DNA from: an uncultured Gemmatimonadaceae bacterium
GTDB lineage: Bacteria > Gemmatimonadota > Gemmatimonadetes > Gemmatimonadales > Gemmatimonadaceae
DNA length: 64,000 nt
NCBI GenBank assembly: GCA_963751275.1
Contig: CAVVTZ010000002.1
Location: 32,001 to 96,000, forward strand
Direction: 5' to 3'
The position numbers and the translations under genes are program-made. Under the pieces are notes generated by a model. It had not been told where the DNA came from and made no database searches. It saw only the letters and a list, made by a program, of their open reading frames with translations. Within the stretch, counting starts at the first letter, position 1, and the number at the start of each line of letters is the position of its first letter. Positions 1 through 64,000 of this stretch are shown one piece after another.

Positions 1-1718
1 CGGCGCCGCTCCCCACCACCGTCATCTTGTCGTAGTCCTTCGTGGACAGGTCCTTGCTGATCGCCTGCCACTTCATCCCCCGCTCCGTGATCTTGAAGAT
101 CCGGTTGCCCGCCAGGTACAGCGTGCCCGGCGCGTGCACGCTCTGCACGATGGGCGACACCCAGTGGTAGCGGAACGCGTTGCTCCCTTCGCTCGGCTCG
201 GGCTGCAGGTCGCGCGTCTCGCCGTTGGTGAGGTTGATGCGGAAGATCGTGCCGCCCTGCGACTCGGCGTATACGATGTTCGGATCGGTCGCGTCGAAGG
301 CGCAGTAGGCGCCGTCGCCGCCGCTGAGATTGAAGCCGGAACCGTTCGTGATGCCGTCCTTCGACCAGACCGCGCTCGGCGTGATCCAGTTCTCATTGTC
401 CTGCAGGCCGCCGCAGATCCGGTATGGCGAACCCATGTCCACCTGCACGCGGTAGTACTCGCCCGCCGGCACGTTGCGCACGTGCTGCCACGACGCGGCG
501 CCGTCGAAGCTCTGGTAGATCCCGCCGTCGGTGCCGAGGATGATGTGTTTCGAATTCCGCGGATCGATGCTGAGCGCGTGGTTGTCCGCGTGCACGTTCT
601 TGAAGCGGTCCTCGCGCCAGGTCTTCCCGCCGTCCTCGCTCACGTGCACCATGAAACCGAGCACGTAGATGAGCTTGTCGTTCGCGGGATCGACGCGGAT
701 CTGCGAGAAGTAGAACGGGCGCGGATTGAGCGCGCGACATGCGCGTCCAATGTTCGCCCGCGTCGTCGGAACGGAACACGCCGCCCGACTTGCTGAGCGG
801 GCCGTCGATGTTCGTGGTGCCACCAAGGTCGGTCTGGACCTCGGCGTACACGATCTTCGGATCCTTGGCGTACACGGAGAGCGCGATGCGCTGCGTGCGC
901 GTGGCAGCCCCTCGGTGAGCTTCTTCCAGGTGGCGCCGCCGTCCGTGCTCTTGAAGATGCCGCCGACGTCGGCGCCATCGGTGTAGTTCGCGCCGGAGAC
1001 GAAGCTCCATGGCCGGCGCAGCCGCGCGTAGAGCGCGGCGTAGAGGATGTTCGGGTTCGACGGATCGATCGCGATGTCGCCGCCGCCGGCCTTCGTGTCG
1101 TTCGGCTTCGGCGCGCCCAGCACCTTCGTCCAGGTGGCGCCGCCGTCGGTGGTCTTGTAGATCCCCCGCTCGGCGCTCTCGGCCCAGAGGTTCCCGGTCA
1201 CCGCCGCCCACGCCGTCTTGGGGTCCGTGGGGTGCACGATGATCCGCGCGATGCTCTTGCTGTCCTTCAGTCCCGCGAACGCCCACGTGCCGCCGCCGTC
1301 GGTGGAGCGGTAGACGCCGGCGCCCCAGCCCGTGGAATTGCGGTCGTTCGCTTCGCCGGTGGCGACGTAGACGACGTTGGAATCGGAGAGCGAGAGCGCG
1401 ATGTCGCCGATCGAGGCGGCCGGCTCCTTGTCGAAGACGGGCGAGAAGGTCTGCCCGTTGTCGGTGGTGCGCACGACGCCGCCGGTCGCGAGCCCCGCGT
1501 AGTACGTGTACGGATCATGCGGATCGAAGGCGAGCGCGGAGACGCGGCCGCCCATGATGCCGGGGCCGATGCTGCGCGCCTTGAGGCCATTGCCAAAGAT
1601 CAACGAGTCCGGCATCGCGGCGGTTGCCGTGGTCGCGGCGGCGGGCTTCGCGGCCTTCGCCTGCGCATACGAGGGCCGCGGGAATGACGAGCAGCGCGAG
1701 AACGAGCTTTCGGATCAT
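1..1718 (-). CDS. VPS10/sortilin-like BNR-repeat beta-propeller protein (glycosyl-hydrolase-like), runs off the left edge; frameshifted
   Basis: Frames join to give a signal peptide (MIRKLVLALLVIPAA), then RSIGPGIMGGRVSALA and repeated Asp-box motifs (RTTDNGQTF, RSTDGGGTW, KTTDGGATW, KSTDGGATW, RSDDAGEHW, VSEDGGKTW), plus CGGLQDN and GGDG. Frame changes at about 1670, 900 and 735. Confidence 0.85.
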
Positions 1719-1744
1719 GGAAGGATCTCGGAGAGAGGAAGGGG

Positions 1745-3122
1745 CTACAGCAGCGTGCCGTGCAGGATGATCAGTGCCACGGAGAAATAAATGATGAGCC
1801 CCGTGACGTCCACCAGCGTGGCGACGAACGGGCGCCGACGCGCTCGCGGGATCGAAGCCCAGCTTGCGCAGGATGAACGGGAGCATCGAGCCGGTGAGCG
1901 AGCCGAAGGTGACGACGCCCACGAGTGCGGTGCCGACGGTGACGGCGACGAGCAGCCAGTGCTCGCCGTAGTCGTACCAGCCGAGGCGCTGCCAGAGCAC
2001 GATGCGGATGAAGCCGATGACGCCGAGGATCGAGCCGAGCGCGATGCCCGAGGGCAGTTCGCGCATCGCGACGCGCCACCAGTCCCGTAGCGTGAGCTCG
2101 CGCAGCGCCATCGCGCGAATGATCAGCGATGTGGCCTGCGAACCGGAGTTGCCGCCCGAACTGATGATCAGCGGGATGAACAGCGCGAGCACCACCGCCT
2201 TGCTGATCTCCCCTTCGAAATAGCCCATGGCGGTGGCGGTGAGCATCTCGCCCAGGAAGAGCGCGGACAGCCAGCCGGCGCGCTTCTTGATCATCGCGAT
2301 GAAGCCGACCTGCGTGTACGGCTCGTCGAGGGCCTCGACACCTCCGAGCTGTTGGATGTCTTTGGTCTGCTCGCGGATCATCGCGTCGATCACGTCGTCC
2401 ACGGTGACGATCCCGATCACATGGTTCGTGTCGTCCACCACCGGCACGGCGAGCAGGTTGTACTTGGAGATCAGCCGCGCGACATCCTCGCGCGGCATGT
2501 CGGCGTTCACGGTGAGCGGCACGCCGGTGCCGCCGATCTTCCGCACGGCGGCGCTCGGATCCGCGAGCACCAGGTCGCGCAGCGACACGACGTGCACGAG
2601 CCGCTGGTCCGCCGGGTCGAGGACATAGACGGCGTACACGGTCTCCTTGCCGCGCGCGACCTCGCGGATCCGCTCGAGCGCGCGCTGCGCGGTCCAGTCC
2701 GCCGGCACCGCCATGAACTCGGTGGTCATCAGTCCGCCCGCGACGTCCGACGGATACTTGAGCAGCCCCACCAGCGCATCGCGCGTGGGCGCGTTGAGCG
2801 TCGTGAGCAGCCGGTCGCGCTCCGCCGGCTCCAGCTCGCGGAAGAGATCGGCCTGCTGGTCCGCCGCCATCGCTTCGATCACCGGCGCGGCGCGCGCGGC
2901 ATCGAGCCCCTTGAAGAGCACCGCCCGGCTCTCGAGCTCCGGTTCGTCGAAGACGCGAACGATCAGGTCGAAGGGGAGCGCGCAGAGCACCGCGGCCGCG
3001 GCCGGCGCGTCGAGCTGATTCAGCGCGTCCGCGACGTCGGCGCTACGCATGGTGGAGAGCGTCTGCGCGAACTCGGCCGAGTCGCCCGCGAGCAGGTAGA
3101 GCAGTTCGGGAGGTGCGCTCAT
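1745..3122 (-). CDS. mgtE: Magnesium transporter MgtE; frameshift near 1830
   Basis: MgtE N-domain, CBS pair (AGGLMTTEF, KYNLLAVPVVD, GIVTVDDVID), ALFIPLIISSGGNSGSQAT and FDPASASAP; the C-terminus FVATLVDVTGLIIYF lies in a shifted frame and ends at TAG 1745-1747. Confidence 0.95.
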
Positions 3123-4357
3123 GTGGTCGCTCCGCGTGCGGGCCCGCGTTCGCCGCGCCATGCGGCGTAGGTCCAAATGATGCCGCCAATCAGGATCGCG
3201 ACGGGAATCAGCTGCGCTGCGACCGCAAGGTTCGTGCGGTCGCTCACTTTGCCTATGATCTCGGCGGCCGGCCCATCGCCGAATGTATGAATCGCGAATG
3301 TTGCGAGGGCCATCGCCGCGGCGCGCTGCATCGGAGGAACAACGCCGACGATGCGTGAGTTGATCGGGCCGGTGCTCATGAAGATCAATATTTCGGCCAC
3401 TAGCAGAGCGTACCAGTAGTTTTCGCCCGGGAGCGAGATGGCGAGCCAGACGAACGGAACCGCCAAGAGCGTCGCTGCGCCCGACACCCACAGATACGCC
3501 TCAGACCGCCAGCGCAGCAGTCGGTCGCCCAGCCAACCACCCAGGAGGGTGCCGCTGAAGCCCGCGATCACCGTGATGTAGCCGAGAAGATCACCCGCCT
3601 CCTTTACCGTCGCTTTGTGCTGACGATGGATGAAGCTCGCCATCCAGTTCGACATCCCGCCGACGGCAAAATTCTGGGCAATGAATCCGAGAATGATGAT
3701 GACCAACTGGCGATTCTTGAGCAGGACCAGATACGTGTCGAACCCCTGAGCAGCGCGCTCGTCACGGCGGGATGGTTCGGGCAAGAACAGAGCGAGAATC
3801 GCCAGTATGAGGCCCGGCGGACCGACGAGCAGGAAGGCGGTATGCCAGGTATACAGCTGCGCGATCAGGCCGCCCAATTTGAACGCGAGGGCCGCACCGA
3901 CCGGCATCGCCGCAAAGAAGATCGCGAACGCCCGCCCGCGAATCGCCTCCGGGAAATACGCGGCGATCAACGCCGGTCCCAGTGTTCCATAAGCGGCTTC
4001 GCCGATCCCGACGACGGCGCGTGACGCGATCAGAGACTCGTAGCTCATAGCGAGTCCACTCGCCACGGTGGCGATGCTCCACACGCCGACACCGAACGCG
4101 ATGAGCCTCGTGACCTTCGCGCGGTCGCCGATCGCGCCATAGATGGGCGTCGCCACCGTATATACGATCAGGAAGGCCGGAAAGAGCCAGCCGATCTGCG
4201 AATCGCTCAGCGAGAAGTCGGCCTTGATCTTCTCCTGCACGGCCGGGACCATGAAGCGGTCCATGTAATTGAACAGATTGATCAGCGTGAGCACGGCAAG
4301 CGCGATCCACGCGCTGCGCGGCGCCTTCGCTCCGGCCGCCTCCGCCGCCATCGTCAC
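3119..4357 (-). CDS. MFS transporter, spinster-like
   Basis: About 12 hydrophobic segments, with INLFNYMDR, GAIGDR and SRAVVGIGEA motifs. Confidence 0.9.
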   Translation of the reverse strand: MTMAAEAAGAKAPRSAWIALAVLTLINLFNYMDRFMVPAVQEKIKADFSLSDSQIGWLFPAFLIVYTVATPIYGAIGDRAKVTRLIAFGVGVWSIATVASGLAMSYESLIASRAVVGIGEAAYGTLGPALIAAYFPEAIRGRAFAIFFAAMPVGAALAFKLGGLIAQLYTWHTAFLLVGPPGLILAILALFLPEPSRRDERAAQGFDTYLVLLKNRQLVIIILGFIAQNFAVGGMSNWMASFIHRQHKATVKEAGDLLGYITVIAGFSGTLLGGWLGDRLLRWRSEAYLWVSGAATLLAVPFVWLAISLPGENYWYALLVAEILIFMSTGPINSRIVGVVPPMQRAAAMALATFAIHTFGDGPAAEIIGKVSDRTNLAVAAQLIPVAILIGGIIWTYAAWRGERGPARGATT

Positions 4358-4363
4358 GCCGGC

Positions 4364-5485
4364 CTACTGCCCGTCCAGTGCGCGCTGCACCTCGCGATCG
4401 AACTGCACCGCCAGTCCCTCGCGCGGCGCATACGGGCTCGGGCCGTACACCTTGCTCGCGACGCCGAGCTGGCTCAGCTCGGAGACGTGCCAGTCCTGGC
4501 GGTTCACCTCGTCCCAGAATTTCACCGCGTCATCCGGATCGTACCGGCCGCTCGACAACGTGTCCGGATGGAAATGCCATTCGCACACGAGCTTCGTGCG
4601 CGTGGGCGAGACCGGCCATAGCGTGTGGAACAGTCCGTACTCGGGCAGCAGGCTGAATAGCAGGTTCGGGAAGATCGAGTAGTACCACGCCTGCTGCTTC
4701 GCGCCCGGCGGCGTGTCGGTGAGCGGCACACCGCACATGTTGCCGCTCACGGTGAGACTGCCGCCCGGCTTCGTGATCTCCATGAAACCGCCGAGGAACG
4801 GCCCGTCGAACAGATCGTTCTCGCCGCTGGTGGGGGGCGTGAGCTTCACGAGCTGCGGATGCACGCCGGTGCAGTGATAGCACTCGGAATAATTCTGGTG
4901 GATGAGCTTCCAGTTCGCCGCGATGTCATATTCGATCCGGCGGTGCAGCTTCAGCTCCGGCAGGCCGAATCGCGCGAAGCGGCCGAACATTGGCGCGAAC
5001 GCCTCGGCGAACGGCTCCGGCGTCTTCGCGAGATTGATGAAGACGAATCCCTCCCACTCGGCAACGGCCGCGGCGTGCAGCGGATAGTCCTTCTTGTCGA
5101 AATCCTCCAGTCCGCCCATGTGCGGCGCCGAACGGCACTGGCCATCGAGCGTGTAGCTCCATGCGTGGTACGGGCAGGTGATCGCGCCGCCGAAGTTCCC
5201 GCGCGCCTCTTCGCACATCCGCGTGCCGCGATGACGGCACACGTTGTAGAACGCGCGCAGCGCGCCGGACTCATCGCGCGTGACGATGATGCTCTCGGCG
5301 CCCACCTCGCGCGTGAGGAAATCGCCGGGCATCGCGAGCTCGGCCACGCGGCCGGCGCAGATCCAGCGGCGCTGGAAGATCGCGTCCATCTCGCGCGCGA
5401 AGATGTCGGGCGACGTGTAATTGCGCCCCGGCATCGTCCGCGCGCCGTGGGTGCCGAGCTCGTTCGCTTTGAGGAACGTGGCCAT
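4364..5485 (-). CDS. Rieske [2Fe-2S] oxygenase alpha subunit (choline monooxygenase/GbcA-like)
   Basis: Rieske motifs CRHRG...CPYHAW and mononuclear Fe site ANWKL..NYSECYHC..VH...QD. Confidence 0.92.
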   Translation of the reverse strand: MATFLKANELGTHGARTMPGRNYTSPDIFAREMDAIFQRRWICAGRVAELAMPGDFLTREVGAESIIVTRDESGALRAFYNVCRHRGTRMCEEARGNFGGAITCPYHAWSYTLDGQCRSAPHMGGLEDFDKKDYPLHAAAVAEWEGFVFINLAKTPEPFAEAFAPMFGRFARFGLPELKLHRRIEYDIAANWKLIHQNYSECYHCTGVHPQLVKLTPPTSGENDLFDGPFLGGFMEITKPGGSLTVSGNMCGVPLTDTPPGAKQQAWYYSIFPNLLFSLLPEYGLFHTLWPVSPTRTKLVCEWHFHPDTLSSGRYDPDDAVKFWDEVNRQDWHVSELSQLGVASKVYGPSPYAPREGLAVQFDREVQRALDGQ

Positions 5486-5577
5486 GCTGATCTCCGGGAG
5501 GTATCCGTGCCCGCCCTAATCTGAACTGCGGATGGCGGTTGGGAAAGCCGGACAGATATGGATCGGGTGACGCCGGA

Positions 5578-5697
5578 GCAGTCATCCGGCAGTTGTCCTG
5601 ACAATCCCGATAATCCTGTCAAAGTAGTTTGTGGTAGTTAGCACGAACTGCTTTGACAGGATTATCGGGATTATCAGGACAATTACAGGATGACTGC
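5578..5697. repeat. Family A intergenic palindrome (inside-out form)
   Basis: GCAGTCATCC...ATCCTGTCAAAGTAGTT, spacer, then AACTGCTTTGACAGGAT...GGATGACTGC. Confidence 0.9.
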
Positions 5698-5767
5698 CGC
5701 GACGGTGGAGAGCACAGCGGATGAGAGAGATCCGATCTTCTTGGGAACGGCAACTGCTTCCTTCCCG

Positions 5768-7841
5768 TCAGTGATTGATCCCTACGGTGAGGCCGGCGTA
5801 GTAGATCCGCTGCGGGGCGGGTTCGTAGTATTGGCCGCCGGTCGCGTTCACGGCGACTGAACCGACGTAGCGAGTGCCGAACACGTTGCTGACGCCGAGC
5901 ACCGGCTGCAGCCAGGGGCGGCCGAAGAGGGCGGTGCCGCCGGCGCGGAGATTCATCACCACATAGCCGGGCGCGGATGCGGTGTTCGCATCGTTCGCCC
6001 ACACGGAACTCTTGGCGACGACTTCGGCCGTGCCGAAGAGCGTGCGCCAATGGTACGTCCCCTGCACCTGCACCACGTTCTCCGGCACGCCCGGCACGGT
6101 GTTGCCGTTGTAGCGATTCGTGTCCACGATGAATTCCACGAACTGGAATCGCGAAAGGCTGTACGCGAATCCCAGCTCCACAGGGCCGAGATCCGTGTTG
6201 ACGCCGAACTCGACGCCCACGCGGCGCGTCTGGCCGGCGTTGCGGTAATAGACGCGGCCGCCGCCGCCGGTGACCTGGTACGGGATGAGCTCCTGCTGCA
6301 CCTCGGTGTCGAAGAGCGCGAGATCATACGACCAGCGCGCGTCGAGGATGCCCTTCGCACCGATCTCGAAATTCCACGAGCGCTGGGGCTTGAGGTCGGG
6401 ATTGATGCCGGCGCTCCCATCGGGATGGTTCGCGAGCTCCGTCGTGGTGGGGGTCTCGAAGCCGGCGGCGATGTTCGCGTAGAGCGAATGCAGCGGCGTG
6501 AGCCGGTCGACGAACCCGAACATCGGACTGACGGCGCTCATCGTCGTGTGGCCGGAATTGTCCCCGTCGGAGAGGAACTGGTCCTCGACCGTGAACTTGG
6601 TCCAGTCGCCGCGCACGCCGAGCGTGAAGGTGTAACCGGGCGCGACCTCGAGTTCATCGCGCACGTACGGCCCGGCGGTGGACACGATCTCCGTCTGGTC
6701 GAGCGTGAGCGTGCCCTTGGTCTCCGGCAACACCGGACACGCGGCGGTGGGAGCGGTCACGCCGTTGCAGTTGTTCCAGTTCTGCCGGTCATCGTTCTGC
6801 AGCGACGCATCGATGCCCGCGGTGAAGCGGTTGAGCATCGAGCCAATATGCCCGGGCCACAGGCCGCGGAACGAGCCGCCGTACGAATAGCGGTCCACGT
6901 TCACCACCGCGTACGTGAGCGGATTGTACAGATCGCGCGTGCCGCCGTAGAGCTGCGCGGAGATCACGCCATCCCCATCGAGGGCGCGCTGCGCCGAGAC
7001 GCCGGCCTGGATCTGGTGCACGGTCTTGGACGCGTCCTTGAGCACGGACCGCGGATCCGCCATGCGCGGATTGGAATCGAGCTCCGCCTTCGTGAGCGCG
7101 CCGGGATTGAGCGCGCTGGGCATGTCGAGCCCCATGAGCTGCACGCCGAGATCCCATTTGCCTGACGCCAGCGTGGCGTGCCCATAGCCGTTCGTGAGTT
7201 GCACGCTGGAGTGCTCGCGATAGCCGTCGCTGCTCGTGTAGCCGTAATTCGCTTCGTAGCCGCCGGCATCGTAGCTGCCGCCGACCACGCCGGCGATGCG
7301 CTCGGAATTGTAGCCGGCGAACGACGTGCGCAGCTGGCCGGCGACCGGATCCACCGGCGGCGGCGCCGATCGGAAATCGATCACGCCGCCGGACGCGTTC
7401 CCATAGAGCGAAGCTGGCGGCCCCGCGCATCGCTTCGACGCGCCCGATGTCCTCGAGGTCGAGATAGTCGATGGGCGTCTGCCCGTCGGGCAGCGTGAGG
7501 GGCATCCCGTCGCGAAGGATGCGAATACCGCGCACGCCGAACGACGACCGCGCGCCCACGCCGCGGATCGAGATGCGCGGATCCTGCGACGGGTTCGTGC
7601 GGTCCGAGACGACGACGCCATTGAGCGCGAGCGCGGTCTCGCTGAGCTGCACATGCCGCTGGCCGGGACGCTGACTGTCGGGCTGCTGCGTGCTCACTGC
7701 GTACGGCAACTCGAGGGACGACCGTCCTTCGTCGCGTCCCACTGTCACTATCGGTGCGAGCTTATGCACCCCGCTCGAGTCTTGTGCCCCTGCGAGTGCG
7801 GGGACGACGAGCGCGGCGATCATCGCGAAGGCACGAACCAT
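5768..7841 (-). CDS. TonB-dependent receptor; frameshift near 7420
   Basis: Signal peptide; plug motifs ISIRGVG, DGMPLTLPDGQ and EAMRG/PASSLYGNASGGVI; barrel motifs LKPQRSWNFEIG and PQRIYYAGLT. Split over ORFs 6789..7841 and 5768..7654. Confidence 0.92.
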
Positions 7842-7899
7842 GGGGGGCGAATCTACTGCAACGGCGCGGGGCGCGGGGCTCGGGATGCGCCCCGCGCCG

Positions 7900-10042
7900 T
7901 TAGTTCGTCCTCGATCCCCGCACCACCGTGAGCGAGTACGGCGCCACGATGAGCGCTGCCTTCGCGCGGAGCGTGCCGCGCGCCGGAGGCAGATCGATCG
8001 TCGGCGCGCCGTTCTCGCCGTTCGGGCGCCACACGTACTGCGCCCTCGAGAATCTCACGATGGTCCGCGCGCCGTCGAGCGCGCCGCCATAGCGGCTGCC
8101 GAATTGCAGCGAGACGCGGTAAGAGTGCAGCGGATCCTTGTTCACCAGCAGCGCGCTCCAGCTCCCGTCCGGCCGCCGCACGACGTACGCACTAAGCAGC
8201 TCATTACCAACCGAATCTCGCGCGTCACTCTCCGCGCGGAACATTCTCGTGCGCCCCGCCCGACTCGGCCACCCAGTCGCGCATCAGCATTCGCGCGCCG
8301 TGGTAGGTGGCCGTCTGGAAGCGGATCGTCCGGTCCGCGCCGGCGAGGAAGAGCATGTTGTTCCCCCACGAGTCGCAGTGCGGCGCCCGCTCGAGCCAGC
8401 TGGGCTCCCATCCGTACAAGTAGGCGGCCCGCCCGCCCAGCGAGAGGAATCGACCCACAATGTCCGCATTCAACAGCGCGCCTTCGATGTCCACCTGCGC
8501 GCGCCCCGCGAACGCCGAGTAGCCATATTCCGCGATCACGCGCGGGATCCCCGGAGGCATGCCATCCCGCTCCACCTGCGCGAGCCGGTCGGTGAGCCGC
8601 GCCGACGCCGCGGCGAGCTGCGGCGCGTACGGTCCGCAGATGTCGTCGTACGGATACCACTCGAAGGAGAAGAACGTGAGATCGCCGGGGCGCCCGCGCG
8701 CGCGCAACGTGCGCATGAAGCGCGGGATCCACGGATCGCCCGCGCTGTCGTTCGGCCACGCGAACATCACGCGGCTCTCGAGTCCCTGGAAGCCGGGGCC
8801 GCCCAGCGGCGCGTCGGGCCATACGGCGCGCAGCGCGCGCGCGATCTGGGTGTACAGCTCGCCGTAATCCTCGGGCGCGACGTATTGGCCGTCCGGCTCC
8901 TCACCCATCTCTACACGGCCCACCGCGTAGCCGCGCTGGCGAAGGAAGCGCAACTCGGCGGCGGCGTTCTCCGGCGTGCCATAGAGCACGGGCACGGGGA
9001 CCATCGCCGGGCGGCCGCCGGTGAGGCCGCTCGTGAAGATCCGGTCGAAGCCCGGCTGCTCGAGCTCGAGATCGATGTCCTCGGCGCGGTGCCACGGATC
9101 CGTGGTCGACGCATAGGTGATGGATTGTTTCTCGAGCGCGGCGCCGTGGCGCACTACGTCGCGCAGCGAGACACCATGCATCGTGCCGACCTCGACCTCG
9201 CGGATCGCATAGCCCGCGGAATCGCGCGGGTCCTCGGCGAAGCGCGGCGCACTCGGCGCGCTGCGCGTCATCACGATGCGCACGAAGCGCGTGATCACGC
9301 TGTCCTGCTCCAGGCGCCGTAGCTCGATTCCGCCGTGTCCCTCGCGCTCGTCGCCGGACGTGAAGGTGACCCAGCGTCCCGGCGGATTCTCGTCCACATC
9401 GTTCACGATCACGCCGCGCCAATACTGCACGCGGAACGCCGCGGCGTACGGCACGCCCCAGTGGACGCGGATGGCGTTCACCGCCTGCGCGCGGCCGAGG
9501 TCGATGATCACCCACTGCGGGTAGGTGGAATCCGGCAGACCGGTGAAGCGGTGATCGAGATACGGATTGCTCTTCCAGAACGTGGAGGTATCGCCGTCAT
9601 CGAGGCGGGAGTAGCCGGTGTTGTCGGCTTGATCGATCGAATTCCCGCGGCGCGGGAGGCGATAGCCATGCGCGAGCAGGATCGGCGCGGCGGAGGAATC
9701 GTCGGAGGTCCAATAGCCGCGATGATGTGCGCTGTCGCTCCAGCGCCCGCGCGAATTCCAGTGCCACGCCTCGATGCCGAGCTCGGTGCGCAAGCGCAGG
9801 GTGGCGAGCGAGAAGCCGACATTCGACATCGCGCGGATGCTCGCGGCGGTATAGATCTGCTTGATCGCGCCTTTCGCGTGGCCATCGAGTCCTGCGCCGA
9901 AGGTCTCGCGGGGGTCGAAGGTATTCACCGCGGGGCGGTCGGTGTGGATGGTGATGGTCGCGTCGCGGGGTTTTTCCTGGGCGACGGCGGATCGAGCACA
10001 GAAGATCGCGATGGTGAGGGCGGCGAGGGCGGGGCGAGTCAT
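7900..10042 (-). CDS. Exported discoidin (F5/8 type C) domain protein with probable clan GH-A glycoside hydrolase; frameshift near 8240
   Basis: Signal peptide; discoidin motifs LDDGDTSTFWKS and WVIIDLG; EMGEEPD and VIAEYG resemble the GH-A acid/base and nucleophile. The C-terminal beta-sandwich (LLVNKD...APYSLTVV) is in ORF 7900..8244. Confidence 0.75.
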
Positions 10043-10104
10043 CGAGGGAAAGGAACACTGTTGCTGCGATGGACGGCAAGAGGTGCGGCAATGGAGAACG
10101 GCAT

Positions 10105-10342
10105 CACCAGGATCGGAAGGTTGCAGTCAGCAGCAAACAGTCACGAGTGACTGCCAGTCTACAGTCAACAGTCAACAGCTCACAGAAAACGGTTCGATTC
10201 GAGACTTGGCCTCTCGATGCGGATTCACGCTCGCGGTACTGACTCTTTCGTGATCCGATTTCTGTGAGCTGTTGACTGTTGACTGTAGACTGGCGGTCAC
10301 TCGTGACTGTTTGCTGTTTACTGCAACTTTCCCGCCCTGGTG
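10105..10342. repeat. Family B inverted repeat with 7-nt ACAGTCA subrepeats
   Basis: Left arm GTTGCAGTCAGCAGCAAACAGTCACGAGTGACTGCCAGTCTACAGTCAACAGTCAACAGCTCACAGAAA is mirrored at about 10259-10329. Confidence 0.9.
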
Positions 10343-10391
10343 AGATGTCGCCGTTCACCTGTACGCGCGTGATGATCCCGACTACCGTTCG

Positions 10392-11186
10392 ATGATGCTT
10401 CTCCGCGCCACGATCCTCCTCTCCCTCCTCGCCCCCACCGCCGCCGCGCAGACGGCGTATTACAATCTCGACACCGGCCGCCCCCTTCGCGTCCAAGATG
10501 CCTACGCGATCGAACGCTACGGCTGGGATCTCCAGCTCGGCCCCGCCGTCTCCGGCCCATCCGGCAGCGCCTCGACCTGGGCGCTCGAGACGGCGCTCGC
10601 GTATGGCGCGTTCCCGCGCACGCAGTTCGAGCTCGCGGCTCCGCTCGCATCCGCGCCCGCCGCGGGCGGCGGACACTCGACGGGGATCGATGGACTCGAT
10701 GTCGGCGCGCTCTACGATCTGAATACCGAGACCTCCGCCCTGCCCGCCTTCGCGGCCGCGGCGCATGTCACCTTGCCCGTCGGTTCGCTCGGGCCGCCGA
10801 GCACGCTGCTGTCCCTTGAAGGCATTGCGACGCGCAGCTTCACCGGATTCCGCATCCATCTCGATGCGTCCGCGACGATCGGACCCACCGGCGGCGGCAC
10901 CGGCGCCCTCGAGCGGTCGCGATGGTTCGCCGGCGCCGCGATCGATCATGCGTGGCCGCTGAGCTCCGTGCTCGCGGCCGTCGAGATCGTCGCGCTCCAA
11001 CCGCTCGCCGACACGAGCGCCATTGCATGGAGCGCCGGCACCGGCGCGCGCGTGCAATGGACGCCCACCCTCGTGCTCGACGGCGGCGTGAGCCGCCGCT
11101 TCAGCGGTGCGAACCAGGCGTGGAGCGCCACGCTCGGCATCACGTGGAGCTTCGCCGTACGGAGCTTCATGCCCGTGCCACCATGA
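10392..11186 (+). CDS. Hypothetical exported protein, probable outer-membrane beta-barrel
   Basis: Signal peptide, alternating amphipathic strands and a terminal strand WSATLGITWSF. Confidence 0.7.
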   Translation: MMLLRATILLSLLAPTAAAQTAYYNLDTGRPLRVQDAYAIERYGWDLQLGPAVSGPSGSASTWALETALAYGAFPRTQFELAAPLASAPAAGGGHSTGIDGLDVGALYDLNTETSALPAFAAAAHVTLPVGSLGPPSTLLSLEGIATRSFTGFRIHLDASATIGPTGGGTGALERSRWFAGAAIDHAWPLSSVLAAVEIVALQPLADTSAIAWSAGTGARVQWTPTLVLDGGVSRRFSGANQAWSATLGITWSFAVRSFMPVPP

Positions 11187-12166
11187 GAGCGCGCACCGCC
11201 CTGCGGCTCGCCCTTGCCCTTCCGCTCGGCGCCACCGCCGCGCGCGCGCAGTGGGCCACGGTGTACGAACAGGCCTATCTCCCCGGCGCATTCAACTGGC
11301 AGTTCCACGCCAATTTCCCGGCGGCCGAGCGTCTCTTCTACGCGTTCGACTATGGGCACGCCGCGCTCTACGAGACCCTCCTCACGCGCCCGGACGCCGG
11401 GCCACAAGCGCTCGACTCCGCGATGTTCGATTTCATCACGGATACCCTGCTTCGCCATCCGCCGCGCCTGCCGCTCGCCGAGCGCGCGATCGATCCGGAG
11501 TACGCGAAGCTGGCGCCCGAGGCGCAGGCGATGTTCGACTGGGCGCACCAGCTCCACCGTCAGATCTACGATGTGTGGAGCGATGACCGTATTCCGGCGG
11601 CGGACAAGGACGCGCGCGTCGCCGAGCTGCTGCGGTATTACCGATCGCGCCGCGACCTCGCGTTCAGCTCGCGTCCGAAGAGCATGACGCTCATGGAAGG
11701 CCAGCCGTACTCCCTCACCTTCCGGCAGCGGAATCCGAGATTCAACGGCCTGATCTGGGCGTACCACTGGCTGCAGGTGGGACTATACGACGCGCTGCTC
11801 GCCGGCGGCACCCGCGCCGAGCGCGAAGCGAACGTGGCCGCCGCGACGGCACACTTCTGGTCGATGCTCGCGTCCCCGCCCGCGCACCTGCCGGAGATGA
11901 TGCCGATGACGCCGGCCGTCGCCCCCCGATTCACCGCGCGCTATCCGGAGGCCGCCATCATCTTCGATAATCTCCATGCGATGCACGACGTGGTGTCGGA
12001 CATCCTCGCCGACTCTCGAATCCTGCGCTCAGCGAAGCGCGCCGCCATCCTCGAAGCCGCGGCGCGCTATCGAGATGATTCGTCCTTCGTGGTCACGGAT
12101 GCCGAGTGGCGCGAGATGGCGACGTCCATGGGCGCCGAGCACATGGGGGGACTCGCGGTGCCGTGA
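11183..12166 (+). CDS. Hypothetical exported His/Met-rich helical protein, putative metal binding
   Basis: ATG overlaps the upstream stop (ATGA); signal peptide; motifs FDYGH, FDWAHQLHRQIYD, AYHWLQ and FDNLHAMHD. Confidence 0.75.
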   Translation: MRARTALRLALALPLGATAARAQWATVYEQAYLPGAFNWQFHANFPAAERLFYAFDYGHAALYETLLTRPDAGPQALDSAMFDFITDTLLRHPPRLPLAERAIDPEYAKLAPEAQAMFDWAHQLHRQIYDVWSDDRIPAADKDARVAELLRYYRSRRDLAFSSRPKSMTLMEGQPYSLTFRQRNPRFNGLIWAYHWLQVGLYDALLAGGTRAEREANVAAATAHFWSMLASPPAHLPEMMPMTPAVAPRFTARYPEAAIIFDNLHAMHDVVSDILADSRILRSAKRAAILEAAARYRDDSSFVVTDAEWREMATSMGAEHMGGLAVP

Positions 12167-12185
12167 GCCGGCGGGCATAGCACAG

Positions 12186-12302
12186 AACTGCTTTGACAGG
12201 ATGACAGGATTTTCAGGATGTACATGATGACTGCCCTGCGCCTCACGCGCAGGGCAGTCATCATGTACATCCTGAAAATCCTGTCATCCTGTCAAAGCAG
12301 TT
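12186..12302. repeat. Family A palindrome with perfect arms, between convergent genes
   Basis: AACTGCTTTGACAGGATGACAGGATTTTCAGGATGTACATGATGACTGCCCTGCGC, loop, then its exact reverse complement. Confidence 0.95.
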
Positions 12303-12304
12303 TG

Positions 12305-13915
12305 TTAACCGACCCGCGCTGGGACCAACGACATCGCATACTCCGCCATCGCGGTGATGGTCAGAGAGGGATTCACCCCGGGATTCCCCGGCAGGATCGA
12401 GCCATCGATCACGTACAATCCGCCGTACCCGTGCACCTGGCAGTCGAGGCCGATCACGCCGTCCTCCGCGGTGGGGCCCATGGGACAGCCGCCCAGGATG
12501 TGCGCGGTCATCGGCACGCCGAAGAGCGATTCATTCACCGATCCCATCGCGATGCCGCCCGTGCGCTTCGCGAATTCCGCGGCCACGGTGTAGCCGATCG
12601 CCGGCGACGCCTGCGGCTCGCGCCCCGGCTGCGGCACCGAGATCAATCCACGCCGGAATCCGGTGAGCGGTCCGCGCCCCAGGCGCAGCCGCACATCCGC
12701 ATCCACCGCCTGCATGATCAAGAGGATCGTCGTGCGCTCCGCCCACCCCGGCAGCACGTGCGTGCGCAGGAAATCGAGCGGCCGCCGCGCGACATCGAAC
12801 AGCGAGCGCCCCAGCCGCGACAGGAATCCGCCCGACGTGATGATCGGGCCCGTGAGGAAGCGCATGCTCCCCGACCCCGCCGGATAGCGCACCGGCTCCG
12901 CGGTGGTCACCGCGTCGAGATGCACGATGGACGTGATCGCGATCCCCTGCGAGTAATCGGGCTCCGCGCTCCGGCTGATCACGCCGAGCAGTCCCTCATT
13001 GTTCGTGCGCACCTGGTCGCCGAGCCGCGGCGAGAGCGCCGTGAGCGACTTGGTGTCGTCGCGGCAGCGCAGCAGCAGCCGCAGCGTGCCGAGCGCGCCC
13101 GCCGAGACGATCACGTTCCGCGCGCGCACGCGCTCGTGCCGCCGCGGGAGGAGCGCCGTGGAGCGCCGCACATCCAATTCATAGCGCGCGCCGTCTGCGC
13201 TGCCGGTGAGCGGCGCGATGTCGCGCACCTCGCGCTCGGCGCGCACCTCCACGCCGCGGTGCTCCGCGAGCCAGAGATAATTCTTGACGAGCGTGTTCTT
13301 CGCGTTGTGCCGGCAGCCCACCATGCACGCGCCGCAATGGATGCAGCCGCTGCGCGCCGGCCCCGCGCCGCCGAAATACGGATCGGGCACTTCCACGCCC
13401 TCCGCTCCCGGCGCGCCGAAGAACGCGCCGACGTTCGTGGCCTCGAACGAATCCGCGGTGCCGAGCTGTGTCGCGATGTCGCGCAGCACTGCGTCGGCGG
13501 GCCCCAGCCGCGGATTGCGCGTGACGCCGAGCATCCGGCGCGCGGTGTCGTAGTGCGCGCGCAGCAGCGTCTTCCAGTCGGCGAAGCGGCGCCACGGCGG
13601 CGAGTCGAGCGCCGCGTCGTCGGGCTGCACGAGCACGTTCGCGTACCCGAGACTGCCGCCGCCCACGCCCGAGCCGTGCAGCACCACCACATCGCGGAAG
13701 GGCGAGATCTGCAGGATCCCGAAGCAGCGCAGCGTGGGCCACCAGAGATAGCGGCGCATGTTCCAGGTGGTCTTCGCGAAATCCTCGTCGCGGAACCGCT
13801 TCCCGCGCTCGAGCACGAGCACCGAATACCCCTTCTCGGCGAGCCGCAGCGCCGAGACGCTCCCGCCGAAGCCGGAGCCGATGATGACGTAGTCGTACGC
13901 GCCGTTGGCGGTCAT
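12305..13915 (-). CDS. GMC oxidoreductase, cholesterol oxidase (ChoD)-like
   Basis: YDYVIIGSGFGGSVSALRL, GSGVGGGSL, CIHCGACMVGC..NAKNTL, TAHILGGCPM and GVNPSLTITAMAE. Confidence 0.92.
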   Translation of the reverse strand: MTANGAYDYVIIGSGFGGSVSALRLAEKGYSVLVLERGKRFRDEDFAKTTWNMRRYLWWPTLRCFGILQISPFRDVVVLHGSGVGGGSLGYANVLVQPDDAALDSPPWRRFADWKTLLRAHYDTARRMLGVTRNPRLGPADAVLRDIATQLGTADSFEATNVGAFFGAPGAEGVEVPDPYFGGAGPARSGCIHCGACMVGCRHNAKNTLVKNYLWLAEHRGVEVRAEREVRDIAPLTGSADGARYELDVRRSTALLPRRHERVRARNVIVSAGALGTLRLLLRCRDDTKSLTALSPRLGDQVRTNNEGLLGVISRSAEPDYSQGIAITSIVHLDAVTTAEPVRYPAGSGSMRFLTGPIITSGGFLSRLGRSLFDVARRPLDFLRTHVLPGWAERTTILLIMQAVDADVRLRLGRGPLTGFRRGLISVPQPGREPQASPAIGYTVAAEFAKRTGGIAMGSVNESLFGVPMTAHILGGCPMGPTAEDGVIGLDCQVHGYGGLYVIDGSILPGNPGVNPSLTITAMAEYAMSLVPARVG

Positions 13916-14844
13916 GGCCGGAAGAGCGTGTCCAGCAGCGCGGCCAACCGGTAGCCGGCCACCGCGATGCGGCGCTCGCTCACCGCGGCGGCGTGTTCGA
14001 GATAACTCTCCGGCGCGGAAGCACCGCGCTGGATGCCGCAGCAATACACTTCATGCTGTGCGAGCGCGAGCGATTCGCGCCCCCAGGCGTCGAAGCTCGT
14101 GATGGTGATGAGACTCGCGACGGAATCGCGCGGCACCGCCGTCATCACGATGCCGGCAACGCGATCGATGTACGCGCCCTCGCTCTCTGCCGGCTCGCGC
14201 GGATAGCGCGCCGTGAGGATCCGGTCCCAGTACCAGTGGAGGGACATCTTCGGCTCGAGCGTGAACGTGTTGCCGCCCTTGTCACCGTCGGGCTCATCCG
14301 CCGTGACGCGGCCGCTCGCGTGCAGCGGCTGGTGGATGTCGCCCGCGAGATGCAGCACCCAGGCGAGCGCGATGGCGCGCTCGGCCGCGGGGGCCGCCGT
14401 GTCGCGCACGATCCGCGACTGGCGGTCCAGCTCCGTGAGGATATTCTCGCTGTCGGCGTGGAGCGTGGTGATCTCCACGATCGTCCCGTCGGCGCCCTCA
14501 CTCCAGAACCAATCGTGATAGTGCCACGTGGGACGGTGATATGCGTGGCGGGCCTCCGGTTCGCGGGCGCGGATGATGTCGGCCCACGTGCTCGCCCGCT
14601 CCATGAACAGTTCGTCGGCCGACGAGTCGGAGGCGGGCGGCCGAAGCTGGGCGAGTCCGGCGTCGTCCGGCGCCTGTGCGAGCAACGCGGTCACCTGCGT
14701 GCGCACGCTTGGTGACAGCTGGCTCCATGCGATGCGCGCGACCACCATGTGTCCGGTCTCATCCCACGCGCGCGCCGGACGCGGCGCCAAGAATGTGACC
14801 GTCAGCGCGAGCGCGGTGACGGCGGAAAAGCGGCGGATGTGCAT
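13912..14844 (-). CDS. S1/P1 nuclease family protein
   Basis: Signal peptide followed by WDETGH, STWAD, HLAGDIHQPLH, GDKGGN and LHWYWD. Confidence 0.93.
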   Translation of the reverse strand: MHIRRFSAVTALALTVTFLAPRPARAWDETGHMVVARIAWSQLSPSVRTQVTALLAQAPDDAGLAQLRPPASDSSADELFMERASTWADIIRAREPEARHAYHRPTWHYHDWFWSEGADGTIVEITTLHADSENILTELDRQSRIVRDTAAPAAERAIALAWVLHLAGDIHQPLHASGRVTADEPDGDKGGNTFTLEPKMSLHWYWDRILTARYPREPAESEGAYIDRVAGIVMTAVPRDSVASLITITSFDAWGRESLALAQHEVYCCGIQRGASAPESYLEHAAAVSERRIAVAGYRLAALLDTLFRP

Positions 14845-15058
14845 CCCGGATCTCATGCCGAAGGAAGGAACGGTTCGCCTGCGACTCTCCCGAAATGAAG
14901 GGAGACGCCGCGCGGCAGACAAGCTGTCTTCCCCTGTAGTCGATTCCCCGACAGCCTCACGGGGATCGTGCCGCTACGATGGAGAGCGCGGGCGCGGATA
15001 TTCCCGGTGGTCTACGCCGGGCGCTCCGCGCGCCCTTACCCGTTCGGGAGAACGCACC

Positions 15059-15613
15059 ATGAAAGTCATGCGGTCCGTCATCATCGCCGCCCTCGTCGCG
15101 CTCGGCACGCAAGCGGCGGGCGCGCAGGCGCAGTGGACTTGGGACGCCGGCGTCTTCGCCCGCTGGAACCAGTTGGACAACAGCTATCAGACGAACAGCG
15201 GCTTTGGCGGCGGCGCGCGCGTGGGGCTGTTCGTCATCCCGCGTCTGGAGCTCGAGATCGATGCCTCCTACACGTGGAACGCCGGCAAGAGCGGCAGCGC
15301 CCTGGGCGGACTCAACTACGCGCCGATCGCCGTGCGCGCGGAGTATTTCCTCCCGGTCGGCGACCGCTTCGCGGTCATGGCGGGGCTGGGGTACGCGCAA
15401 GAGAAGTTCAGCGCCGGGCTGAACGCCGACGATTGGGCATGGTCCGGCGTGCTCGGTGCGCGCGCGACGTTCAAGCAGAACTGGTACGCGCTGCTCAATT
15501 ACACCACGAACTATTCGCCGACGGCCGCCAATCCGAGTAATGCGGTCACGAGCACCTGGAACAACGGGATTGAGTTGGGCGTCGGTTATCTGTTCCAGAT
15601 CAAGAAGAAATAA
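15059..15613 (+). CDS. Small outer-membrane beta-barrel protein
   Basis: Signal peptide and beta-strand pattern; visibly similar to the N-terminal barrel of the downstream OmpA protein (GGGARxGxF, RAEYFxP, NNGxELGxG). Confidence 0.85.
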   Translation: MKVMRSVIIAALVALGTQAAGAQAQWTWDAGVFARWNQLDNSYQTNSGFGGGARVGLFVIPRLELEIDASYTWNAGKSGSALGGLNYAPIAVRAEYFLPVGDRFAVMAGLGYAQEKFSAGLNADDWAWSGVLGARATFKQNWYALLNYTTNYSPTAANPSNAVTSTWNNGIELGVGYLFQIKKK

Positions 15614-15626
15614 CCGGTGCTAGCGA

Positions 15627-15813
15627 CCCGAACTCCGTACTTGGTCCCCCGAACTCCGCCATTGGCGATTGACGTGTAGCAGGAGCGACCGCGTTGCTGG
15701 GATGGTGTTACCGCAACACCAAGGACGCCCTAGCCGTGGCCACACGTCTATGGCCAATGGCGGAGTTCGGGGGACCAATGACGTGTGTCGAGGTTCGCCC
15801 AACAGAGTTCGGG
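15627..15813. repeat. Family C palindromic element
   Basis: CCCGAACTCCGTACTTGGTCCCCCGAACTCCGCCATTGGC...GCCAATGGCGGAGTTCGGGGGACCAA. Confidence 0.9.
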
Positions 15814-15914
15814 CAGGTATTGCGAAGGTGGCTAGGATAGACAGAGATTCTAGCGGCAGTGATCCGGGACCTAACCGGCCTTCGACGCACCCCACTCGCA
15901 CCGGAGATCAGTCC

Positions 15915-17189
15915 ATGAGGAGCTTTCGTTCCATTGTCGCGCTGGCTGGGCTGATCGCCCTGGCGGCGCAGACCGCGACGTCGCAGAGCGCCGGCACGAT
16001 CGACCTCGGCGTGTTCGCGCGGCTGAATTCGCTCGACGCGGGCTACAACACGAGCACCGGCAGCGGCGGCGGCGCGCGGGCGGGATTCTTCATCTGGAAG
16101 AATCTCGAGCTGAACCTGGATATCTCCCAGAGCACGAACAACTCGAACGTCGACAGCCTGAGCAGCGTGACGTACCAGCCGTGGCATCTGCGCGCCGAGT
16201 ACTTCTTCCCCACAGGGGAGAGCTGGGCGCTGCTGATGGGTGCGGGGTACGGGCACGAGACCTTCCGCCAGAGCGGCACCAACGGATCGGATAACGCGAT
16301 CGGCATCATCCTCGGCATGCGCGCGACGCTCGGGCAGCGCGTGTACGCGATGATCGATTACACGGGCGATTATTCGACCAGCCCGGCCGACAAGAGCGCG
16401 GCGCACTCGAACTCCTTCAACAACGGCCTCGAGCTCGGGCTCGGCTTCTTCCTCGGAGGCAAGTCGGAGGAGAAGGCTCCGCCGCCGGCGCCCGTGCCGG
16501 TGCCGGTGACGCCGCCGCCCGCGGTCGCGGTCGCCGCGCCTGCCGCCGCCGCCGTGCCGGCCGATGACGACAAGGACGGCGTGATGAATGCCGCGGACAA
16601 GTGTCCCAACACGCCCGCCGGCGAGACCGTCGATGCGAACGGCTGCGCGCAAAGCCAGCTCGACGACGACAAGGACGGCGTCATGAACAATCTCGACAAG
16701 TGCCCGAACACGCCCGCCGGCCAGCCGGTGGATGCGAACGGCTGCTCGGCGAGCCAGCGCGACACCGACGGCGATGGCGTGATGGACGACAAGGATGTCT
16801 GCCCGAATACGCCGGCCGGCACGGCGGTCGGTCCCGAGGGCTGCCCGGTGAAGCCGCTGGTGCTCGAGGGCGTGAACTTCGAGACGAACAAGGCCGTCCT
16901 GCTCCCCGGCTCCACGGCGACGCTGGACAGGGTGGCGGAGGGACTCGCGGCGCATCCCGACGTGAAGATCGAGATCGACGGCTACACCGACAACGTGGGC
17001 GACGCGAAGTACAACGTGCAGCTCTCGCAGTCGCGCGCGGATGCGGTGAAGGCGTACCTGGTGTCGAAGGGGATCGCGGCCGACCGCCTCACGGCGAAGG
17101 GTTTCGGCGAGGCCGATCCGCTGGTGCCGAACACGAGCACCGCGAACAAGAAGGAGAACCGGCGCGTGTCGGTGAAGATCGTCCACTAG
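15915..17189 (+). CDS. OmpA family protein with thrombospondin type-3-like Ca-binding repeats
   Basis: Beta-barrel, Pro/Ala linker, three DxDxDGVxxxxDxCPNTP repeats and an OmpA C-domain (IDGYTD, NVQLSQSRADAV, NRRV). Confidence 0.95.
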   Translation: MRSFRSIVALAGLIALAAQTATSQSAGTIDLGVFARLNSLDAGYNTSTGSGGGARAGFFIWKNLELNLDISQSTNNSNVDSLSSVTYQPWHLRAEYFFPTGESWALLMGAGYGHETFRQSGTNGSDNAIGIILGMRATLGQRVYAMIDYTGDYSTSPADKSAAHSNSFNNGLELGLGFFLGGKSEEKAPPPAPVPVPVTPPPAVAVAAPAAAAVPADDDKDGVMNAADKCPNTPAGETVDANGCAQSQLDDDKDGVMNNLDKCPNTPAGQPVDANGCSASQRDTDGDGVMDDKDVCPNTPAGTAVGPEGCPVKPLVLEGVNFETNKAVLLPGSTATLDRVAEGLAAHPDVKIEIDGYTDNVGDAKYNVQLSQSRADAVKAYLVSKGIAADRLTAKGFGEADPLVPNTSTANKKENRRVSVKIVH

Positions 17190-17215
17190 CCACTCGCGCA
17201 GCAGACCGGATGCAC

Positions 17216-17255
17216 ACCGCCCCGCCGGGTCGATTCCGGCGGGGCGGTTCTTATT
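17216..17255 (+). terminator. Probable intrinsic terminator after the OmpA gene
   Basis: ACCGCCCCGCCGG-loop-CCGGCGGGGCGGT followed by TCTTATT. Confidence 0.7.
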
Positions 17256-17263
17256 CAAGGGTC

Positions 17264-17369
17264 TCATCCTGAACATCGTGCTGTTATCCCGATAATCCTG
17301 TCAAAGCAGTGAATACTACAAACTACTTTGACAGGATTCTCGGGATAACAGCAGGATGTGTCAGGATGA
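17264..17369. repeat. Family A palindrome (inside-out form)
   Basis: TCATCCTGA...ATCCTGTCAAAGCAGT, spacer, then ACTACTTTGACAGGAT...TCAGGATGA. Confidence 0.88.
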
Positions 17370-17440
17370 CAGCTTACTTATTTGAACAGCGACGGCGGTA
17401 TATTGGGAGGACCAGCGCACCCATATCGAGGAGTCGCATC

Positions 17441-19702
17441 GTGATCCATCCGCGCCTGATCGTCACCGCGTTGATCGCGTGCGCCGGAGCGATCCGCGCA
17501 CAGAACAGCGATTCGATCCTGCAATCCGCCGTGGACGCGGATCCGTGGCCGAGGCAGTCGGCGACGTCGTCAGGCGAGCTCACGATCTATCAGCCGCAGC
17601 TGGACGCGTGGACCGGCAACACGCTCACCTTCCACGCGGCGATCTCCTTCCAATCGAATCCGAAGGCCCCGGAGATGTTCGGCGTGATGACCGGCAGTGC
17701 GCGCACGGAGGTGGACAAGGACACGCGCATGGTCACACTCGAGGACATCGCGATCACGGCGGCGAAATTCCCGGCGCATCCCGACAGCGCGGCGTCCTAC
17801 CTGAGAGCGCTGCGCGCCAGCGTGCCGACCGCGGCGCGCACGATCTCGCTCGACCGGCTGCAGGCCTCGCTGCTGATCGTCACCGATCAGAAGAAGATGA
17901 AGACCGTGCCGGTGAAGAACGTGCCACCGGTGGTGTACTTCTCCACCGTGCCGGCGCGGCTGGTGCTCACCGATGGCGCGCCGCGGCTCGTCACGGTGCC
18001 GGGCACGAGTTCGCAGCGCGTGCTGAATACGAGCGTGCTCATCGCCTACACGGGCTACACGTATTATCTGCGCCTGTACGATGGATGGATGCAGGCGGTG
18101 CAAATGGCCGGACCGTGGGTGCCGGCATACGGACCGCCGCCGGTGCTCGACACCGTGCTCGCGTGGGCGAAGACGCAACGGATCGATCTGCTCACCGGCC
18201 GGAGCAATGATCCGTCCGAGCCCGTGCCGTCGCTCTGGTCGGGCACCACGCCGGTGATCTACACGAGCGCCGTGCCCGCCGAGTTGATCGTGACCGATGG
18301 CGCGCCGGACTACGTGCCGCTCGCCGGCACCGATCTCCTGTTCGTGGAGAACACCGGCGCGTACGTGTTCGAATCCATGGACGATCAGCAGGTGTACATC
18401 CTGCTCGCCGGCCGCTGGTTCACCGCCCCGGCGACGATGGGACCTTGGGCCTTCGTACCGGCCGCGCAGTTGCCGAAGGATTTCTGGAAGATCCCGCTCG
18501 ACAGTCCAGCGGAGGCGGTGCTCGTCTCGGTGCCCGGCACGCCGCAGGCGCTGGAGGCGGCGATCGAGAACAGCATTCCGCAGACCGGCGCCGTCGCGCT
18601 GAATACGCCGATGCCGGCGCCCGCGATCGATGGCGCGCCGCAGTTCGTGCCGATCCCCGGCACGAACCTGAGTTACATCGCGAACGCGCCGATCCCGATC
18701 ATCAAGTACGCGCCGGGCGCGTACTACGCCGTGTACAACGCCATCTGGTTCTTCAGTCCGACGCCGGACGGACCATGGTCGGTCGCGACCGTCGTGCCCG
18801 CGGCGATCTACACGATCCCGCCCAGCTCGCCCGTGTACTACGTGACGTACGTGCAGGTGTACGGCGCCACCCCGACCACCGTCTACGTCGGCTATACGAA
18901 CGGATACTACGGCACCGTGATGGTATCGGGCGGTGTGGTGGTCTACGGCACCGGGTACGTGTATCCCGTGCCGGTGGCGGCGTACTACTACCCGCCGCCA
19001 GTGACCTACGGCTACGGCGTCGCGGTGGTGGTCGTGCACCCGTACTATGCGCCGGCGTACTACAACGACGCGTACTACAGTCACGGCTACGTCGCCGGCA
19101 CCACGGGCGACCAGTACAGCCACTACGGCAGCACCAGCGCGATGACGCACACCTCGGCGGCGTACAATCCGTATACCGGCGAGGGCGCCTCGCAGAAGTA
19201 CGGACAGTCGTACAACGCCGCCACCGGCACCGCGGCCGCGGGACAGCGCACGACCACGGGCAACGCCTACACCGGCAATTACCAATCGACCGCCAGCGGA
19301 TCGGCGTACAATACCAAGACCGGCGCGAGCGCCACCGGCTACACGAACACCACAGGCAACGCGTACACCGGACAGCAGACGAAGACCGGGCAGGCGCAGG
19401 TCACCTCGGCGTCTGGGAAGACGACCGATGTCTCCGGCGTGCAGACGAACAACGCGAGCGCCGTGAAGGTGAACAACAACGTGTACGGCGACGTGAACGG
19501 CAACGTGTACAAGCAGAACCCGGACAACAGCTGGTCGCAGTACAATGGCACGAGCAAGAGCAGCGGCAGTTCCTCGTGGGGCAGCTACGGCGGATCGAGC
19601 GCGTCGAAGAGCGGCGCCTCCACGAGCAGCCTGAACAGCCAATCCTGGTCGCGCTCCGCCGGCCAGTCGCGTTCGAGCAGTTACAGCGGATCGCGGCGGT
19701 GA
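17441..19702 (+). CDS. Large exported hypothetical protein with Tyr-rich and Thr/Gly/Ser-rich C-terminus (paralogue 1)
   Basis: GTG start after GAGGAG; signal peptide; DPWPR...IYQPQ..W and YxLxxGRWF...GPW repeats, IYTIPPSSP.YYVT, VVYGTGY.YP. Confidence 0.8.
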   Translation: MIHPRLIVTALIACAGAIRAQNSDSILQSAVDADPWPRQSATSSGELTIYQPQLDAWTGNTLTFHAAISFQSNPKAPEMFGVMTGSARTEVDKDTRMVTLEDIAITAAKFPAHPDSAASYLRALRASVPTAARTISLDRLQASLLIVTDQKKMKTVPVKNVPPVVYFSTVPARLVLTDGAPRLVTVPGTSSQRVLNTSVLIAYTGYTYYLRLYDGWMQAVQMAGPWVPAYGPPPVLDTVLAWAKTQRIDLLTGRSNDPSEPVPSLWSGTTPVIYTSAVPAELIVTDGAPDYVPLAGTDLLFVENTGAYVFESMDDQQVYILLAGRWFTAPATMGPWAFVPAAQLPKDFWKIPLDSPAEAVLVSVPGTPQALEAAIENSIPQTGAVALNTPMPAPAIDGAPQFVPIPGTNLSYIANAPIPIIKYAPGAYYAVYNAIWFFSPTPDGPWSVATVVPAAIYTIPPSSPVYYVTYVQVYGATPTTVYVGYTNGYYGTVMVSGGVVVYGTGYVYPVPVAAYYYPPPVTYGYGVAVVVVHPYYAPAYYNDAYYSHGYVAGTTGDQYSHYGSTSAMTHTSAAYNPYTGEGASQKYGQSYNAATGTAAAGQRTTTGNAYTGNYQSTASGSAYNTKTGASATGYTNTTGNAYTGQQTKTGQAQVTSASGKTTDVSGVQTNNASAVKVNNNVYGDVNGNVYKQNPDNSWSQYNGTSKSSGSSSWGSYGGSSASKSGASTSSLNSQSWSRSAGQSRSSSYSGSRR

Positions 19703-19719
19703 GGACACCACAACGACCG

Positions 19720-20257
19720 CACCAACGGCTTTGACAGGATGAACATGATGGACATGATGACACGACCCGAACGTGTCGGTCGCCGTTCACCTCATGTCCA
19801 TCATGTTCATCCTGTCAAAGTCGTTGTCGTTGCCGTTGGCCACACGCTCAACGACTTGAACGACCACACCAACGGCTTTGACAGGATGAACAGGATGACA
19901 GGACCCGAACGTGTCGGTCGCCGTTCACCTCATGTCCATCATGTTCATCCTGTCAAAGTCGTTGTCGTTGCCGTTGGCCACACGCTCAACGACTTGAACG
20001 ACCACACCAACGGCTTTGACAGGATGAACATGATGGACATGATGACACGACCCGAACGTGCCGGTCGCCGTTCACCTCATGTCCATCATGTTCATCCTGT
20101 CAAAGTCGTTGTCGTTGCCATTGGCCGCACGCTCAACGACTTGAACGACCACACCAACGGCTTTGACAGGATGAACATGATGGACATGATGACACGACCC
20201 GAACGTGCCGGTCGCCGTTCACATCATGCCCATCATGTCCATCCTGTCAAAGTCGTT
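19720..20257. repeat. Tandem array of four family A hairpins (periods 147, 138, 147 bp)
   Basis: CTTTGACAGGATG starts at 19729, 19876, 20014 and 20161; each unit closes with CATCCTGTCAAAG; the linkers are near-identical. Confidence 0.95.
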
Positions 20258-20340
20258 CGTTGTCGTCGCGTGACGACGATATATTGAGAAGTCTTCGGCA
20301 GCACACCCCTACGCACTACGCCACATTGAGGATCCGCGTC

Positions 20341-22622
20341 ATGACACTCTCGCGATTCTTGCCCGTTGCGATGGTCGCGCTCGCCACGGCCGCGCATGCG
20401 CAGAACGAGGATTCCCTGCTCCAGGCCGCCGTCGCGAAGGATCCGTGGCCGCGCCACACCACCACAGCGGCGGGGATCGCCACGATCTACCAGCCGCAGG
20501 TGGACACGTGGAAGGGCGACAAGCTCACCTTCCACGCGGCCGTCGCCTTCGCCGCCACCGACTCCGGCACGCCGACGTTCGGCGTCGTCTTCGCGAGCGC
20601 GCGCACCGAGACGGACAAGGAGAACCGCACCGTCACGCTCGAGGACATGAAGCTCACCGGCGCGAAATATCCCTCCGGCCGGACAGCGTGCGGCCGTATC
20701 TCGCGGCGCTCCGCGCGAAGATGCCTACCACCGCGCGCGTCATCTCGCTGGACCAGCTGCAAATGTCGCTGCTCGTCGTCACCGACAAGAGCAAGATCAA
20801 GCAGGTGCCCGTGAAGAACGCGCCGCCCGCGATCTATTTCTCGCCGACGCCGGCGATCCTGGTGCTCATCAACGGGAACCCGGCGCCGCGCGCGGTGCCG
20901 GGCACGAGCGCGCAGCGGATCATCAACACCGGCGTGCTCCTCGCATCCACCGGCGGCGTGTATTACCTGAAGCTCTTCGATGGGTCGATGCAGGCGCCGC
21001 AGCTCTCCGGCCCGTGGACGGTGGCGTACACGCCGCCGCCGGTGCTCGACAGCGTGCTCAGCTGGGCGAAGTCGCAGCGCATCGACCTGCTCACGGGCAC
21101 GAGCCCCGATGCCGATGAACCGGCGCCGTCGATCGTCACCGCCACGCCGCCGCAGATCATCACGAGCACCACGCCCGCCGAGCTGATCGTGACCGATGGC
21201 CCGGCCGACTACGTGCCGGTGGGCACCACCGATCTGCTCTACGTGAGCAACACCAGCGCGCACGTCTTCGAGTACACCGACAACCAGCAGCTCTACGTGC
21301 TGATCTCGGGGCGGTGGTTCACCGCGCCCGCCACGATGGGCCCGTGGACCTTCGTGCCCGCCACGCAGCTCCCCAGGGATTTCTCGCAGATCCCGCTCGA
21401 CAGCCCGGTGGAGCCGGTGCTCGCGTCGGTGCCCGGCACGCCGCAGGCACAGGAAGCGCTCATCGAGAACAGCGTGCCGCAGACCGGCGCCGTGGCCCTC
21501 ACCGCGACGATGCCCGCGCCCGGGATCGATGGCGCGCCGCTCATGGGGCCCATTGCGGGCACGTCGCTGCAGTACGTCACCAACGCGTCGATCCCGATCA
21601 TCCGCGGTCCGTCGGGAACGTTCTTCGCCGTGTATGACGGGATCTGGTTCAAGTCGGCGCGGGCGACGGGGCCGTGGACCGTCGCCACGTCGGTGCCGGC
21701 CGCGATCTACACCATTCCGCCCAGCTCGCCGCTGTACTACGTGACGAACGTGCAGATCTACGGATCCACCGCCAGCGTGGTGTACGTTGGCTACACGCCC
21801 GGCTACTACGGCACGGTGGTCGCACCCGGCGGCGTGGTCGTGTACGGCACCGGCTATGTGTACCCAGCATGGGTGGGGTCCTACTATTACCCGCCACCTA
21901 TGACCTATGGGTTCGGCGCGAGCATCCGCTGGACGCCGTGGACGGGATGGAGCGTGGGCTTTGGATTCGGGTACGCCTACGGCGGCGTCGCGGTGGGCAT
22001 GACGTTCGGCGGCGCCATGTGGGGCGTGCATCCGTATTACGGCCCCGCCTACTACGGCGGCTACTACGGCGCGCACGGCTACGTCGCCTCCGGCTACGGC
22101 GGCTGGGCGGGCACCACCGGCAACATGTACCACCAGTATGGCGCGACGAGCGCGGTGACGCGGCAGTCGGGCGGCTACAACGCGTATACCGGCAACGGGT
22201 GGTCGCACAGCATGGGCGCGTCGTACAATTCCGCCACCGGCGTGGCCGCCGCGGGGCAGCGCACCACCGTGAGCAACGCGTACACGGGCGGCTACCGCAG
22301 TTACGCGAGCGGCACGGTCTACAATCCGAACACGGGGAACGCGACGCACGTCGAGGGCGTCTCGTCGAATTACGGCAGCGCCGTGAAGGTCGGCAACAAT
22401 GTATACGGCGATGCGAGCGGCAACGTGTTCCGCGACAACGGCGATGGCAGCTGGTCGCAGTGGGGCGGCAGCGGCGGCGGACACGGCGGCTGGGGCGGAT
22501 GGGGTGGATCGAGCGGCATGAACAGTCAGGCTTGGTCGCGTGACGCCGGCGCCTCTCGCTTCTCGAGCTTCGGCGGAGGCGGATGGAGCCGCGGCGGCGG
22601 CGGTTTCGGGGGGAGACGCTGA
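20341..22622 (+). CDS. Large exported hypothetical protein with Gly/Tyr/Trp-rich C-terminus (paralogue 2); frameshift near 20680
   Basis: Colinear with 17441..19702 along its whole length; N-terminus in ORF 20260..20814 and the remainder in ORF 20445..22622. Confidence 0.8.
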
Positions 22623-22672
22623 CGACTCGATCTCGGCTGTCGGCTGTCGGCTGTCGCCAACGGACCGGGCCA

Positions 22673-25189
22673 ATGCATCACGGGAAGACCAGCACACGCG
22701 TCGCGCTCATCGCCGCAGTGATCTGCTTCAGTGCGCGCAGCGTGGGGGCGCAGGATTCCGTGTCCACCGCGGCCGGCGCGGAGTATCGGATCTCGGGGCC
22801 GCTCGGATGGCTCGATCGCTGGCTCTTCGGGTCGCGCTATCGCGCCCTCTGGACGGACACGGTGCGCGTACAAGTGTTGCACATGCCCACGTCGTTCGGC
22901 GGTCTCGCGCCGGTGAGCGCCGACACAGGGCTTCGCAGCGGCGTGCTGCACCTGCGCGCACCGCGGGATCTGGCCTACACCTTCCGTCTCTCGAACCCGC
23001 CGGTCAGCTCGGCGCTGCCCGATGAGCTCCGGCTCGGCGTCGTCACCGGTCCCGTGCAGGATCTCGTGAGCGCGCTGCATCCGGGGGCGCCGCTGGTCGT
23101 ACCGCTGCTCGCGCGCACCGCCGGAGTCGGCGACCGGCCGGCCGATCTGCGCTTCCTGGCGACTGACTCCGCGCTCGGCGCGCTCACCTCGACCTTCGGC
23201 GACCGGCTCGGGTTCCTCGCGCCCGCACCGGAGCCGGCGCACGCGGTCACGACGCGCGATCTCATCGCCGAGCGGCGGAACGGCGGCGCGCCGGCGATCG
23301 ATGCGCGCGCCTACCTGCGCGAGCGTCTGTTCGATGTGTACGTCGGTGAGACCGAACTCTTCCCCACCGAGGCGCGCTGGCGCCAGCGCGGCGATCCGGA
23401 GCGATGGACTCCCGAGGCGCGCGATCGCGACGCCGCGTTCGCGAACTTCGATGGCCTCATGGCGGCGCTCGCGCGCATTGCGGTGCCGCCCTTCATGAAG
23501 TTCGGAGCGACATACGACGAGTCGCTCGGCGAGACGGCGTACCTGCTCGCCGTGGATCGCACCTTCCTTGCGCCGCTCGACTCCGCCGCGTGGGACAGCG
23601 CCGCGCGCGCGATGCAGGCGGCGATCACGGATTCCGCGATCGACGCCGCCGTCGCCGCGATGCCGCCGGCCTGGCGCGCGGCCGACGCCGCCCCGCTCGC
23701 CGCCACCCTGCGCGCGCGCCGCGACCGATTGCCGGCGGCGGCGCGCGTTTTCTATGGCATGGTGTCCAAGCAGATCGACCTCTATGCCCCGAACGCCGCC
23801 ACGACGGTGCTCGCCTGGCGCGACGCGACCGGCGAGCTGCGCGTCCGGATCGCGGATGTCGACCGCGTGTTCACGGCGAGCCAGACGGCCGAGGTGCGGA
23901 TCTTCCTCGAGGGGCGCGAGCAGACCGTGCTCGTGCGCGGCGCGGCGTACGGCGGTCCGAACCTCCGCGTCGTCACCGGAACGGGCCACGCCACGATCAT
24001 CGATTCGAGCACGGCCGTCGCGCGCACGCTCTTCGTCAACGACAGCGCGGGGAATGCCACCATCGACTACGCCGCCGCGGGCGCACCGCCGAGGGCGACG
24101 CGGAACCCGGTGGCGCCGCCGGATGTGACGCCGCAGGGCACCGGCTCGGCCACGCGTCCGGCCGACGGGGTGCGCTATGGCCCCGTCATCTGGTTCGATC
24201 TCTTCGGCAATCTGGGCGTGCTGCTCGGCGGCGGCGTCGAACGCATCCGCTATGAGCGCGGCTTCGTGCCCTGGAGCTCCCGGCAACGGCTGCGCGCGGC
24301 GTACGCGACCGAGCCGAATGAATACGCCGTGGAGTACGACGGCACGTTCCGCTTCGAGCATGCGCAGTCGGATCTCAATCTCGCGCTCGGCCGGTCGGGG
24401 ATCGGGATCCTTCGGTTCTACGGATACGGCAACGAGACCGTGCGCGACCAATCGGATGCGTTCTACTCGGCGAAGCAGGTGGCGTATACGGTCGCGCCAT
24501 CGGTCCAGTTGCCCACGGCATCGCGCGACACGATCAGCGTGGGCCTCGTGTACAAGGATGTGAACACCAACACCGATGGACAGCGATACATCACCATCAC
24601 GAAACCGCTGGGCTATCCGGAATTCCGCGAAGCCGGTGCGCGGATCATGGTGCGCCACGACAGCCGCGACTCACCGGTCGCCGCGCAGCGCGGCTGGCTG
24701 CTCATCGGCGGCGCTGATTATTTCCCGACCACGCTGGATGTGCGCCGTCCATTCGGCGGCGTGAACGCCGCCGCCTCGACGTACTGGACGCCGGGCCCGG
24801 GCGAGGATCTGACGATCGCCGTGCGCGTCGCCGGCCAGAAGATCTGGGGACCGTTCCCCGTGTTCGAAGCCGCCTACATTGGCGGCGCCACCACCGTGCG
24901 CGGCCTGCCGCCGCAGCGATACGCCGGCAGCGCGAGCCTGTACAGCAATCTCGAAGCGCGCTTGAAGGTGGCCCCGCTCGCGTTCGTGGTGCGATGGGAT
25001 TTCGGCGTGAGCGCGATCATGGACGCGGGGCGCGTGTTCGTGAACGGCGTGGAGTCGAACGAGTGGCACGCGGGGCTGGGCGGCGGGATATGGGCGATGC
25101 TGCCGGACCGGTCGGCTATGATCTATTTGACCGCGGTGCACAACGGCACGACGTGGGGGATCGACGCGGGGACGAAGTTCATCTACTGA
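22673..25189 (+). CDS. BamA/TamA (Omp85) family outer-membrane protein with a large N-terminal domain
   Basis: Signal peptide; C-terminal barrel with HDSRD, GGATTVRG..PQRYAG, DAGRV and a terminal aromatic residue (GTKFIY). Confidence 0.82.
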   Translation: MHHGKTSTRVALIAAVICFSARSVGAQDSVSTAAGAEYRISGPLGWLDRWLFGSRYRALWTDTVRVQVLHMPTSFGGLAPVSADTGLRSGVLHLRAPRDLAYTFRLSNPPVSSALPDELRLGVVTGPVQDLVSALHPGAPLVVPLLARTAGVGDRPADLRFLATDSALGALTSTFGDRLGFLAPAPEPAHAVTTRDLIAERRNGGAPAIDARAYLRERLFDVYVGETELFPTEARWRQRGDPERWTPEARDRDAAFANFDGLMAALARIAVPPFMKFGATYDESLGETAYLLAVDRTFLAPLDSAAWDSAARAMQAAITDSAIDAAVAAMPPAWRAADAAPLAATLRARRDRLPAAARVFYGMVSKQIDLYAPNAATTVLAWRDATGELRVRIADVDRVFTASQTAEVRIFLEGREQTVLVRGAAYGGPNLRVVTGTGHATIIDSSTAVARTLFVNDSAGNATIDYAAAGAPPRATRNPVAPPDVTPQGTGSATRPADGVRYGPVIWFDLFGNLGVLLGGGVERIRYERGFVPWSSRQRLRAAYATEPNEYAVEYDGTFRFEHAQSDLNLALGRSGIGILRFYGYGNETVRDQSDAFYSAKQVAYTVAPSVQLPTASRDTISVGLVYKDVNTNTDGQRYITITKPLGYPEFREAGARIMVRHDSRDSPVAAQRGWLLIGGADYFPTTLDVRRPFGGVNAAASTYWTPGPGEDLTIAVRVAGQKIWGPFPVFEAAYIGGATTVRGLPPQRYAGSASLYSNLEARLKVAPLAFVVRWDFGVSAIMDAGRVFVNGVESNEWHAGLGGGIWAMLPDRSAMIYLTAVHNGTTWGIDAGTKFIY

Positions 25190-25198
25190 ACGGCGGGA

Positions 25199-25370
25199 GT
25201 CGAACCCCGAACCACGTACTTGGTACCCCGAACGCCGTGAGGCGTGAGGCGTGCGATGAACTGATTGAACGGCGTGAGGCGCGACCCGAACGCCGTGAGG
25301 CGTGAGGCGTGCGATGAACTGATTGAACGGCGTGAGGCGCGACCCGAACGCCGTGCGGCGTGAGGCGAAC
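25199..25370. repeat. Left arm of the inverted-repeat element enclosing the four-helix-bundle gene
   Basis: Family-C-like end (CCCCGAACCACGTACTTGGTACCCCGAAC), then 58-bp tandem units (CCCGAA at 25227, 25285, 25343) rich in GCGTGAG heptamers. Confidence 0.85.
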
Positions 25371-25409
25371 GGACTGGACGGCGGGAGGGCGTGATCCAAC
25401 CCGGTGAGG

Positions 25410-25840
25410 CGGGAGGCGGCGAAGGACTCGGCGTGAGCGCTCTCGAGCCGTGAGGCGGAGGAGGATGTGTGAGATCGCGGAGTGGAGAGCGATCCGTCCG
25501 TTGGCGATACCGGGGCCGAGCGGCTCGCGAGGCGCGGTAGATACGCATTCGCGAGATTCGCGCGCTGAGCCGAGGGCAATACTCGTGGAACTCGACTTCT
25601 ATCGCGCCGGCTCAGCCGGCTGTAGCCCGGTCGGCGATGTTCACGCACGATCGAGCCGGTCGAGCGCCTCAGCTGATCGGAGACGTCCAGGAACGCTCGG
25701 TGACCTTGCCGAGTCGTTTCCGAATCGCGCGACCGAAGCGATTCCGCCGCGTACAGCGCCGCACGATAGACTCGCAGGCTCCACAGCGCATCTTCGCGCA
25801 TTGCCGGCGGCACCGACGCCTCCCACTCGTCGTATCTCAC
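25410..25840 (-). CDS. Four-helix-bundle protein (TIGR02436, 23S-IVS/bAvd-like); several frameshifts, 3' end ill-defined
   Basis: Frames join to MRYDEWEASVP..DALWSLRVYRAALY...SDQLRRSTGSI/xNIAxGYSR.S..DR.RF.EY/ALGSARE...IALHSAISHILLRL, which matches the family pattern QLxRxxxSIxxNIAEGxxR...A.GSxxE. Confidence 0.75.
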
Positions 25841-25935
25841 TCCGCGCCTCCGCATCCTCTTGAAGCGCAACGATCGCCCGGGCGCAGCGGAACCGCATCA
25901 TCGCTTCATTCGGCTACGAAGCCAGGTGTGAGCCC

Positions 25936-26139
25936 CCGCCTCACGGTGTCGGGTCGCGCCTCACGCCGTTCAATCAGTTCGTCGCACGCCTCACGCCTCA
26001 CGGTGTCCGGGTCTCGCCTCCCGCCGTTCAGTCAGTTCGTCGCACGCCCCGCCTCACGGTGTTCGGGTCTCGCCTCCCGCCGTTCGTTCAGTTCGTCGCA
26101 CGCCTCACGCCTCACGGCGTCCGGGTCTCGCCTCACGCC
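25936..26139. repeat. Right arm of the inverted-repeat element enclosing the four-helix-bundle gene
   Basis: About three degenerate units of GCCTCACGG.GT.CGGGTC.CGCCTC.CGCCGTTCA.TCAGTTCGTCGCACGCC, the reverse complement of the left-arm unit. Confidence 0.85.
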
Positions 26140-26143
26140 TGTG

Positions 26144-26176
26144 AAAGTGGCCCGAGGATGACTCTCCCCGGGCCAC
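26144..26176 (-). terminator. Possible intrinsic terminator for the 26210..26818 gene
   Basis: GTGGCCCG...CGGGCCAC stem followed by TTT on the minus strand. Confidence 0.5.
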
Positions 26177-26209
26177 TCGAACAGCGCCCACCCGCCAGCG
26201 ACTACGACC

Positions 26210-26818
26210 CTAGCGCGTGACCTTCACCGCCAGTGCTTCCGTCGCGCGCAGGACGATCTGATCGCCCACCTTCACTTTCGAGAACGCAGCAACCGAAGGA
26301 TCGACGTGGAACGTCATCATGTTCCCCTGCGACGTCTTCACCGTGAGGATGCGGTCCTTCTCATCCACGGCCGTGACGTTCGCTTCGATCTCCTTCACCG
26401 TGACATTGGTCACCGCCGGCAGCCCCTTGGGCGCGATCGTCACCGTGTTCCCGTGCGCCGTCACCGGCGGATCCGTCGCCTCGCGCAGGAAGATCGCGAT
26501 CGATTCAACGTAGGTCACGGTCACGCTGTCGCCGCTCTTCACCTGCGACAGGTCCACGCCGTCCTTCTTGGCGGTGAACGCGTGCATCGTCCCGTTCGGC
26601 CCCCGCAACACGACGTGGCGCGACTGCTGGTTCACCGCGAGCACGATGCCCTTCCATTCCTGCACGTCGCCCATGAGCGCGCCGGCGATCGGCTGCTTCG
26701 TTGCGGGCGCGGCGGCCGCAGCGGGCGCCGGCGGGGCCGCGGGCTTCTGCGCACTCGCCGTGACCGCGATGGCCGACGCGATGGCGGCGAGACTCAGTAC
26801 ACTCATGCGATGGTTCAT
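26210..26818 (-). CDS. Exported hypothetical protein with two small beta-rich (OB-like) repeats; paralogue of 42317..42862
   Basis: Signal peptide, Pro/Ala linker, repeats ending VKSGDSVTVTYVES and VKVGDQIVLRATE. Confidence 0.8.
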   Translation of the reverse strand: MNHRMSVLSLAAIASAIAVTASAQKPAAPPAPAAAAAPATKQPIAGALMGDVQEWKGIVLAVNQQSRHVVLRGPNGTMHAFTAKKDGVDLSQVKSGDSVTVTYVESIAIFLREATDPPVTAHGNTVTIAPKGLPAVTNVTVKEIEANVTAVDEKDRILTVKTSQGNMMTFHVDPSVAAFSKVKVGDQIVLRATEALAVKVTR

Positions 26819-26936
26819 TCGATCCTCCATAACCGGTTCATTGGCGCGGCCGGACGTTCTCCGCGCTGGGCAGAATCTCCACCCGGCGCAGAGGGGTCGC
26901 AAGAGGGGAAAGAAGCGGCCTACTATAGTAAGGTCC

Positions 26937-27094
26937 GTCGAACCCCAACCGCGTTATCGGTCCCCCGAACGCCGTGAATCACGAGTAGTTCGTCGTATCA
27001 CGCACCACTCGTGACTCACGGCGTTCGGGGGACCAATGACGCGCTTCGAGGTTCGACGAACGGAGTTCGGGGTTCCATTACCGGATTTCGGGGT
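26937..27094. repeat. Family C palindromic element (variant)
   Basis: GGTCCCCCGAACGCCGTGAATCACGAGT...ACTCGTGACTCACGGCGTTCGGGGGACC. Confidence 0.85.
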
Positions 27095-27165
27095 TGCGCA
27101 GTCCATAAATGCGCGACGTGGCCGGCTTGCGCCGGCCACGTGTCTCGAGATCCGCTCCGCTCAGC

Positions 27166-27498
27166 TCACATCACTTCGAGCTGTCCCTCGTATCCCCCGG
27201 GTGTGTCCATCCCCAGTGTGTCGCCGGCGTAGTCAATGTACACGCGCGCCAGTCGCAGCTGGTTGTACACGGTGCCGACCCCCGGGCAGTGCTCGGCCAC
27301 CGTTTGCGCGAGCCGCGCATCTTCCAGGCTGTTCACCACGCCCAGCAGCGTGGCCTCGCCGTTCGCGACGTACACATCCACGTCGCGCGAATCGAGATCG
27401 GCGCAGGCGCGCAGCGCGTCCGTCAGATGCTCGCGAATGAGCGCGTCATTCTGCGGACTCATGTCTGCGTCGAATGGGTAGCGGGCGATGGTGATCAT
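27166..27498 (-). CDS. BON domain protein
   Basis: DALIREHLTDAL...LDSRDVDVYVANGEATLLGVV...A..VA...PGV.TVYNQL matches a BON domain. Confidence 0.85.
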   Translation of the reverse strand: MITIARYPFDADMSPQNDALIREHLTDALRACADLDSRDVDVYVANGEATLLGVVNSLEDARLAQTVAEHCPGVGTVYNQLRLARVYIDYAGDTLGMDTPGGYEGQLEVM

Positions 27499-27809
27499 CG
27501 GTCGTTCCTCGATCCAGCGGCCCGCTTCGCGCCGTCGCGCATGCCGCCGCTCCGGCCACGGGGCCGTTCGATCTCGCCATCCGCCGCGTACGCGTCGCCG
27601 CTCTCGTCCGGGCTCCCGCTCGAGGCGGAAGCGGGCTCATGCCGGCCGTCGGACGGTTCCTTGATCTGCGGCCCGTCCGGCTCGGCGCCACCTTCATCTT
27701 CCCATGTCTGGATCTCCTCGCGCCCCTCTGCCTTCCGTGTACTCCGCTCCGTGTGACGCAGCGGGACGTGCGACGGCTTGTCGGTGATCTTGGCCTTCTG
27801 CTTCGCCAT
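27495..27809 (-). CDS. Hypothetical hydrophilic protein
   Basis: GGAGG RBS; stop overlaps the BON gene start; contains a WEDEGG motif. Confidence 0.6.
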   Translation of the reverse strand: MAKQKAKITDKPSHVPLRHTERSTRKAEGREEIQTWEDEGGAEPDGPQIKEPSDGRHEPASASSGSPDESGDAYAADGEIERPRGRSGGMRDGAKRAAGSRNDR

Positions 27810-27860
27810 GGCACTATCCTCCAATGAGAATGAAAGAAGGGAATTGCTGGGATTCCCGGG

Positions 27861-28634
27861 TCAGCTGCCGCTCGCCGGGGCGAGCGGCGTGATCGCATCC
27901 TCGAACACGACCGTCTCCACCGGCGCGCCCTTGCCGCCGACGATCACGATCGTGTAGGCCTTGCCGGCCTCGAGGTGCAGCGGCTTGAGGATCATCGGCT
28001 TCACGCTCTTCGCGTTCTGCCGCACGTCGAGCGTGATGGTCGAAGGGGCGAGGTCCTTGTAGCCGGCCTCGTCGGTGAAATCGACGCCCTTGAACAGCGC
28101 CGTCTTCTCGCCGAGGATGGCGAAGTCGGCGTTCTTCACGGTGGGCGATGCGTTGATCACGCGCAGCCGGGCCTTGCCCGAATCCGGTTCCACGTCGTCC
28201 CGCACGACCTTGAGCTGCGTGCCCCCCTTGCCGTCGGGCAGCACGAGCGCGGTGTAGCGGATGCCATCGGCCATCATCTCGTGGTCGTCGGCGAGCACGT
28301 TGTTCTGGTCGGCGGTGAGCACGCGCAGCGCGATGAGATTGTCCTTCACCTCCGCGTACGGCGTGACCTGCTTGTACAGCACATCGCTGAACAGTGTGCG
28401 GTCGTCGCCGGTCAGCACGACGTGGTGATCGGACGGCAGCGCATTGACGACGCGCACCATCGACTTGCCGGCGCGCGCGGCGTCGGTGCCGGCCGGCGAG
28501 ACGGAGGCGCCGCCGTTCGCGGTGCTGACCACGGGCTGCGCGGTCTTTGCCTCACGGCACGCGGCGGCGGCCACGACGAACAGGGCGAGCGCCAGCATCC
28601 GGGTGGAATCGATCGTGTTCCGCATGGCGCTCAC
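27861..28634 (-). CDS. DUF4397-like lipoprotein
   Basis: Lipobox-like AAAC; VRVVNALP, ARLRVINASP and LEAGKAYTIVIVG. Confidence 0.85.
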   Translation of the reverse strand: MSAMRNTIDSTRMLALALFVVAAAACREAKTAQPVVSTANGGASVSPAGTDAARAGKSMVRVVNALPSDHHVVLTGDDRTLFSDVLYKQVTPYAEVKDNLIALRVLTADQNNVLADDHEMMADGIRYTALVLPDGKGGTQLKVVRDDVEPDSGKARLRVINASPTVKNADFAILGEKTALFKGVDFTDEAGYKDLAPSTITLDVRQNAKSVKPMILKPLHLEAGKAYTIVIVGGKGAPVETVVFEDAITPLAPASGS

Positions 28635-28840
28635 ATCGTCTTGACGTTGGAGCGCTCGAACTCCGCGACCTGGCGCTCGATCTCGTCGCGGCCCTCGCCG
28701 TACTTCCGCTGGAGGACGCCCACGAGCTGATCGCGTTTTCCGGCAATGCGCTCGAGGTCGTCGTCAGTGAGCTTGCCCCATTTCTCGCGCACCTTGCCCT
28801 GCATCTCCTTCCATGAGCCTTCGATCTGATTCCAATTCAT
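28631..28840 (-). CDS. csbD: CsbD family general stress protein
   Basis: MNWNQIEGSWKEMQGKVREKWGKLTDDDLERIAGKRDQLVGVLQRKYG; GGAGG RBS. Confidence 0.95.
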   Translation of the reverse strand: MNWNQIEGSWKEMQGKVREKWGKLTDDDLERIAGKRDQLVGVLQRKYGEGRDEIERQVAEFERSNVKTM

Positions 28841-28868
28841 ACACGCCTCCATTTGTTTTCGGCGAAGA

Positions 28869-28979
28869 GAAACACAAAAGGCGCGCCTGAGCGCCGCGTG
28901 TGCGGCGTTCTAGCGCGCCTTCGACTGGCAGCCCCACTTCGCTGCCCGGCAAGGCGACCCGGCCACCGACCCCCGGGCC
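28869..28979 (-). ncRNA. Candidate cis-regulatory leader RNA, copy 1 (upstream of csbD)
   Basis: RNA sense: GGCCCGG..CCGGGUC-G-CCUUGCCG-GGCAGC/GCUGCC-AGUCGAAGGCGCG...CGCGCC-UUUUGUGUUUC. Confidence 0.8.
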
Positions 28980-29002
28980 TCGGTCCTTCCTGAACTTCCT
29001 TC

Positions 29003-29029
29003 CTACCCTACGCCACACCCCACGGTTCC
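29003..29029 (-). promoter_or_regulatory. Putative alternative-sigma promoter GGAAC-N17-GGTAG
   Basis: Immediately upstream of leader copy 1; the same pattern precedes copies 3, 5 and 6. Confidence 0.45.
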
Positions 29030-29036
29030 GTTGCCG

Positions 29037-30140
29037 TCACGAGTCCAGCAAGACCGCCACCGGCTTGAGCCGGTCCACCTGGTCGCAGATCACCTTGATC
29101 ATCACGGTGAGGGGCACCGCGAGGATCGCCCCCGCCACCCCCCACATCCACGCCCAGAAGATCAGACTAACGAATACCGCCACTTTGTTGAGCGGCAACC
29201 CGCGGCCGAGTACCAGCGGCGTAACGATGTTCCCGGTGAAGGTATGGATCGTGAAATAGACCGCGCTCACGATCAAAGTCTTCTCGATCCCATCGAACGT
29301 GATCAGGCACGCGCCGCCGATCAGCACCATGCTAATGAACGCGCCCACGTACGGGATGAAATTCAGCACCGCCGCCACCGCGCCCCAGAGCGCGCCGTTC
29401 GGCAGGCCGGCGATGGCGAGCAGTCCCCACGTCGTGAAGCCAAGACCGAGACTGATCACGGTGGTCAGCCCCAGATAGCGCGCGGTCTGATGCTCCGTCT
29501 CCGCCACGGCGTGCATGATCCGCTCCTGGTCCGCCCGCTCGGCGAGGATCATCGCCACCTTGCGCTTGAAGAGCTGATCGGTGGAGGCGAGGAAGTAGGT
29601 GAGGAAGAGCACCGTGAAGAATCCGGCCAGCGCGTTCATCGTGCCGCTCGTGAAGCGGGACATCAACGCGGGATCCTGCACCGCCACCTTCATCGTCGAT
29701 CCGGTCGTCGAGCTCGCCGCGCTCGACATCTGCTCGGCGGTCTGCTGAATGGTGGTGATCGGCCGCACGAGCTTCCGGATCTTCTTCTGCAGTTCCGGCA
29801 CCGTCTCGGGCGCGCGGCTCAGCCACTCCGACGCGGGGCGCGCGAGCAAGACGCCGGCGGCGCCAAGCAGCGCGGCGCTCCCGAACACGAGCACGGCCGC
29901 GCCGACCACGACCGGCACGCCGAGCCGGCGCAGCCAGCGCACTCCGGGTCCGAAGAGCAGACTCAGGAGCACCGAGATGGCGATCGGCACGAGCAGCGCG
30001 GAGGCCCATTTGAGGATCGCGAGCGAGACGAGTACGAGCAGCGCGATCTGCGGTGAATTGCGGCGGAAGGTCTTCACGACTGGCGCGCTCACGCGATGGA
30101 CGCTCTCCCGCACCTCGAGCACGAGCGGGGCGGCGCTCAT
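29037..30140 (-). CDS. AI-2E family transporter
   Basis: LLVPIAISVLLSLLFGP, LNFIPYVG, GNIVTPLVLG and WGVAGAILAVPL. Confidence 0.92.
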   Translation of the reverse strand: MSAAPLVLEVRESVHRVSAPVVKTFRRNSPQIALLVLVSLAILKWASALLVPIAISVLLSLLFGPGVRWLRRLGVPVVVGAAVLVFGSAALLGAAGVLLARPASEWLSRAPETVPELQKKIRKLVRPITTIQQTAEQMSSAASSTTGSTMKVAVQDPALMSRFTSGTMNALAGFFTVLFLTYFLASTDQLFKRKVAMILAERADQERIMHAVAETEHQTARYLGLTTVISLGLGFTTWGLLAIAGLPNGALWGAVAAVLNFIPYVGAFISMVLIGGACLITFDGIEKTLIVSAVYFTIHTFTGNIVTPLVLGRGLPLNKVAVFVSLIFWAWMWGVAGAILAVPLTVMIKVICDQVDRLKPVAVLLDS

Positions 30141-30400
30141 GCCGCGGCCCGGTCCTGCGGCACGCGCGCGCTGCGCGACGTGCGCATCCGGCGGAGCACT
30201 TCTCGCGCGCGGCGCACATGGCGCCTCCGCTCGATGAGCACATCCACGGCGAGCGCGAGCACGAGTCCGATGCCCACGAGCGCCATGACGCCGTAGAGCA
30301 TCGCGCGCCCGCTGCCCACCGGCGCCGTGTTGATCCGCGAGATCCCGAGCGCCGCCGCGGCGGCGCCTTGCAGGATGAGTACGACGGCTGAGAATCGCAT
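30137..30400 (-). CDS. Small hypothetical membrane protein
   Basis: GAGGT RBS, two hydrophobic segments, stop overlaps the AI-2E start. Confidence 0.6.
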   Translation of the reverse strand: MRFSAVVLILQGAAAAALGISRINTAPVGSGRAMLYGVMALVGIGLVLALAVDVLIERRRHVRRAREVLRRMRTSRSARVPQDRAAA

Positions 30401-30405
30401 GGCGA

Positions 30406-30597
30406 TCACCTCGCGCGTTCAGTGGCGGACTTGTTCACCCAGAGGGGAAGGCCGGCCGGCAGCGCGCGCGCCGCGGCGATGAGCAGGCGCCGCACTTCCG
30501 ACGCCGGGTTCTTCGCTTCGCGCCGGCGCTCGAAGGCCTGCTGGGACATTGATTCGGTTGCCGATCCACCGCATTCGGACTGCTGCTCTTGGTTCAT
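30406..30597 (-). CDS. Small hypothetical protein
   Basis: GAGGAG RBS before MNQEQQSECGG; lies directly downstream of leader copy 2. Confidence 0.5.
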   Translation of the reverse strand: MNQEQQSECGGSATESMSQQAFERRREAKNPASEVRRLLIAAARALPAGLPLWVNKSATERAR

Positions 30598-30623
30598 GGC
30601 TCGCTCCTCGCGTGCGGGTGCCG

Positions 30624-30732
30624 GAAGAACGAAGGCGCGTCGGCCGCCACCGCTAGGTTGGCGACCAACGCGCCTTCGACTGACGAAGCCTTCGCTTCGC
30701 CCGACAAGGGGGACCGGCCATTGCACCGGCCC
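30624..30732 (-). ncRNA. Candidate cis-regulatory leader RNA, copy 2
   Basis: RNA sense: GGGCCGG..CCGGUCC-C-CCUUGUCG-GGCGAAGC/GCUUCGUC-AGUCGAAGGCGCG...CGCGCC-UUCGUUCUUC. Confidence 0.78.
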
Positions 30733-30775
30733 TTCCGTCATCTATGACTGCACCGCCCCGTAGGGCCGAAATTGT

Positions 30776-30925
30776 CTACCGCGACTTCGTGCTGCGCTTG
30801 CGGTTCGACTTGCCTGCCTTCTGAAGGGCGATCGCCACCGCCTGCTTCTGCGGCTTCCCCTCCTTCATCTCGGTCTTGATGTTCTCCGAGACGGTCTCTC
30901 GTGACGATCCTTTCTTGAGCGGCAT
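30776..30925 (-). CDS. 49-aa basic protein (DUF6496-like), absent from the ORF track
   Basis: Manual translation [59 protein letters not shown]. Confidence 0.85.
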
Positions 30926-30946
30926 GGTCTCCTCCACCACGATCAC

Positions 30947-31048
30947 GGAAAACAAAAAAGGCGCGAGAGATCGTTGTGGCTGATCTCTTCGCGCCTTCGA
31001 CTCGCGAGTCTCTTCACTCGCCCGCCAAGGTGGCCGCGTGAGCGGCCT
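30947..31048 (-). ncRNA. Candidate cis-regulatory leader RNA, copy 3
   Basis: RNA sense: GGCCGC-UCAC-GCGGCC-A-CCUUGGCG-GGCGAG/CUCGCG-AGUCGAAGGCGCG...CGCGCC-UUUUUUGUUUU. Confidence 0.82.
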
Positions 31049-31056
31049 ATGTCGTA

Positions 31057-31082
31057 CTACCTGTCACCAAGCTACGTGTTCC
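31057..31082 (-). promoter_or_regulatory. Putative alternative-sigma promoter GGAAC-N16-GGTAG
   Basis: About 8 nt upstream of leader copy 3. Confidence 0.45.
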
Positions 31083-31173
31083 CGGGATTCGCGCAAGGGG
31101 GGCCCGGGATGGAATCCATGTGACGCATTGCACAAACGCGCGGCCCCGGGCACGCGGCGTGTTCATGTCTATA

Positions 31174-31318
31174 GAAGGACAACAAACCGCTTTGACAGGA
31201 TTGACGGGATGAACGGGACAACTGCAGGATGACTGCCCTGCGCCTGGCGCGCAGGGCAGTCATCCTGCAGTTGTCCCGTTCATCCCGTCAATCCTGTCAA
31301 AGCGGTTTGTTGTCCTTC
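31174..31318. repeat. Family A palindrome with perfect arms
   Basis: GAAGGACAACAAACCGCTTTGACAGGATTGACGGGATGAACGGGACAACTGCAGGATGACTGCCCTGCGC, loop, then its exact reverse complement. Confidence 0.95.
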
Positions 31319-32046
31319 ATACGTGCTCAAGGAGGAGCTCGAGTTTGTGCCGCAGATCCCCCAGCGCCTTCGACTTGAACGCCCCCTTGGTCTCTTCCAG
31401 CACCGTGACCGTCTCCTTCACCGCCATCTGGAATTGCGCGCCGCGAGGGCAGTTCATCAGCTGGCACGGATGCTGGTCTACGGTCTGCTTCGACAGCGCC
31501 TTCCCCAGCTGTTCCAGGTCGGTGAGCGACCCCATCACGTTCCGCAGCGTGAGCGTGAGGAAGAGGTCCACCGGCACGGCGCCCGCGCCGCCGCCGAGCT
31601 TGGAGATGTGCTGGAACTCGTCGCGCCACGAACTGAGCCGCTCCTCCGTCTTCCGCATCGCCTGAAAGGACCGGAAACGCTCGACCGCGCCCCGCACCCG
31701 CTCGAGCAGCTCGGAGAACGCCACCGGCTTCGTGAGATAGGCCACGACGGGCAGATCGATGCACGCGATCGCGCTGCGCACGGATGGGAATCCCGTGAGG
31801 ATGATGATCGGCAAGCCCCCGGCCTGCGCGGCGATCTGCCGCACCAGCGCCAGATCCGAATTCCCGGGCATTCTCGAGATCGGTGATCAGCAGATCGAAA
31901 TCGCCGGCGCCCGCGGCCCGCAGCGCCTCCGCGCCGTCGCGCACCGTCACGCACTCGTAACCCTCGCCGCGCAACAGATCGGCGGTCGCGCTCGCGAACG
32001 TCGGTTCATCGTCGGCCAGCAGGATCTTCCCACGGATATCGGTCAC
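31317..32046 (-). CDS. Response regulator (receiver domain plus unrecognised helical output domain); frameshift near 31872
   Basis: ILLADDE, DLLITDLE/MPG, IIILTG and YLTKPV; the C-terminus contains HPCQLMNCPRG. Confidence 0.88.
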
Positions 32047-34937
32047 AGGCTCTCCTCCTTCATTGAATGCAATGGCAGCGTGACGACGAATTCGCATCCT
32101 GCGCCGTCCACGTCGTGTACCGCGATGGTGCCGCCGGACGCCGTCACCGTGCGGCGGACGAGCGCGAGGCCCAGCCCCATGCCGCCGGTGCGGAGGCGCC
32201 CGCTCTTGGTGCTGTAGAACGGCTCGAAGATCCGCTCCCGCGATTCCGGCGGGATCCCCGCGCCGTGATCGCGCACCAGCAGTTCGAAGTGCTCGTCGCG
32301 CAGCAGCGTCTGCACCACCACGATGCCGCCGGCGGGCGATGCTTCGATCGCGTTCTGCACCAGGTTGTACACGATCTGACGCAGCAGCGCCGCCGGGATC
32401 GGCAGCACAGTCGGGCCGGGCCCCAGCACCACCTGGACCTTCACGCTGGTCGCGCGGTTCACCTGCTCCAGGAACGCCACGGCATTGCCGATCACCGTGG
32501 CCGGCGACGCGCCCGCGTGTCCGTCGTGCTCGGGACGGTACGTCTCGTACAACTGCCGCGTGACCGCCGCGATGCGCGCGACCTCGCGCTCGATCGCGCC
32601 CACGTACTTATAGTGCGGATGCGTCTCGGGGATCGCGCCCTTGATGAGCAGGAACGAGTTCTGGATCCCGGCGAGCGGGTTGTTGATCTCGTGCGCCACC
32701 TGCGCCGCCACGCGCCCCATGGTCGTGAGCGTCTCCACTTCGCGCAGCGTCGCCTCGGCGCGGCGCCGCGCCGACAGATCGCGGGCTTCGAGCAGGAGCT
32801 GCGTGTCCTCCTCGGTCTCGCCGGTGAGCGGCTTCACCGCGATCTCGAGATGCATCTCGGCGCCGCTCGCGAGCGTGAACTCCTGCTCGTACCGGCGCGT
32901 GAGTCCCCGCACCGCCGCCGACACCGCGGCGCGCAACCGCTCCTGCGCCGGCACATTCCCGTTCCACCAGAGCGTGTTCCATACCAGCCGGCCGCGAACG
33001 TCGGCGTCCGCAATGCCGAACTCGCCGAGCGCGTGCTGGTTCACCTCCACCACCGCGCCCGCGCGGTCGAGCAGCAACTGGTACTGGAATCCGCTGTCGA
33101 AGATCTCGCGGAATCGCTGCTCCGCCGCTTCCCGCGCCTGCGCCGCCGAGCGGGCGACGGTCACGTCCGCCTTGATCCCCACCATGCGCGCCGGATGACC
33201 CGACGCCGTGCGGTCCACCACGCGCCCGCGGTCCACGATCGTATGCCATTTTCCGTCGCGCGCGAGCACACGATATTCGGCATCGTAGCTCGGGCGCGCG
33301 CCGGAGAGATGATCCGCGATCTCCTGGGCGAGCCGCGGCTGGTCATCGGGGTGCACGAGCGCCATCCACGCGTCACGGATCGGTGGCACCGCGTCGGGAT
33401 CGTAGCCCAGATACCGCCAGATGCCCGGGCTGTGCACCGACGCGCCGGTGAGCAGGTCCCATTCCCACACCCCGTCCGTCATGCGCTCGAGCGCCTCGCT
33501 GATGCGGGAGCGCTCGGCCGCCCGCGCGCCGCGCAGCGCATGCTGCGCCAGGAGCACGCTCACCGGCACGAGTGCGCTCACCGCGAATCCCATGAGCAGC
33601 ACGAGCAGCGGCAGGCTGGACCGCACGCCTTCGATCGTGCTGCGCGTGGGCCACGCCGACAATGTGAGATGGACCTCGCCGAGCTGCAGGTCGAGCCATT
33701 GCAGCCACTCGCGCGTGCGGTCGGAGTCCGGCGACGGCCCGGCGAGCCGGCCGGCGCGGCCGATGATGGCGTACCGGAACCCGCGCGATGTGTCGGGGAT
33801 CACATCCTGAAAGAGACGCGCGGTGCGCATTACGCCGATCATCGAGCCGGTGCAGATGGTCCGGATGCACGCCGGCGCGAGGATGACGAAGCGCTTGCTC
33901 GCCGAATCCAGCGGCAGATACGCCATGCTGTCGGGCAGCCGGTGGTTCGCGTTCACATAGGCGATCGTCACGGCGTCCGCGCCGACACCGGCCAGCGAGC
34001 TCGACGCGGCGGTGTCGATCACGCCAAGCGCGGAGATCCAGCCCGCGCCCTCGAGTCCCGGCACATCGCGCTGCAGCGCGCTCACATCGCGGCGCTGTTC
34101 ATCCAATGTCGCGCCGTTCGCGCGCCACTCGCTCGCCCGGTGCAGCGATCGCGCGGTGCTCACCGCCTCGCGCACGAGCACGCGCCTCCGTTCCTCCCCC
34201 GCCTGGCGCGTGAGCGCGAGGATTTGGTCGTTCTCGCGCGCGGTCAGGCCACGCCAGAGCATGAACACGGTCACGACGCCGGCGATGCCGAGTGCCGCCG
34301 GCAGCCACGCCGCCGAGTCGCCAGAGAGCAGGCCCCGTGTCCAGACGAGCGCCACGTAGCAGCTGCCGATCAGGAAGCAGGACAGGAGCATCTGCATGGA
34401 AGGGCCGGCGCCGAGCATGTCCATCGTGGTCTTCGTGATGCCGGTGGCCCGCGCGATGAGCAGCGTCGCCGCGAGCGCGAGCAGGATGAAGCCCGCGATC
34501 CCCACCGATGCATCTTCCGGCAGCAGGCGCCGGCGCGCGGAGACGATGATCAGCGGTGCCGACGCCGCGAGGATGAGCACCGCCGACGAGAACGACATCA
34601 CGTCGCGCGAAATGGGCAGCGACATCAGTTGCGCGCCGATGCTCAGGACCGCCGCGCTCGCCGCGATCGCCGCCGACAGGAACGCCGACCGGTAGCGGAG
34701 CTGCAGGAACTGCCAGAGCGCGAATCCCACCGCGACGAGCGCGATGGACCCGAGGAAGGGCAGCCGCGGCCAGCCGATGAGAGGCTCGCCGAGGCGCTCG
34801 AGCCCGGGCAACTCGCCCAGGAGGCCGGCGAGCCCCGCCACACCGGACAGCACGGCGAACACGTACCCCGACCGGTACGCCACGAAGGCGAACGGTCCGG
34901 TGAGTTCCGGCCGGCTCGGACTTCCGGATTCCCTCAT
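32043..34937 (-). CDS. Membrane-bound PAS/PAC sensor histidine kinase
   Basis: Multiple TM segments, an extracytoplasmic region, two PAS domains (DGVWEWD..VHPDD), H-box AHEINNPL, NLVQNA, DHGAGI, FEPFYSTK and GMGLGL. Confidence 0.95.
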   Translation of the reverse strand: MRESGSPSRPELTGPFAFVAYRSGYVFAVLSGVAGLAGLLGELPGLERLGEPLIGWPRLPFLGSIALVAVGFALWQFLQLRYRSAFLSAAIAASAAVLSIGAQLMSLPISRDVMSFSSAVLILAASAPLIIVSARRRLLPEDASVGIAGFILLALAATLLIARATGITKTTMDMLGAGPSMQMLLSCFLIGSCYVALVWTRGLLSGDSAAWLPAALGIAGVVTVFMLWRGLTARENDQILALTRQAGEERRRVLVREAVSTARSLHRASEWRANGATLDEQRRDVSALQRDVPGLEGAGWISALGVIDTAASSSLAGVGADAVTIAYVNANHRLPDSMAYLPLDSASKRFVILAPACIRTICTGSMIGVMRTARLFQDVIPDTSRGFRYAIIGRAGRLAGPSPDSDRTREWLQWLDLQLGEVHLTLSAWPTRSTIEGVRSSLPLLVLLMGFAVSALVPVSVLLAQHALRGARAAERSRISEALERMTDGVWEWDLLTGASVHSPGIWRYLGYDPDAVPPIRDAWMALVHPDDQPRLAQEIADHLSGARPSYDAEYRVLARDGKWHTIVDRGRVVDRTASGHPARMVGIKADVTVARSAAQAREAAEQRFREIFDSGFQYQLLLDRAGAVVEVNQHALGEFGIADADVRGRLVWNTLWWNGNVPAQERLRAAVSAAVRGLTRRYEQEFTLASGAEMHLEIAVKPLTGETEEDTQLLLEARDLSARRRAEATLREVETLTTMGRVAAQVAHEINNPLAGIQNSFLLIKGAIPETHPHYKYVGAIEREVARIAAVTRQLYETYRPEHDGHAGASPATVIGNAVAFLEQVNRATSVKVQVVLGPGPTVLPIPAALLRQIVYNLVQNAIEASPAGGIVVVQTLLRDEHFELLVRDHGAGIPPESRERIFEPFYSTKSGRLRTGGMGLGLALVRRTVTASGGTIAVHDVDGAGCEFVVTLPLHSMKEESL

Positions 34938-34953
34938 GGCACCGTGGTCGGAT

Positions 34954-35037
34954 GAACGAAAAAGGCACGAACGCCCCGCCGTCTTGGCGCAGGGATCCGT
35001 GCCTTCGACTTGCGGAGCATTTCTCCGCCCGCCAAGA
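34954..35037 (-). ncRNA. Candidate cis-regulatory leader RNA, copy 4 (upstream of the histidine kinase)
   Basis: RNA sense: UCUUGGCG-GGCGGAG/CUCCGCA-AGUCGAAGGCACG...CGUGCC-UUUUUCGUUC; compensatory GGCACG/CGUGCC pair. Confidence 0.8.
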
Positions 35038-35055
35038 CCGAGTGACTATACGCTC

Positions 35056-35070
35056 TACCTTAGTAAGGTA
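35056..35070. promoter_or_regulatory. AT-rich palindrome TACCTTA-G-TAAGGTA in the divergent promoter region
   Basis: Perfect 7-bp inverted repeat between leader copies 4 and 5. Confidence 0.45.
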
Positions 35071-35123
35071 TATCGCGCGCCGGCGGACCGCGCAAGCCGT
35101 CGCGAACGGCGCTCTTGCGCCAT

Positions 35124-35150
35124 GGAACAACGCGGCCTACGTTGCGATAG
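35124..35150 (+). promoter_or_regulatory. Putative alternative-sigma promoter GGAAC-N17-GATAG
   Basis: About 11 nt upstream of leader copy 5. Confidence 0.45.
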
Positions 35151-35161
35151 AAGACGATGAC

Positions 35162-35266
35162 GCCCTGTTTCGCGGGGCACCTTGGCGGACGAGCGTTGTG
35201 CGGCTCGCCAGTCGAAGGCGCGATGACGGCTCCCACTGTGGAGCGGTCCCGCGCCTTTTTTGTTTC
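35162..35266 (+). ncRNA. Candidate cis-regulatory leader RNA, copy 5 (upstream of the DUF1328 operon)
   Basis: GCCCUG-UUUCG-CGGGGC-A-CCUUGGCG-GACGAGC/GCUCGCC-AGUCGAAGGCGCG...CGCGCC-UUUUUUGUUUC. Confidence 0.82.
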
Positions 35267-35314
35267 CCGGCGGCGCCGCGCCGCCGGTCCATTCCGATCC
35301 GAAGGAGGTGCGTC

Positions 35315-35494
35315 ATGTTGCGTTGGGCCCTTGGATTCCTCGTGCTGGCGCTGATCGCCGCGTTCTTCGGCTTCGGCGGCATCGCCGCCGCATCCGCCGG
35401 CATTGCGAAGACGCTGTTCTTCCTCTTCCTTCTCATCTTCGCCGTCACGCTCATCCTCGGCCTCATGGCCGGGAACAAGATCGCGAGCCCATGA
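35315..35494 (+). CDS. DUF1328 (YtjA-like) small membrane protein
   Basis: MLRWALGFLVLALIAAFFGFGGIAAASAGIAKTLFFLFL; AGGAGG RBS. Confidence 0.93.
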   Translation: MLRWALGFLVLALIAAFFGFGGIAAASAGIAKTLFFLFLLIFAVTLILGLMAGNKIASP

Positions 35495-35507
35495 CGGTCA
35501 CGCACCG

Positions 35508-35936
35508 ATGAGCCCCGGCGCGCCACGCAGCGCGTTCTCCACCGGGTTCCGCCGCTTCGCGGAACGCACGGAGGTGTTGCTTGGCTCGCCGTGGGCCTTC
35601 GGCGCGGCGCTCGCTTCGGTCGCGATCTGGGGCGCACTGGGACCGCGGTACCACTACTCGGAGACCTGGCAGATCGTGATCAACACCGGCACGACGATCA
35701 TCACCTTCCTGATGGTCTTCCTGCTGCAGAACACGCAGATGCGCAGTTCCACCGCGCTGCATCTCAAGATCGACGAGCTGCTGCGCGCCATCCAGGAGGC
35801 ACGAACGGGCCTCGTCGGCCTGGAGAAGATGCCCGACGAACGGCTGGAAGAAGTGGCCACCGAGTTCCAGCAGATCTCGGACGCAGCGCAAGACACCCGC
35901 ACCCCCGCACCAATCACCCGCATTCAGGGAGCATGA
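35508..35936 (+). CDS. Low-affinity iron permease family protein
   Basis: GSPWAF, SETWQIVINTGTTIITFLMVFLLQNTQ and ALHLKIDELLRA. Confidence 0.92.
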   Translation: MSPGAPRSAFSTGFRRFAERTEVLLGSPWAFGAALASVAIWGALGPRYHYSETWQIVINTGTTIITFLMVFLLQNTQMRSSTALHLKIDELLRAIQEARTGLVGLEKMPDERLEEVATEFQQISDAAQDTRTPAPITRIQGA

Positions 35937-36322
35937 CCATGGCACACGACAACGCACTCTCCGGCGCGATGGAAACCACCCGCGACACCCTCACCGACGC
36001 CACCGCGAAGGTGCAGGACAAGGTGTCGGACCTCGGCCGCAAGGCGTCGAGCAAGTTCGAAGCCGGCCGGCTCGCCACCGCCGACAAGCTCGAGAGCGCG
36101 GCGGAAACGCTGCACGATCGCGTGAACCGCTTTGGCGAGATCGGCCACGACACGGCCGACAAGGTGGACGCCACCGCGCGATACATCCGGAAGAACGGCG
36201 CCAAGGAGATGGCGTCGGATGTGAGTGAACTCGTGAAAGCGCATCCCGGCAAGGCATTGCTCGTGGCGGCCGCTGTCGGCTTCCTCGCCGCCCGCGCGTT
36301 CCGCAGCAGCGCCAGTGAGTGA
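35933..36322 (+). CDS. ElaB/YqjD/DUF883-like membrane-anchored protein
   Basis: Helical body with a C-terminal VKAHPGKALLVAAAVGFLAAR anchor. Confidence 0.8.
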   Translation: MTMAHDNALSGAMETTRDTLTDATAKVQDKVSDLGRKASSKFEAGRLATADKLESAAETLHDRVNRFGEIGHDTADKVDATARYIRKNGAKEMASDVSELVKAHPGKALLVAAAVGFLAARAFRSSASE

Positions 36323-36713
36323 GCCCGCGGTCGTGCGCGGCGGTACGCGGGGCGGCGATGGCCGCACCGTGGCCGCCGTCGTGCACGACATCTTCGGCAA
36401 CGTCGACCGCATGATGCGGTCGGAGGTGCGCCTCGCCATCGAAGAGGCGCGCGAGGAGATCGGAACGGCGCGCGACTCCGCCGCGTTCTTCGCCGCTGGC
36501 GCGGCGTTGTGCGGCTTCGCCATCGCGTTCGTATTGGTCGCTGCGTTCCTGTATCTCGCGACGGTGATCGCGCCGTGGCTCGCCGCGCTCGCCGTCGCGA
36601 TCGTGGCGGCCGGGGCGTCCACCGGCGTGATCCTCACCGGCCTCAAGCGCATCCGGCGCGCGCGATCGTCGCGCGCGCTGCAGCTGGTCTCTCACACGGA
36701 GCACGCACCATGA
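36315..36713 (+). CDS. Holin-like (YqjE-like / phage holin family) membrane protein
   Basis: MMRSEVRLAIEE followed by two TM segments (PWLAALAVA). Confidence 0.78.
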   Translation: MSEPAVVRGGTRGGDGRTVAAVVHDIFGNVDRMMRSEVRLAIEEAREEIGTARDSAAFFAAGAALCGFAIAFVLVAAFLYLATVIAPWLAALAVAIVAAGASTGVILTGLKRIRRARSSRALQLVSHTEHAP

Positions 36714-37093
36714 TCACGCAAACGCACCGCCTCGAACGCGAGATCGCCTCCGAGCAGGACGCGCTGGGCGAGAACCTGCGCGAGCTGGAAGTCCGCGTGC
36801 GCACGGCGGCGGACTGGCGCGAGCAGGTCCAGCGCCGCCCGTGGGTCATGGTGGGGCTCGCCTTCGGCGGCGGCGTGGTGCTGTCGGCACTCGCGGGACC
36901 AGGCCCGCGCCGCCGGCGCCGAACGCGCCGCGCGGAACTCGCCGGTGACGCGCCGCGGGAGAGCGCGCCACCCACCGATCCGGACGACACCTGGCGCCGG
37001 TTCAAGGGCGCGCTGCTCGCCGCGGCAGCGGTGGAGGCCGCCAACCTGGTCAGTCAAGTACTGCCCAGCTTTCGTGATGAGTTCGAGACGTGA
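36710..37093 (+). CDS. DUF3618-like protein
   Basis: LEREIASEQDALGENLRELE...DWREQVQRRPWVMVGLAFGGG; ATGA overlap with the upstream gene. Confidence 0.7.
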   Translation: MITQTHRLEREIASEQDALGENLRELEVRVRTAADWREQVQRRPWVMVGLAFGGGVVLSALAGPGPRRRRRTRRAELAGDAPRESAPPTDPDDTWRRFKGALLAAAAVEAANLVSQVLPSFRDEFET

Positions 37094-37148
37094 CTCAGAG
37101 CTGATCCGACGGGAGGGATGAGAACAACCGGCAAGGGAGGATGCTCAC

Positions 37149-37577
37149 ATGCCGATCATGACGCATCGCAAGCGGGACATCGCGCTGTCGCAGCTGGAGA
37201 CGGCGCTGCGATTGCACGATGAACTCGCGCACGACTACGCCGTGATCAACCTCGCCGGCGCGGCCGAGCGGATCCTGGGTGGCATGCTCGCCGATCAGAA
37301 CGTGTCCGGCCGCTTCCCGAAGGTCCGGCGATCCACGCGCCAGCTGCAGCGCTGGCTGCGCCGCGTCTCGCGCCGCTCCAGCGGGCGCCAGCGCGCGCTC
37401 ACGGCCGCGCTGCGCGCGGTGGACGATCATGCGCCCGGTGATCCGCTGGTGGTGGTGTTCGACGCGCGCGCACAGGCCGCCGAGCTGCTCCACCGCGCCA
37501 TCGTGCAGTTCTGGGCGCTCGAGCGACTGGCGACGCCGCGCATGGTCGCGTTCTCGGCGGCCCGCGCCGCGACCTGA
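37149..37577 (+). CDS. Hypothetical protein
   Basis: GGAGG RBS; KRDIALSQLETALRL..AVINLAGAAERILG; no family assigned. Confidence 0.7.
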   Translation: MPIMTHRKRDIALSQLETALRLHDELAHDYAVINLAGAAERILGGMLADQNVSGRFPKVRRSTRQLQRWLRRVSRRSSGRQRALTAALRAVDDHAPGDPLVVVFDARAQAAELLHRAIVQFWALERLATPRMVAFSAARAAT

Positions 37578-37584
37578 GCGCGGC

Positions 37585-38787
37585 TCAGCGGTCGAAGGCG
37601 AACATCGCTGCGTCGCGCTCGGCGCGCCCGGTGTGCACCGCCGTGATCAGGCGCGCGGCGATCATGCTGAACGTGATGCCGTTGCCGCCATATCCGAGCG
37701 CGAAATAGGCGTTCGGGCAGCGCGCGTTCGGGCCGATGAACGGAAGGCCGTCTGCGCTCTCGCCGAAGGTGCCCGCCCACGCGTAGGCGGCGTCGAGCGC
37801 GATCTCCGGGAAACATCGGGCGAAATTCTTGTGGAGCGCGGCCGCCTTCGCCGCGAGCTTCGCATCGCGAAGACGGGCGTTCTTCCACGGGATGTCCGCG
37901 CCGCCGATCATCGCGCGATGATCGGCGGTGGTGCGGAAGTAGTGGTAGGGTCGCGCCGACTCCCAGATGAGCGCCCGGTCGGGCCACCCGGCGTAGCTCG
38001 TGAGCGGTTCGCTCACCATGGCATACGTGCTGTGCAAGGCGCCCACCCGCCGCCCGAGGAATCGCTCGGAGTCGTACCCCGTGGCGAAGACGATCCGGTC
38101 GGCGACGACCTTCGGCCCGTCCGCGGTGTGCAGCCGCATGCGCCGCCCCGCCGCCTCGAAGCGCACCATCTCCGTGCGCTCGTGCACGCGTGCGCCGTGC
38201 ACGATCGCGTGCGCCAGCAGCCGGTGCGTGAAGCGCACGGGATCGATCTGCGCGTCGCCCTGCGACACGATCGCGCCGGCCGCCGGGAGCGTGGACCGCT
38301 TCGCGATCGCGGCGCGGTCGAGATACTCCACGTCGAAGCCGTGCGCCTCGAGCGACCGGAAGACGCGCTGGAGCCGCGGCAGATCCCAGCGGCGCCGCGC
38401 GAGGTACCAGCTGTCGCGGCGGGCGAAATCGCACGGGTCGCCGATGTCGAGCGTGAGCCGCCGGATCGACTCGACCGCGTCGAGCCCGAGCCGCAACGCG
38501 CGCACGGCGTTCGCTTCCCCGACTCGCGCGATCAGGTCGGGCAGCTCGACGTCCACTTCGTATTGGAGCAGGCCGGTGCTCGCGGCGGTGCTCGCCGCGG
38601 CGATGTCGCCGCACTCGAGCACGACGACATCCACCCCGGCATTGGCCAATTGGTGCGCCACGAGCGCGCCCGTGATCCCGCCCCCGACGACGGCCACTTC
38701 GCAGCGTTCGTCGCGCTTGAGCGCGGGATACGCCGCGAGGATGCCGTTCTTGAGCAGCCAGAAGGGCTGCCCCGAGCGCAGCTTCAT
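37585..38787 (-). CDS. FAD-dependent oxidoreductase (DAO/PuuB-like)
   Basis: VAVVGGGITGA, STAASTGLLQYE, VFATGY, DGLPFIG and LGYGGNGITF. Confidence 0.9.
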   Translation of the reverse strand: MKLRSGQPFWLLKNGILAAYPALKRDERCEVAVVGGGITGALVAHQLANAGVDVVVLECGDIAAASTAASTGLLQYEVDVELPDLIARVGEANAVRALRLGLDAVESIRRLTLDIGDPCDFARRDSWYLARRRWDLPRLQRVFRSLEAHGFDVEYLDRAAIAKRSTLPAAGAIVSQGDAQIDPVRFTHRLLAHAIVHGARVHERTEMVRFEAAGRRMRLHTADGPKVVADRIVFATGYDSERFLGRRVGALHSTYAMVSEPLTSYAGWPDRALIWESARPYHYFRTTADHRAMIGGADIPWKNARLRDAKLAAKAAALHKNFARCFPEIALDAAYAWAGTFGESADGLPFIGPNARCPNAYFALGYGGNGITFSMIAARLITAVHTGRAERDAAMFAFDR

Positions 38788-38797
38788 CGCCGCCGGA

Positions 38798-39292
38798 TCA
38801 GCCCGGCTCGGTGATCCGCGGCGGGTCGATGCCGAGCGCGGTGGCGAGATCCTCGAGATGCTCCTGCTCATCCTTGAGGATCTCGCGGATGTGCTCGCTC
38901 ATCGCGTACTCGCCGAGCGCCTCGCACTGCTTCACGCGCTTGCGGTATTCCACGATCGTCACGCGCTCGTTCTCGAGGTCGAAGCGCAGCATGTCGTCCG
39001 CCTTGCCCGACGTCTTCACGGCTTTCGCGACCACCGGCGGATCGCCGCCCAGGTAGTCGATCTGTTTGGCGATGATGATCGCGTGCCGCAATTCCTCGCC
39101 CGCGTGCTTCTCGAGCTCGGCGGCGATCGCCATGTACGCGGCGCCCTTGAGCACCTGCGAGTAGACGACGTAGGCGATGATCGCCTGGTACTCGCGCGAG
39201 AGATCCTCGCCGAGCGCGGCGATGAGATCGGCACGCGTCACGGCGGGGGAGGCGGGGGCGCTGGCGATAGGGGGCGGGACTTTCTTGGCCAT
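38798..39292 (-). CDS. Ferritin-like (bacterioferritin family) protein
   Basis: EYQAIIAY, EELRHA, IDYLGG.P, DLENE and DEQEH di-iron motifs. Confidence 0.9.
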   Translation of the reverse strand: MAKKVPPPIASAPASPAVTRADLIAALGEDLSREYQAIIAYVVYSQVLKGAAYMAIAAELEKHAGEELRHAIIIAKQIDYLGGDPPVVAKAVKTSGKADDMLRFDLENERVTIVEYRKRVKQCEALGEYAMSEHIREILKDEQEHLEDLATALGIDPPRITEPG

Positions 39293-39321
39293 GGTTCGAG
39301 GTCCGTTGGTTGGTGGTGGGA

Positions 39322-41232
39322 TCAGTCGGCGGCGCCGAGCCGGCGCCGGACCGCGGGAGTGACGGCGCGCCGCGCGGCGGCGAAGCCGCGCCACGGATCG
39401 GTCTGCTGGCGCTCGATGCGCTCCGGCACATTGCGCACGTTGAAATGATCGAAGCGCCGGTCCTCGTCGAGCTCGTTCCAGTGGATGGGCGTGGCCACGG
39501 GCGCGCCGGCGCGCGCGCGCACGGAATAGGGCGCGACGGCCGTCGCGCCTTCCGCGTTGCGCAGATGGTCCACGAAGATCTTTCCCGTGCGCCGCGACTT
39601 GCTCGCCGTGGCGGTGTACCGGTCGGGCGCCGCGTGGACCATTGCGTCGGCCACGGCGCGGGTGAGCGCCTTGGCGTCCTTCCAGGTGATCGTCGCGCGG
39701 ATCGGCACGACCACGTGCAGCCCTTTGCCGCCCGTCGTCTTGAGGAAGGCCTTGAGCCCGGCCGACTCGAAGGTCTCGCGGAGCGCGAGCACGGCGGTCA
39801 CGAGATCGCGCCAGGAGATGCGGTCGTCGGGATCGAGGTCCATGATGAGGATATCGGGGCGCGCGAGCTGCGGCGCGCGCGAGCCCCAGGGATGCAGCTC
39901 CACCACACCCCATTGCACCAGCGCGGCGAGCGCCTTCGCGGAGCCGGCGCTCGCATAGAGCGCGGCGCCGCTGCTCTCCTGCACGCGCACCCGCTGCACC
40001 GCTTCATCGATGGACTGGTCCGCGTGTTTCTGGTAGAAGCATTTCTCGCCGATGCCATTGGGGCACCGGAGCAGGCTGAGCGGCCGGTGGCGGAGATGCG
40101 GGAGCATGACGGGCGCGATGCGCGCGTAGTACTGCGCCAGCTCGAGCTTGGTCGGGCCATCCGGCGGGAAGAGTTGTTTGTCCGGGTGCGAGATCCGGAT
40201 GCCCGACACGGATCCGGCGGCCGCGGCGGCGCGGGCGGCGCTCGCGCGGCCGTTCTTCACGGCCACCGGCCGCTCGCGCACCACCTCCGATGCTTTCTTG
40301 TCCACGCGTAGCCCCTTGAAGGAGGGATGACGCAGCGCGCCGTCCGCGCTCCACTCGGTGAAGTCCACTTCGGCCACGAGGTCGGGCCGCACCCAATGCA
40401 CGCCCTTCGCCATCGCGCCGCGCGGCGGATCCGTGAAGGGCGTGCGCGCCCGAGCGCGGCGCTTGAGCTTGCCCGTGATCTCGTCGAGCGTGGCGGCGTC
40501 GAAGCCGGTGCCGACGCGGCCCGCATAGCGGAGTTTGCCGCGATCGTACACGCCGAGCAGGAGCGCGCCGAATCCCGCGCGGCCCCCCTGCGGATCGGTG
40601 TAACCGCCCACCACCAGCTCCTGGCGCCGCGTGCATTTCACCTTCACCCAGTCGCGCGACCGCTCGCCGCTGCGGTAGGGCGAATCCGCGCGCTTCGACA
40701 TCGCGCCCTCCAGGGAGAGCGCGCACGCCTGCTTGAAGAACTCGGCGCCGGAACCGCCCGCCTCCGGCCCCACGCGCACGTGCTTGGTGCCCCGCCCCAC
40801 GATCTTGTGCAGGCGCTTCTTCCGCTCGGTGAGCGGCAGCGCACGGATGTCTTCGCCATCCACATACATGACGTCGAACAGGATGAGCGTGAGCTGCGCG
40901 GCGCGCGGCGACGCGATGGCGTTCTGGAGCGCCTGGAAATCCGAGCGCCCCTTCGCGTCCAGCGCGACCAGCTCGCCGTCGAACCAGCCATTGGCCACGC
41001 GCAGCCGCGCGAGATCGGCGGCGATCGCGCCGAGCTGCGCCGTCCACTCTTTGCCGTTCCGCGAGAAGATGCGCGCGTCGCCATCCTCCACGCGGCAGAG
41101 CATGCGATAGCCATCGTACTTGATCTCGTGCAGCCAGCCGGCGCCCGCCGGCGCGCTCTTCACGAGCGTCGCGAGCATCGGCTGCATCGCCGCCGGAATG
41201 GGGCGGCGCGACACCTTCAGGGTCGCGCTCAT
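39322..41232 (-). CDS. ligD: NHEJ DNA ligase D (ligase plus polymerase domains)
   Basis: EIKYDGYR, DGELV, EGAMSKR, GRVGTGF, LRHPSFKGLR; polymerase motifs DLDP, KTTGGKGLH and APYSVRAR. Confidence 0.95.
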   Translation of the reverse strand: MSATLKVSRRPIPAAMQPMLATLVKSAPAGAGWLHEIKYDGYRMLCRVEDGDARIFSRNGKEWTAQLGAIAADLARLRVANGWFDGELVALDAKGRSDFQALQNAIASPRAAQLTLILFDVMYVDGEDIRALPLTERKKRLHKIVGRGTKHVRVGPEAGGSGAEFFKQACALSLEGAMSKRADSPYRSGERSRDWVKVKCTRRQELVVGGYTDPQGGRAGFGALLLGVYDRGKLRYAGRVGTGFDAATLDEITGKLKRRARARTPFTDPPRGAMAKGVHWVRPDLVAEVDFTEWSADGALRHPSFKGLRVDKKASEVVRERPVAVKNGRASAARAAAAAGSVSGIRISHPDKQLFPPDGPTKLELAQYYARIAPVMLPHLRHRPLSLLRCPNGIGEKCFYQKHADQSIDEAVQRVRVQESSGAALYASAGSAKALAALVQWGVVELHPWGSRAPQLARPDILIMDLDPDDRISWRDLVTAVLALRETFESAGLKAFLKTTGGKGLHVVVPIRATITWKDAKALTRAVADAMVHAAPDRYTATASKSRRTGKIFVDHLRNAEGATAVAPYSVRARAGAPVATPIHWNELDEDRRFDHFNVRNVPERIERQQTDPWRGFAAARRAVTPAVRRRLGAAD

Positions 41233-42077
41233 GCGTGCTTGCGGCGGCGCGCCGGTGTGTGGCGTGCCGCCGTCGCCGGCTTCTCGGCGAGACTGCGCTT
41301 GAGCAGCGCCGTGAGATCGAGCACCTTGCCGCCGCCGGTCTCGCGCGCGGGCTTCTCCTCGGGCTCGGCGATGCGCTCGGTGTCGCCCCGCTTGATCTTC
41401 TTCTTGATCAGCGCGAGCAGGTCGCGGTGGTACGTGTCCACGAAGCCCTTGGGATCCCACTCGGCGGTGAGATCGTCCACCAGGCGCTTCGCGAGCTGGA
41501 GGTCCTTCGCCGACACGGCGGCGGCTTTCATGCCGGCGGGGGGGAGCTCGAGTCCCTTCGCGCCGCGCAGCTCGCCGGCGTAGCGCATGATGACGAGCAT
41601 GAGTGCCGGGCCGTTCACCGTGATCGCCGCGAGATGCTGGGTGGTGTGCAGGACGATCTGCGCGATCGCGATGAGGCCGGTGTCGCGGAGCGTCTCACGC
41701 AGGAGCGCATAACTTTTCGAGCCGCGCTTGCCGGGCACGAGGTAGTACGGCGTCTCGTAGAACCAGACGGGCACGTCGCCGGCCTTCACGAAGGTGTGGA
41801 TGTCGATCGTCTGCGTGGCCTTCACGTTCGCCTTCTGGAAATCCGCGTCGGTGAGCACCACGTACCGGCCGTCCTCGTACTCGTGCCCCTTCACGATGTC
41901 GCCCCACGAGACTTCCTTCCCGGTGCTCTTGTTGTAGCGCTTGTAGCCCACGGGCGACAAGTCGTGCTTGTCGAGCATCGTGAACGAGAAGTCGCGGCGG
42001 TCCTCCGCCGGCCGGAGTTCCACCGGAACACTGACCAGCCCGAAGGAGAGCGAGCCGCTCCACAGTGCGCGTGCCAT
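41229..42077 (-). CDS. ku: NHEJ Ku protein
   Basis: ALWSGSLSFGLVSVPV, IVKGHE, FYETPYYL and VLDLTALLKRSL. Confidence 0.96.
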   Translation of the reverse strand: MARALWSGSLSFGLVSVPVELRPAEDRRDFSFTMLDKHDLSPVGYKRYNKSTGKEVSWGDIVKGHEYEDGRYVVLTDADFQKANVKATQTIDIHTFVKAGDVPVWFYETPYYLVPGKRGSKSYALLRETLRDTGLIAIAQIVLHTTQHLAAITVNGPALMLVIMRYAGELRGAKGLELPPAGMKAAAVSAKDLQLAKRLVDDLTAEWDPKGFVDTYHRDLLALIKKKIKRGDTERIAEPEEKPARETGGGKVLDLTALLKRSLAEKPATAARHTPARRRKHA

Positions 42078-42104
42078 GATCGGTCCTCCATCGCGTACAA
42101 AGCG

Positions 42105-42205
42105 GGAACGAAAAAGGCGCGAGAGATCGATGGGTCCGATCTCCTCGCGCCTTCGACTCGCGGTCCGCTTGCTCCGCGCGTCAAGGTGGCCGCTGGAGCG
42201 GCCGC
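42105..42205 (-). ncRNA. Candidate cis-regulatory leader RNA, copy 6 (upstream of ku-ligD)
   Basis: RNA sense: GGCCGC-UCCA-GCGGCC-A-CCUUGACG-CGCGG/CCGCG-AGUCGAAGGCGCG...CGCGCC-UUUUUCGUUCC. Confidence 0.82.
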
Positions 42206-42264
42206 TGTGCTACATTGGAATATTGTGCTCCCGCTCCGGCGCCGCAAGGCGCCGGGATGCAGTC

Positions 42265-42289
42265 CTATCTACTAACGCCCCTCAGTTCC
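42265..42289 (-). promoter_or_regulatory. Putative alternative-sigma promoter GGAAC-N15-GATAG
   Basis: About 60 nt upstream of leader copy 6; the spacer is shorter than in the other three. Confidence 0.3.
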
Positions 42290-42316
42290 AAACGCGTACG
42301 ACCAACGACTGTTTCT

Positions 42317-42862
42317 CTATTTCGTGATATCGATCGCCGTCGACTCGTTGTAGCTCAGGATCATCTGGTCGCCGACCTTCGCGCTGTTGAACGCCGTGAC
42401 GCCCGGATTGACCTTGAACGAGAACGATTTCCCCGCCGAATCGGTGAATCCGATCGTGCGCGTCGCCATGTCCACGGACGTGATCTTGCACGTCACGTTG
42501 ACGACCTTCACCTCATCGAGATCGGGCAGTCCGGCGGGCGTGATCGTCACCGTTGGCGGCGGCGCCGCTGCCGACGCATCGCCCGGCCGCCGCAGATACA
42601 GCACCACCGACTCCACGAAGCGCACGGTCACGGTGTCGCCCACCTGCACCTTGTACAGGTTCGCCGCCTTCGCCGGGATCGTGAACTGGTGGAGCGCACC
42701 ATGCGGTCCCTGCACGATGAGTTGATGCGCCTGATAATCATTGCTCAACACGATCCCTCTCCACGCGGACACCGGACTCGCGACCTTCGTCTTCGGCGCC
42801 TGCGCCCCGACCGCGCTCGCGATCAGGACCGCTCCCAGAATTCCTGTGATGACACGACGCAT
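42317..42862 (-). CDS. Exported hypothetical protein; paralogue of 26210..26818
   Basis: Signal peptide; W.GIVL, GP.G..H.FT, V..GD.VTV.FVES, VTI.P.GLP and KVGDQ are shared with the 26.2 kb gene. Confidence 0.8.
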   Translation of the reverse strand: MRRVITGILGAVLIASAVGAQAPKTKVASPVSAWRGIVLSNDYQAHQLIVQGPHGALHQFTIPAKAANLYKVQVGDTVTVRFVESVVLYLRRPGDASAAAPPPTVTITPAGLPDLDEVKVVNVTCKITSVDMATRTIGFTDSAGKSFSFKVNPGVTAFNSAKVGDQMILSYNESTAIDITK

Positions 42863-42927
42863 GTTCACCGACCTCGGCATTGTTGTAGTAGGCTTCATCC
42901 AACGTCTAACGTCCAACGTCCGTGTTG

Positions 42928-43137
42928 TCAGCCCTCGTATTTGAACGACACCTTCACCTTCGCCCGGTACGCCTCGACCTTCCCATCCTTCATCGTCATG
43001 TCCATCTGAACGACTTCAGCCACCCGCAGGCCGCGGATCGTCTTCGCCGCGCGCTTCACCGCCGCGGCCGCCGCCTTCTCCCAACTCTCGGTGCTCGTGC
43101 CCACCAGCTCGATGACCTTGTAGACGCTCTCCGCCAT
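42928..43137 (-). CDS. Dodecin family protein
   Basis: SVYKVIELVGTSTESWEKAA..AV..AAKTIRGL..AEV...YRAKVKVSF. Confidence 0.93.
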   Translation of the reverse strand: MAESVYKVIELVGTSTESWEKAAAAAVKRAAKTIRGLRVAEVVQMDMTMKDGKVEAYRAKVKVSFKYEG

Positions 43138-43330
43138 AAGAACCCCCTCGTTCACGTTTCGGTGTTGCGCGTCCCGCGGCGCTTCCCTCTTCCCGCTCCC
43201 CGCGCAGTTCCCATAACGTGTGACACGAGCGCCGCGCGCGGAAGTGCCAAGATGCACGTCGCCTATTGACTCCCCCCCGCCGCGGAGCTTGAATATGCGG
43301 CGACCCCATTTCCGCTCTCCGAGGATATTC

Positions 43331-44128
43331 ATGGCGCAGGCGCAGCTCCCCGTCATCCACCGCGGCTTCGGCGAAACGATGCGGACCGATGCGTGGTGGG
43401 TCCGGCCCCTGATCATCGTGATCGTGCTCGGTGGGTTCCTCGGCTACGCCAACTGGGCGACCTTTCAGGGAGACCACTACCAGTTCGGTAACTACCTGTC
43501 GCCATTCTACTCCCCGCTGATGTGGGGAAGCTCGAAGTTCGCCTGGTTCGCCACGCGACCAGCATGGTTCCCGGCCTGGTTCACCCCGGCCATGGTGATT
43601 CTCCCCTTTCCGGGTTTGTTTCGGGTCACCTGCTACTACTATAGAGGTGCGTATTACCGGTCCTTCTGGGCCGACCCCCCGGGCTGCGCCGTGGGCGAGC
43701 CGCGCAAGACATACTGGGGTGAGAAGTCCTTCCCGCTCATCCTCCAGAACATCCACCGCTATTTCCTCTACGCGGCGGTCATTTTCCTGGTGATCCTTTC
43801 CACCGATGTGTGGCACGCGCTCTGGTTCACCGACGCGGCCACCGGCGTCGAGCACTTCGGCATCGGTGTCGGCACGCTCGTGCTCGCGGTGAACGTGGTG
43901 CTGCTCACCGGCTACACCTTCGGCTGCCACTCCCTGCGCCATATCGTGGGCGGGCATCTCGACAGCCTCGCCGGCCGCCCGGTGCGCCGCACCGCGTACG
44001 AATGCGCGAGCTGTCTCAATCGCCGCCACATGTACTGGGCGTACATGAGCCTCTTCTCCGTGATGTTCGCCGACATCTACGTGCGCCTGTGCTCCATGGG
44101 GATCTGGACGGACTGGAGGCTCTTCTAG
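43331..44128 (+). CDS. Succinate dehydrogenase membrane anchor, actinobacterial Sdh1 (Rv0249c)-like
   Basis: YLSPFYSP, FRVTCYYYRGAYYRSFWADPPGCAV, QNIHRYF and YTFGCHSLRH; directly upstream of sdhA. Confidence 0.85.
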   Translation: MAQAQLPVIHRGFGETMRTDAWWVRPLIIVIVLGGFLGYANWATFQGDHYQFGNYLSPFYSPLMWGSSKFAWFATRPAWFPAWFTPAMVILPFPGLFRVTCYYYRGAYYRSFWADPPGCAVGEPRKTYWGEKSFPLILQNIHRYFLYAAVIFLVILSTDVWHALWFTDAATGVEHFGIGVGTLVLAVNVVLLTGYTFGCHSLRHIVGGHLDSLAGRPVRRTAYECASCLNRRHMYWAYMSLFSVMFADIYVRLCSMGIWTDWRLF

Positions 44129-45946
44129 ATGGCGGAATTCGAGACGCAGGATCACGACGTGCTCGTGATCGGCGCCGGCGGCGCCGGACTCCGCGCCGCC
44201 ATCGAGGCCGCCTCCGCCGGCGTGAAGGTGGGCGTCGTCTGCAAGTCGCTGCTCGGCAAAGCGCACACGGTGATGGCCGAAGGCGGTGTGGCCGCCGCGC
44301 TCGGCAACGTGGACGACCGCGACAACTGGCGCGTCCATTTCGCCGACACGATGCGCGGCGGCCAGTATCTCAACAACTGGCGTATGGCCGAGCTGCACGC
44401 CAAGGAAGCGCCGGCGCGCGTGAACGAGCTCGAAGCATGGGGCGCGGTGTTCGACCGCACCCCCGACGGCAAGATCCTGCAGCGCAACTTCGGCGGCCAC
44501 CGCTATCCGCGGCTCGCGCACGTGGGCGATCGCACCGGCCTTGAGATCATCCGCACCCTGCAGGACCATGCGATCCACCAGAAGGTGGATGTCTTCATGG
44601 AGTGCACCGTGATCGCACTCCTCAAGGACGAGGGACGCATTGCCGGCGCACTCGGTTACGACCGCGAGCGCGGGCGCTTCAAGCTCTGGCGCGCGAAGGC
44701 GGTGGTGCTCGCCACCGGCGGCATTGGGAAGTCGTTCAGCGTCACGAGCAATTCCTGGGAATACACGGGCGACGGGCACGCGCTCGCGTACGTCGCCGGC
44801 GCGGAGCTCGTGGACATGGAGTTCGTGCAATTCCATCCCACCGGCATGGTGTGGCCGCCGAGCGTGCGCGGGCTGCTCGTGACCGAAGGGGTGCGCGGCG
44901 AGGGCGGCATCCTCACGAACAAGGAGGGTCGCCGCTTCATGTTCGATTCGATCCCCGACAACTACAAGTCGCAGACCGCCACGGACGAAGAAGAAGGCTG
45001 GCGCTACACGCAGGGGGACAAGAACGCGCGCCGTCCGCCCGAGCTGCTCACGCGCGACCACGTGGCGCGCTGCATCATGCGCGAGGTGCGCGAGGGGCGC
45101 GGCTCGCCGCACGGCGGCGTATTCCTGGACATCTCCTGGATCAAGAAGCGCATTCCCAACGGCGCCGAGCACATCCGCAAGAAGCTCCCGAGCATGTACC
45201 AGCAGTTCAAGGAACTCGCGGACATCGACATTACCGAGACGCCAATGGAGGTCGGGCCCACCACGCACTACATGATGGGCGGCGTGCGGGTGGACGGCGA
45301 CACGCAGATGTCCACCGTGCCGGGGCTGTTCGCCGCCGGGGAAGTGGGCGCGGGCCTGCACGGCGCGAACCGGCTGGGCGGGAATTCGCTGTCGGACCTG
45401 CTCGTGTTCGGCAAGCGCGCCGGCGAGCACGCCGCGAAATTCGCGAAGGACCACAAGCGGCCCATCGTGGATGCCGCCGAAGCGGAGCGCGAGATGAACA
45501 TCGCGCTGCAGCCCTTCGAACGCGCGGTGAGCGACGGCGAGGGACCCTTCGCGATCCAGCACGATCTGCAGGGCTCGATGCAGGATCTCGTGGGCATCGT
45601 GCGCGACGACACGCACATGCGCCGCGCCCTCGATGCCATTGAGGCGCTCAAGACACGCATGCGGCGCGTGGCCGTCAGCGGGCACCGCGAGTACAATCCG
45701 GGGTGGCACACCGCGCTCGACCTGCGGAATCAGCTCATCGTGAGCGAGGCGATCACCCGCGCCGCGCTCGACCGCAAGGAGAGCCGCGGCGCACAGTTCC
45801 GCGAAGACTTCCCCGAGAAGGATCCCGAAGCGGCGAAGTTCAACATCGTGGTGCGGCAGGGGGCAGGACAGCGGATGGAGCTGCAGCGCCGTCCCATCCC
45901 GCCCATGCCCCCGGAGCTCGCGCAGATCATCGAGGAGATGAAGTGA
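44129..45946 (+). CDS. sdhA: Succinate dehydrogenase/fumarate reductase flavoprotein subunit
   Basis: GAGGAGLRAA, KAHTVMAEGG, QFHPTG, TEGVRGEGG, HYMMGG, HGANRLGGNSL and ESRGAQFR. Confidence 0.96.
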   Translation: MAEFETQDHDVLVIGAGGAGLRAAIEAASAGVKVGVVCKSLLGKAHTVMAEGGVAAALGNVDDRDNWRVHFADTMRGGQYLNNWRMAELHAKEAPARVNELEAWGAVFDRTPDGKILQRNFGGHRYPRLAHVGDRTGLEIIRTLQDHAIHQKVDVFMECTVIALLKDEGRIAGALGYDRERGRFKLWRAKAVVLATGGIGKSFSVTSNSWEYTGDGHALAYVAGAELVDMEFVQFHPTGMVWPPSVRGLLVTEGVRGEGGILTNKEGRRFMFDSIPDNYKSQTATDEEEGWRYTQGDKNARRPPELLTRDHVARCIMREVREGRGSPHGGVFLDISWIKKRIPNGAEHIRKKLPSMYQQFKELADIDITETPMEVGPTTHYMMGGVRVDGDTQMSTVPGLFAAGEVGAGLHGANRLGGNSLSDLLVFGKRAGEHAAKFAKDHKRPIVDAAEAEREMNIALQPFERAVSDGEGPFAIQHDLQGSMQDLVGIVRDDTHMRRALDAIEALKTRMRRVAVSGHREYNPGWHTALDLRNQLIVSEAITRAALDRKESRGAQFREDFPEKDPEAAKFNIVVRQGAGQRMELQRRPIPPMPPELAQIIEEMK

Positions 45947-46710
45947 TGCCCACCGAGACCAAGGCGACCTTCCAGATCTGGCGCGGCGACCGGGAGAAAG
46001 GCGCACTCAAGGACTACACGATCCCGGTCAGCGACGGGATGGTGGTGCTCGACGCGGTGCACCAGATCCAGGCCGAGCAGGCCAACGACCTCGCCGTGCG
46101 GTGGAACTGCAAGGCCGGCAAGTGCGGCTCCTGCTCCGCCGAGGTGAATGGCAATCCATGTCTCATGTGCATGACGCGGCTCAGCGATCTCGACCTCGCG
46201 AAGCCGGTGACGGTGGAGCCGATGCGCGCCTTCCCGCCGATCCGCGATCTCGTCACGGATGTCTCCTGGAACTATCGCGTGAAGAAGGGGATCAAACCCT
46301 TCACACCGCGGAAGCCCGACGCGCCCGACGGCACGTGGCGGATGCAACAAGCGGACGTCGAACGCGTGCAGGAGTTCCGGAAGTGCATCGAATGCTATTT
46401 GTGCCAGGATGTGTGCCACGTGCTGCGCGACCACGGGAAGCAGGAGGAATTCATCGGGCCGCGCTTCTTCGTGTACTCGGCCGCGCTCGAGATGCACCCG
46501 CTGGATGTCGCCGACCGCGTGCCGGACCTGAAGGAGAGCCAGGGGATCGGCTACTGCAACATCACGAAATGCTGCACGGCCGTATGCCCCGAGCACATCA
46601 CGATCACGGACAACGCGATCATCCCGCTCAAGGAGCGCGTGGTGGATGAGTTCTTCGATCCGGTGGGCAAGCTCGTGAAGATCTTCAGCCGGAAGAAGGC
46701 CAAGGCCTGA
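45946..46710 (+). CDS. sdhB: Succinate dehydrogenase/fumarate reductase iron-sulfur subunit
   Basis: CKAGKCGSC..C, CIECYLCQDVC and CNITKCCTAVCP. Confidence 0.95.
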   Translation: MPTETKATFQIWRGDREKGALKDYTIPVSDGMVVLDAVHQIQAEQANDLAVRWNCKAGKCGSCSAEVNGNPCLMCMTRLSDLDLAKPVTVEPMRAFPPIRDLVTDVSWNYRVKKGIKPFTPRKPDAPDGTWRMQQADVERVQEFRKCIECYLCQDVCHVLRDHGKQEEFIGPRFFVYSAALEMHPLDVADRVPDLKESQGIGYCNITKCCTAVCPEHITITDNAIIPLKERVVDEFFDPVGKLVKIFSRKKAKA

Positions 46711-46727
46711 GCCGCAGGAGGCGCGCC

Positions 46728-47231
46728 GTGACGTTCCCGATCAAACCGATCTCCAAGAGCGGCATCGCCGCGGCGCTGATGAAGGCCGAGCGCTACCGGC
46801 TGATCAACGACCCGAGTGCGGCGGAGAGCATCTGCCTGGACGTGCTCGCCGTGGAGCCGGAGAACCAGCAGGCGCTGATCGACATGATCCTGTCGATCAC
46901 GGACCAGTTCAGCCATTCGCCGGCCGTCGAGTACGGCCGCGCGATCGAGCATCTGCCCCGCCTGAAGGACGACTACAAGCGCGCGTACTACGAAGGGATC
47001 ATCTGCGAGCGCCGGGCGCGCGCGCACCTCGCGCTCGGCGCGCCGGGCGCGGCCGAGATGGCGTACGATTGGATACGCCGCGCGATGGCGCACTACGAGC
47101 GCGCGGAGTCGCTCGCGCCGCGCGGGAACGACGAGGCGATCCTGCGCTGGAATACGTGCGTGCGGATCCTGGAGCGCGACAAGCATCTGCACCCGGGCAT
47201 CGAGCAGGAGTACGAGCCGAGCTTCGAGTAG
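46728..47231 (+). CDS. Hypothetical helical (TPR-like) protein
   Basis: AGGAGG RBS; AERYRLINDP..AESICLDVL, YYEGIICERRA and AILRWNTC. Confidence 0.8.
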   Translation: MTFPIKPISKSGIAAALMKAERYRLINDPSAAESICLDVLAVEPENQQALIDMILSITDQFSHSPAVEYGRAIEHLPRLKDDYKRAYYEGIICERRARAHLALGAPGAAEMAYDWIRRAMAHYERAESLAPRGNDEAILRWNTCVRILERDKHLHPGIEQEYEPSFE

Positions 47232-47236
47232 CCGCG

Positions 47237-48242
47237 CTATGGCGCGTGGGCGCAGCGCCCCGAGCCGGCGAGCTGGATGCTGGTGCCGCTGAATCCGAGC
47301 CCCACGTGCAAGCGCACGAGCGTCACCGATGACGCCGGTTGCGGCTGCACGTTCGATCCGACGATCGTGCCGAGCCGGGTCTGGTCGCTGTCCGGCATGC
47401 CGGTCGCGCCCACGGCCACCTTCATGGGCTGACCCGCGGAATCGAAGGTCACCGTGACGTCGGCGCCGCCGCGCGCCAGCGGCGGCGTGAGCCCGTTGAT
47501 CAGCATGACCGTGAGTGACGTGTCGATGTAGTCGCTCACGACTCCGCGCGGCGCGGGCGTGGTGTCCCGGCACGGCTCGGCGAGCGCGGCGCCTCCCGCC
47601 CCGCTGGCGCCCGCATCGAGTCCGGCGAAGTGCGCGGTCCAGAAGACCTGCCGCAGCGACATCAGATCCGACTTGTAGCTGCTGTTGATGAAGATGTAGG
47701 CGCTGGGAAGATCGCCGAGCGCGGCCCACCTGATCACGGCGATATAGTGCCGGCCAGCCTCGCTGCCGTTCGTCATCGCGGCGGCATGCTTCTCCCAGGC
47801 CCACGTGGTGATCTCCGCCGGCCGGCCCGCGATGACGGTCGTGCATGAAGACTCCATTGTATGGTCATAGGAGGCCCCACCCGTCGACATGCCGCCGCCC
47901 AGCGATTGGATTCCCCCGTTGGCGCCACTCGCCTCCGCCGATGCTGTAGTAGAACGTCTGCGGCACCTGCACCCCGGCGTCGCCGATCATCAGCCCGATC
48001 ACCCGGTTGCCCGCGCGGTACGCCGAGGAGCGGCCGCCGGATGAACCCGAGAACTTGTACGCGGTGGGTACCTTGAGACTCAGCGCCTGAAGCATGGCGG
48101 GCGCCCACTTCGCCGTATCGTCGTGGGGCGTCGTGCACATGTTGTCGCCGGTCACGGCCGCCGGCGCGCGCCGGGCATTGGCGCCACCGAGAGCGCCGGC
48201 GAGTGCCAGTAGGGATAGCGGCATGACGACCACGGCACGCAT
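47237..48242 (-). CDS. Exported hypothetical protein; probably one gene split by a frameshift near 47900
   Basis: ORF 47865..48257 carries a signal peptide and overlaps ORF 47237..47890, which lacks its own RBS or signal. Confidence 0.55.
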
Positions 48243-48366
48243 GACGGGACCTGCCAACAGTGAGGGTCGGCGTCCAACATACCAGCCGATCGCCGTTCGC
48301 GCAGCATTGCTCCATTGCGCGACGAAGCCTCAGAGCGCGGCCGAGCGACGTCGCCGGGGCGAACTG

Positions 48367-48589
48367 CAACTGCTTTCACGCGGATGACGCGGATTACGCG
48401 GATGACGCGGATAGCTCCGTGGATCGGATGGCTCGTCGGCGGGAGATCGAGAACTCTTTCTTGTTGGTAACGGCAGGAACAAGAACGTGATTCGTACAAC
48501 CGGAGCTGCTCCGCCTCATGGAGCGATCCGCGCGTTCCGCGGCATCCGCGGCATCCGCGGCATCCGCGTCATCCGCGTGAAAGCAGTTG
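48367..48589. repeat. Family D inverted repeat with 9-nt (ACGCGGATG) subrepeats
   Basis: CAACTGCTTTCACGCGGATGACGCGGATTACGCGGATGACGCGGAT ... ATCCGCGGCATCCGCGTCATCCGCGTGAAAGCAGTTG. Confidence 0.9.
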
Positions 48590-48691
48590 TCTCTCTCGGC
48601 CGCACATCCCCGCGCCCGACCGCGCTCTGGCGCGGATTCCAGGCGGCCGGTAGAATCGCGAAGCATCCGGACCCCTCGATCGGGAGGCTTC

Positions 48692-49267
48692 ATGCGCCGT
48701 GCCCTGCTCGCCCCCGCGATCCTCCTCGCCGCGCTCGGCGCGTGCGTCACCGCATCCGTGGAATCGCGGCCGCTCACGCCCGACGAACTGTATTCACCGG
48801 GCAAGGCGCAGACGCTGGAGGGCGTGATCTTCTATCAGCCGCGGCCGTATCTGCTCACGTACGTGTTCACGCAATTCGATCCGGCCGCCTCGAAGAACCC
48901 GGCGGACAAGAACGCGCCGGCGACGGACAGCTGCTGGCGCACCATCCAGCATACGGAGCTGCTGATCCTCCCGGATTTCGCGCATCCGCGCATCATGACG
49001 CCGGTGCGATACGGGATCGGGACGGCGAAGCTGTCGGTGTCGATGTCCAACGGGCTGGTCACGGCGGTGAATTCGGACGCGTCGTCGACGCTGGCCGACG
49101 CGCTCAAGGCGGTGACCGGCGGCGCGGCGGATATCGCGGGCGCCATCAAGGCGGTCGCGCCGCCGCCTCCCAATGCCCGGAGGTGCAACGCAGGCGCCGC
49201 GCTCTCAATGATCGAGCCGATCGACTGGTCGAAATTGCCGATCAGGTTCGGGAAGGATACCGTCTAA
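48692..49267 (+). CDS. Hypothetical lipoprotein
   Basis: GGAGG RBS and lipobox LGAC. Confidence 0.75.
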   Translation: MRRALLAPAILLAALGACVTASVESRPLTPDELYSPGKAQTLEGVIFYQPRPYLLTYVFTQFDPAASKNPADKNAPATDSCWRTIQHTELLILPDFAHPRIMTPVRYGIGTAKLSVSMSNGLVTAVNSDASSTLADALKAVTGGAADIAGAIKAVAPPPPNARRCNAGAALSMIEPIDWSKLPIRFGKDTV

Positions 49268-49273
49268 CGACGA

Positions 49274-49436
49274 ACCCCTGACTCCGTTCTCGGTCCCCGA
49301 ACTCCGCCATTGGCAATTGAGGTGTAGTCGCGGCTCGGGCGGTTCTGGATAAGGGCGATCCCAAGGACGCCGTAGCCGTTACTACACCTCAATTGCCAAT
49401 GGCGGAGTTCGGGGGACCAAGTACGGAGTTCGGGGT
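49274..49436. repeat. Family C palindromic element
   Basis: CCCCGAACTCCGCCATTGGCAATTGAGGTGTAGT...ACTACACCTCAATTGCCAATGGCGGAGTTCGGGG. Confidence 0.92.
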
Positions 49437-49449
49437 GCTAAACTCGCTG

Positions 49450-51571
49450 CTATCGGTGAGCGGACCCGATCTTCTTCTCGAGGTACGCCGCCGTCGCTGA
49501 GTCTGCCGTCATCCAGTTCTTGTACAGCAGGAACCCGTGGATCTCATCCGGGAACACGATGAGCTCGTATTCCACCCCCGCCGCATCCAGCCGCCGCGCC
49601 AGATCCACGGTCTGCGCGAAATGCACGTTGCCGTCGGCGTCGCCCTGGATGAGTAGCACCGGGCTCTTCCAGCCCGCGATCGAACTCACCGGCGAAGAAC
49701 CCCACGCCACCACCTTGGCGCTGTCCACGTCGCCGCGCTCGTAGCGCCAGCCGGGCGGCGCGTACGCGTCCCGAATGTCGCTCACCCAATCGTGCACGCC
49801 GTGCATGTCCACGCCGGCGGCGAACACGTTCGAATTCCGCGCGAGCGCCATCGCCGGTGAGGATAGCCGCCGTACGACCCGCCCCAGATCCCCACGCGCT
49901 TCGGATCCACGTTCGGCAGCGATGCGGCGAACTTGCCGGCCGCGAGCACATCCTGATACTCCGCGGCGCCCGCCGGCCCCGCGTGCGGCGGATGATGGAA
50001 ATCGTGTCCGTACCCGACGCCCAGCCGGTAATTCACCGTCACCACCACGAAGCCTCGGCTCGCGAGATACTGATTCACCGCGTAGCTGTTCGCGTAGTAG
50101 TCCATGTAATGCCAGCCGAGCATCATTTGGCGCGGCGGGCCGCCATGCACGAACACCACGGCGGGCCGCTTGCCCGTGAACGCCGGATTCTCGAAGAGCT
50201 GTCCATGGATGAGCGTGCCATCGGCCGCCTTCCACGACACCGGCTTGGGTTCGACGAAACTCGCACCTGGCCAGTCGGCGGGAATGCGGTCGGCGCCAAG
50301 GAGCCGCGCGCCCTGCGCGGAGCCGAACGTGTAGACCGCCGGCACCGGCGGACGCCGCACCTCCGAGCTGATGAACGCCACCGCACTCATGTCGCCGGTG
50401 ATCACCGGCGTCCACTGGATCCCCGCGCCCATGGTGAGCGCGGTGAGCTCCGTGCGATCCACCGCGAGGCGGAAGAGATGACGGCGCGCGTCGTCGCCGG
50501 CGTGGCCGCCGGTGTTCGCGCTGTACACGATGAACTTGTGATCGCTCGACACGGACACGTGCTCCACCATGAAATTTCCGGCGGTGAGCAGCGTCGGCGC
50601 GGCGCCGCCCGCGGCCGGCACGGTGTAGAGATGCGGCCAATTGTCGAGGTCGGCGAGGAAGATGAGCACATCGCCCGCGCCCCACGCGAGGTTCGCGTTG
50701 CCCGCCGTCTCGGGGAAGGATCCATGCAGCGTCTTGGGACTCTGCCACGCGAGATGATCGGCGCCGCTCGCGACATCCACCACGCGGATCGCCCACGGAT
50801 CCGGCTGCTGCTTCAGGAACGAGCGTGGCGGGCCTCCCTGCCCCGGCATGCGCACGTAGGCGATGCGCTTCCCGTCGGGCGACCAGCGCGGATTGAAATC
50901 GTACGACGCCGCCGGCGCGAGGAATCGGATCGGCGTAGAGTCGTTCGTGAAGAGTCCGATGAAACTGTGATCCCCGCGGTCGGATGCGAACGCGAGCTGC
51001 GAGCCGTCGGGCGACCAGACCAGCTCGCCATTGGTGCCGCGCACGTAGAACAGTTGCGCGGCGGGCTTCCCGCTCGTGAGCGACACCGCGTACACCTGCC
51101 CGCCGCGAATGAACGCGACGCGGTCGCCCTTGGGCGAGACCGCCGGCGCATCGCCTTCCGCGAGCATCCGCGGCGCCGAGTCCGCCGAGACGTTCACCGC
51201 CCAGATCTCGACGCTCGGCTTCTTCGGATCGAGCGTGGGATCCGGCGGATCGTTCGGGCCAGTTCGAATCGTGGTCCCCGCCGCGCACGTAGACGACGGA
51301 CTTGCCGTCCGGCGTGAAGGCGAGTTGGCCGAGCTCCTGGCCGTCCTCGCCGTGAAACGCGTGAGCTTTCGAGCGGTCCAATCGGGCGCCTGGGCTTCGT
51401 AGATGTTCCGGACGCCCTGCTCGTTGAAGACCCACGCGACGGCCGCGCCACTCGGCGCGGCGGTGAGTTCAAGGGGTAGGGATAGCTCAGCGCCTGCTTG
51501 AGCGTGAAAGTCGGAGCCTGAGCGGCCAGCGCCGACGCGGTGCAGAGAGCGAACGTCAGGATCTTCTTCAT
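49450..51571 (-). CDS. S9 family (prolyl oligopeptidase-like) peptidase; several frameshifts
   Basis: Signal peptide, PD40-like WSPDG repeats, VHGGP, catalytic GGSYGG, QGDAD.NV and DEIHGF. Shifts near 51480, 51350, 51260 and 49860. Confidence 0.9.
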
Positions 51572-51624
51572 GGGAGCCTCGAATGGAGTCGGCCAGAATA
51601 TGCGGCACGAACGGCGATCTTGGC

Positions 51625-51787
51625 ACCCCGAACCCCGTACTTGGTCCCCCGAACTCCGCCATTGGCCATTGGCGCGTGGTCACGGCTCGGGCGGTTCTGG
51701 ATAAGGGCACTGCCAAGGACGCTCCAGCCGTGACCACACGCCAATGCTACATGCGGAGTTCGGGGGACCAAGGACGGAGTTCGGGGT
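51625..51787. repeat. Family C palindromic element
   Basis: CCCCGTACTTGGTCCCCCGAACTCCGC...GCGGAGTTCGGGGGACCAAGGACGGAG. Confidence 0.9.
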
Positions 51788-51800
51788 TCCAGTTCCGCCT

Positions 51801-52709
51801 TCAAGCTTTCACGAACTCTCTCCCTTCGTGCCCAAAGCTGAAGCAGGCCGGATGCAGGATCTCCGCGAGGATCTCCGCCGACTCGACGATCCTCGGTCCA
51901 CTTCGGTTGAAGTACGCATTCCCATCGGCGAGGTAAACGCGGCCACTCCTCACGGCGGGCAGATCCTGCCAACCGTCGATCGTCGTGAGCACCGGATACT
52001 CCGCCCGTGTCCGTTCGAGATCGAACCCGCACGGCGTCACCACGATCACTTCGGGCGCCGCCGCCGCCAGCGCGGCCGGCTCGCACACCGGACTGTGCCG
52101 CCCCGGTACGCCGAGCAGCGGCACGCCGCCCGCGACCTCCACGAGCTCCGGCATCCAATTACCGCCGGTAAAGATCGGCGCGATCCATTCGATCACCGCC
52201 ACGCGCGGATGCGGCAACGTGCGCGTCGTCGCGGCGATCGCGTCCATTCGCCGGCGCAGCGACGCGATCAGCTCCTCGCCGCGCTGCAGGATGCCGAGCG
52301 CCGCCGCGACCTTCGCGATGTCACTCCAGATGTCGCCCAGCGTGTACGGCGACAGATCCACGATCGGCGTGTCGTGTCCGAGCCATGCGCCGCAGGTGGC
52401 CGCGAGGTCGCCCGGACTGACGGCGCAAACCTCGCACTGGGTTTGGGTGACTAATACGTCAGGCGCCAGCGCGCGCAGCTTCTCAGAATCCACGCGGTAC
52501 ACCGACAGTCCCTCCTGCAGCACCGCTTGAACCTGCTGATGGATCTCGTAGCTCGTGCCGTCGAACGGGTACTTGGGCGACGTGACTTGCGGGAGCGCTT
52601 TCACGCCCGCGGGGTAGTCACACTCGTGCGACCGGCCGACCAACCAACTCTGTTGGCCGAGGGCGCAGATGATCTCGGTTCCGCTCGCGAGCAAGGATAC
52701 GATCTTCAT
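51801..52709 (-). CDS. BtuF-like cobalamin/Fe3+ ABC-type binding-domain protein (no signal peptide)
   Basis: MKIVSLLASGTEII.ALG, LVGRSHECDYP, TQTQCEVCAV, PCGF and FNRSGPRIVES. Confidence 0.88.
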   Translation of the reverse strand: MKIVSLLASGTEIICALGQQSWLVGRSHECDYPAGVKALPQVTSPKYPFDGTSYEIHQQVQAVLQEGLSVYRVDSEKLRALAPDVLVTQTQCEVCAVSPGDLAATCGAWLGHDTPIVDLSPYTLGDIWSDIAKVAAALGILQRGEELIASLRRRMDAIAATTRTLPHPRVAVIEWIAPIFTGGNWMPELVEVAGGVPLLGVPGRHSPVCEPAALAAAAPEVIVVTPCGFDLERTRAEYPVLTTIDGWQDLPAVRSGRVYLADGNAYFNRSGPRIVESAEILAEILHPACFSFGHEGREFVKA

Positions 52710-52766
52710 GTGCGAAAGCTATTACTTCGGCCATCGAATAGGCGATACTTGAATGGGCCGCCGTGC

Positions 52767-52854
52767 CGATCATGTCCATCATGTCCATCCTGTCAAAGTA
52801 GTTGCTGGTAGGACGGAAACACTTTGGACATGATGGACATGATGGACATGATCG
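52767..52854. repeat. Family A palindrome (inside-out form, degenerate)
   Basis: CGATCATGTCCATCATGTCCATCCTGTCAAAGT...ACTTTGGACATGATGGACATGATGGACATGATCG. Confidence 0.82.
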
Positions 52855-52878
52855 TACGAGTTCAGAACCGCCACCACG

Positions 52879-53895
52879 GTGTCATCTGTGATCAGCATCC
52901 GACAGCTTTCCCTCCTCGCGCTGCTGGCGTGCGCGCCGGCGCTCCGCGCGCAGGACGTGCCATCCGTCCCGGACATCGACCGCGTGCGCATCGCGGAGGC
53001 GTTCCGGCTCGCGGACGCCGTGCAGGACAAGATCTGGCCCGGGTGGAGCAGCGCGCCCTTCGCGGTGCTGCTCGTGACACCGAAGTACGAATACCTCATG
53101 CGGCACCCGAATCCGAGCAGCGACTTCACGCTTATCGGCTACGACAGCGTGCTCAAGGAGAAGGTGTGGTACCGCGAACGGCAGTACGCCGTCAGCTTCC
53201 TCGCGACCTTCCCGGCCGTGAACGGACTGCCGACGGTCGTCATTGGCGAAGCGGAGTACACCACGTCGAAGACGAGCACGCCGTGGGTCGTGACGCTGCT
53301 CCACGAACACTTCCATCAGCTCCAATATTCGCGCCCGGGCTACTACGACGGCGTGACCGCGCTCGGGCTCGACCATGGCGACAAATCGGGAATGTGGATG
53401 CTGGATTTCCCGTTCCCCTATGCGGACTCCGCGGTACAGGCGAAGTTCGCCGCCGCCGCGCGCGCACTCGGCGCGGCCGTGCAGGAACGCGGGCGCCCCG
53501 GATTCGCCGAGGCGGTGGCGGCGTTCGAGCGCGACGACAAGGCGCTCCTGGAAAAAGCAGGCCCCGAACCCGCGAAGTACCTCGCGTTCGAGTTGTGGCA
53601 GGAGGGGATCGCGCGGTATACGGAGTACCGTATCGCCGCGGCGGCGGCGAACGGCTACGAGCCGGGTGCGGAGTTCAAGGCGCTCAAGGATTACACGCCG
53701 TACTCCGCGACGGCGGCGAAGATCCTGAGCGCGATCGAGACCGAGCTCGCGAACGAGAAGCTCGGCGATGATAGGCGGACGGTGGTGTACAACTTCGGCG
53801 CCGCAATGGGACTGGCGCTGGACGGGTGGGCACCCGGATGGCAGGCGAAGTACTTCGCGGAGCCGTTCGCGCTGGAGCCGTACTTCAGGCGCTGA
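52879..53895 (+). CDS. Exported hypothetical protein with HExxH motif (possible zinc peptidase)
   Basis: Signal peptide; LLHEHFHQLQ and a downstream QEGIARYTE. Confidence 0.75.
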   Translation: MSSVISIRQLSLLALLACAPALRAQDVPSVPDIDRVRIAEAFRLADAVQDKIWPGWSSAPFAVLLVTPKYEYLMRHPNPSSDFTLIGYDSVLKEKVWYRERQYAVSFLATFPAVNGLPTVVIGEAEYTTSKTSTPWVVTLLHEHFHQLQYSRPGYYDGVTALGLDHGDKSGMWMLDFPFPYADSAVQAKFAAAARALGAAVQERGRPGFAEAVAAFERDDKALLEKAGPEPAKYLAFELWQEGIARYTEYRIAAAAANGYEPGAEFKALKDYTPYSATAAKILSAIETELANEKLGDDRRTVVYNFGAAMGLALDGWAPGWQAKYFAEPFALEPYFRR

Positions 53896-53904
53896 GAGCG
53901 GGAG

Positions 53905-54029
53905 TAGCGACCCGAACTCCGTTATTCGTCACCCGAACTCCGTCAGTTGAACTTGAGTCGTGCGTGGATACAGCGCACGACTCGTTACTCACGGCGTTCG
54001 GGGCACCAATGACGGAGTTCGGAGTGCTA
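53905..54029. repeat. Family C palindromic element (short variant)
   Basis: CCGAACTCCGTTATTCGTCACCCGAACTCCGT...ACGGCGTTCGGGGCACCAATGACGGAGTTCGG. Confidence 0.8.
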
Positions 54030-54038
54030 CTCTCGCTC

Positions 54039-55684
54039 TCAACCCTTCATTGCCATGGCCGCCGCACGTCCCGCAGTGCGACCCGAGAAAAGGCAGCCGC
54101 CCAGGAATGTCCCCTCCAGCGCGCGATAGCCGTGCATCCCGCCGCCGCCGAACCCCGCCGCCTCACCCACGGCGTATAGCCCAGGAAACGGTTGGCCATC
54201 CGCCCGTAGCACGCGCGCGGACAGATCCGTCTCGAGTCCGCCGAGCGTCTTGCGTGTGAGAATATTGAGCCGCACCGCGATCAGCGGGCCGGCACTTGGA
54301 TCGAGCAGGCGGTGGGGCTTCGCGACGCGGATCGATCCGGTCGCCGATGTACTTCCGCGCACGCAGGATCTCGGCGGCCTGCGGGTCCTTCTGCTCGTCG
54401 CGCGCGCGCACCTCGCGCTCCACCTGCGCGAGATCGAGCAGCGGTCGCTCCGTGATCGCGTTCATCCCTGCGACCAGTTCCGGCAGCGTGCGCCGCACGA
54501 CGAAGTCGGCGCCGCGCTGCTTGAACGCTTCCACCGGCGGCGGCGCGCCGCCGAGCAGGCGGCTCCGGATGAGCCCGATCACGCTCTTGTTCGTGACATC
54601 GGGATTCTGCTCGGATCCGCTCAGCGCGAATTCCTTCTCGATGATCTTCTGCGTGAGCACGAACCACGTGTAGTGGTAACCCGTGGTCATGATGTGCGCG
54701 AGCGTGCCGAGCGTGTCGAAGCCGGGGAAGATCGGCGCGGGCAAGCGGCGGCCGCGCGCATCCAACCAGAGCGACGACGGCCCGGGCAGGATCCTGATCC
54801 CGTGATCGGTCCAGATCGGCGCCCAGTTCTGCAGCCCTTCTGTGTAATGCCACATGCGATCGCCGTTCACGACGCGCGCGCCCGCGCGCTCGGAGATCGC
54901 GAGCATCCGCCCGTCCACGTGATCGGGCACGCCGCACACCATGCGCTTGGGCGCCGCGCCGAGCCGCGCCGGCCAATTCTTGCGCACCAGTTCGAGATTC
55001 GCGCCGATCCCGCCCGACGCGACGATCACCGCCTGCGCGGCAAAATCGAACACGCCAACCGCCACACGCGAACTCTTTTGTCCGCGCGCCACCGCGCTCG
55101 GCTCCAGCACGTCGCCGCTGGCGCCGGTCACGGCACCGTTGGTGACGATGAGCTCGTTCACGCGATGGCGGAACTTGAGTGTGATCAGCCCCTTCGCTTC
55201 CGCCGCGCGCACGCGCCGCACGAACGGCGCGAGCACGCCGGGCCCCGTGCCCCACGTGGAGATGGAACCGTGGCACCGAGTTCCCCACGCTGCTCCCCGG
55301 CACGCCGCCGCGCTCCGCCCATCCCACCACCGGGAAGAAGTGGATCCCCTGCGCGTGCACCCACGACCGTTTCTCGCCCGCCGCGAAATCGACGTACGCC
55401 TCCGCCCACTTGCGCGGCCACGCATCCTCGGCGCGATCGAAACCGGCGGTGTTCATCCAGTCTTGCATTGCGAGCTGGCGCGAATCCTTGATGCCCAGGC
55501 GGCGCTGCTCGGGGGAATCCACGAGAAAGAGTCCGCCAAGGGACCAGAAGGCCTGGCCGCCGAGGGATTGTTCGGGCTCCTGCTCCACGATGATCACGCG
55601 GCGGCCGGCATCGGCGAGCTCAGCCGCCGCGACGAGGCCGGCCAGGCCAGCACCAACAATGAGGACGTCAGCATCGGCGGGCAT
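54039..55684 (-). CDS. FAD-binding dehydrogenase (FAD_binding_2 family); frameshifts near 55260 and 54335
   Basis: DVLIVGAGLAGLVAA, GGQAFWSLGG, SGGIGAN, HGIRILPGPSSLW, TRKTLGGL and HGYRALEGTFLGGCLFSGR. Confidence 0.9.
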
Positions 55685-55728
55685 GGTCCACTTACCATAC
55701 ACGGGCACTGCCGAAGACGGCAGTGGAA

Positions 55729-55884
55729 ACCCGGACTCCGTACTTGGTCCCCCGAACGCCGCGTTTGGGGTTGGCGTGTGGTCAAGGCTCAGGCGTCCTT
55801 GGCCGCGACCAAGAACGCACGAGCCGTTGCCACACCTCAAACGCCAATGGCGGCGTTCGGGGGACCAGGAACGGCGTTCGGGGT
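55729..55884. repeat. Family C palindromic element
   Basis: CTCCGTACTTGGTCCCCCGAACGCCGC...GCGGCGTTCGGGGGACCAGGAACGGCG. Confidence 0.88.
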
Positions 55885-55904
55885 GCCACGATCGCCGTTC
55901 GCAG

Positions 55905-58611
55905 TTACTCCGCCCTCAACGCCTCCGTGGGCTCAATACGCGCTGCGCGGCGTGCCGGCACCCAACTCGCCGCGAGCACCGCCCCCACGAGCACAAGAAT
56001 GATCCCCGCGTACGTCACGGGGTCGCTCGTGCCCACATCGTAGAGCAGCGAGCCGAGCACGCGCGTGGAGATCAGCGCCCCCGCGAGCCCGATCGCGGCG
56101 CCCGCCGCCGCGACGCCCACGCCCTGCCGCACGATGAGCCGCACCACATCCTCGCGTTTGGCGCCGAGCGCGATGCGCACGCCGATCTCGCGCGTGCGCT
56201 GGCTCACGGCGAATGAGATCACCCCGTACGTGCCCATCGTCGCGAGCGCGAGCGCCATCGCCGCGAAGAGCGCGAGGAGGAACGCGCGGAATCGCATCGC
56301 CGCGGTCGCATCGGCCACGCGCGACGCCATGGTGCGCACGTCGTACAGCGGCGCGTCCGGATTGAGCTGGTGCGTCACCTGCCGCGCCGCGCCGGCGAGC
56401 GCCAGCGGGTCGCCGGTGGTGCGCACGTACACCATCATGCGCCCGCGCATGGACTGGTAGTACGAGAGATACACATCGGGCACGGGCAGCGAGTCGGGCG
56501 TGACGTACCGCACGTCGCCCACGACGCCCACCACATGCGCCGTGTCCTTCCAGAATCCGCCCTGCCCCACGCTGACCGGCTTTCCGAGCGGATCCTCTCC
56601 CGGCCACAGCTTACGGGCCGCGGTCTCGCTGACGAGCACCACCTTCGGTGCACCGGCGCGGTCCTGGTCGGTGAACAGGCGCCCCCGTACGAGCGGCACG
56701 TGCAGCGCGGCGTTCCACTGCGGCGTGATCCAGTGGACGCCCACGAGCGGCTCGGTGCCGGCCGCCGCCGGCGGCCGGTCGCGCAGCGCCGCGACCGTGA
56801 TGTTGCAGCCGCCGCCGAGCGGCGGGCAATCGCCGAGGCCCACGGCGGTCACGCCGGGCAGCGCGGACAAGCGCTGGATCATCGCGTCGTAGAAGTTCGG
56901 CAGCGAATCCTTCGTGGCCGACGCGGGCGCGTTGAAGCGCATCGTCAGCACCCGCGAGGAATCGAAGCCGGCGTTCACGCCGAGCAGCCGCGTCGAGGCT
57001 GCGCACCATCAGCCCCGATCCCGCGAGGAGCACGAGCGAGATCGCGATCTCCGCCACGGCCAGCGCATTGCGGCTGGTCATCCATCGCCGTTCCGCGTGC
57101 GGCGCTTCGCCCTTGAGCGCACCGCTGAGCGCGGGGTGTGTGGACTGCAGCGCCGGGACGAGTCCGAACAGCAGGCCGGTGGCGAGCGCGAGCAGTGCGG
57201 CGAACGCGAAGGCCGCGCCATCGAGGCGGATCGTGCTGAAGTTCACCGCGCCGATCCCCGACGCTTCGCTGAGCTGCAGCGCGCTGGATGGATCGAGCGC
57301 GGCGAGGATGCGCACGCCCCACCAGGCCACCGCGAGGCCGAGCGCGCCGCCGGCGCACGAGAGCAGCAGGCTTTCGGTGAGCAGCTGGCGCACGAGGCGC
57401 GCGCGTCCCGCGCCCACCGCGAGGCGCACCGCGATCTCGCGGCGCCGCCCGCTCGCGCGGATGAGGAAGAGGTTCGCGACGTTCGCGCACGCCGCGAGCA
57501 GCACGAGGCCAACCGCGGCGAGCAGCACGAGCAGCGAGCGGCGCACGAGCGGATCCACGCGCGTGCCGTCGAGCTCGCGCGCCACGACGCCCCAATGCTG
57601 GTCGGGGATCTCCGGATGCGGATACGCCGCGTCCACGGCCACGGCCGCGCGCTTCACGTCCTCCTTCGCCTGCGCGACGGAGACGCCCGGCTTCAAGCGC
57701 GCGGTGAGATTGAAGCTGTGGCTCCACGGCTGCGTGACGTACTCGGGCGCAAGCGACATCACGGGGAGCAGGATGTCCGCCTTCCCTGAGAGGCCGCGGA
57801 ATCCGGGAGGCAGAACGCCCACCATGGTGTACGGTTCGCCGTCGATCACCACGGTGCGGCCGATCACCGACGGGTCGGCGTTGAACTTCCGCTTCCAGAA
57901 CGCATCGCCGAGGAGCACGACCTTCGCGGAACCCGGCGTCACGTCCTCGGATGCCAGGAAGTCGCGGCCGAGCGCGGGCCGAATGCCGAGCACCGTGAGG
58001 TAGCGCGCGCCGACGATCTCATCGGAAACGCGCTCCGGCTCATCGCCGGCGGTGAGCGTCCCCTGCCACTCCATGGAAAGGGCGAGCTCGCTGAACGACG
58101 TCTGCGCATTGCGGAAGACCAGGAACTTGGGATTCGACCAGACGAGCGCATCGTCCCCCGGTTGGCCGTTCCACGGCGGGCGCGAGAGGCTCACCTGCAT
58201 GAGCCGGTCGGGCTCGCGGAAGGGGAGCGGCCGCAGGAGCATCGCGTTCACCGCGCTGAAGATCGCGGTGTTGGCGCCGATGCCGATCGCGAGCGTGAGG
58301 ATCGCGACCGCGGTGAAGCCGGGCGTGCGGCGGAAGGCGCGCAGCGCGAAGCGCAGGTCCTGCGTGGTCGTGTCGAGCCAGGACAGTCCGGCGGTCATGC
58401 GCGCCTCCTCTTTCACGTTGGTGACATTGCCGAAGCGGCGGCGGGCGGCGTGCACGGCTTCGTCGGCGCTCACCGCGCCGCGCCCGGCGTGTTCCCGCTG
58501 CATCGCCTCGAGCGAGAGATGCAGGCGGATCTCGGCCTCCAATTCGCGCGCGTGCGCTTCGGGGTCGCGCAGCACGCGCCAGCGGTAGCGGAGCGAATCG
58601 AGGAAGGACAT
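55905..58611 (-). CDS. Duplicated MacB/FtsX ABC permease (ADOP family); frameshift near 56990
   Basis: [15 protein letters not shown]...[46 protein letters not shown] and [17 protein letters not shown]. Confidence 0.93.
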
Positions 58612-58620
58612 GGGGATCGC

Positions 58621-58962
58621 CTAGGCGCGCCGCATCACGCGGCCGATCGCCGCGAGCACGCGGTCGAAGCTGACGATCTCCTGGCCGAGCTGCCGCCGGC
58701 CGGCGGCGGTCATGGTGTAGTAGCGCGCGCGCCGGCCGGTGGGCGACTGCCCCCATTTGGAGGTGACCCAGCCTTTCTTCTGCAACCGCTCGAGCGCGGG
58801 GTAGAGGCTCCCTTGCTCCACCGACAGCACGTCCCGCGAGAGGGCTTCGATCTGCTGCGCGATCGCGTAGCCGTGCATGGGCTGGACGGTCAAGGTCTTG
58901 AGGATCAGCATGTCGAGAGTGCCTTTCAACAGTTCGGATCGCTCGGCGGGCGAACGGGCCAT
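58621..58962 (-). CDS. PadR family transcriptional regulator
   Basis: LLKGTLDMLIL, MHGYAI, GSLYPALERL and RRARYY. Confidence 0.95.
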   Translation of the reverse strand: MARSPAERSELLKGTLDMLILKTLTVQPMHGYAIAQQIEALSRDVLSVEQGSLYPALERLQKKGWVTSKWGQSPTGRRARYYTMTAAGRRQLGQEIVSFDRVLAAIGRVMRRA

Positions 58963-58988
58963 CGGGGAGCCTCGTATAGGAAGAATAC

Positions 58989-59005
58989 CTACCTATGATA
59001 GGTAG
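58989..59005. promoter_or_regulatory. Palindromic operator candidate CTACCTAT-G-ATAGGTAG upstream of padR
   Basis: Perfect 8-bp inverted repeat 27 nt upstream of the padR start. Confidence 0.6.
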
Positions 59006-59047
59006 ACACCCTGACTATCACAATGGTTGCCGACGACGGAAAGTGGG

Positions 59048-59207
59048 AGTGGAACCCCGAAGCCCGTACTTGGTCCCCCGAACTCCGTTGTTAGCAATTG
59101 AGGCGTGGTCACGGCTCGGGCGTTCCTAGCGACGCCCGAGCCGTGACCACGCCTCAATTGCTAACAACGGAGTTCGGGGGACCAAGTACGGAGTTCGGGT
59201 CGCCACT
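59048..59207. repeat. Family C palindromic element (near-perfect)
   Basis: CGTACTTGGTCCCCCGAACTCCGTTGTTAGCAATTGAGGCGTGGTCACGGCTCGGGCGT, loop, then its exact reverse complement. Confidence 0.95.
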
Positions 59208-59242
59208 TTCGCTCTGATGGCCCTCCCGTCCGTTATCATTCA

Positions 59243-61037
59243 GTGAGTAGTGAGCCCCCCGCATGGAGTCCCGCATGGCCGCGCATCTCTGCCGACCCCG
59301 ATCACAATCCCTCGTTCACGAAGAGTGTCTTCCTCGGCGAGATCCGTGAGGATCTCGTCTTTCCCTTCCCCGTCCTCGCGAAGGAAGAGCAGGAGAACCT
59401 CGCGGCGATCCTCGATTCGTTCCACGCGTGGGCCGCGGCGAACGTCGATTCGCACCGGCAGGACAAGGATGGAAAATTTCCGGAGACCGTGGTCAAGGGG
59501 ATGGCCGAGCTCGGCATGATGGGCGTGAACATCGCGGAGGAGTACGGCGGGTTCGGCGCGTCGGCGATGACGTTCAATCGCGTCTTCGCGGCGGTCGGCG
59601 CGATGGATCCGGCGCTCTGCGTCTTCTTCGGCGCGCACCAGTCCATCGGCGCCAAGGGGATCAGGCTCTTCGGCACCGACGAGCAGAAGAAGCGCTGGCT
59701 GCCGCGCGTCGCCAGCGGCGAGCTCGTCGCGGCCTTCTGTCTCACCGAGGCAGGGTCCGGCTCCGACGCGCAGGCGATGCGCACGAGCGCGGTGCCGAGC
59801 GCGGACGGCTCGCACTACGTGCTCAACGGGCAGAAGATCTGGATCTCGAACGCAGGTTACGCCGGGCTGCTCACGGTGTTCGCGAAGGTGCCGGTGGTGA
59901 TCGACGGCAAGCCGAAGGAGCGCGTGACCGCCTTCCTCGTGGATGCGCACGCGCCCGGCGTCTCGCTCGGCAAGATCGAGGAGAAGATGGGGATCAAGGC
60001 GAGCGACACGCGCACGATCTCCTTCGAGAACGTGAAGGTGCCCGTCGAGGACCGCCTGGGCGACGTCGGCCATGGCTTCAAGATCGCGCTCGAGATCCTG
60101 AATTCCGGGCGGCTGGGGCTGAGCGCGGCGTCGGCGCAGGGCGCGCAGAAGGTGGCGGCGATGGCGCTCGCGTACGCCAAGGAACGCGAGCAGTTCGGCC
60201 GGCCCATCGGATCGTTCGAGATGATCCAACGCAAGTTCGCGATCGTCGCCGCCGATTGTTACGCGGCCGACGCGGCGTGGATGGTCACCGCGAGCGATGA
60301 TGGACCGCGGCGGGATCGATTTCTCCCTCGAGACCGCTGCGGGCAAGATCTTCGCGTCGGAACTCGCCTTCCGCGCGGCCACCGACGCGATGCAGATCGC
60401 GGGCGGCATCGGCTATTCCAAGGAGTATCCGTACGAGCAGGCGGTGCGCGATGCGCGCATCAATCTCATCTTCGAGGGAACGAACGAGATCCTGCGCGCG
60501 CTGATCGCCCTCACCGCGCTGCAGCAGCCGGGCGAGCAACTCAAGGCGATCGGCAAGGCGTTCCGGGATCCGCTGCACGGCATCGGCGCCATCGGCGGCT
60601 ACATCGCCGGCCGCGTCAAGCGCACGCTGACCAAGGCCGAGTTCACGAAGGTCCATCCGGCGCTCAAGGAGGAGGCCGATCTCGTGGCGACGGTGATCCA
60701 CGATCTGGCGAACGGCGTGGAGAAGCTGCTCATCGAGCACGGCAAGGAGATGATCGAGCACCAGTTCCAGCAGGAGCGCATGGCGAACGCGGCGATCGAC
60801 ATCTATCTGGCGACGGCCACGCTCTCGCGCGCGACGCGGGCGATCGAGACCGCCGGCAGCGTCGAGCAGGCGCAGGCCGACGTGGACAACGCGAGGATCT
60901 TCATCCCCACCGCCATGCGCCGCGCCCGCCGCTCGGTGCGTGCCTTCGAGCACAATCAGGACGCGCGGCTGAAGAGCATCGCCGAGCGTGCGCTGGACAC
61001 CGGCGCCCTCACCGTGCGCACGCCCACCGACAAGTAG
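59243..61037 (+). CDS. Acyl-CoA dehydrogenase (ACAD9/VLCAD-like); frameshift near 60297
   Basis: HQSIG, FCLTEAGSGSDA, NGQKIWISN, KMGIKAS, REQFGRPI, QIAGG.GY and RINLIFEGTNEI. Confidence 0.93.
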
Positions 61038-61083
61038 TACTATACGCGAGACGCGACACGCGCCCCGCAGCTGCAGTTGTGCC

Positions 61084-61171
61084 CATCATGTCCATCATGT
61101 AAATCCTGTCTAGAGTAGTTCAGTAGGTACTAGGAACTACTTTTGACAGGATGAACATGATGGACATGATG
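61084..61171. repeat. Family A palindrome (inside-out form)
   Basis: CATCATGTCCATCATGTAAATCCTGTCTAGAGTAGTT...AACTACTTTTGACAGGATGAACATGATGGACATGATG. Confidence 0.85.
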
Positions 61172-61213
61172 ACCTCGAACACCTTAACAGTCCCCCGTAA
61201 CCGGAGAACGATC

Positions 61214-61636
61214 ATGGATCGCACCTCGAACGCCCGTTGGGAGGGCGACCTCAAGGCAGGGAATGGAAAGATCAAACTCGGGAGTGGTTCGTTCGAAGGG
61301 AAATACTCCTTCGGCACCCGTTTCGAGAGCGCACCGGGCACGAACCCCGAAGAGCTCCTCGGCGCCGCGCACGCGGCGTGCTTCTCGATGGCACTGGCCG
61401 CGGGACTCGCGAAGGCGGGCAAGACCGCGACGAGCATCGACACCACCGCCACCGTGCACCTCGAGAAGAACGACGCGGGGTTCTCGATCACGGGCATCCA
61501 CCTCGACACCACCGGCGTCGTGCCCGGACTGGCCGCCGCGGATTTCCAGAAGGCGGCGGAGGATACGAAGAAGAATTGCATCGTGTCGCGCGCCCTGGCG
61601 TCGGTGCCCATGACGCTCAAGGCGACACTGAAATAA
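61214..61636 (+). CDS. osmC: OsmC family peroxiredoxin
   Basis: WEGDLKAGNG, GTNPEELLGAAHAACFSMAL and KNCIVSRAL. Confidence 0.95.
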   Translation: MDRTSNARWEGDLKAGNGKIKLGSGSFEGKYSFGTRFESAPGTNPEELLGAAHAACFSMALAAGLAKAGKTATSIDTTATVHLEKNDAGFSITGIHLDTTGVVPGLAAADFQKAAEDTKKNCIVSRALASVPMTLKATLK

Positions 61637-61806
61637 CGGCGAGTGTGACGACGCTGACGGCGAATATGGCGCCGCTCTAACGGCGCTTGTGGTCGTTGAC
61701 GTGTGGCACCTGCGCCGCGAGCGCAATTCGCAGTAGCCACACGTCAACGACCAAAGGCGCCGTCAGCGGCGTTACAAGCGCCGTCAGCGTCGTCACGCTC
61801 GCCGTT
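61635..61806. repeat. Family E inverted repeat
   Basis: AACGGCGAGTGTGACGACGCTGACGGCG...GGTCGTTGACGTGTGGC / GCCACACGTCAACGACC...CGCCGTCAGCGTCGTCACGCTCGCCGTT. Confidence 0.88.
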
Positions 61807-61863
61807 CGCGGTATTAGTCGCACCTGCCTTGCGATGCCCCCCGTGCGGCCGCAGAATCGTACC

Positions 61864-63913
61864 ATGAGAAAGTTCCTCTCCGCCCTCGCGGCGCTCGCCG
61901 TGGCGGCCGAGTTCCGCCGCCGCGCAGCATGATTACCCCGCCCCGCTGATCGGCGAATCCACCGTCGCGGCGCTCAACAATGAACTCTCCGGCTCCGCGG
62001 CGAAACGCACGGTCGAGTTCATCGCGCAGCTCAATCGCCCGCGCGGATCCAGGACCTTCAACATCGCCGCCGATCACATCGCCGCCGAGCTCACGCGCTA
62101 TGGGCTCGAGGGCGTGACGGTGATCGAGATCCCCACGGATGGCCGCACGATGTATGGCACCGAGAAATCGCGTCCGGCGTGGGATCCGCAATTCGCCGAG
62201 CTCTGGGAAGTACGCCGCGATGGCGCAAAGACCATCGACGTCGCGCGGCTCGCGAGCTTCGAGGATGAGCCCGTGGTGCTCGCCGAGGACAGCGACAGCG
62301 GGAGCGTCACCGCCGACCTGATCGATGTGGGCGACGGCACGAACGAGTCCGACTACGCGGGCAAGGACGTGAAGGGCAAGCTCGTGCTCATCGCGGCCCA
62401 GCCTGGCGCCGCCGCGCCGCTGGCGGTGGACAAGTTCGGCGCCGCGGGCATGGTGAGTTACGCGCAGAACCAACCCACCGCGTGGAGCGGCGAGGATGAG
62501 AACCTCATCCGCTGGGGCCACCTCGATTCGTACTCGCCGCGCAAAACGTTCTCCTTCATGTTCTCGCTCAAGCAGGCGCGCGCAATGCGGGCGCGCCTCG
62601 CTGCCGGCGAGCACGTCACGCTCCGCGCCACGGTGTACGCCGCTCGCCATCCCGGCACGTACCGTGTGGTCACGGCCGTCATCAAAGGCGCCGATCCGGC
62701 GCTCGGCAGCGAAGAGATCGTCTACAGCTGCCACCTCGACCACCAGCGCCCCGGCGCGAACGACAACGCCAGCGGCTGCGCCACGATCCTCGAGGTCGCG
62801 CGCACGCTCGACAAGCTCGTGCGCGAGGGGCGCATCGCGCGCCCCGCGCGCACGATCCGCTTCATCTGGCCCGCCGAGATCGAAGCGACGATGGCGCTCT
62901 TCCACTACCGCGCCGACCTGCGCGCGCACTTCAAGGCCGCGGTGCAGATGGACATGGTGGGCGGCAATCAGAACACGAAGGCGATCTTCCACGTCACGCG
63001 CGGCCCGCCGAGTCTGCCGAGCTTCGCGTACGACGTGGGCGAGGCCTTCGGCGCCTATATCAACAATGAATCCAATGGCTATGCGTCGGGCACGGGCGGG
63101 CAGTATCCGTTCGTCTCGGTGGAAGGCGGCAAGGAGGCGCTCCTCGCGAACCTCGCGGAATTCACGATGGGCAGCGACAACATCGTGTACGCCGAGGGCT
63201 CGTTCCGGATCCCGGTCATCTACCTCAACGATTGGCCCGACCGCTACATCCACACGAACTTCGATACGCCGGCGAACATCGATGCCACCAAGCTCGAGCG
63301 CGCGGCGTTCATCGGCGCGGCGAGCGGGCTCTATCTCGCGAACGTCCGCTCGGCCGGCGTGGCCGCGCTCTGGAACGTGATGAAGGGACAGGCGCTGCGC
63401 CGCGCCGCGGTCACGATGGACCGGCGCAGCACGCTCACGCCGGCCGAGGGAAGCGTGCTGGTTCGCGCGCAGCTGTCGGTGGAGCGCGCGGCCTTCGCAT
63501 CCATTGCCGGATTCGCGCCGATCCCCGACAGCGTGACCGCCGACGCGAAGGTCTTCTTCACGCGTCTCGAGACGATGCTCGGCCCGCTCGCGGCGGAGGG
63601 CCCCGCCACGGGCGACGGCGCGCTCGTCTTCGCGCGCACGCCGCAGGCGACCGGGCCGATGTCGCTCTTCGTCGGCTATGATTATTTCGCCGATCACTAC
63701 AAGGGACCGCCCCCGCGTCTCATCGATTATCAGGGGCTCCGCGGCGCCGGCGGCGAGTACATCTACGAGACGCTGAACCTCGTCAACGGCACGCGCAACG
63801 CGCGCGACATCCGCGATCTTGTCAGTGCGGAATACGGACCGGTGCCGCTCGATGTGGTCGTGGAGTATCTTCGTGCGCTCCAGCAGGCGGGCGTCGTCAA
63901 GCTGGCTCACTAA
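61864..63913 (+). CDS. M28 family aminopeptidase-like (DUF4910-like) protein; frameshift(s) near 61910-61950
   Basis: Signal MRKFLSALAALAV; PA-like domain; SCHLDH, GANDNASG, WPAE, DMVG, GSD and YIHTNFD. Confidence 0.85.
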
Positions 63914-64000
63914 GCGCCCAACGAACCGGGAGGCAGCACACGGTGTGGTGGATCAGCTATCGCGGTGAGGAGAGTCACGGCATCAACAACATCGGCGTGT

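Follow-up and report, generated by a model that had tools for sequence, protein, structure and literature searches.

A conserved family of leader RNAs and an adjoining response regulator: a candidate two-component antitermination system in Gemmatimonadota

The target RNA of ANTAR antitermination systems (EutV/EutW, AmiR, NasR/NasT) consists of two hairpins carrying hexaloops with conserved A1 and G4. In these systems a two-component regulator is encoded beside its target, a regulon holds several leaders, and the 3′ stem-loop of a two-stem-loop leader rivals an intrinsic terminator. For AmiR and NasR, an architecture of receiver, long helix and helical C-terminal domain is described (PMC12591593). 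The locus analysed here lies in a window of 64,000 nt (the whole stretch of DNA studied) from an uncultured Gemmatimonadaceae bacterium, and, hexaloops aside, it resembles the ANTAR systems in each of these respects, the regulator architecture being taken from a predicted structure; the exclusivity of 3′ hairpin and terminator that marks ANTAR systems is likewise found in its leaders, by covariation and folding. It differs from them in that the ANTAR domain (PF03861) is found in none of the 77 members of the regulator family at E≤0.01, and PDB sequences yield no match to the profile of the regulator's C-terminal domain at E≤10. The leaders lack the dual hexaloop signature, their first hairpin (P1) being dispensable and their loops variable (4-13 nt); their conserved letters lie in a helix (CCUUGnCG / AGUCGAAGG) and not in loops; and the regulon comprises stress and signalling genes instead of nitrogen or ethanolamine genes.

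Like the RAT elements bound by BglG, SacY and LicT, the leaders offer a single imperfect hairpin, with internal loop and bulge, that shares a few nucleotides with the 5′ side of the terminator and would be stabilised by protein. Unlike in those systems, the control proposed here is a phosphorelay and not the sugar phosphotransferase system, and none of the 23 island proteins scanned with Pfam is a CAT or PRD protein. Transcriptional ON riboswitches share the 5′ leader position, the occurrence in tandem and an aptamer-like helix that excludes the terminator; the leaders differ from them in having no evident ligand pocket and in being strictly linked to a regulator protein.

The general stress regulons of sigma-B, EcfG/PhyR and sigma-S have a gene content comparable to that of the leader regulon (CsbD, DUF892 (YciE/F-like), BON, Ku/LigD, DUF1328, an M48 protease and PAS kinases), whereas the shared control here is an RNA leader and not an alternative-sigma promoter. 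The YjbJ motif RNA also precedes a CsbD-family gene and has two hairpins, the second a terminator; it is a candidate RNA whose 40 representatives are all from Streptococcus (PMC11109978). It is by this range that we set it apart, and no Rfam model matches the leaders.

Six leaders and the genes behind them

An earlier note on this DNA had proposed six leaders in sense orientation, each shortly before a start codon. Alignment of the copies places all six where they had been proposed, in the same orientation, and the genes behind them are those that had been named (csbD, DUF1328 and ku, the histidine kinase gene and two small ORFs, one of 49 aa and one of 63 aa at the head of the AI-2E operon). 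The short spacing to the start codon also stands, the distance now being 13-46 nt from the end of the model match instead of 17-49 nt. Leader bounds below are those of the covariance-model match.

28867..28975, minus strand: leader copy 1, before csbD, start codon 26 nt downstream (83.9 bits, model R2)
30621..30730, minus strand: leader copy 2, before the operon of a 63-aa ORF, a 90-aa ORF and an AI-2E transporter (78.7 bits)
30947..31051, minus strand: leader copy 3, before the 49-aa ORF and downstream of the response-regulator gene, a conserved synteny (95.3 bits)
34951..35058 (core 34954-35037), minus strand: leader copy 4, before the operon that encodes the histidine kinase and the response regulator, no P1 (71 bits)
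35159..35268, plus strand: leader copy 5, before DUF1328 and the small ORFs after it (78.3 bits)
42103..42207, minus strand: leader copy 6, before ku-ligD (89.3 bits)
28634..28840, minus strand: csbD (Pfam)
27864-28634, minus strand: DUF4397 gene, after csbD (Pfam)
27498-27824, minus strand: unknown ORF, after csbD and DUF4397
27169-27498, minus strand: BON-domain gene, last in the csbD series (Pfam)
29040..30597, minus strand: 63-aa ORF, 90-aa ORF and AI-2E family transporter (Pfam, ORF calls)
30779..30925, minus strand: 49-aa ORF, conserved within its genus and preceded there by this leader too (orthologues L026, L027, L028)
31320..32040 (upper bound approximate), minus strand: response regulator, a receiver plus a helical C-terminal domain of ~120 aa at 31320-31682
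32046..34937, minus strand: membrane PAS histidine kinase, 964 aa (Pfam PAS_3, PAS_4, HisKA, HATPase_c)
35315..35491, plus strand: DUF1328 gene (Pfam)
39325..42077, minus strand: ku (41232-42077) and ligD (39325-41460) (Pfam)
31069..31096, minus strand: putative sigma70-type promoter of copy 3 (TTGCGC, 16 nt, TAGCTT), predicted from sequence only
35067..35095, minus strand: putative promoter of copy 4 (TTGCGC, 17 nt, TATACC), inferred; same arrangement in L043, L044, L046

Copy 1 runs in the order P1, CCUUGCCG, P2, AGUCGAAGGCGCG, terminator, U-tract. Copy 4 lacks P1 (the GC hairpin) and carries a compensatory GGCACG/CGUGCC change, both as first described. The motif AGTCGAAGGC has seven exact copies in the window, one in each leader and one at 31366-31375 on the minus strand, which lies inside the coding frame of the regulator and was dismissed as a chance match; with up to one mismatch there are 15 copies against 5.35 expected, a count reached by none of 100 shuffles. 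The predicted fold is more stable than shuffled sequence in five of the six leaders (z -3.2 to -6.3) and not in copy 1 (z -1.6). In the host genome as a whole the covariance model finds eight copies, two of them outside the window. We interpret each copy as a probable cis-acting 5′ leader RNA of ~100 nt with a predicted intrinsic terminator at its end, an interpretation that forms part of the overall explanation weighed below.

A permissive pattern resembling TTGC..-N15-18-TAnnnT lies upstream of most copies. No sigma70-like promoter of its own is seen in the sequence upstream of copy 2, which is therefore probably read through from copy 3, and the second copies of tandem arrangements are also without promoters. 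Upstream of part of the regulon there are boxes resembling GGAAC-N18-TAGAA. The conserved boxes of the leader were themselves considered as a promoter, and this was rejected: the spacing from CCTTG to GTCGAA varies from 23 to 26 nt across the six copies, the intervening stretch covaries as a hairpin, and the transcript would start inside the terminator.

An RNA family with mutually exclusive helices

Leaders were found with the covariance model in 17 of 151 Gemmatimonadota genomes, 1-13 in each, within two families of one order; the family set used here comprises the 118 copies with E≤5e-6. Terminator-like stretches in G116, G118, G134 and G155 (rows L077-L080, E 8e-5 to 7.5e-4) were not counted, P2 being absent in three and the 5′ box degenerate in the fourth, and none of these genomes has the regulator. 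The element occurs outside the island and even outside the phylum, which corrects the earlier account of it as the control element of a stress island. Its novelty with respect to Rfam was borne out: no Rfam 15 family reaches its gathering score across the 64-kb window, and at E≤10 over 28500-42600 nothing falls on the leaders other than a MIR5534 row of 24.9 bits, which we regard as chance. Full-text searches of the open-access literature found no description of either the leader RNA or the regulator domain.

Every helix covaries among the 118 copies. Of the structure cells, 87.9% are paired, compared with 70.0% in shuffles, and the observed values were reached in none of 500 shuffles, the alignments being fitted to the model and hence favouring P1, P2 and the terminator; when partners were slid by 1-3 columns as a control, 33-51% were paired. 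G.U pairs outnumber A.C pairs (211 versus 91 and 98 versus 23), as expected for a sense-strand RNA. The U-tract columns (158-167) are mostly U, and the CCUU and GAAGG boxes hardly vary from phylum to phylum. P1 is absent from other copies besides copy 4, the P2 loop varies from 5 to 13 nt with no fixed A or G positions, and the conserved unpaired nucleotides are few (G43, A84, G92).

The terminator/antiterminator architecture proposed at the outset is upheld by this covariation and by folding, including the alternative pairing of CCUUGnC with GUC-G-AAGG. The CCUU/AAGG antiterminator pairs lay outside the covariance model; they show 19 double changes among the 118 copies. Pair 37-94 is U-A in 102 copies, doubly changed in 7 (5 C-G, 2 A-U) and unpaired in 7, and pair 38-93 is U-A in 91, doubly changed in 12 and unpaired in 13 (10 of them G.A), giving 20 unpaired cells for the two together. 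By genus count the lineages behind the double changes are few, roughly four for pair 37-94 and about six for pair 38-93. Where position 93 is C (six rows), position 38 is G in five, and in four of those five the terminator partner is still mismatched. At pair 39-90, A-U replaces G-C in 8 rows, and among 50 rows from other phyla 12 have U-A instead. The minimum-energy fold of the nascent RNA holds CCUU:AAGG in five of the six window copies, while in the full RNA the terminator is favoured over the antiterminator by 5.8-10.1 kcal/mol. In all six copies the minimum-energy fold closes with AAGGCRCG...CGYGCCUU and a U-rich run behind it, a predicted intrinsic terminator. The P2-side antiterminator helix and the terminator are thus mutually exclusive.

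Each equipped with a site that resembles a promoter and with a strong predicted terminator, and present in many copies per genome, these elements could also be imagined as small trans-acting RNAs that lie upstream of genes by chance, and terminated leaders are known to be able to work in trans as well. We regard this as highly improbable. Within 60 nt downstream of 77 of the 118 copies there is an ORF on the same strand that has a Shine-Dalgarno sequence; for the control direction the figure is 4 of 118. The homologues show a strong sense bias where random orientation would have spoken against a switch. The distances to the start codon are short and constant, promoters are missing from the second copies of tandems (tandem leaders occur at seven loci), and the element's own terminator has a rival in the conserved alternative pairing.

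The adjoining response regulator

The gene downstream of which copy 3 lies encodes a response regulator, frameshifted in this assembly by one extra A near 31872. Its C-terminal domain has strong matches in 16 of the 151 genomes of the phylum, all 16 within the 17 RNA carriers and none among the 134 others; G162 (97% complete) has two leaders and no regulator match. Each of three genomes of genus g50 has a single leader, and in all of them the regulator match precedes it by 157-203 nt. Among 79 Gemmatimonadales loci, chosen by protein, a same-strand leader lies 69-297 nt downstream of the regulator gene in 55. The same arrangement, at 30-324 nt, is found in 43 of 68 metagenome loci picked through homologues 30-39% identical (about 35%) to the query P0209, where the leader matches range from 34 to 67% GC and all 50 are on the regulator's strand. 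The 700 nt downstream of the regulator contain no leader in 24 of the 79 and 25 of the 68 loci, respectively. In other phyla the adjacent leader keeps its core while the downstream genes differ, kinases, receiver proteins, regulators and unknowns making up most of them.

Pfam recognises the receiver (Response_reg) in 77 of 77 family members and no DNA-binding or other known output domain in any of them. NCBIfam has nothing on the C-terminal domain of the window's regulator, and three full-length members match in the receiver region only. In the predicted structure (pLDDT 90) the receiver is followed by a long helix and then by a helical bundle. EutV structures match the whole-protein model (Z 20.1, rmsd 5.3; TM 0.54), but these matches tie with receiver-only ones; Foldseek and VIA searches with the same model were filled by receiver domains, and the ESM Atlas gave no usable match. 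The C-terminal domain of ~120 aa carries the conserved motifs CxLxxCPR and TKxSFKSKELGxLR and forms 830 clusters at 50% identity, nearly all built as receiver plus this domain. A PAS kinase gene lies directly upstream of the regulator gene in the window and in L089 and L090, as in a two-component pair, and kinase orthologues of 856-983 aa stand behind a leader in the loci of four other genomes (L088, L089, L090, L110). The kinase is likely the sensor partner of the regulator.

The earlier note had left the choice between a riboswitch and a protein-bound attenuator, and the evidence favours the latter, because the response regulator co-occurs with and adjoins the RNA across phyla. A riboswitch, in which the extended P2 with its G.A pair and bulged G would bind a small molecule or ion such as a stress second messenger and the regulator would be no more than a conserved member of the regulon, seems unlikely to us. 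Its architecture and minimal 4-bp strand exchange would suit transcriptional ON riboswitches, as would the tandem copies, the near-invariant CCUU and GAAGG and a heterogeneous regulon of the kind that second-messenger riboswitches control; G162 has leaders without a regulator match, and the co-occurrence could simply reflect the most faithful member of the regulon. Yet candidates for a pocket are few, the conserved unpaired positions being limited to the three named above and the P2 loop varying, and a riboswitch leaves unexplained both the 16/17 co-occurrence and the placement of the leader directly downstream of the regulator (55/79, 43/68). Nor does any enzyme or transporter family recur, in other phyla, beside the leaders that adjoin the regulator.

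The attenuator might instead respond to a different RNA-binding protein, to temperature, to ionic strength or to the speed of transcription, with the regulator acting on DNA or protein, for example by partner switching onto an alternative sigma factor. That the regulator binds RNA is itself a proposal, the GGAAC-N18-TAGAA-like boxes could belong to an ECF-type sigma, and partner switching is used by general stress regulators of other phyla; nevertheless, we hold this alternative to be quite unlikely. Tight synteny of regulator and leader across phyla is expected of a regulator encoded beside its site, the core of the adjacent leader stays constant though the genes behind it change, and the island offers no other recurring candidate protein. 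The regulator is our candidate for the trans-acting antiterminator.

A proposed switch and its significance

The reading we prefer, with a probability of roughly 0.6, is a two-component antitermination system that resembles the ANTAR ones but consists of new parts, and in which the regulator would bind RNA. Transcription would begin at an ordinary-looking promoter upstream of P1, and the emerging CCUUGnC would pair with GUC-G-AAGG. P2, lengthened in this way, would become an antiterminator helix that contains a bulged G and a conserved G.A apposition. The later 3′ CCUU would then oust the 5′ CCUU and complete the terminator stem beside the U-tract, so that the default would be termination (OFF). 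The phosphorylated regulator, which the island encodes and whose gene adjoins a leader in almost all genomes carrying the RNA, is proposed to use its uncatalogued helical C-terminal domain to bind the antiterminator helix and lock it, allowing RNA polymerase to enter the stress genes (ON). The signal would come from the PAS histidine kinase, and since the kinase operon itself stands behind a leader, positive feedback may result. Twenty sequencing runs contain window positions 28500-31300, all of them DNA at small shares, with no RNA run among them.

We give about even odds to the more specific proposal that the C-terminal domain is a new RNA-binding antiterminator output domain, the second class of RNA-acting response regulator after ANTAR, with CCUUGnCG-P2-AGUCGAAGG as its cognate leader and the pair spread across several phyla. 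The view of the leaders as a switch for desiccation and stationary-phase genes is supported as far as a stress-gene regulon is concerned; the desiccation/stationary-phase label is a reading of gene content only.

One RNA of ~100 nt, one protein of 240 aa and one kinase make up the system, and at this size it lends itself to direct tests in vitro and might find use as an orthogonal switch for antitermination. If the pairing of regulator and RNA is functional, two-component signalling would gain a second RNA-binding output class. Gemmatimonadota are an abundant and barely studied soil phylum, and a functional system would give a first handle on how they switch on genes of the desiccation and stationary-phase type (CsbD, Ku/LigD, DUF892, BON, DUF1328), with a regulon that can be read straight from the genome by RNA search.

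The leaders are a family of RNAs in sense orientation before genes

All six leaders that the earlier note had described as terminator/antiterminator switches were present in the window as it described them, each with its hairpins (P1 except in copy 4, P2 and terminator), CCUUGnCG, an AAGG-bearing box and a U-tract, and the genes that it had placed behind them were confirmed by Pfam. The features concerned are:

28867-28975 (-), leader copy 1, before CsbD, then DUF4397 and BON (Pfam)
30621-30730 (-), leader copy 2, before the AI-2E transporter operon with small ORFs at its head (Pfam)
30947-31051 (-), leader copy 3, before a 49-aa ORF
34951-35058 (-), leader copy 4, before a 964-aa PAS histidine kinase (Pfam; gene 32046-34937)
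35159-35268 (+), leader copy 5, before DUF1328 (Pfam)
42103-42207 (-), leader copy 6, before Ku, then LigD (Pfam)
31320-32040 (-), response regulator gene
36315-36710 (+), Phage_holin_3_6 (holin-X-like) membrane protein gene in the operon after DUF1328
42931-43416 (-), dodecin gene upstream of ku
31174-31318, perfect inverted repeat, 70 nt with a 5-nt centre, beginning at the regulator's stop codon and standing between the regulator and the putative promoter of leader copy 3

Aligned, the six copies fill 121 columns, in which CTTG.CG and AGTCGAAGGC.CG are invariant and the terminator ends in CG.GCCTT. In the 64 kb there are exactly seven occurrences of the decamer AGTCGAAGGC, six in the leaders and one at 31366-31375; this last was rejected as a further leader, being a chance copy within a coding frame. 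Each copy folds into P2 and a strong terminator hairpin with U-rich sequence after it, and all but copy 4 also into P1; the fold was better than that of shuffles in five of the six copies (z -3.2 to -6.3) and not better in copy 1 (z -1.6). The proposed novelty held against Rfam 15: none of its families reached the gathering score anywhere in the window, and a search of the island relaxed to E<=10 turned up nothing of relevance; spurious miRNA-precursor matches in the E-value search were due to the inverted repeat, which has diverged copies (73-83% identity) at at least six other places in the genome and is therefore a palindromic repeat element.

A first covariance model, built from the six window copies, recovered two more copies elsewhere in the source genome (3.1 Mb, 83% complete) and detected members in 10 of 61 related genomes. 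A second, built from 58 copies and applied to a sample of 151 genomes from across the phylum, gave matches in 21, of which 17 were convincing (best E 8.7e-19 to 3.6e-5) and four weak and terminator-like. The matching genomes come from two families of one order only (6/31 and 14/71), and with this model the RNA was found in none of 48 genomes from ten other families of the phylum. Carriers hold from 1 to 13 copies, often clustered. The leaders thus constitute a real RNA family.

Of 118 copies, 77 are followed on the same strand by an ORF that has a Shine-Dalgarno sequence and starts no more than 60 nt downstream, against 4 of 118 in the opposite, control direction, so that the orientation is not random and the leaders lie in sense before genes, as had been claimed. 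Given this orientation and spacing, a family of trans-acting sRNAs is unlikely. Leaders stand in tandem at seven loci. Upstream of most first copies there is a TTGC..-N15-18-TAnnnT-like pattern, which the second copy of a tandem pair lacks; the pattern is permissive, and the promoters are accordingly putative. Between the -10 box and P1 many copies (for example at loci L026-L028, L041, L020 and L057) conserve an AGCAGGRCGA-CAUAGG stretch, which may mark where the transcript begins or may belong to the motif as well.

The antiterminator pairing competes with the terminator

Covariation was examined in 118 copies (E<=5e-6; 14 weaker rows of 132, several without P2, were dropped), and was found in P1, P2, a 3-bp GnC/GUC helix and the terminator, in agreement with the claim that the interiors of P2 and the terminator vary while they keep pairing. 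Paired cells made up 87.9% overall, compared with 70.0% in column shuffles, figures that lean towards the model helices since the alignments were fitted to the model; none of 500 shuffles reached any observed measure, and sliding the partner columns by 1-3 lowered pairing to 33-51%. The P2 loops are variable (5-13 nt). G.U pairs outnumber A.C pairs (211 vs 91), as expected of sense-strand RNA.

The four CCUU:AAGG pairs are absent from the covariance model and therefore provide an independent test. Pair 37-94 (alignment columns) is U-A in 102 copies, with seven double changes (5 C-G, 2 A-U) from roughly four lineages, two single changes and seven unpaired, and pair 38-93 is U-A in 91, with twelve double changes (6 C-G, 5 G-C, 1 G.U) from about six lineages, two single changes and 13 unpaired, including ten G.A; these limited lineages are our own count of genera. 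Where A93 became C (six rows), column 38 is G in five, four of which keep a mismatch at U159, the partner on the terminator side.

When the nascent transcript is taken up to the appearance of the 3' terminator strand, P2 is extended by CCUU:AAGG in the minimum-energy fold of five of the six window copies, which, with the double changes, bears out the alternative to the terminator that had been proposed. In the complete leader the terminator is favoured by 5.8-10.1 kcal/mol. In the antiterminator state CCUU stands between the remaining hairpin and the U-tract. Given the nascent fold and the energetics of the complete leader, we infer that the antiterminator is the earlier of the two folds and gives way to the terminator unless held, and hence that the leader would be an ON switch by design.

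The leaders are linked to a response regulator

Directly behind the leader-controlled PAS kinase in the window lies a response regulator gene, the C-terminal half of whose product (about 120 aa) has no Pfam match, and in other genomes the gene behind the kinase is an intact orthologue. A search of the 151 genomes with this domain gave strong matches (E<=7.6e-35) in 16, single copy in each, and all 16 belong to the 17 RNA carriers, although these are mutually related genomes spanning eight genera, and kin are not independent. The four genomes with weak RNA matches yielded no regulator, and two weak protein matches (about 1e-11) fell in genomes without the RNA. One genome, G162, has the RNA and no match in the domain search; together with the conserved core and the tandem copies, this would suit a small-ligand riboswitch, which is possible, but a riboswitch does not explain the linkage to the protein, and the conserved unpaired nucleotides that might form a pocket are few (G43 in 117/118, A84 in 115/118 and the bulged G92 in 118/118).

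The linkage is also one of position. Three genomes of genus g50 have one leader each, and in all three it follows the regulator match at a distance of 157-203 nt. Of 80 species-level loci picked by protein alone (78 labelled Gemmatimonad-), 79 extend for 400 nt or more downstream, and a same-strand leader lies 69-297 nt downstream of the regulator in 55 of these 79. A profile of the domain gathered 830 clusters at 50% identity (353 at E<=1e-10), nearly all of them proteins of about 245-265 aa with receiver and domain.

Distant homologues provided the decisive test. For this, 80 metagenome loci were taken whose homologues share 30-39% identity with the query P0209; P0209 in turn shares about 31% with the Gemmatimonadales protein. 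Of these loci, 68 had enough sequence, and 43 of the 68 have a match to the RNA model on the regulator's strand 30-324 nt downstream; every one of the 50 matches at E<=1e-4 falls on the regulator's strand, in sequences of 34-67% GC. CCUU and GAAGG are nearly invariant in these carriers, and pair 39-90 changes from G-C (30 rows) to U-A (12 rows). Behind the distant leaders lie genes for PAS kinases, receiver proteins, MerR- and HTH-type regulators, XerC-like recombinases and unknowns, and at L220, L231 and L267 a leader also stands before the regulator gene itself. At some non-Gemmatimonadota loci (L208, L217, L227) the leader adjoining the regulator precedes a XerC/D-like tyrosine recombinase gene.

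Pfam found the receiver only in all 77 of 77 diverse members, NCBIfam gave nothing for the window's domain copy and matched three full-length members in the receiver region only, and the domain profile had no match among PDB sequences at E<=10. An AlphaFold2 model of the whole regulator (77-sequence alignment; pLDDT 90, pTM 0.78) predicts a receiver, a long helix (109-151) and a helical bundle (158-184, 193-196, 200-218, 225-241). Receiver domains dominate fold searches with the whole model, and the match to EutV (Z 20.1, 164 aligned, rmsd 5.3, TM 0.54) is tied with receiver-only entries and is therefore no evidence on the C-terminal fold. Near-invariant in the output domain are a basic TKxSFKSKELGxLR helix and the two cysteines of C-x4-C-P-R (residues 194-201 in the family member P0001; about 31440-31465 (-) in the window), which, at two per monomer and four per dimer, could serve in metal binding or redox sensing.

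In this assembly one extra A near 31872 splits the regulator gene into two frames (CTCGAGAATGCCC in place of the CTCGAGATGCCC of two same-genus genomes, one of which carries a separate 1-nt insertion, 11 nt upstream of that site); the frameshift could be an assembly error or real decay.

A proposed mechanism and its relatives

The logic of the pair is that of ANTAR two-component antitermination and, more loosely, of BglG/RAT. A 2025 review (PMC12591593), in the part that bears on this, centres on CAT and ANTAR as RNA-binding antiterminator domains, ANTAR being the one of the two found on response regulators. The present regulator has no ANTAR domain, however, and the leader lacks the dual-hexaloop signature, so that the system is ANTAR-like in its working but not a member; our literature search found no description of it.

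Going beyond the RNA structure, competition, orientation and linkage shown above, the following mechanism is proposed. By default, the leader would terminate transcription. The phosphorylated regulator, probably dimeric, would bind the lengthened P2 helix, which carries the G.A pair and the bulged G, and so block the 4-bp strand exchange, letting polymerase read through. Alternatively, DNA or a sigma/anti-sigma partner might be the regulator's target, the RNA being flipped by something else; in keeping with this, GGAAC-N18-(G/A)TAGAA-like boxes stand just upstream of a subset of leaders, those of csbD (28990-29020 (-)), DUF1328 (35130-35160 (+)) and copy 3 (31052-31085 (-)) and several in relatives (L014, L052, L055, L058). 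Their resemblance to ECF-sigma promoters suggests a second layer of control.

Across genera the genes recurring behind leaders are CsbD, DUF1328, DUF892, DUF4397, Ku and M48 peptidases, as well as SRPBCC/AHSA1, LuxR-type regulators, PAS kinases, a sigma-54 activator and many small unknown ORFs, a set that, from its gene content, reads as a general-stress-type regulon. With the kinase/regulator operon itself behind a leader, read-through under the antitermination mechanism would feed back on the system in response to a presumed signal.
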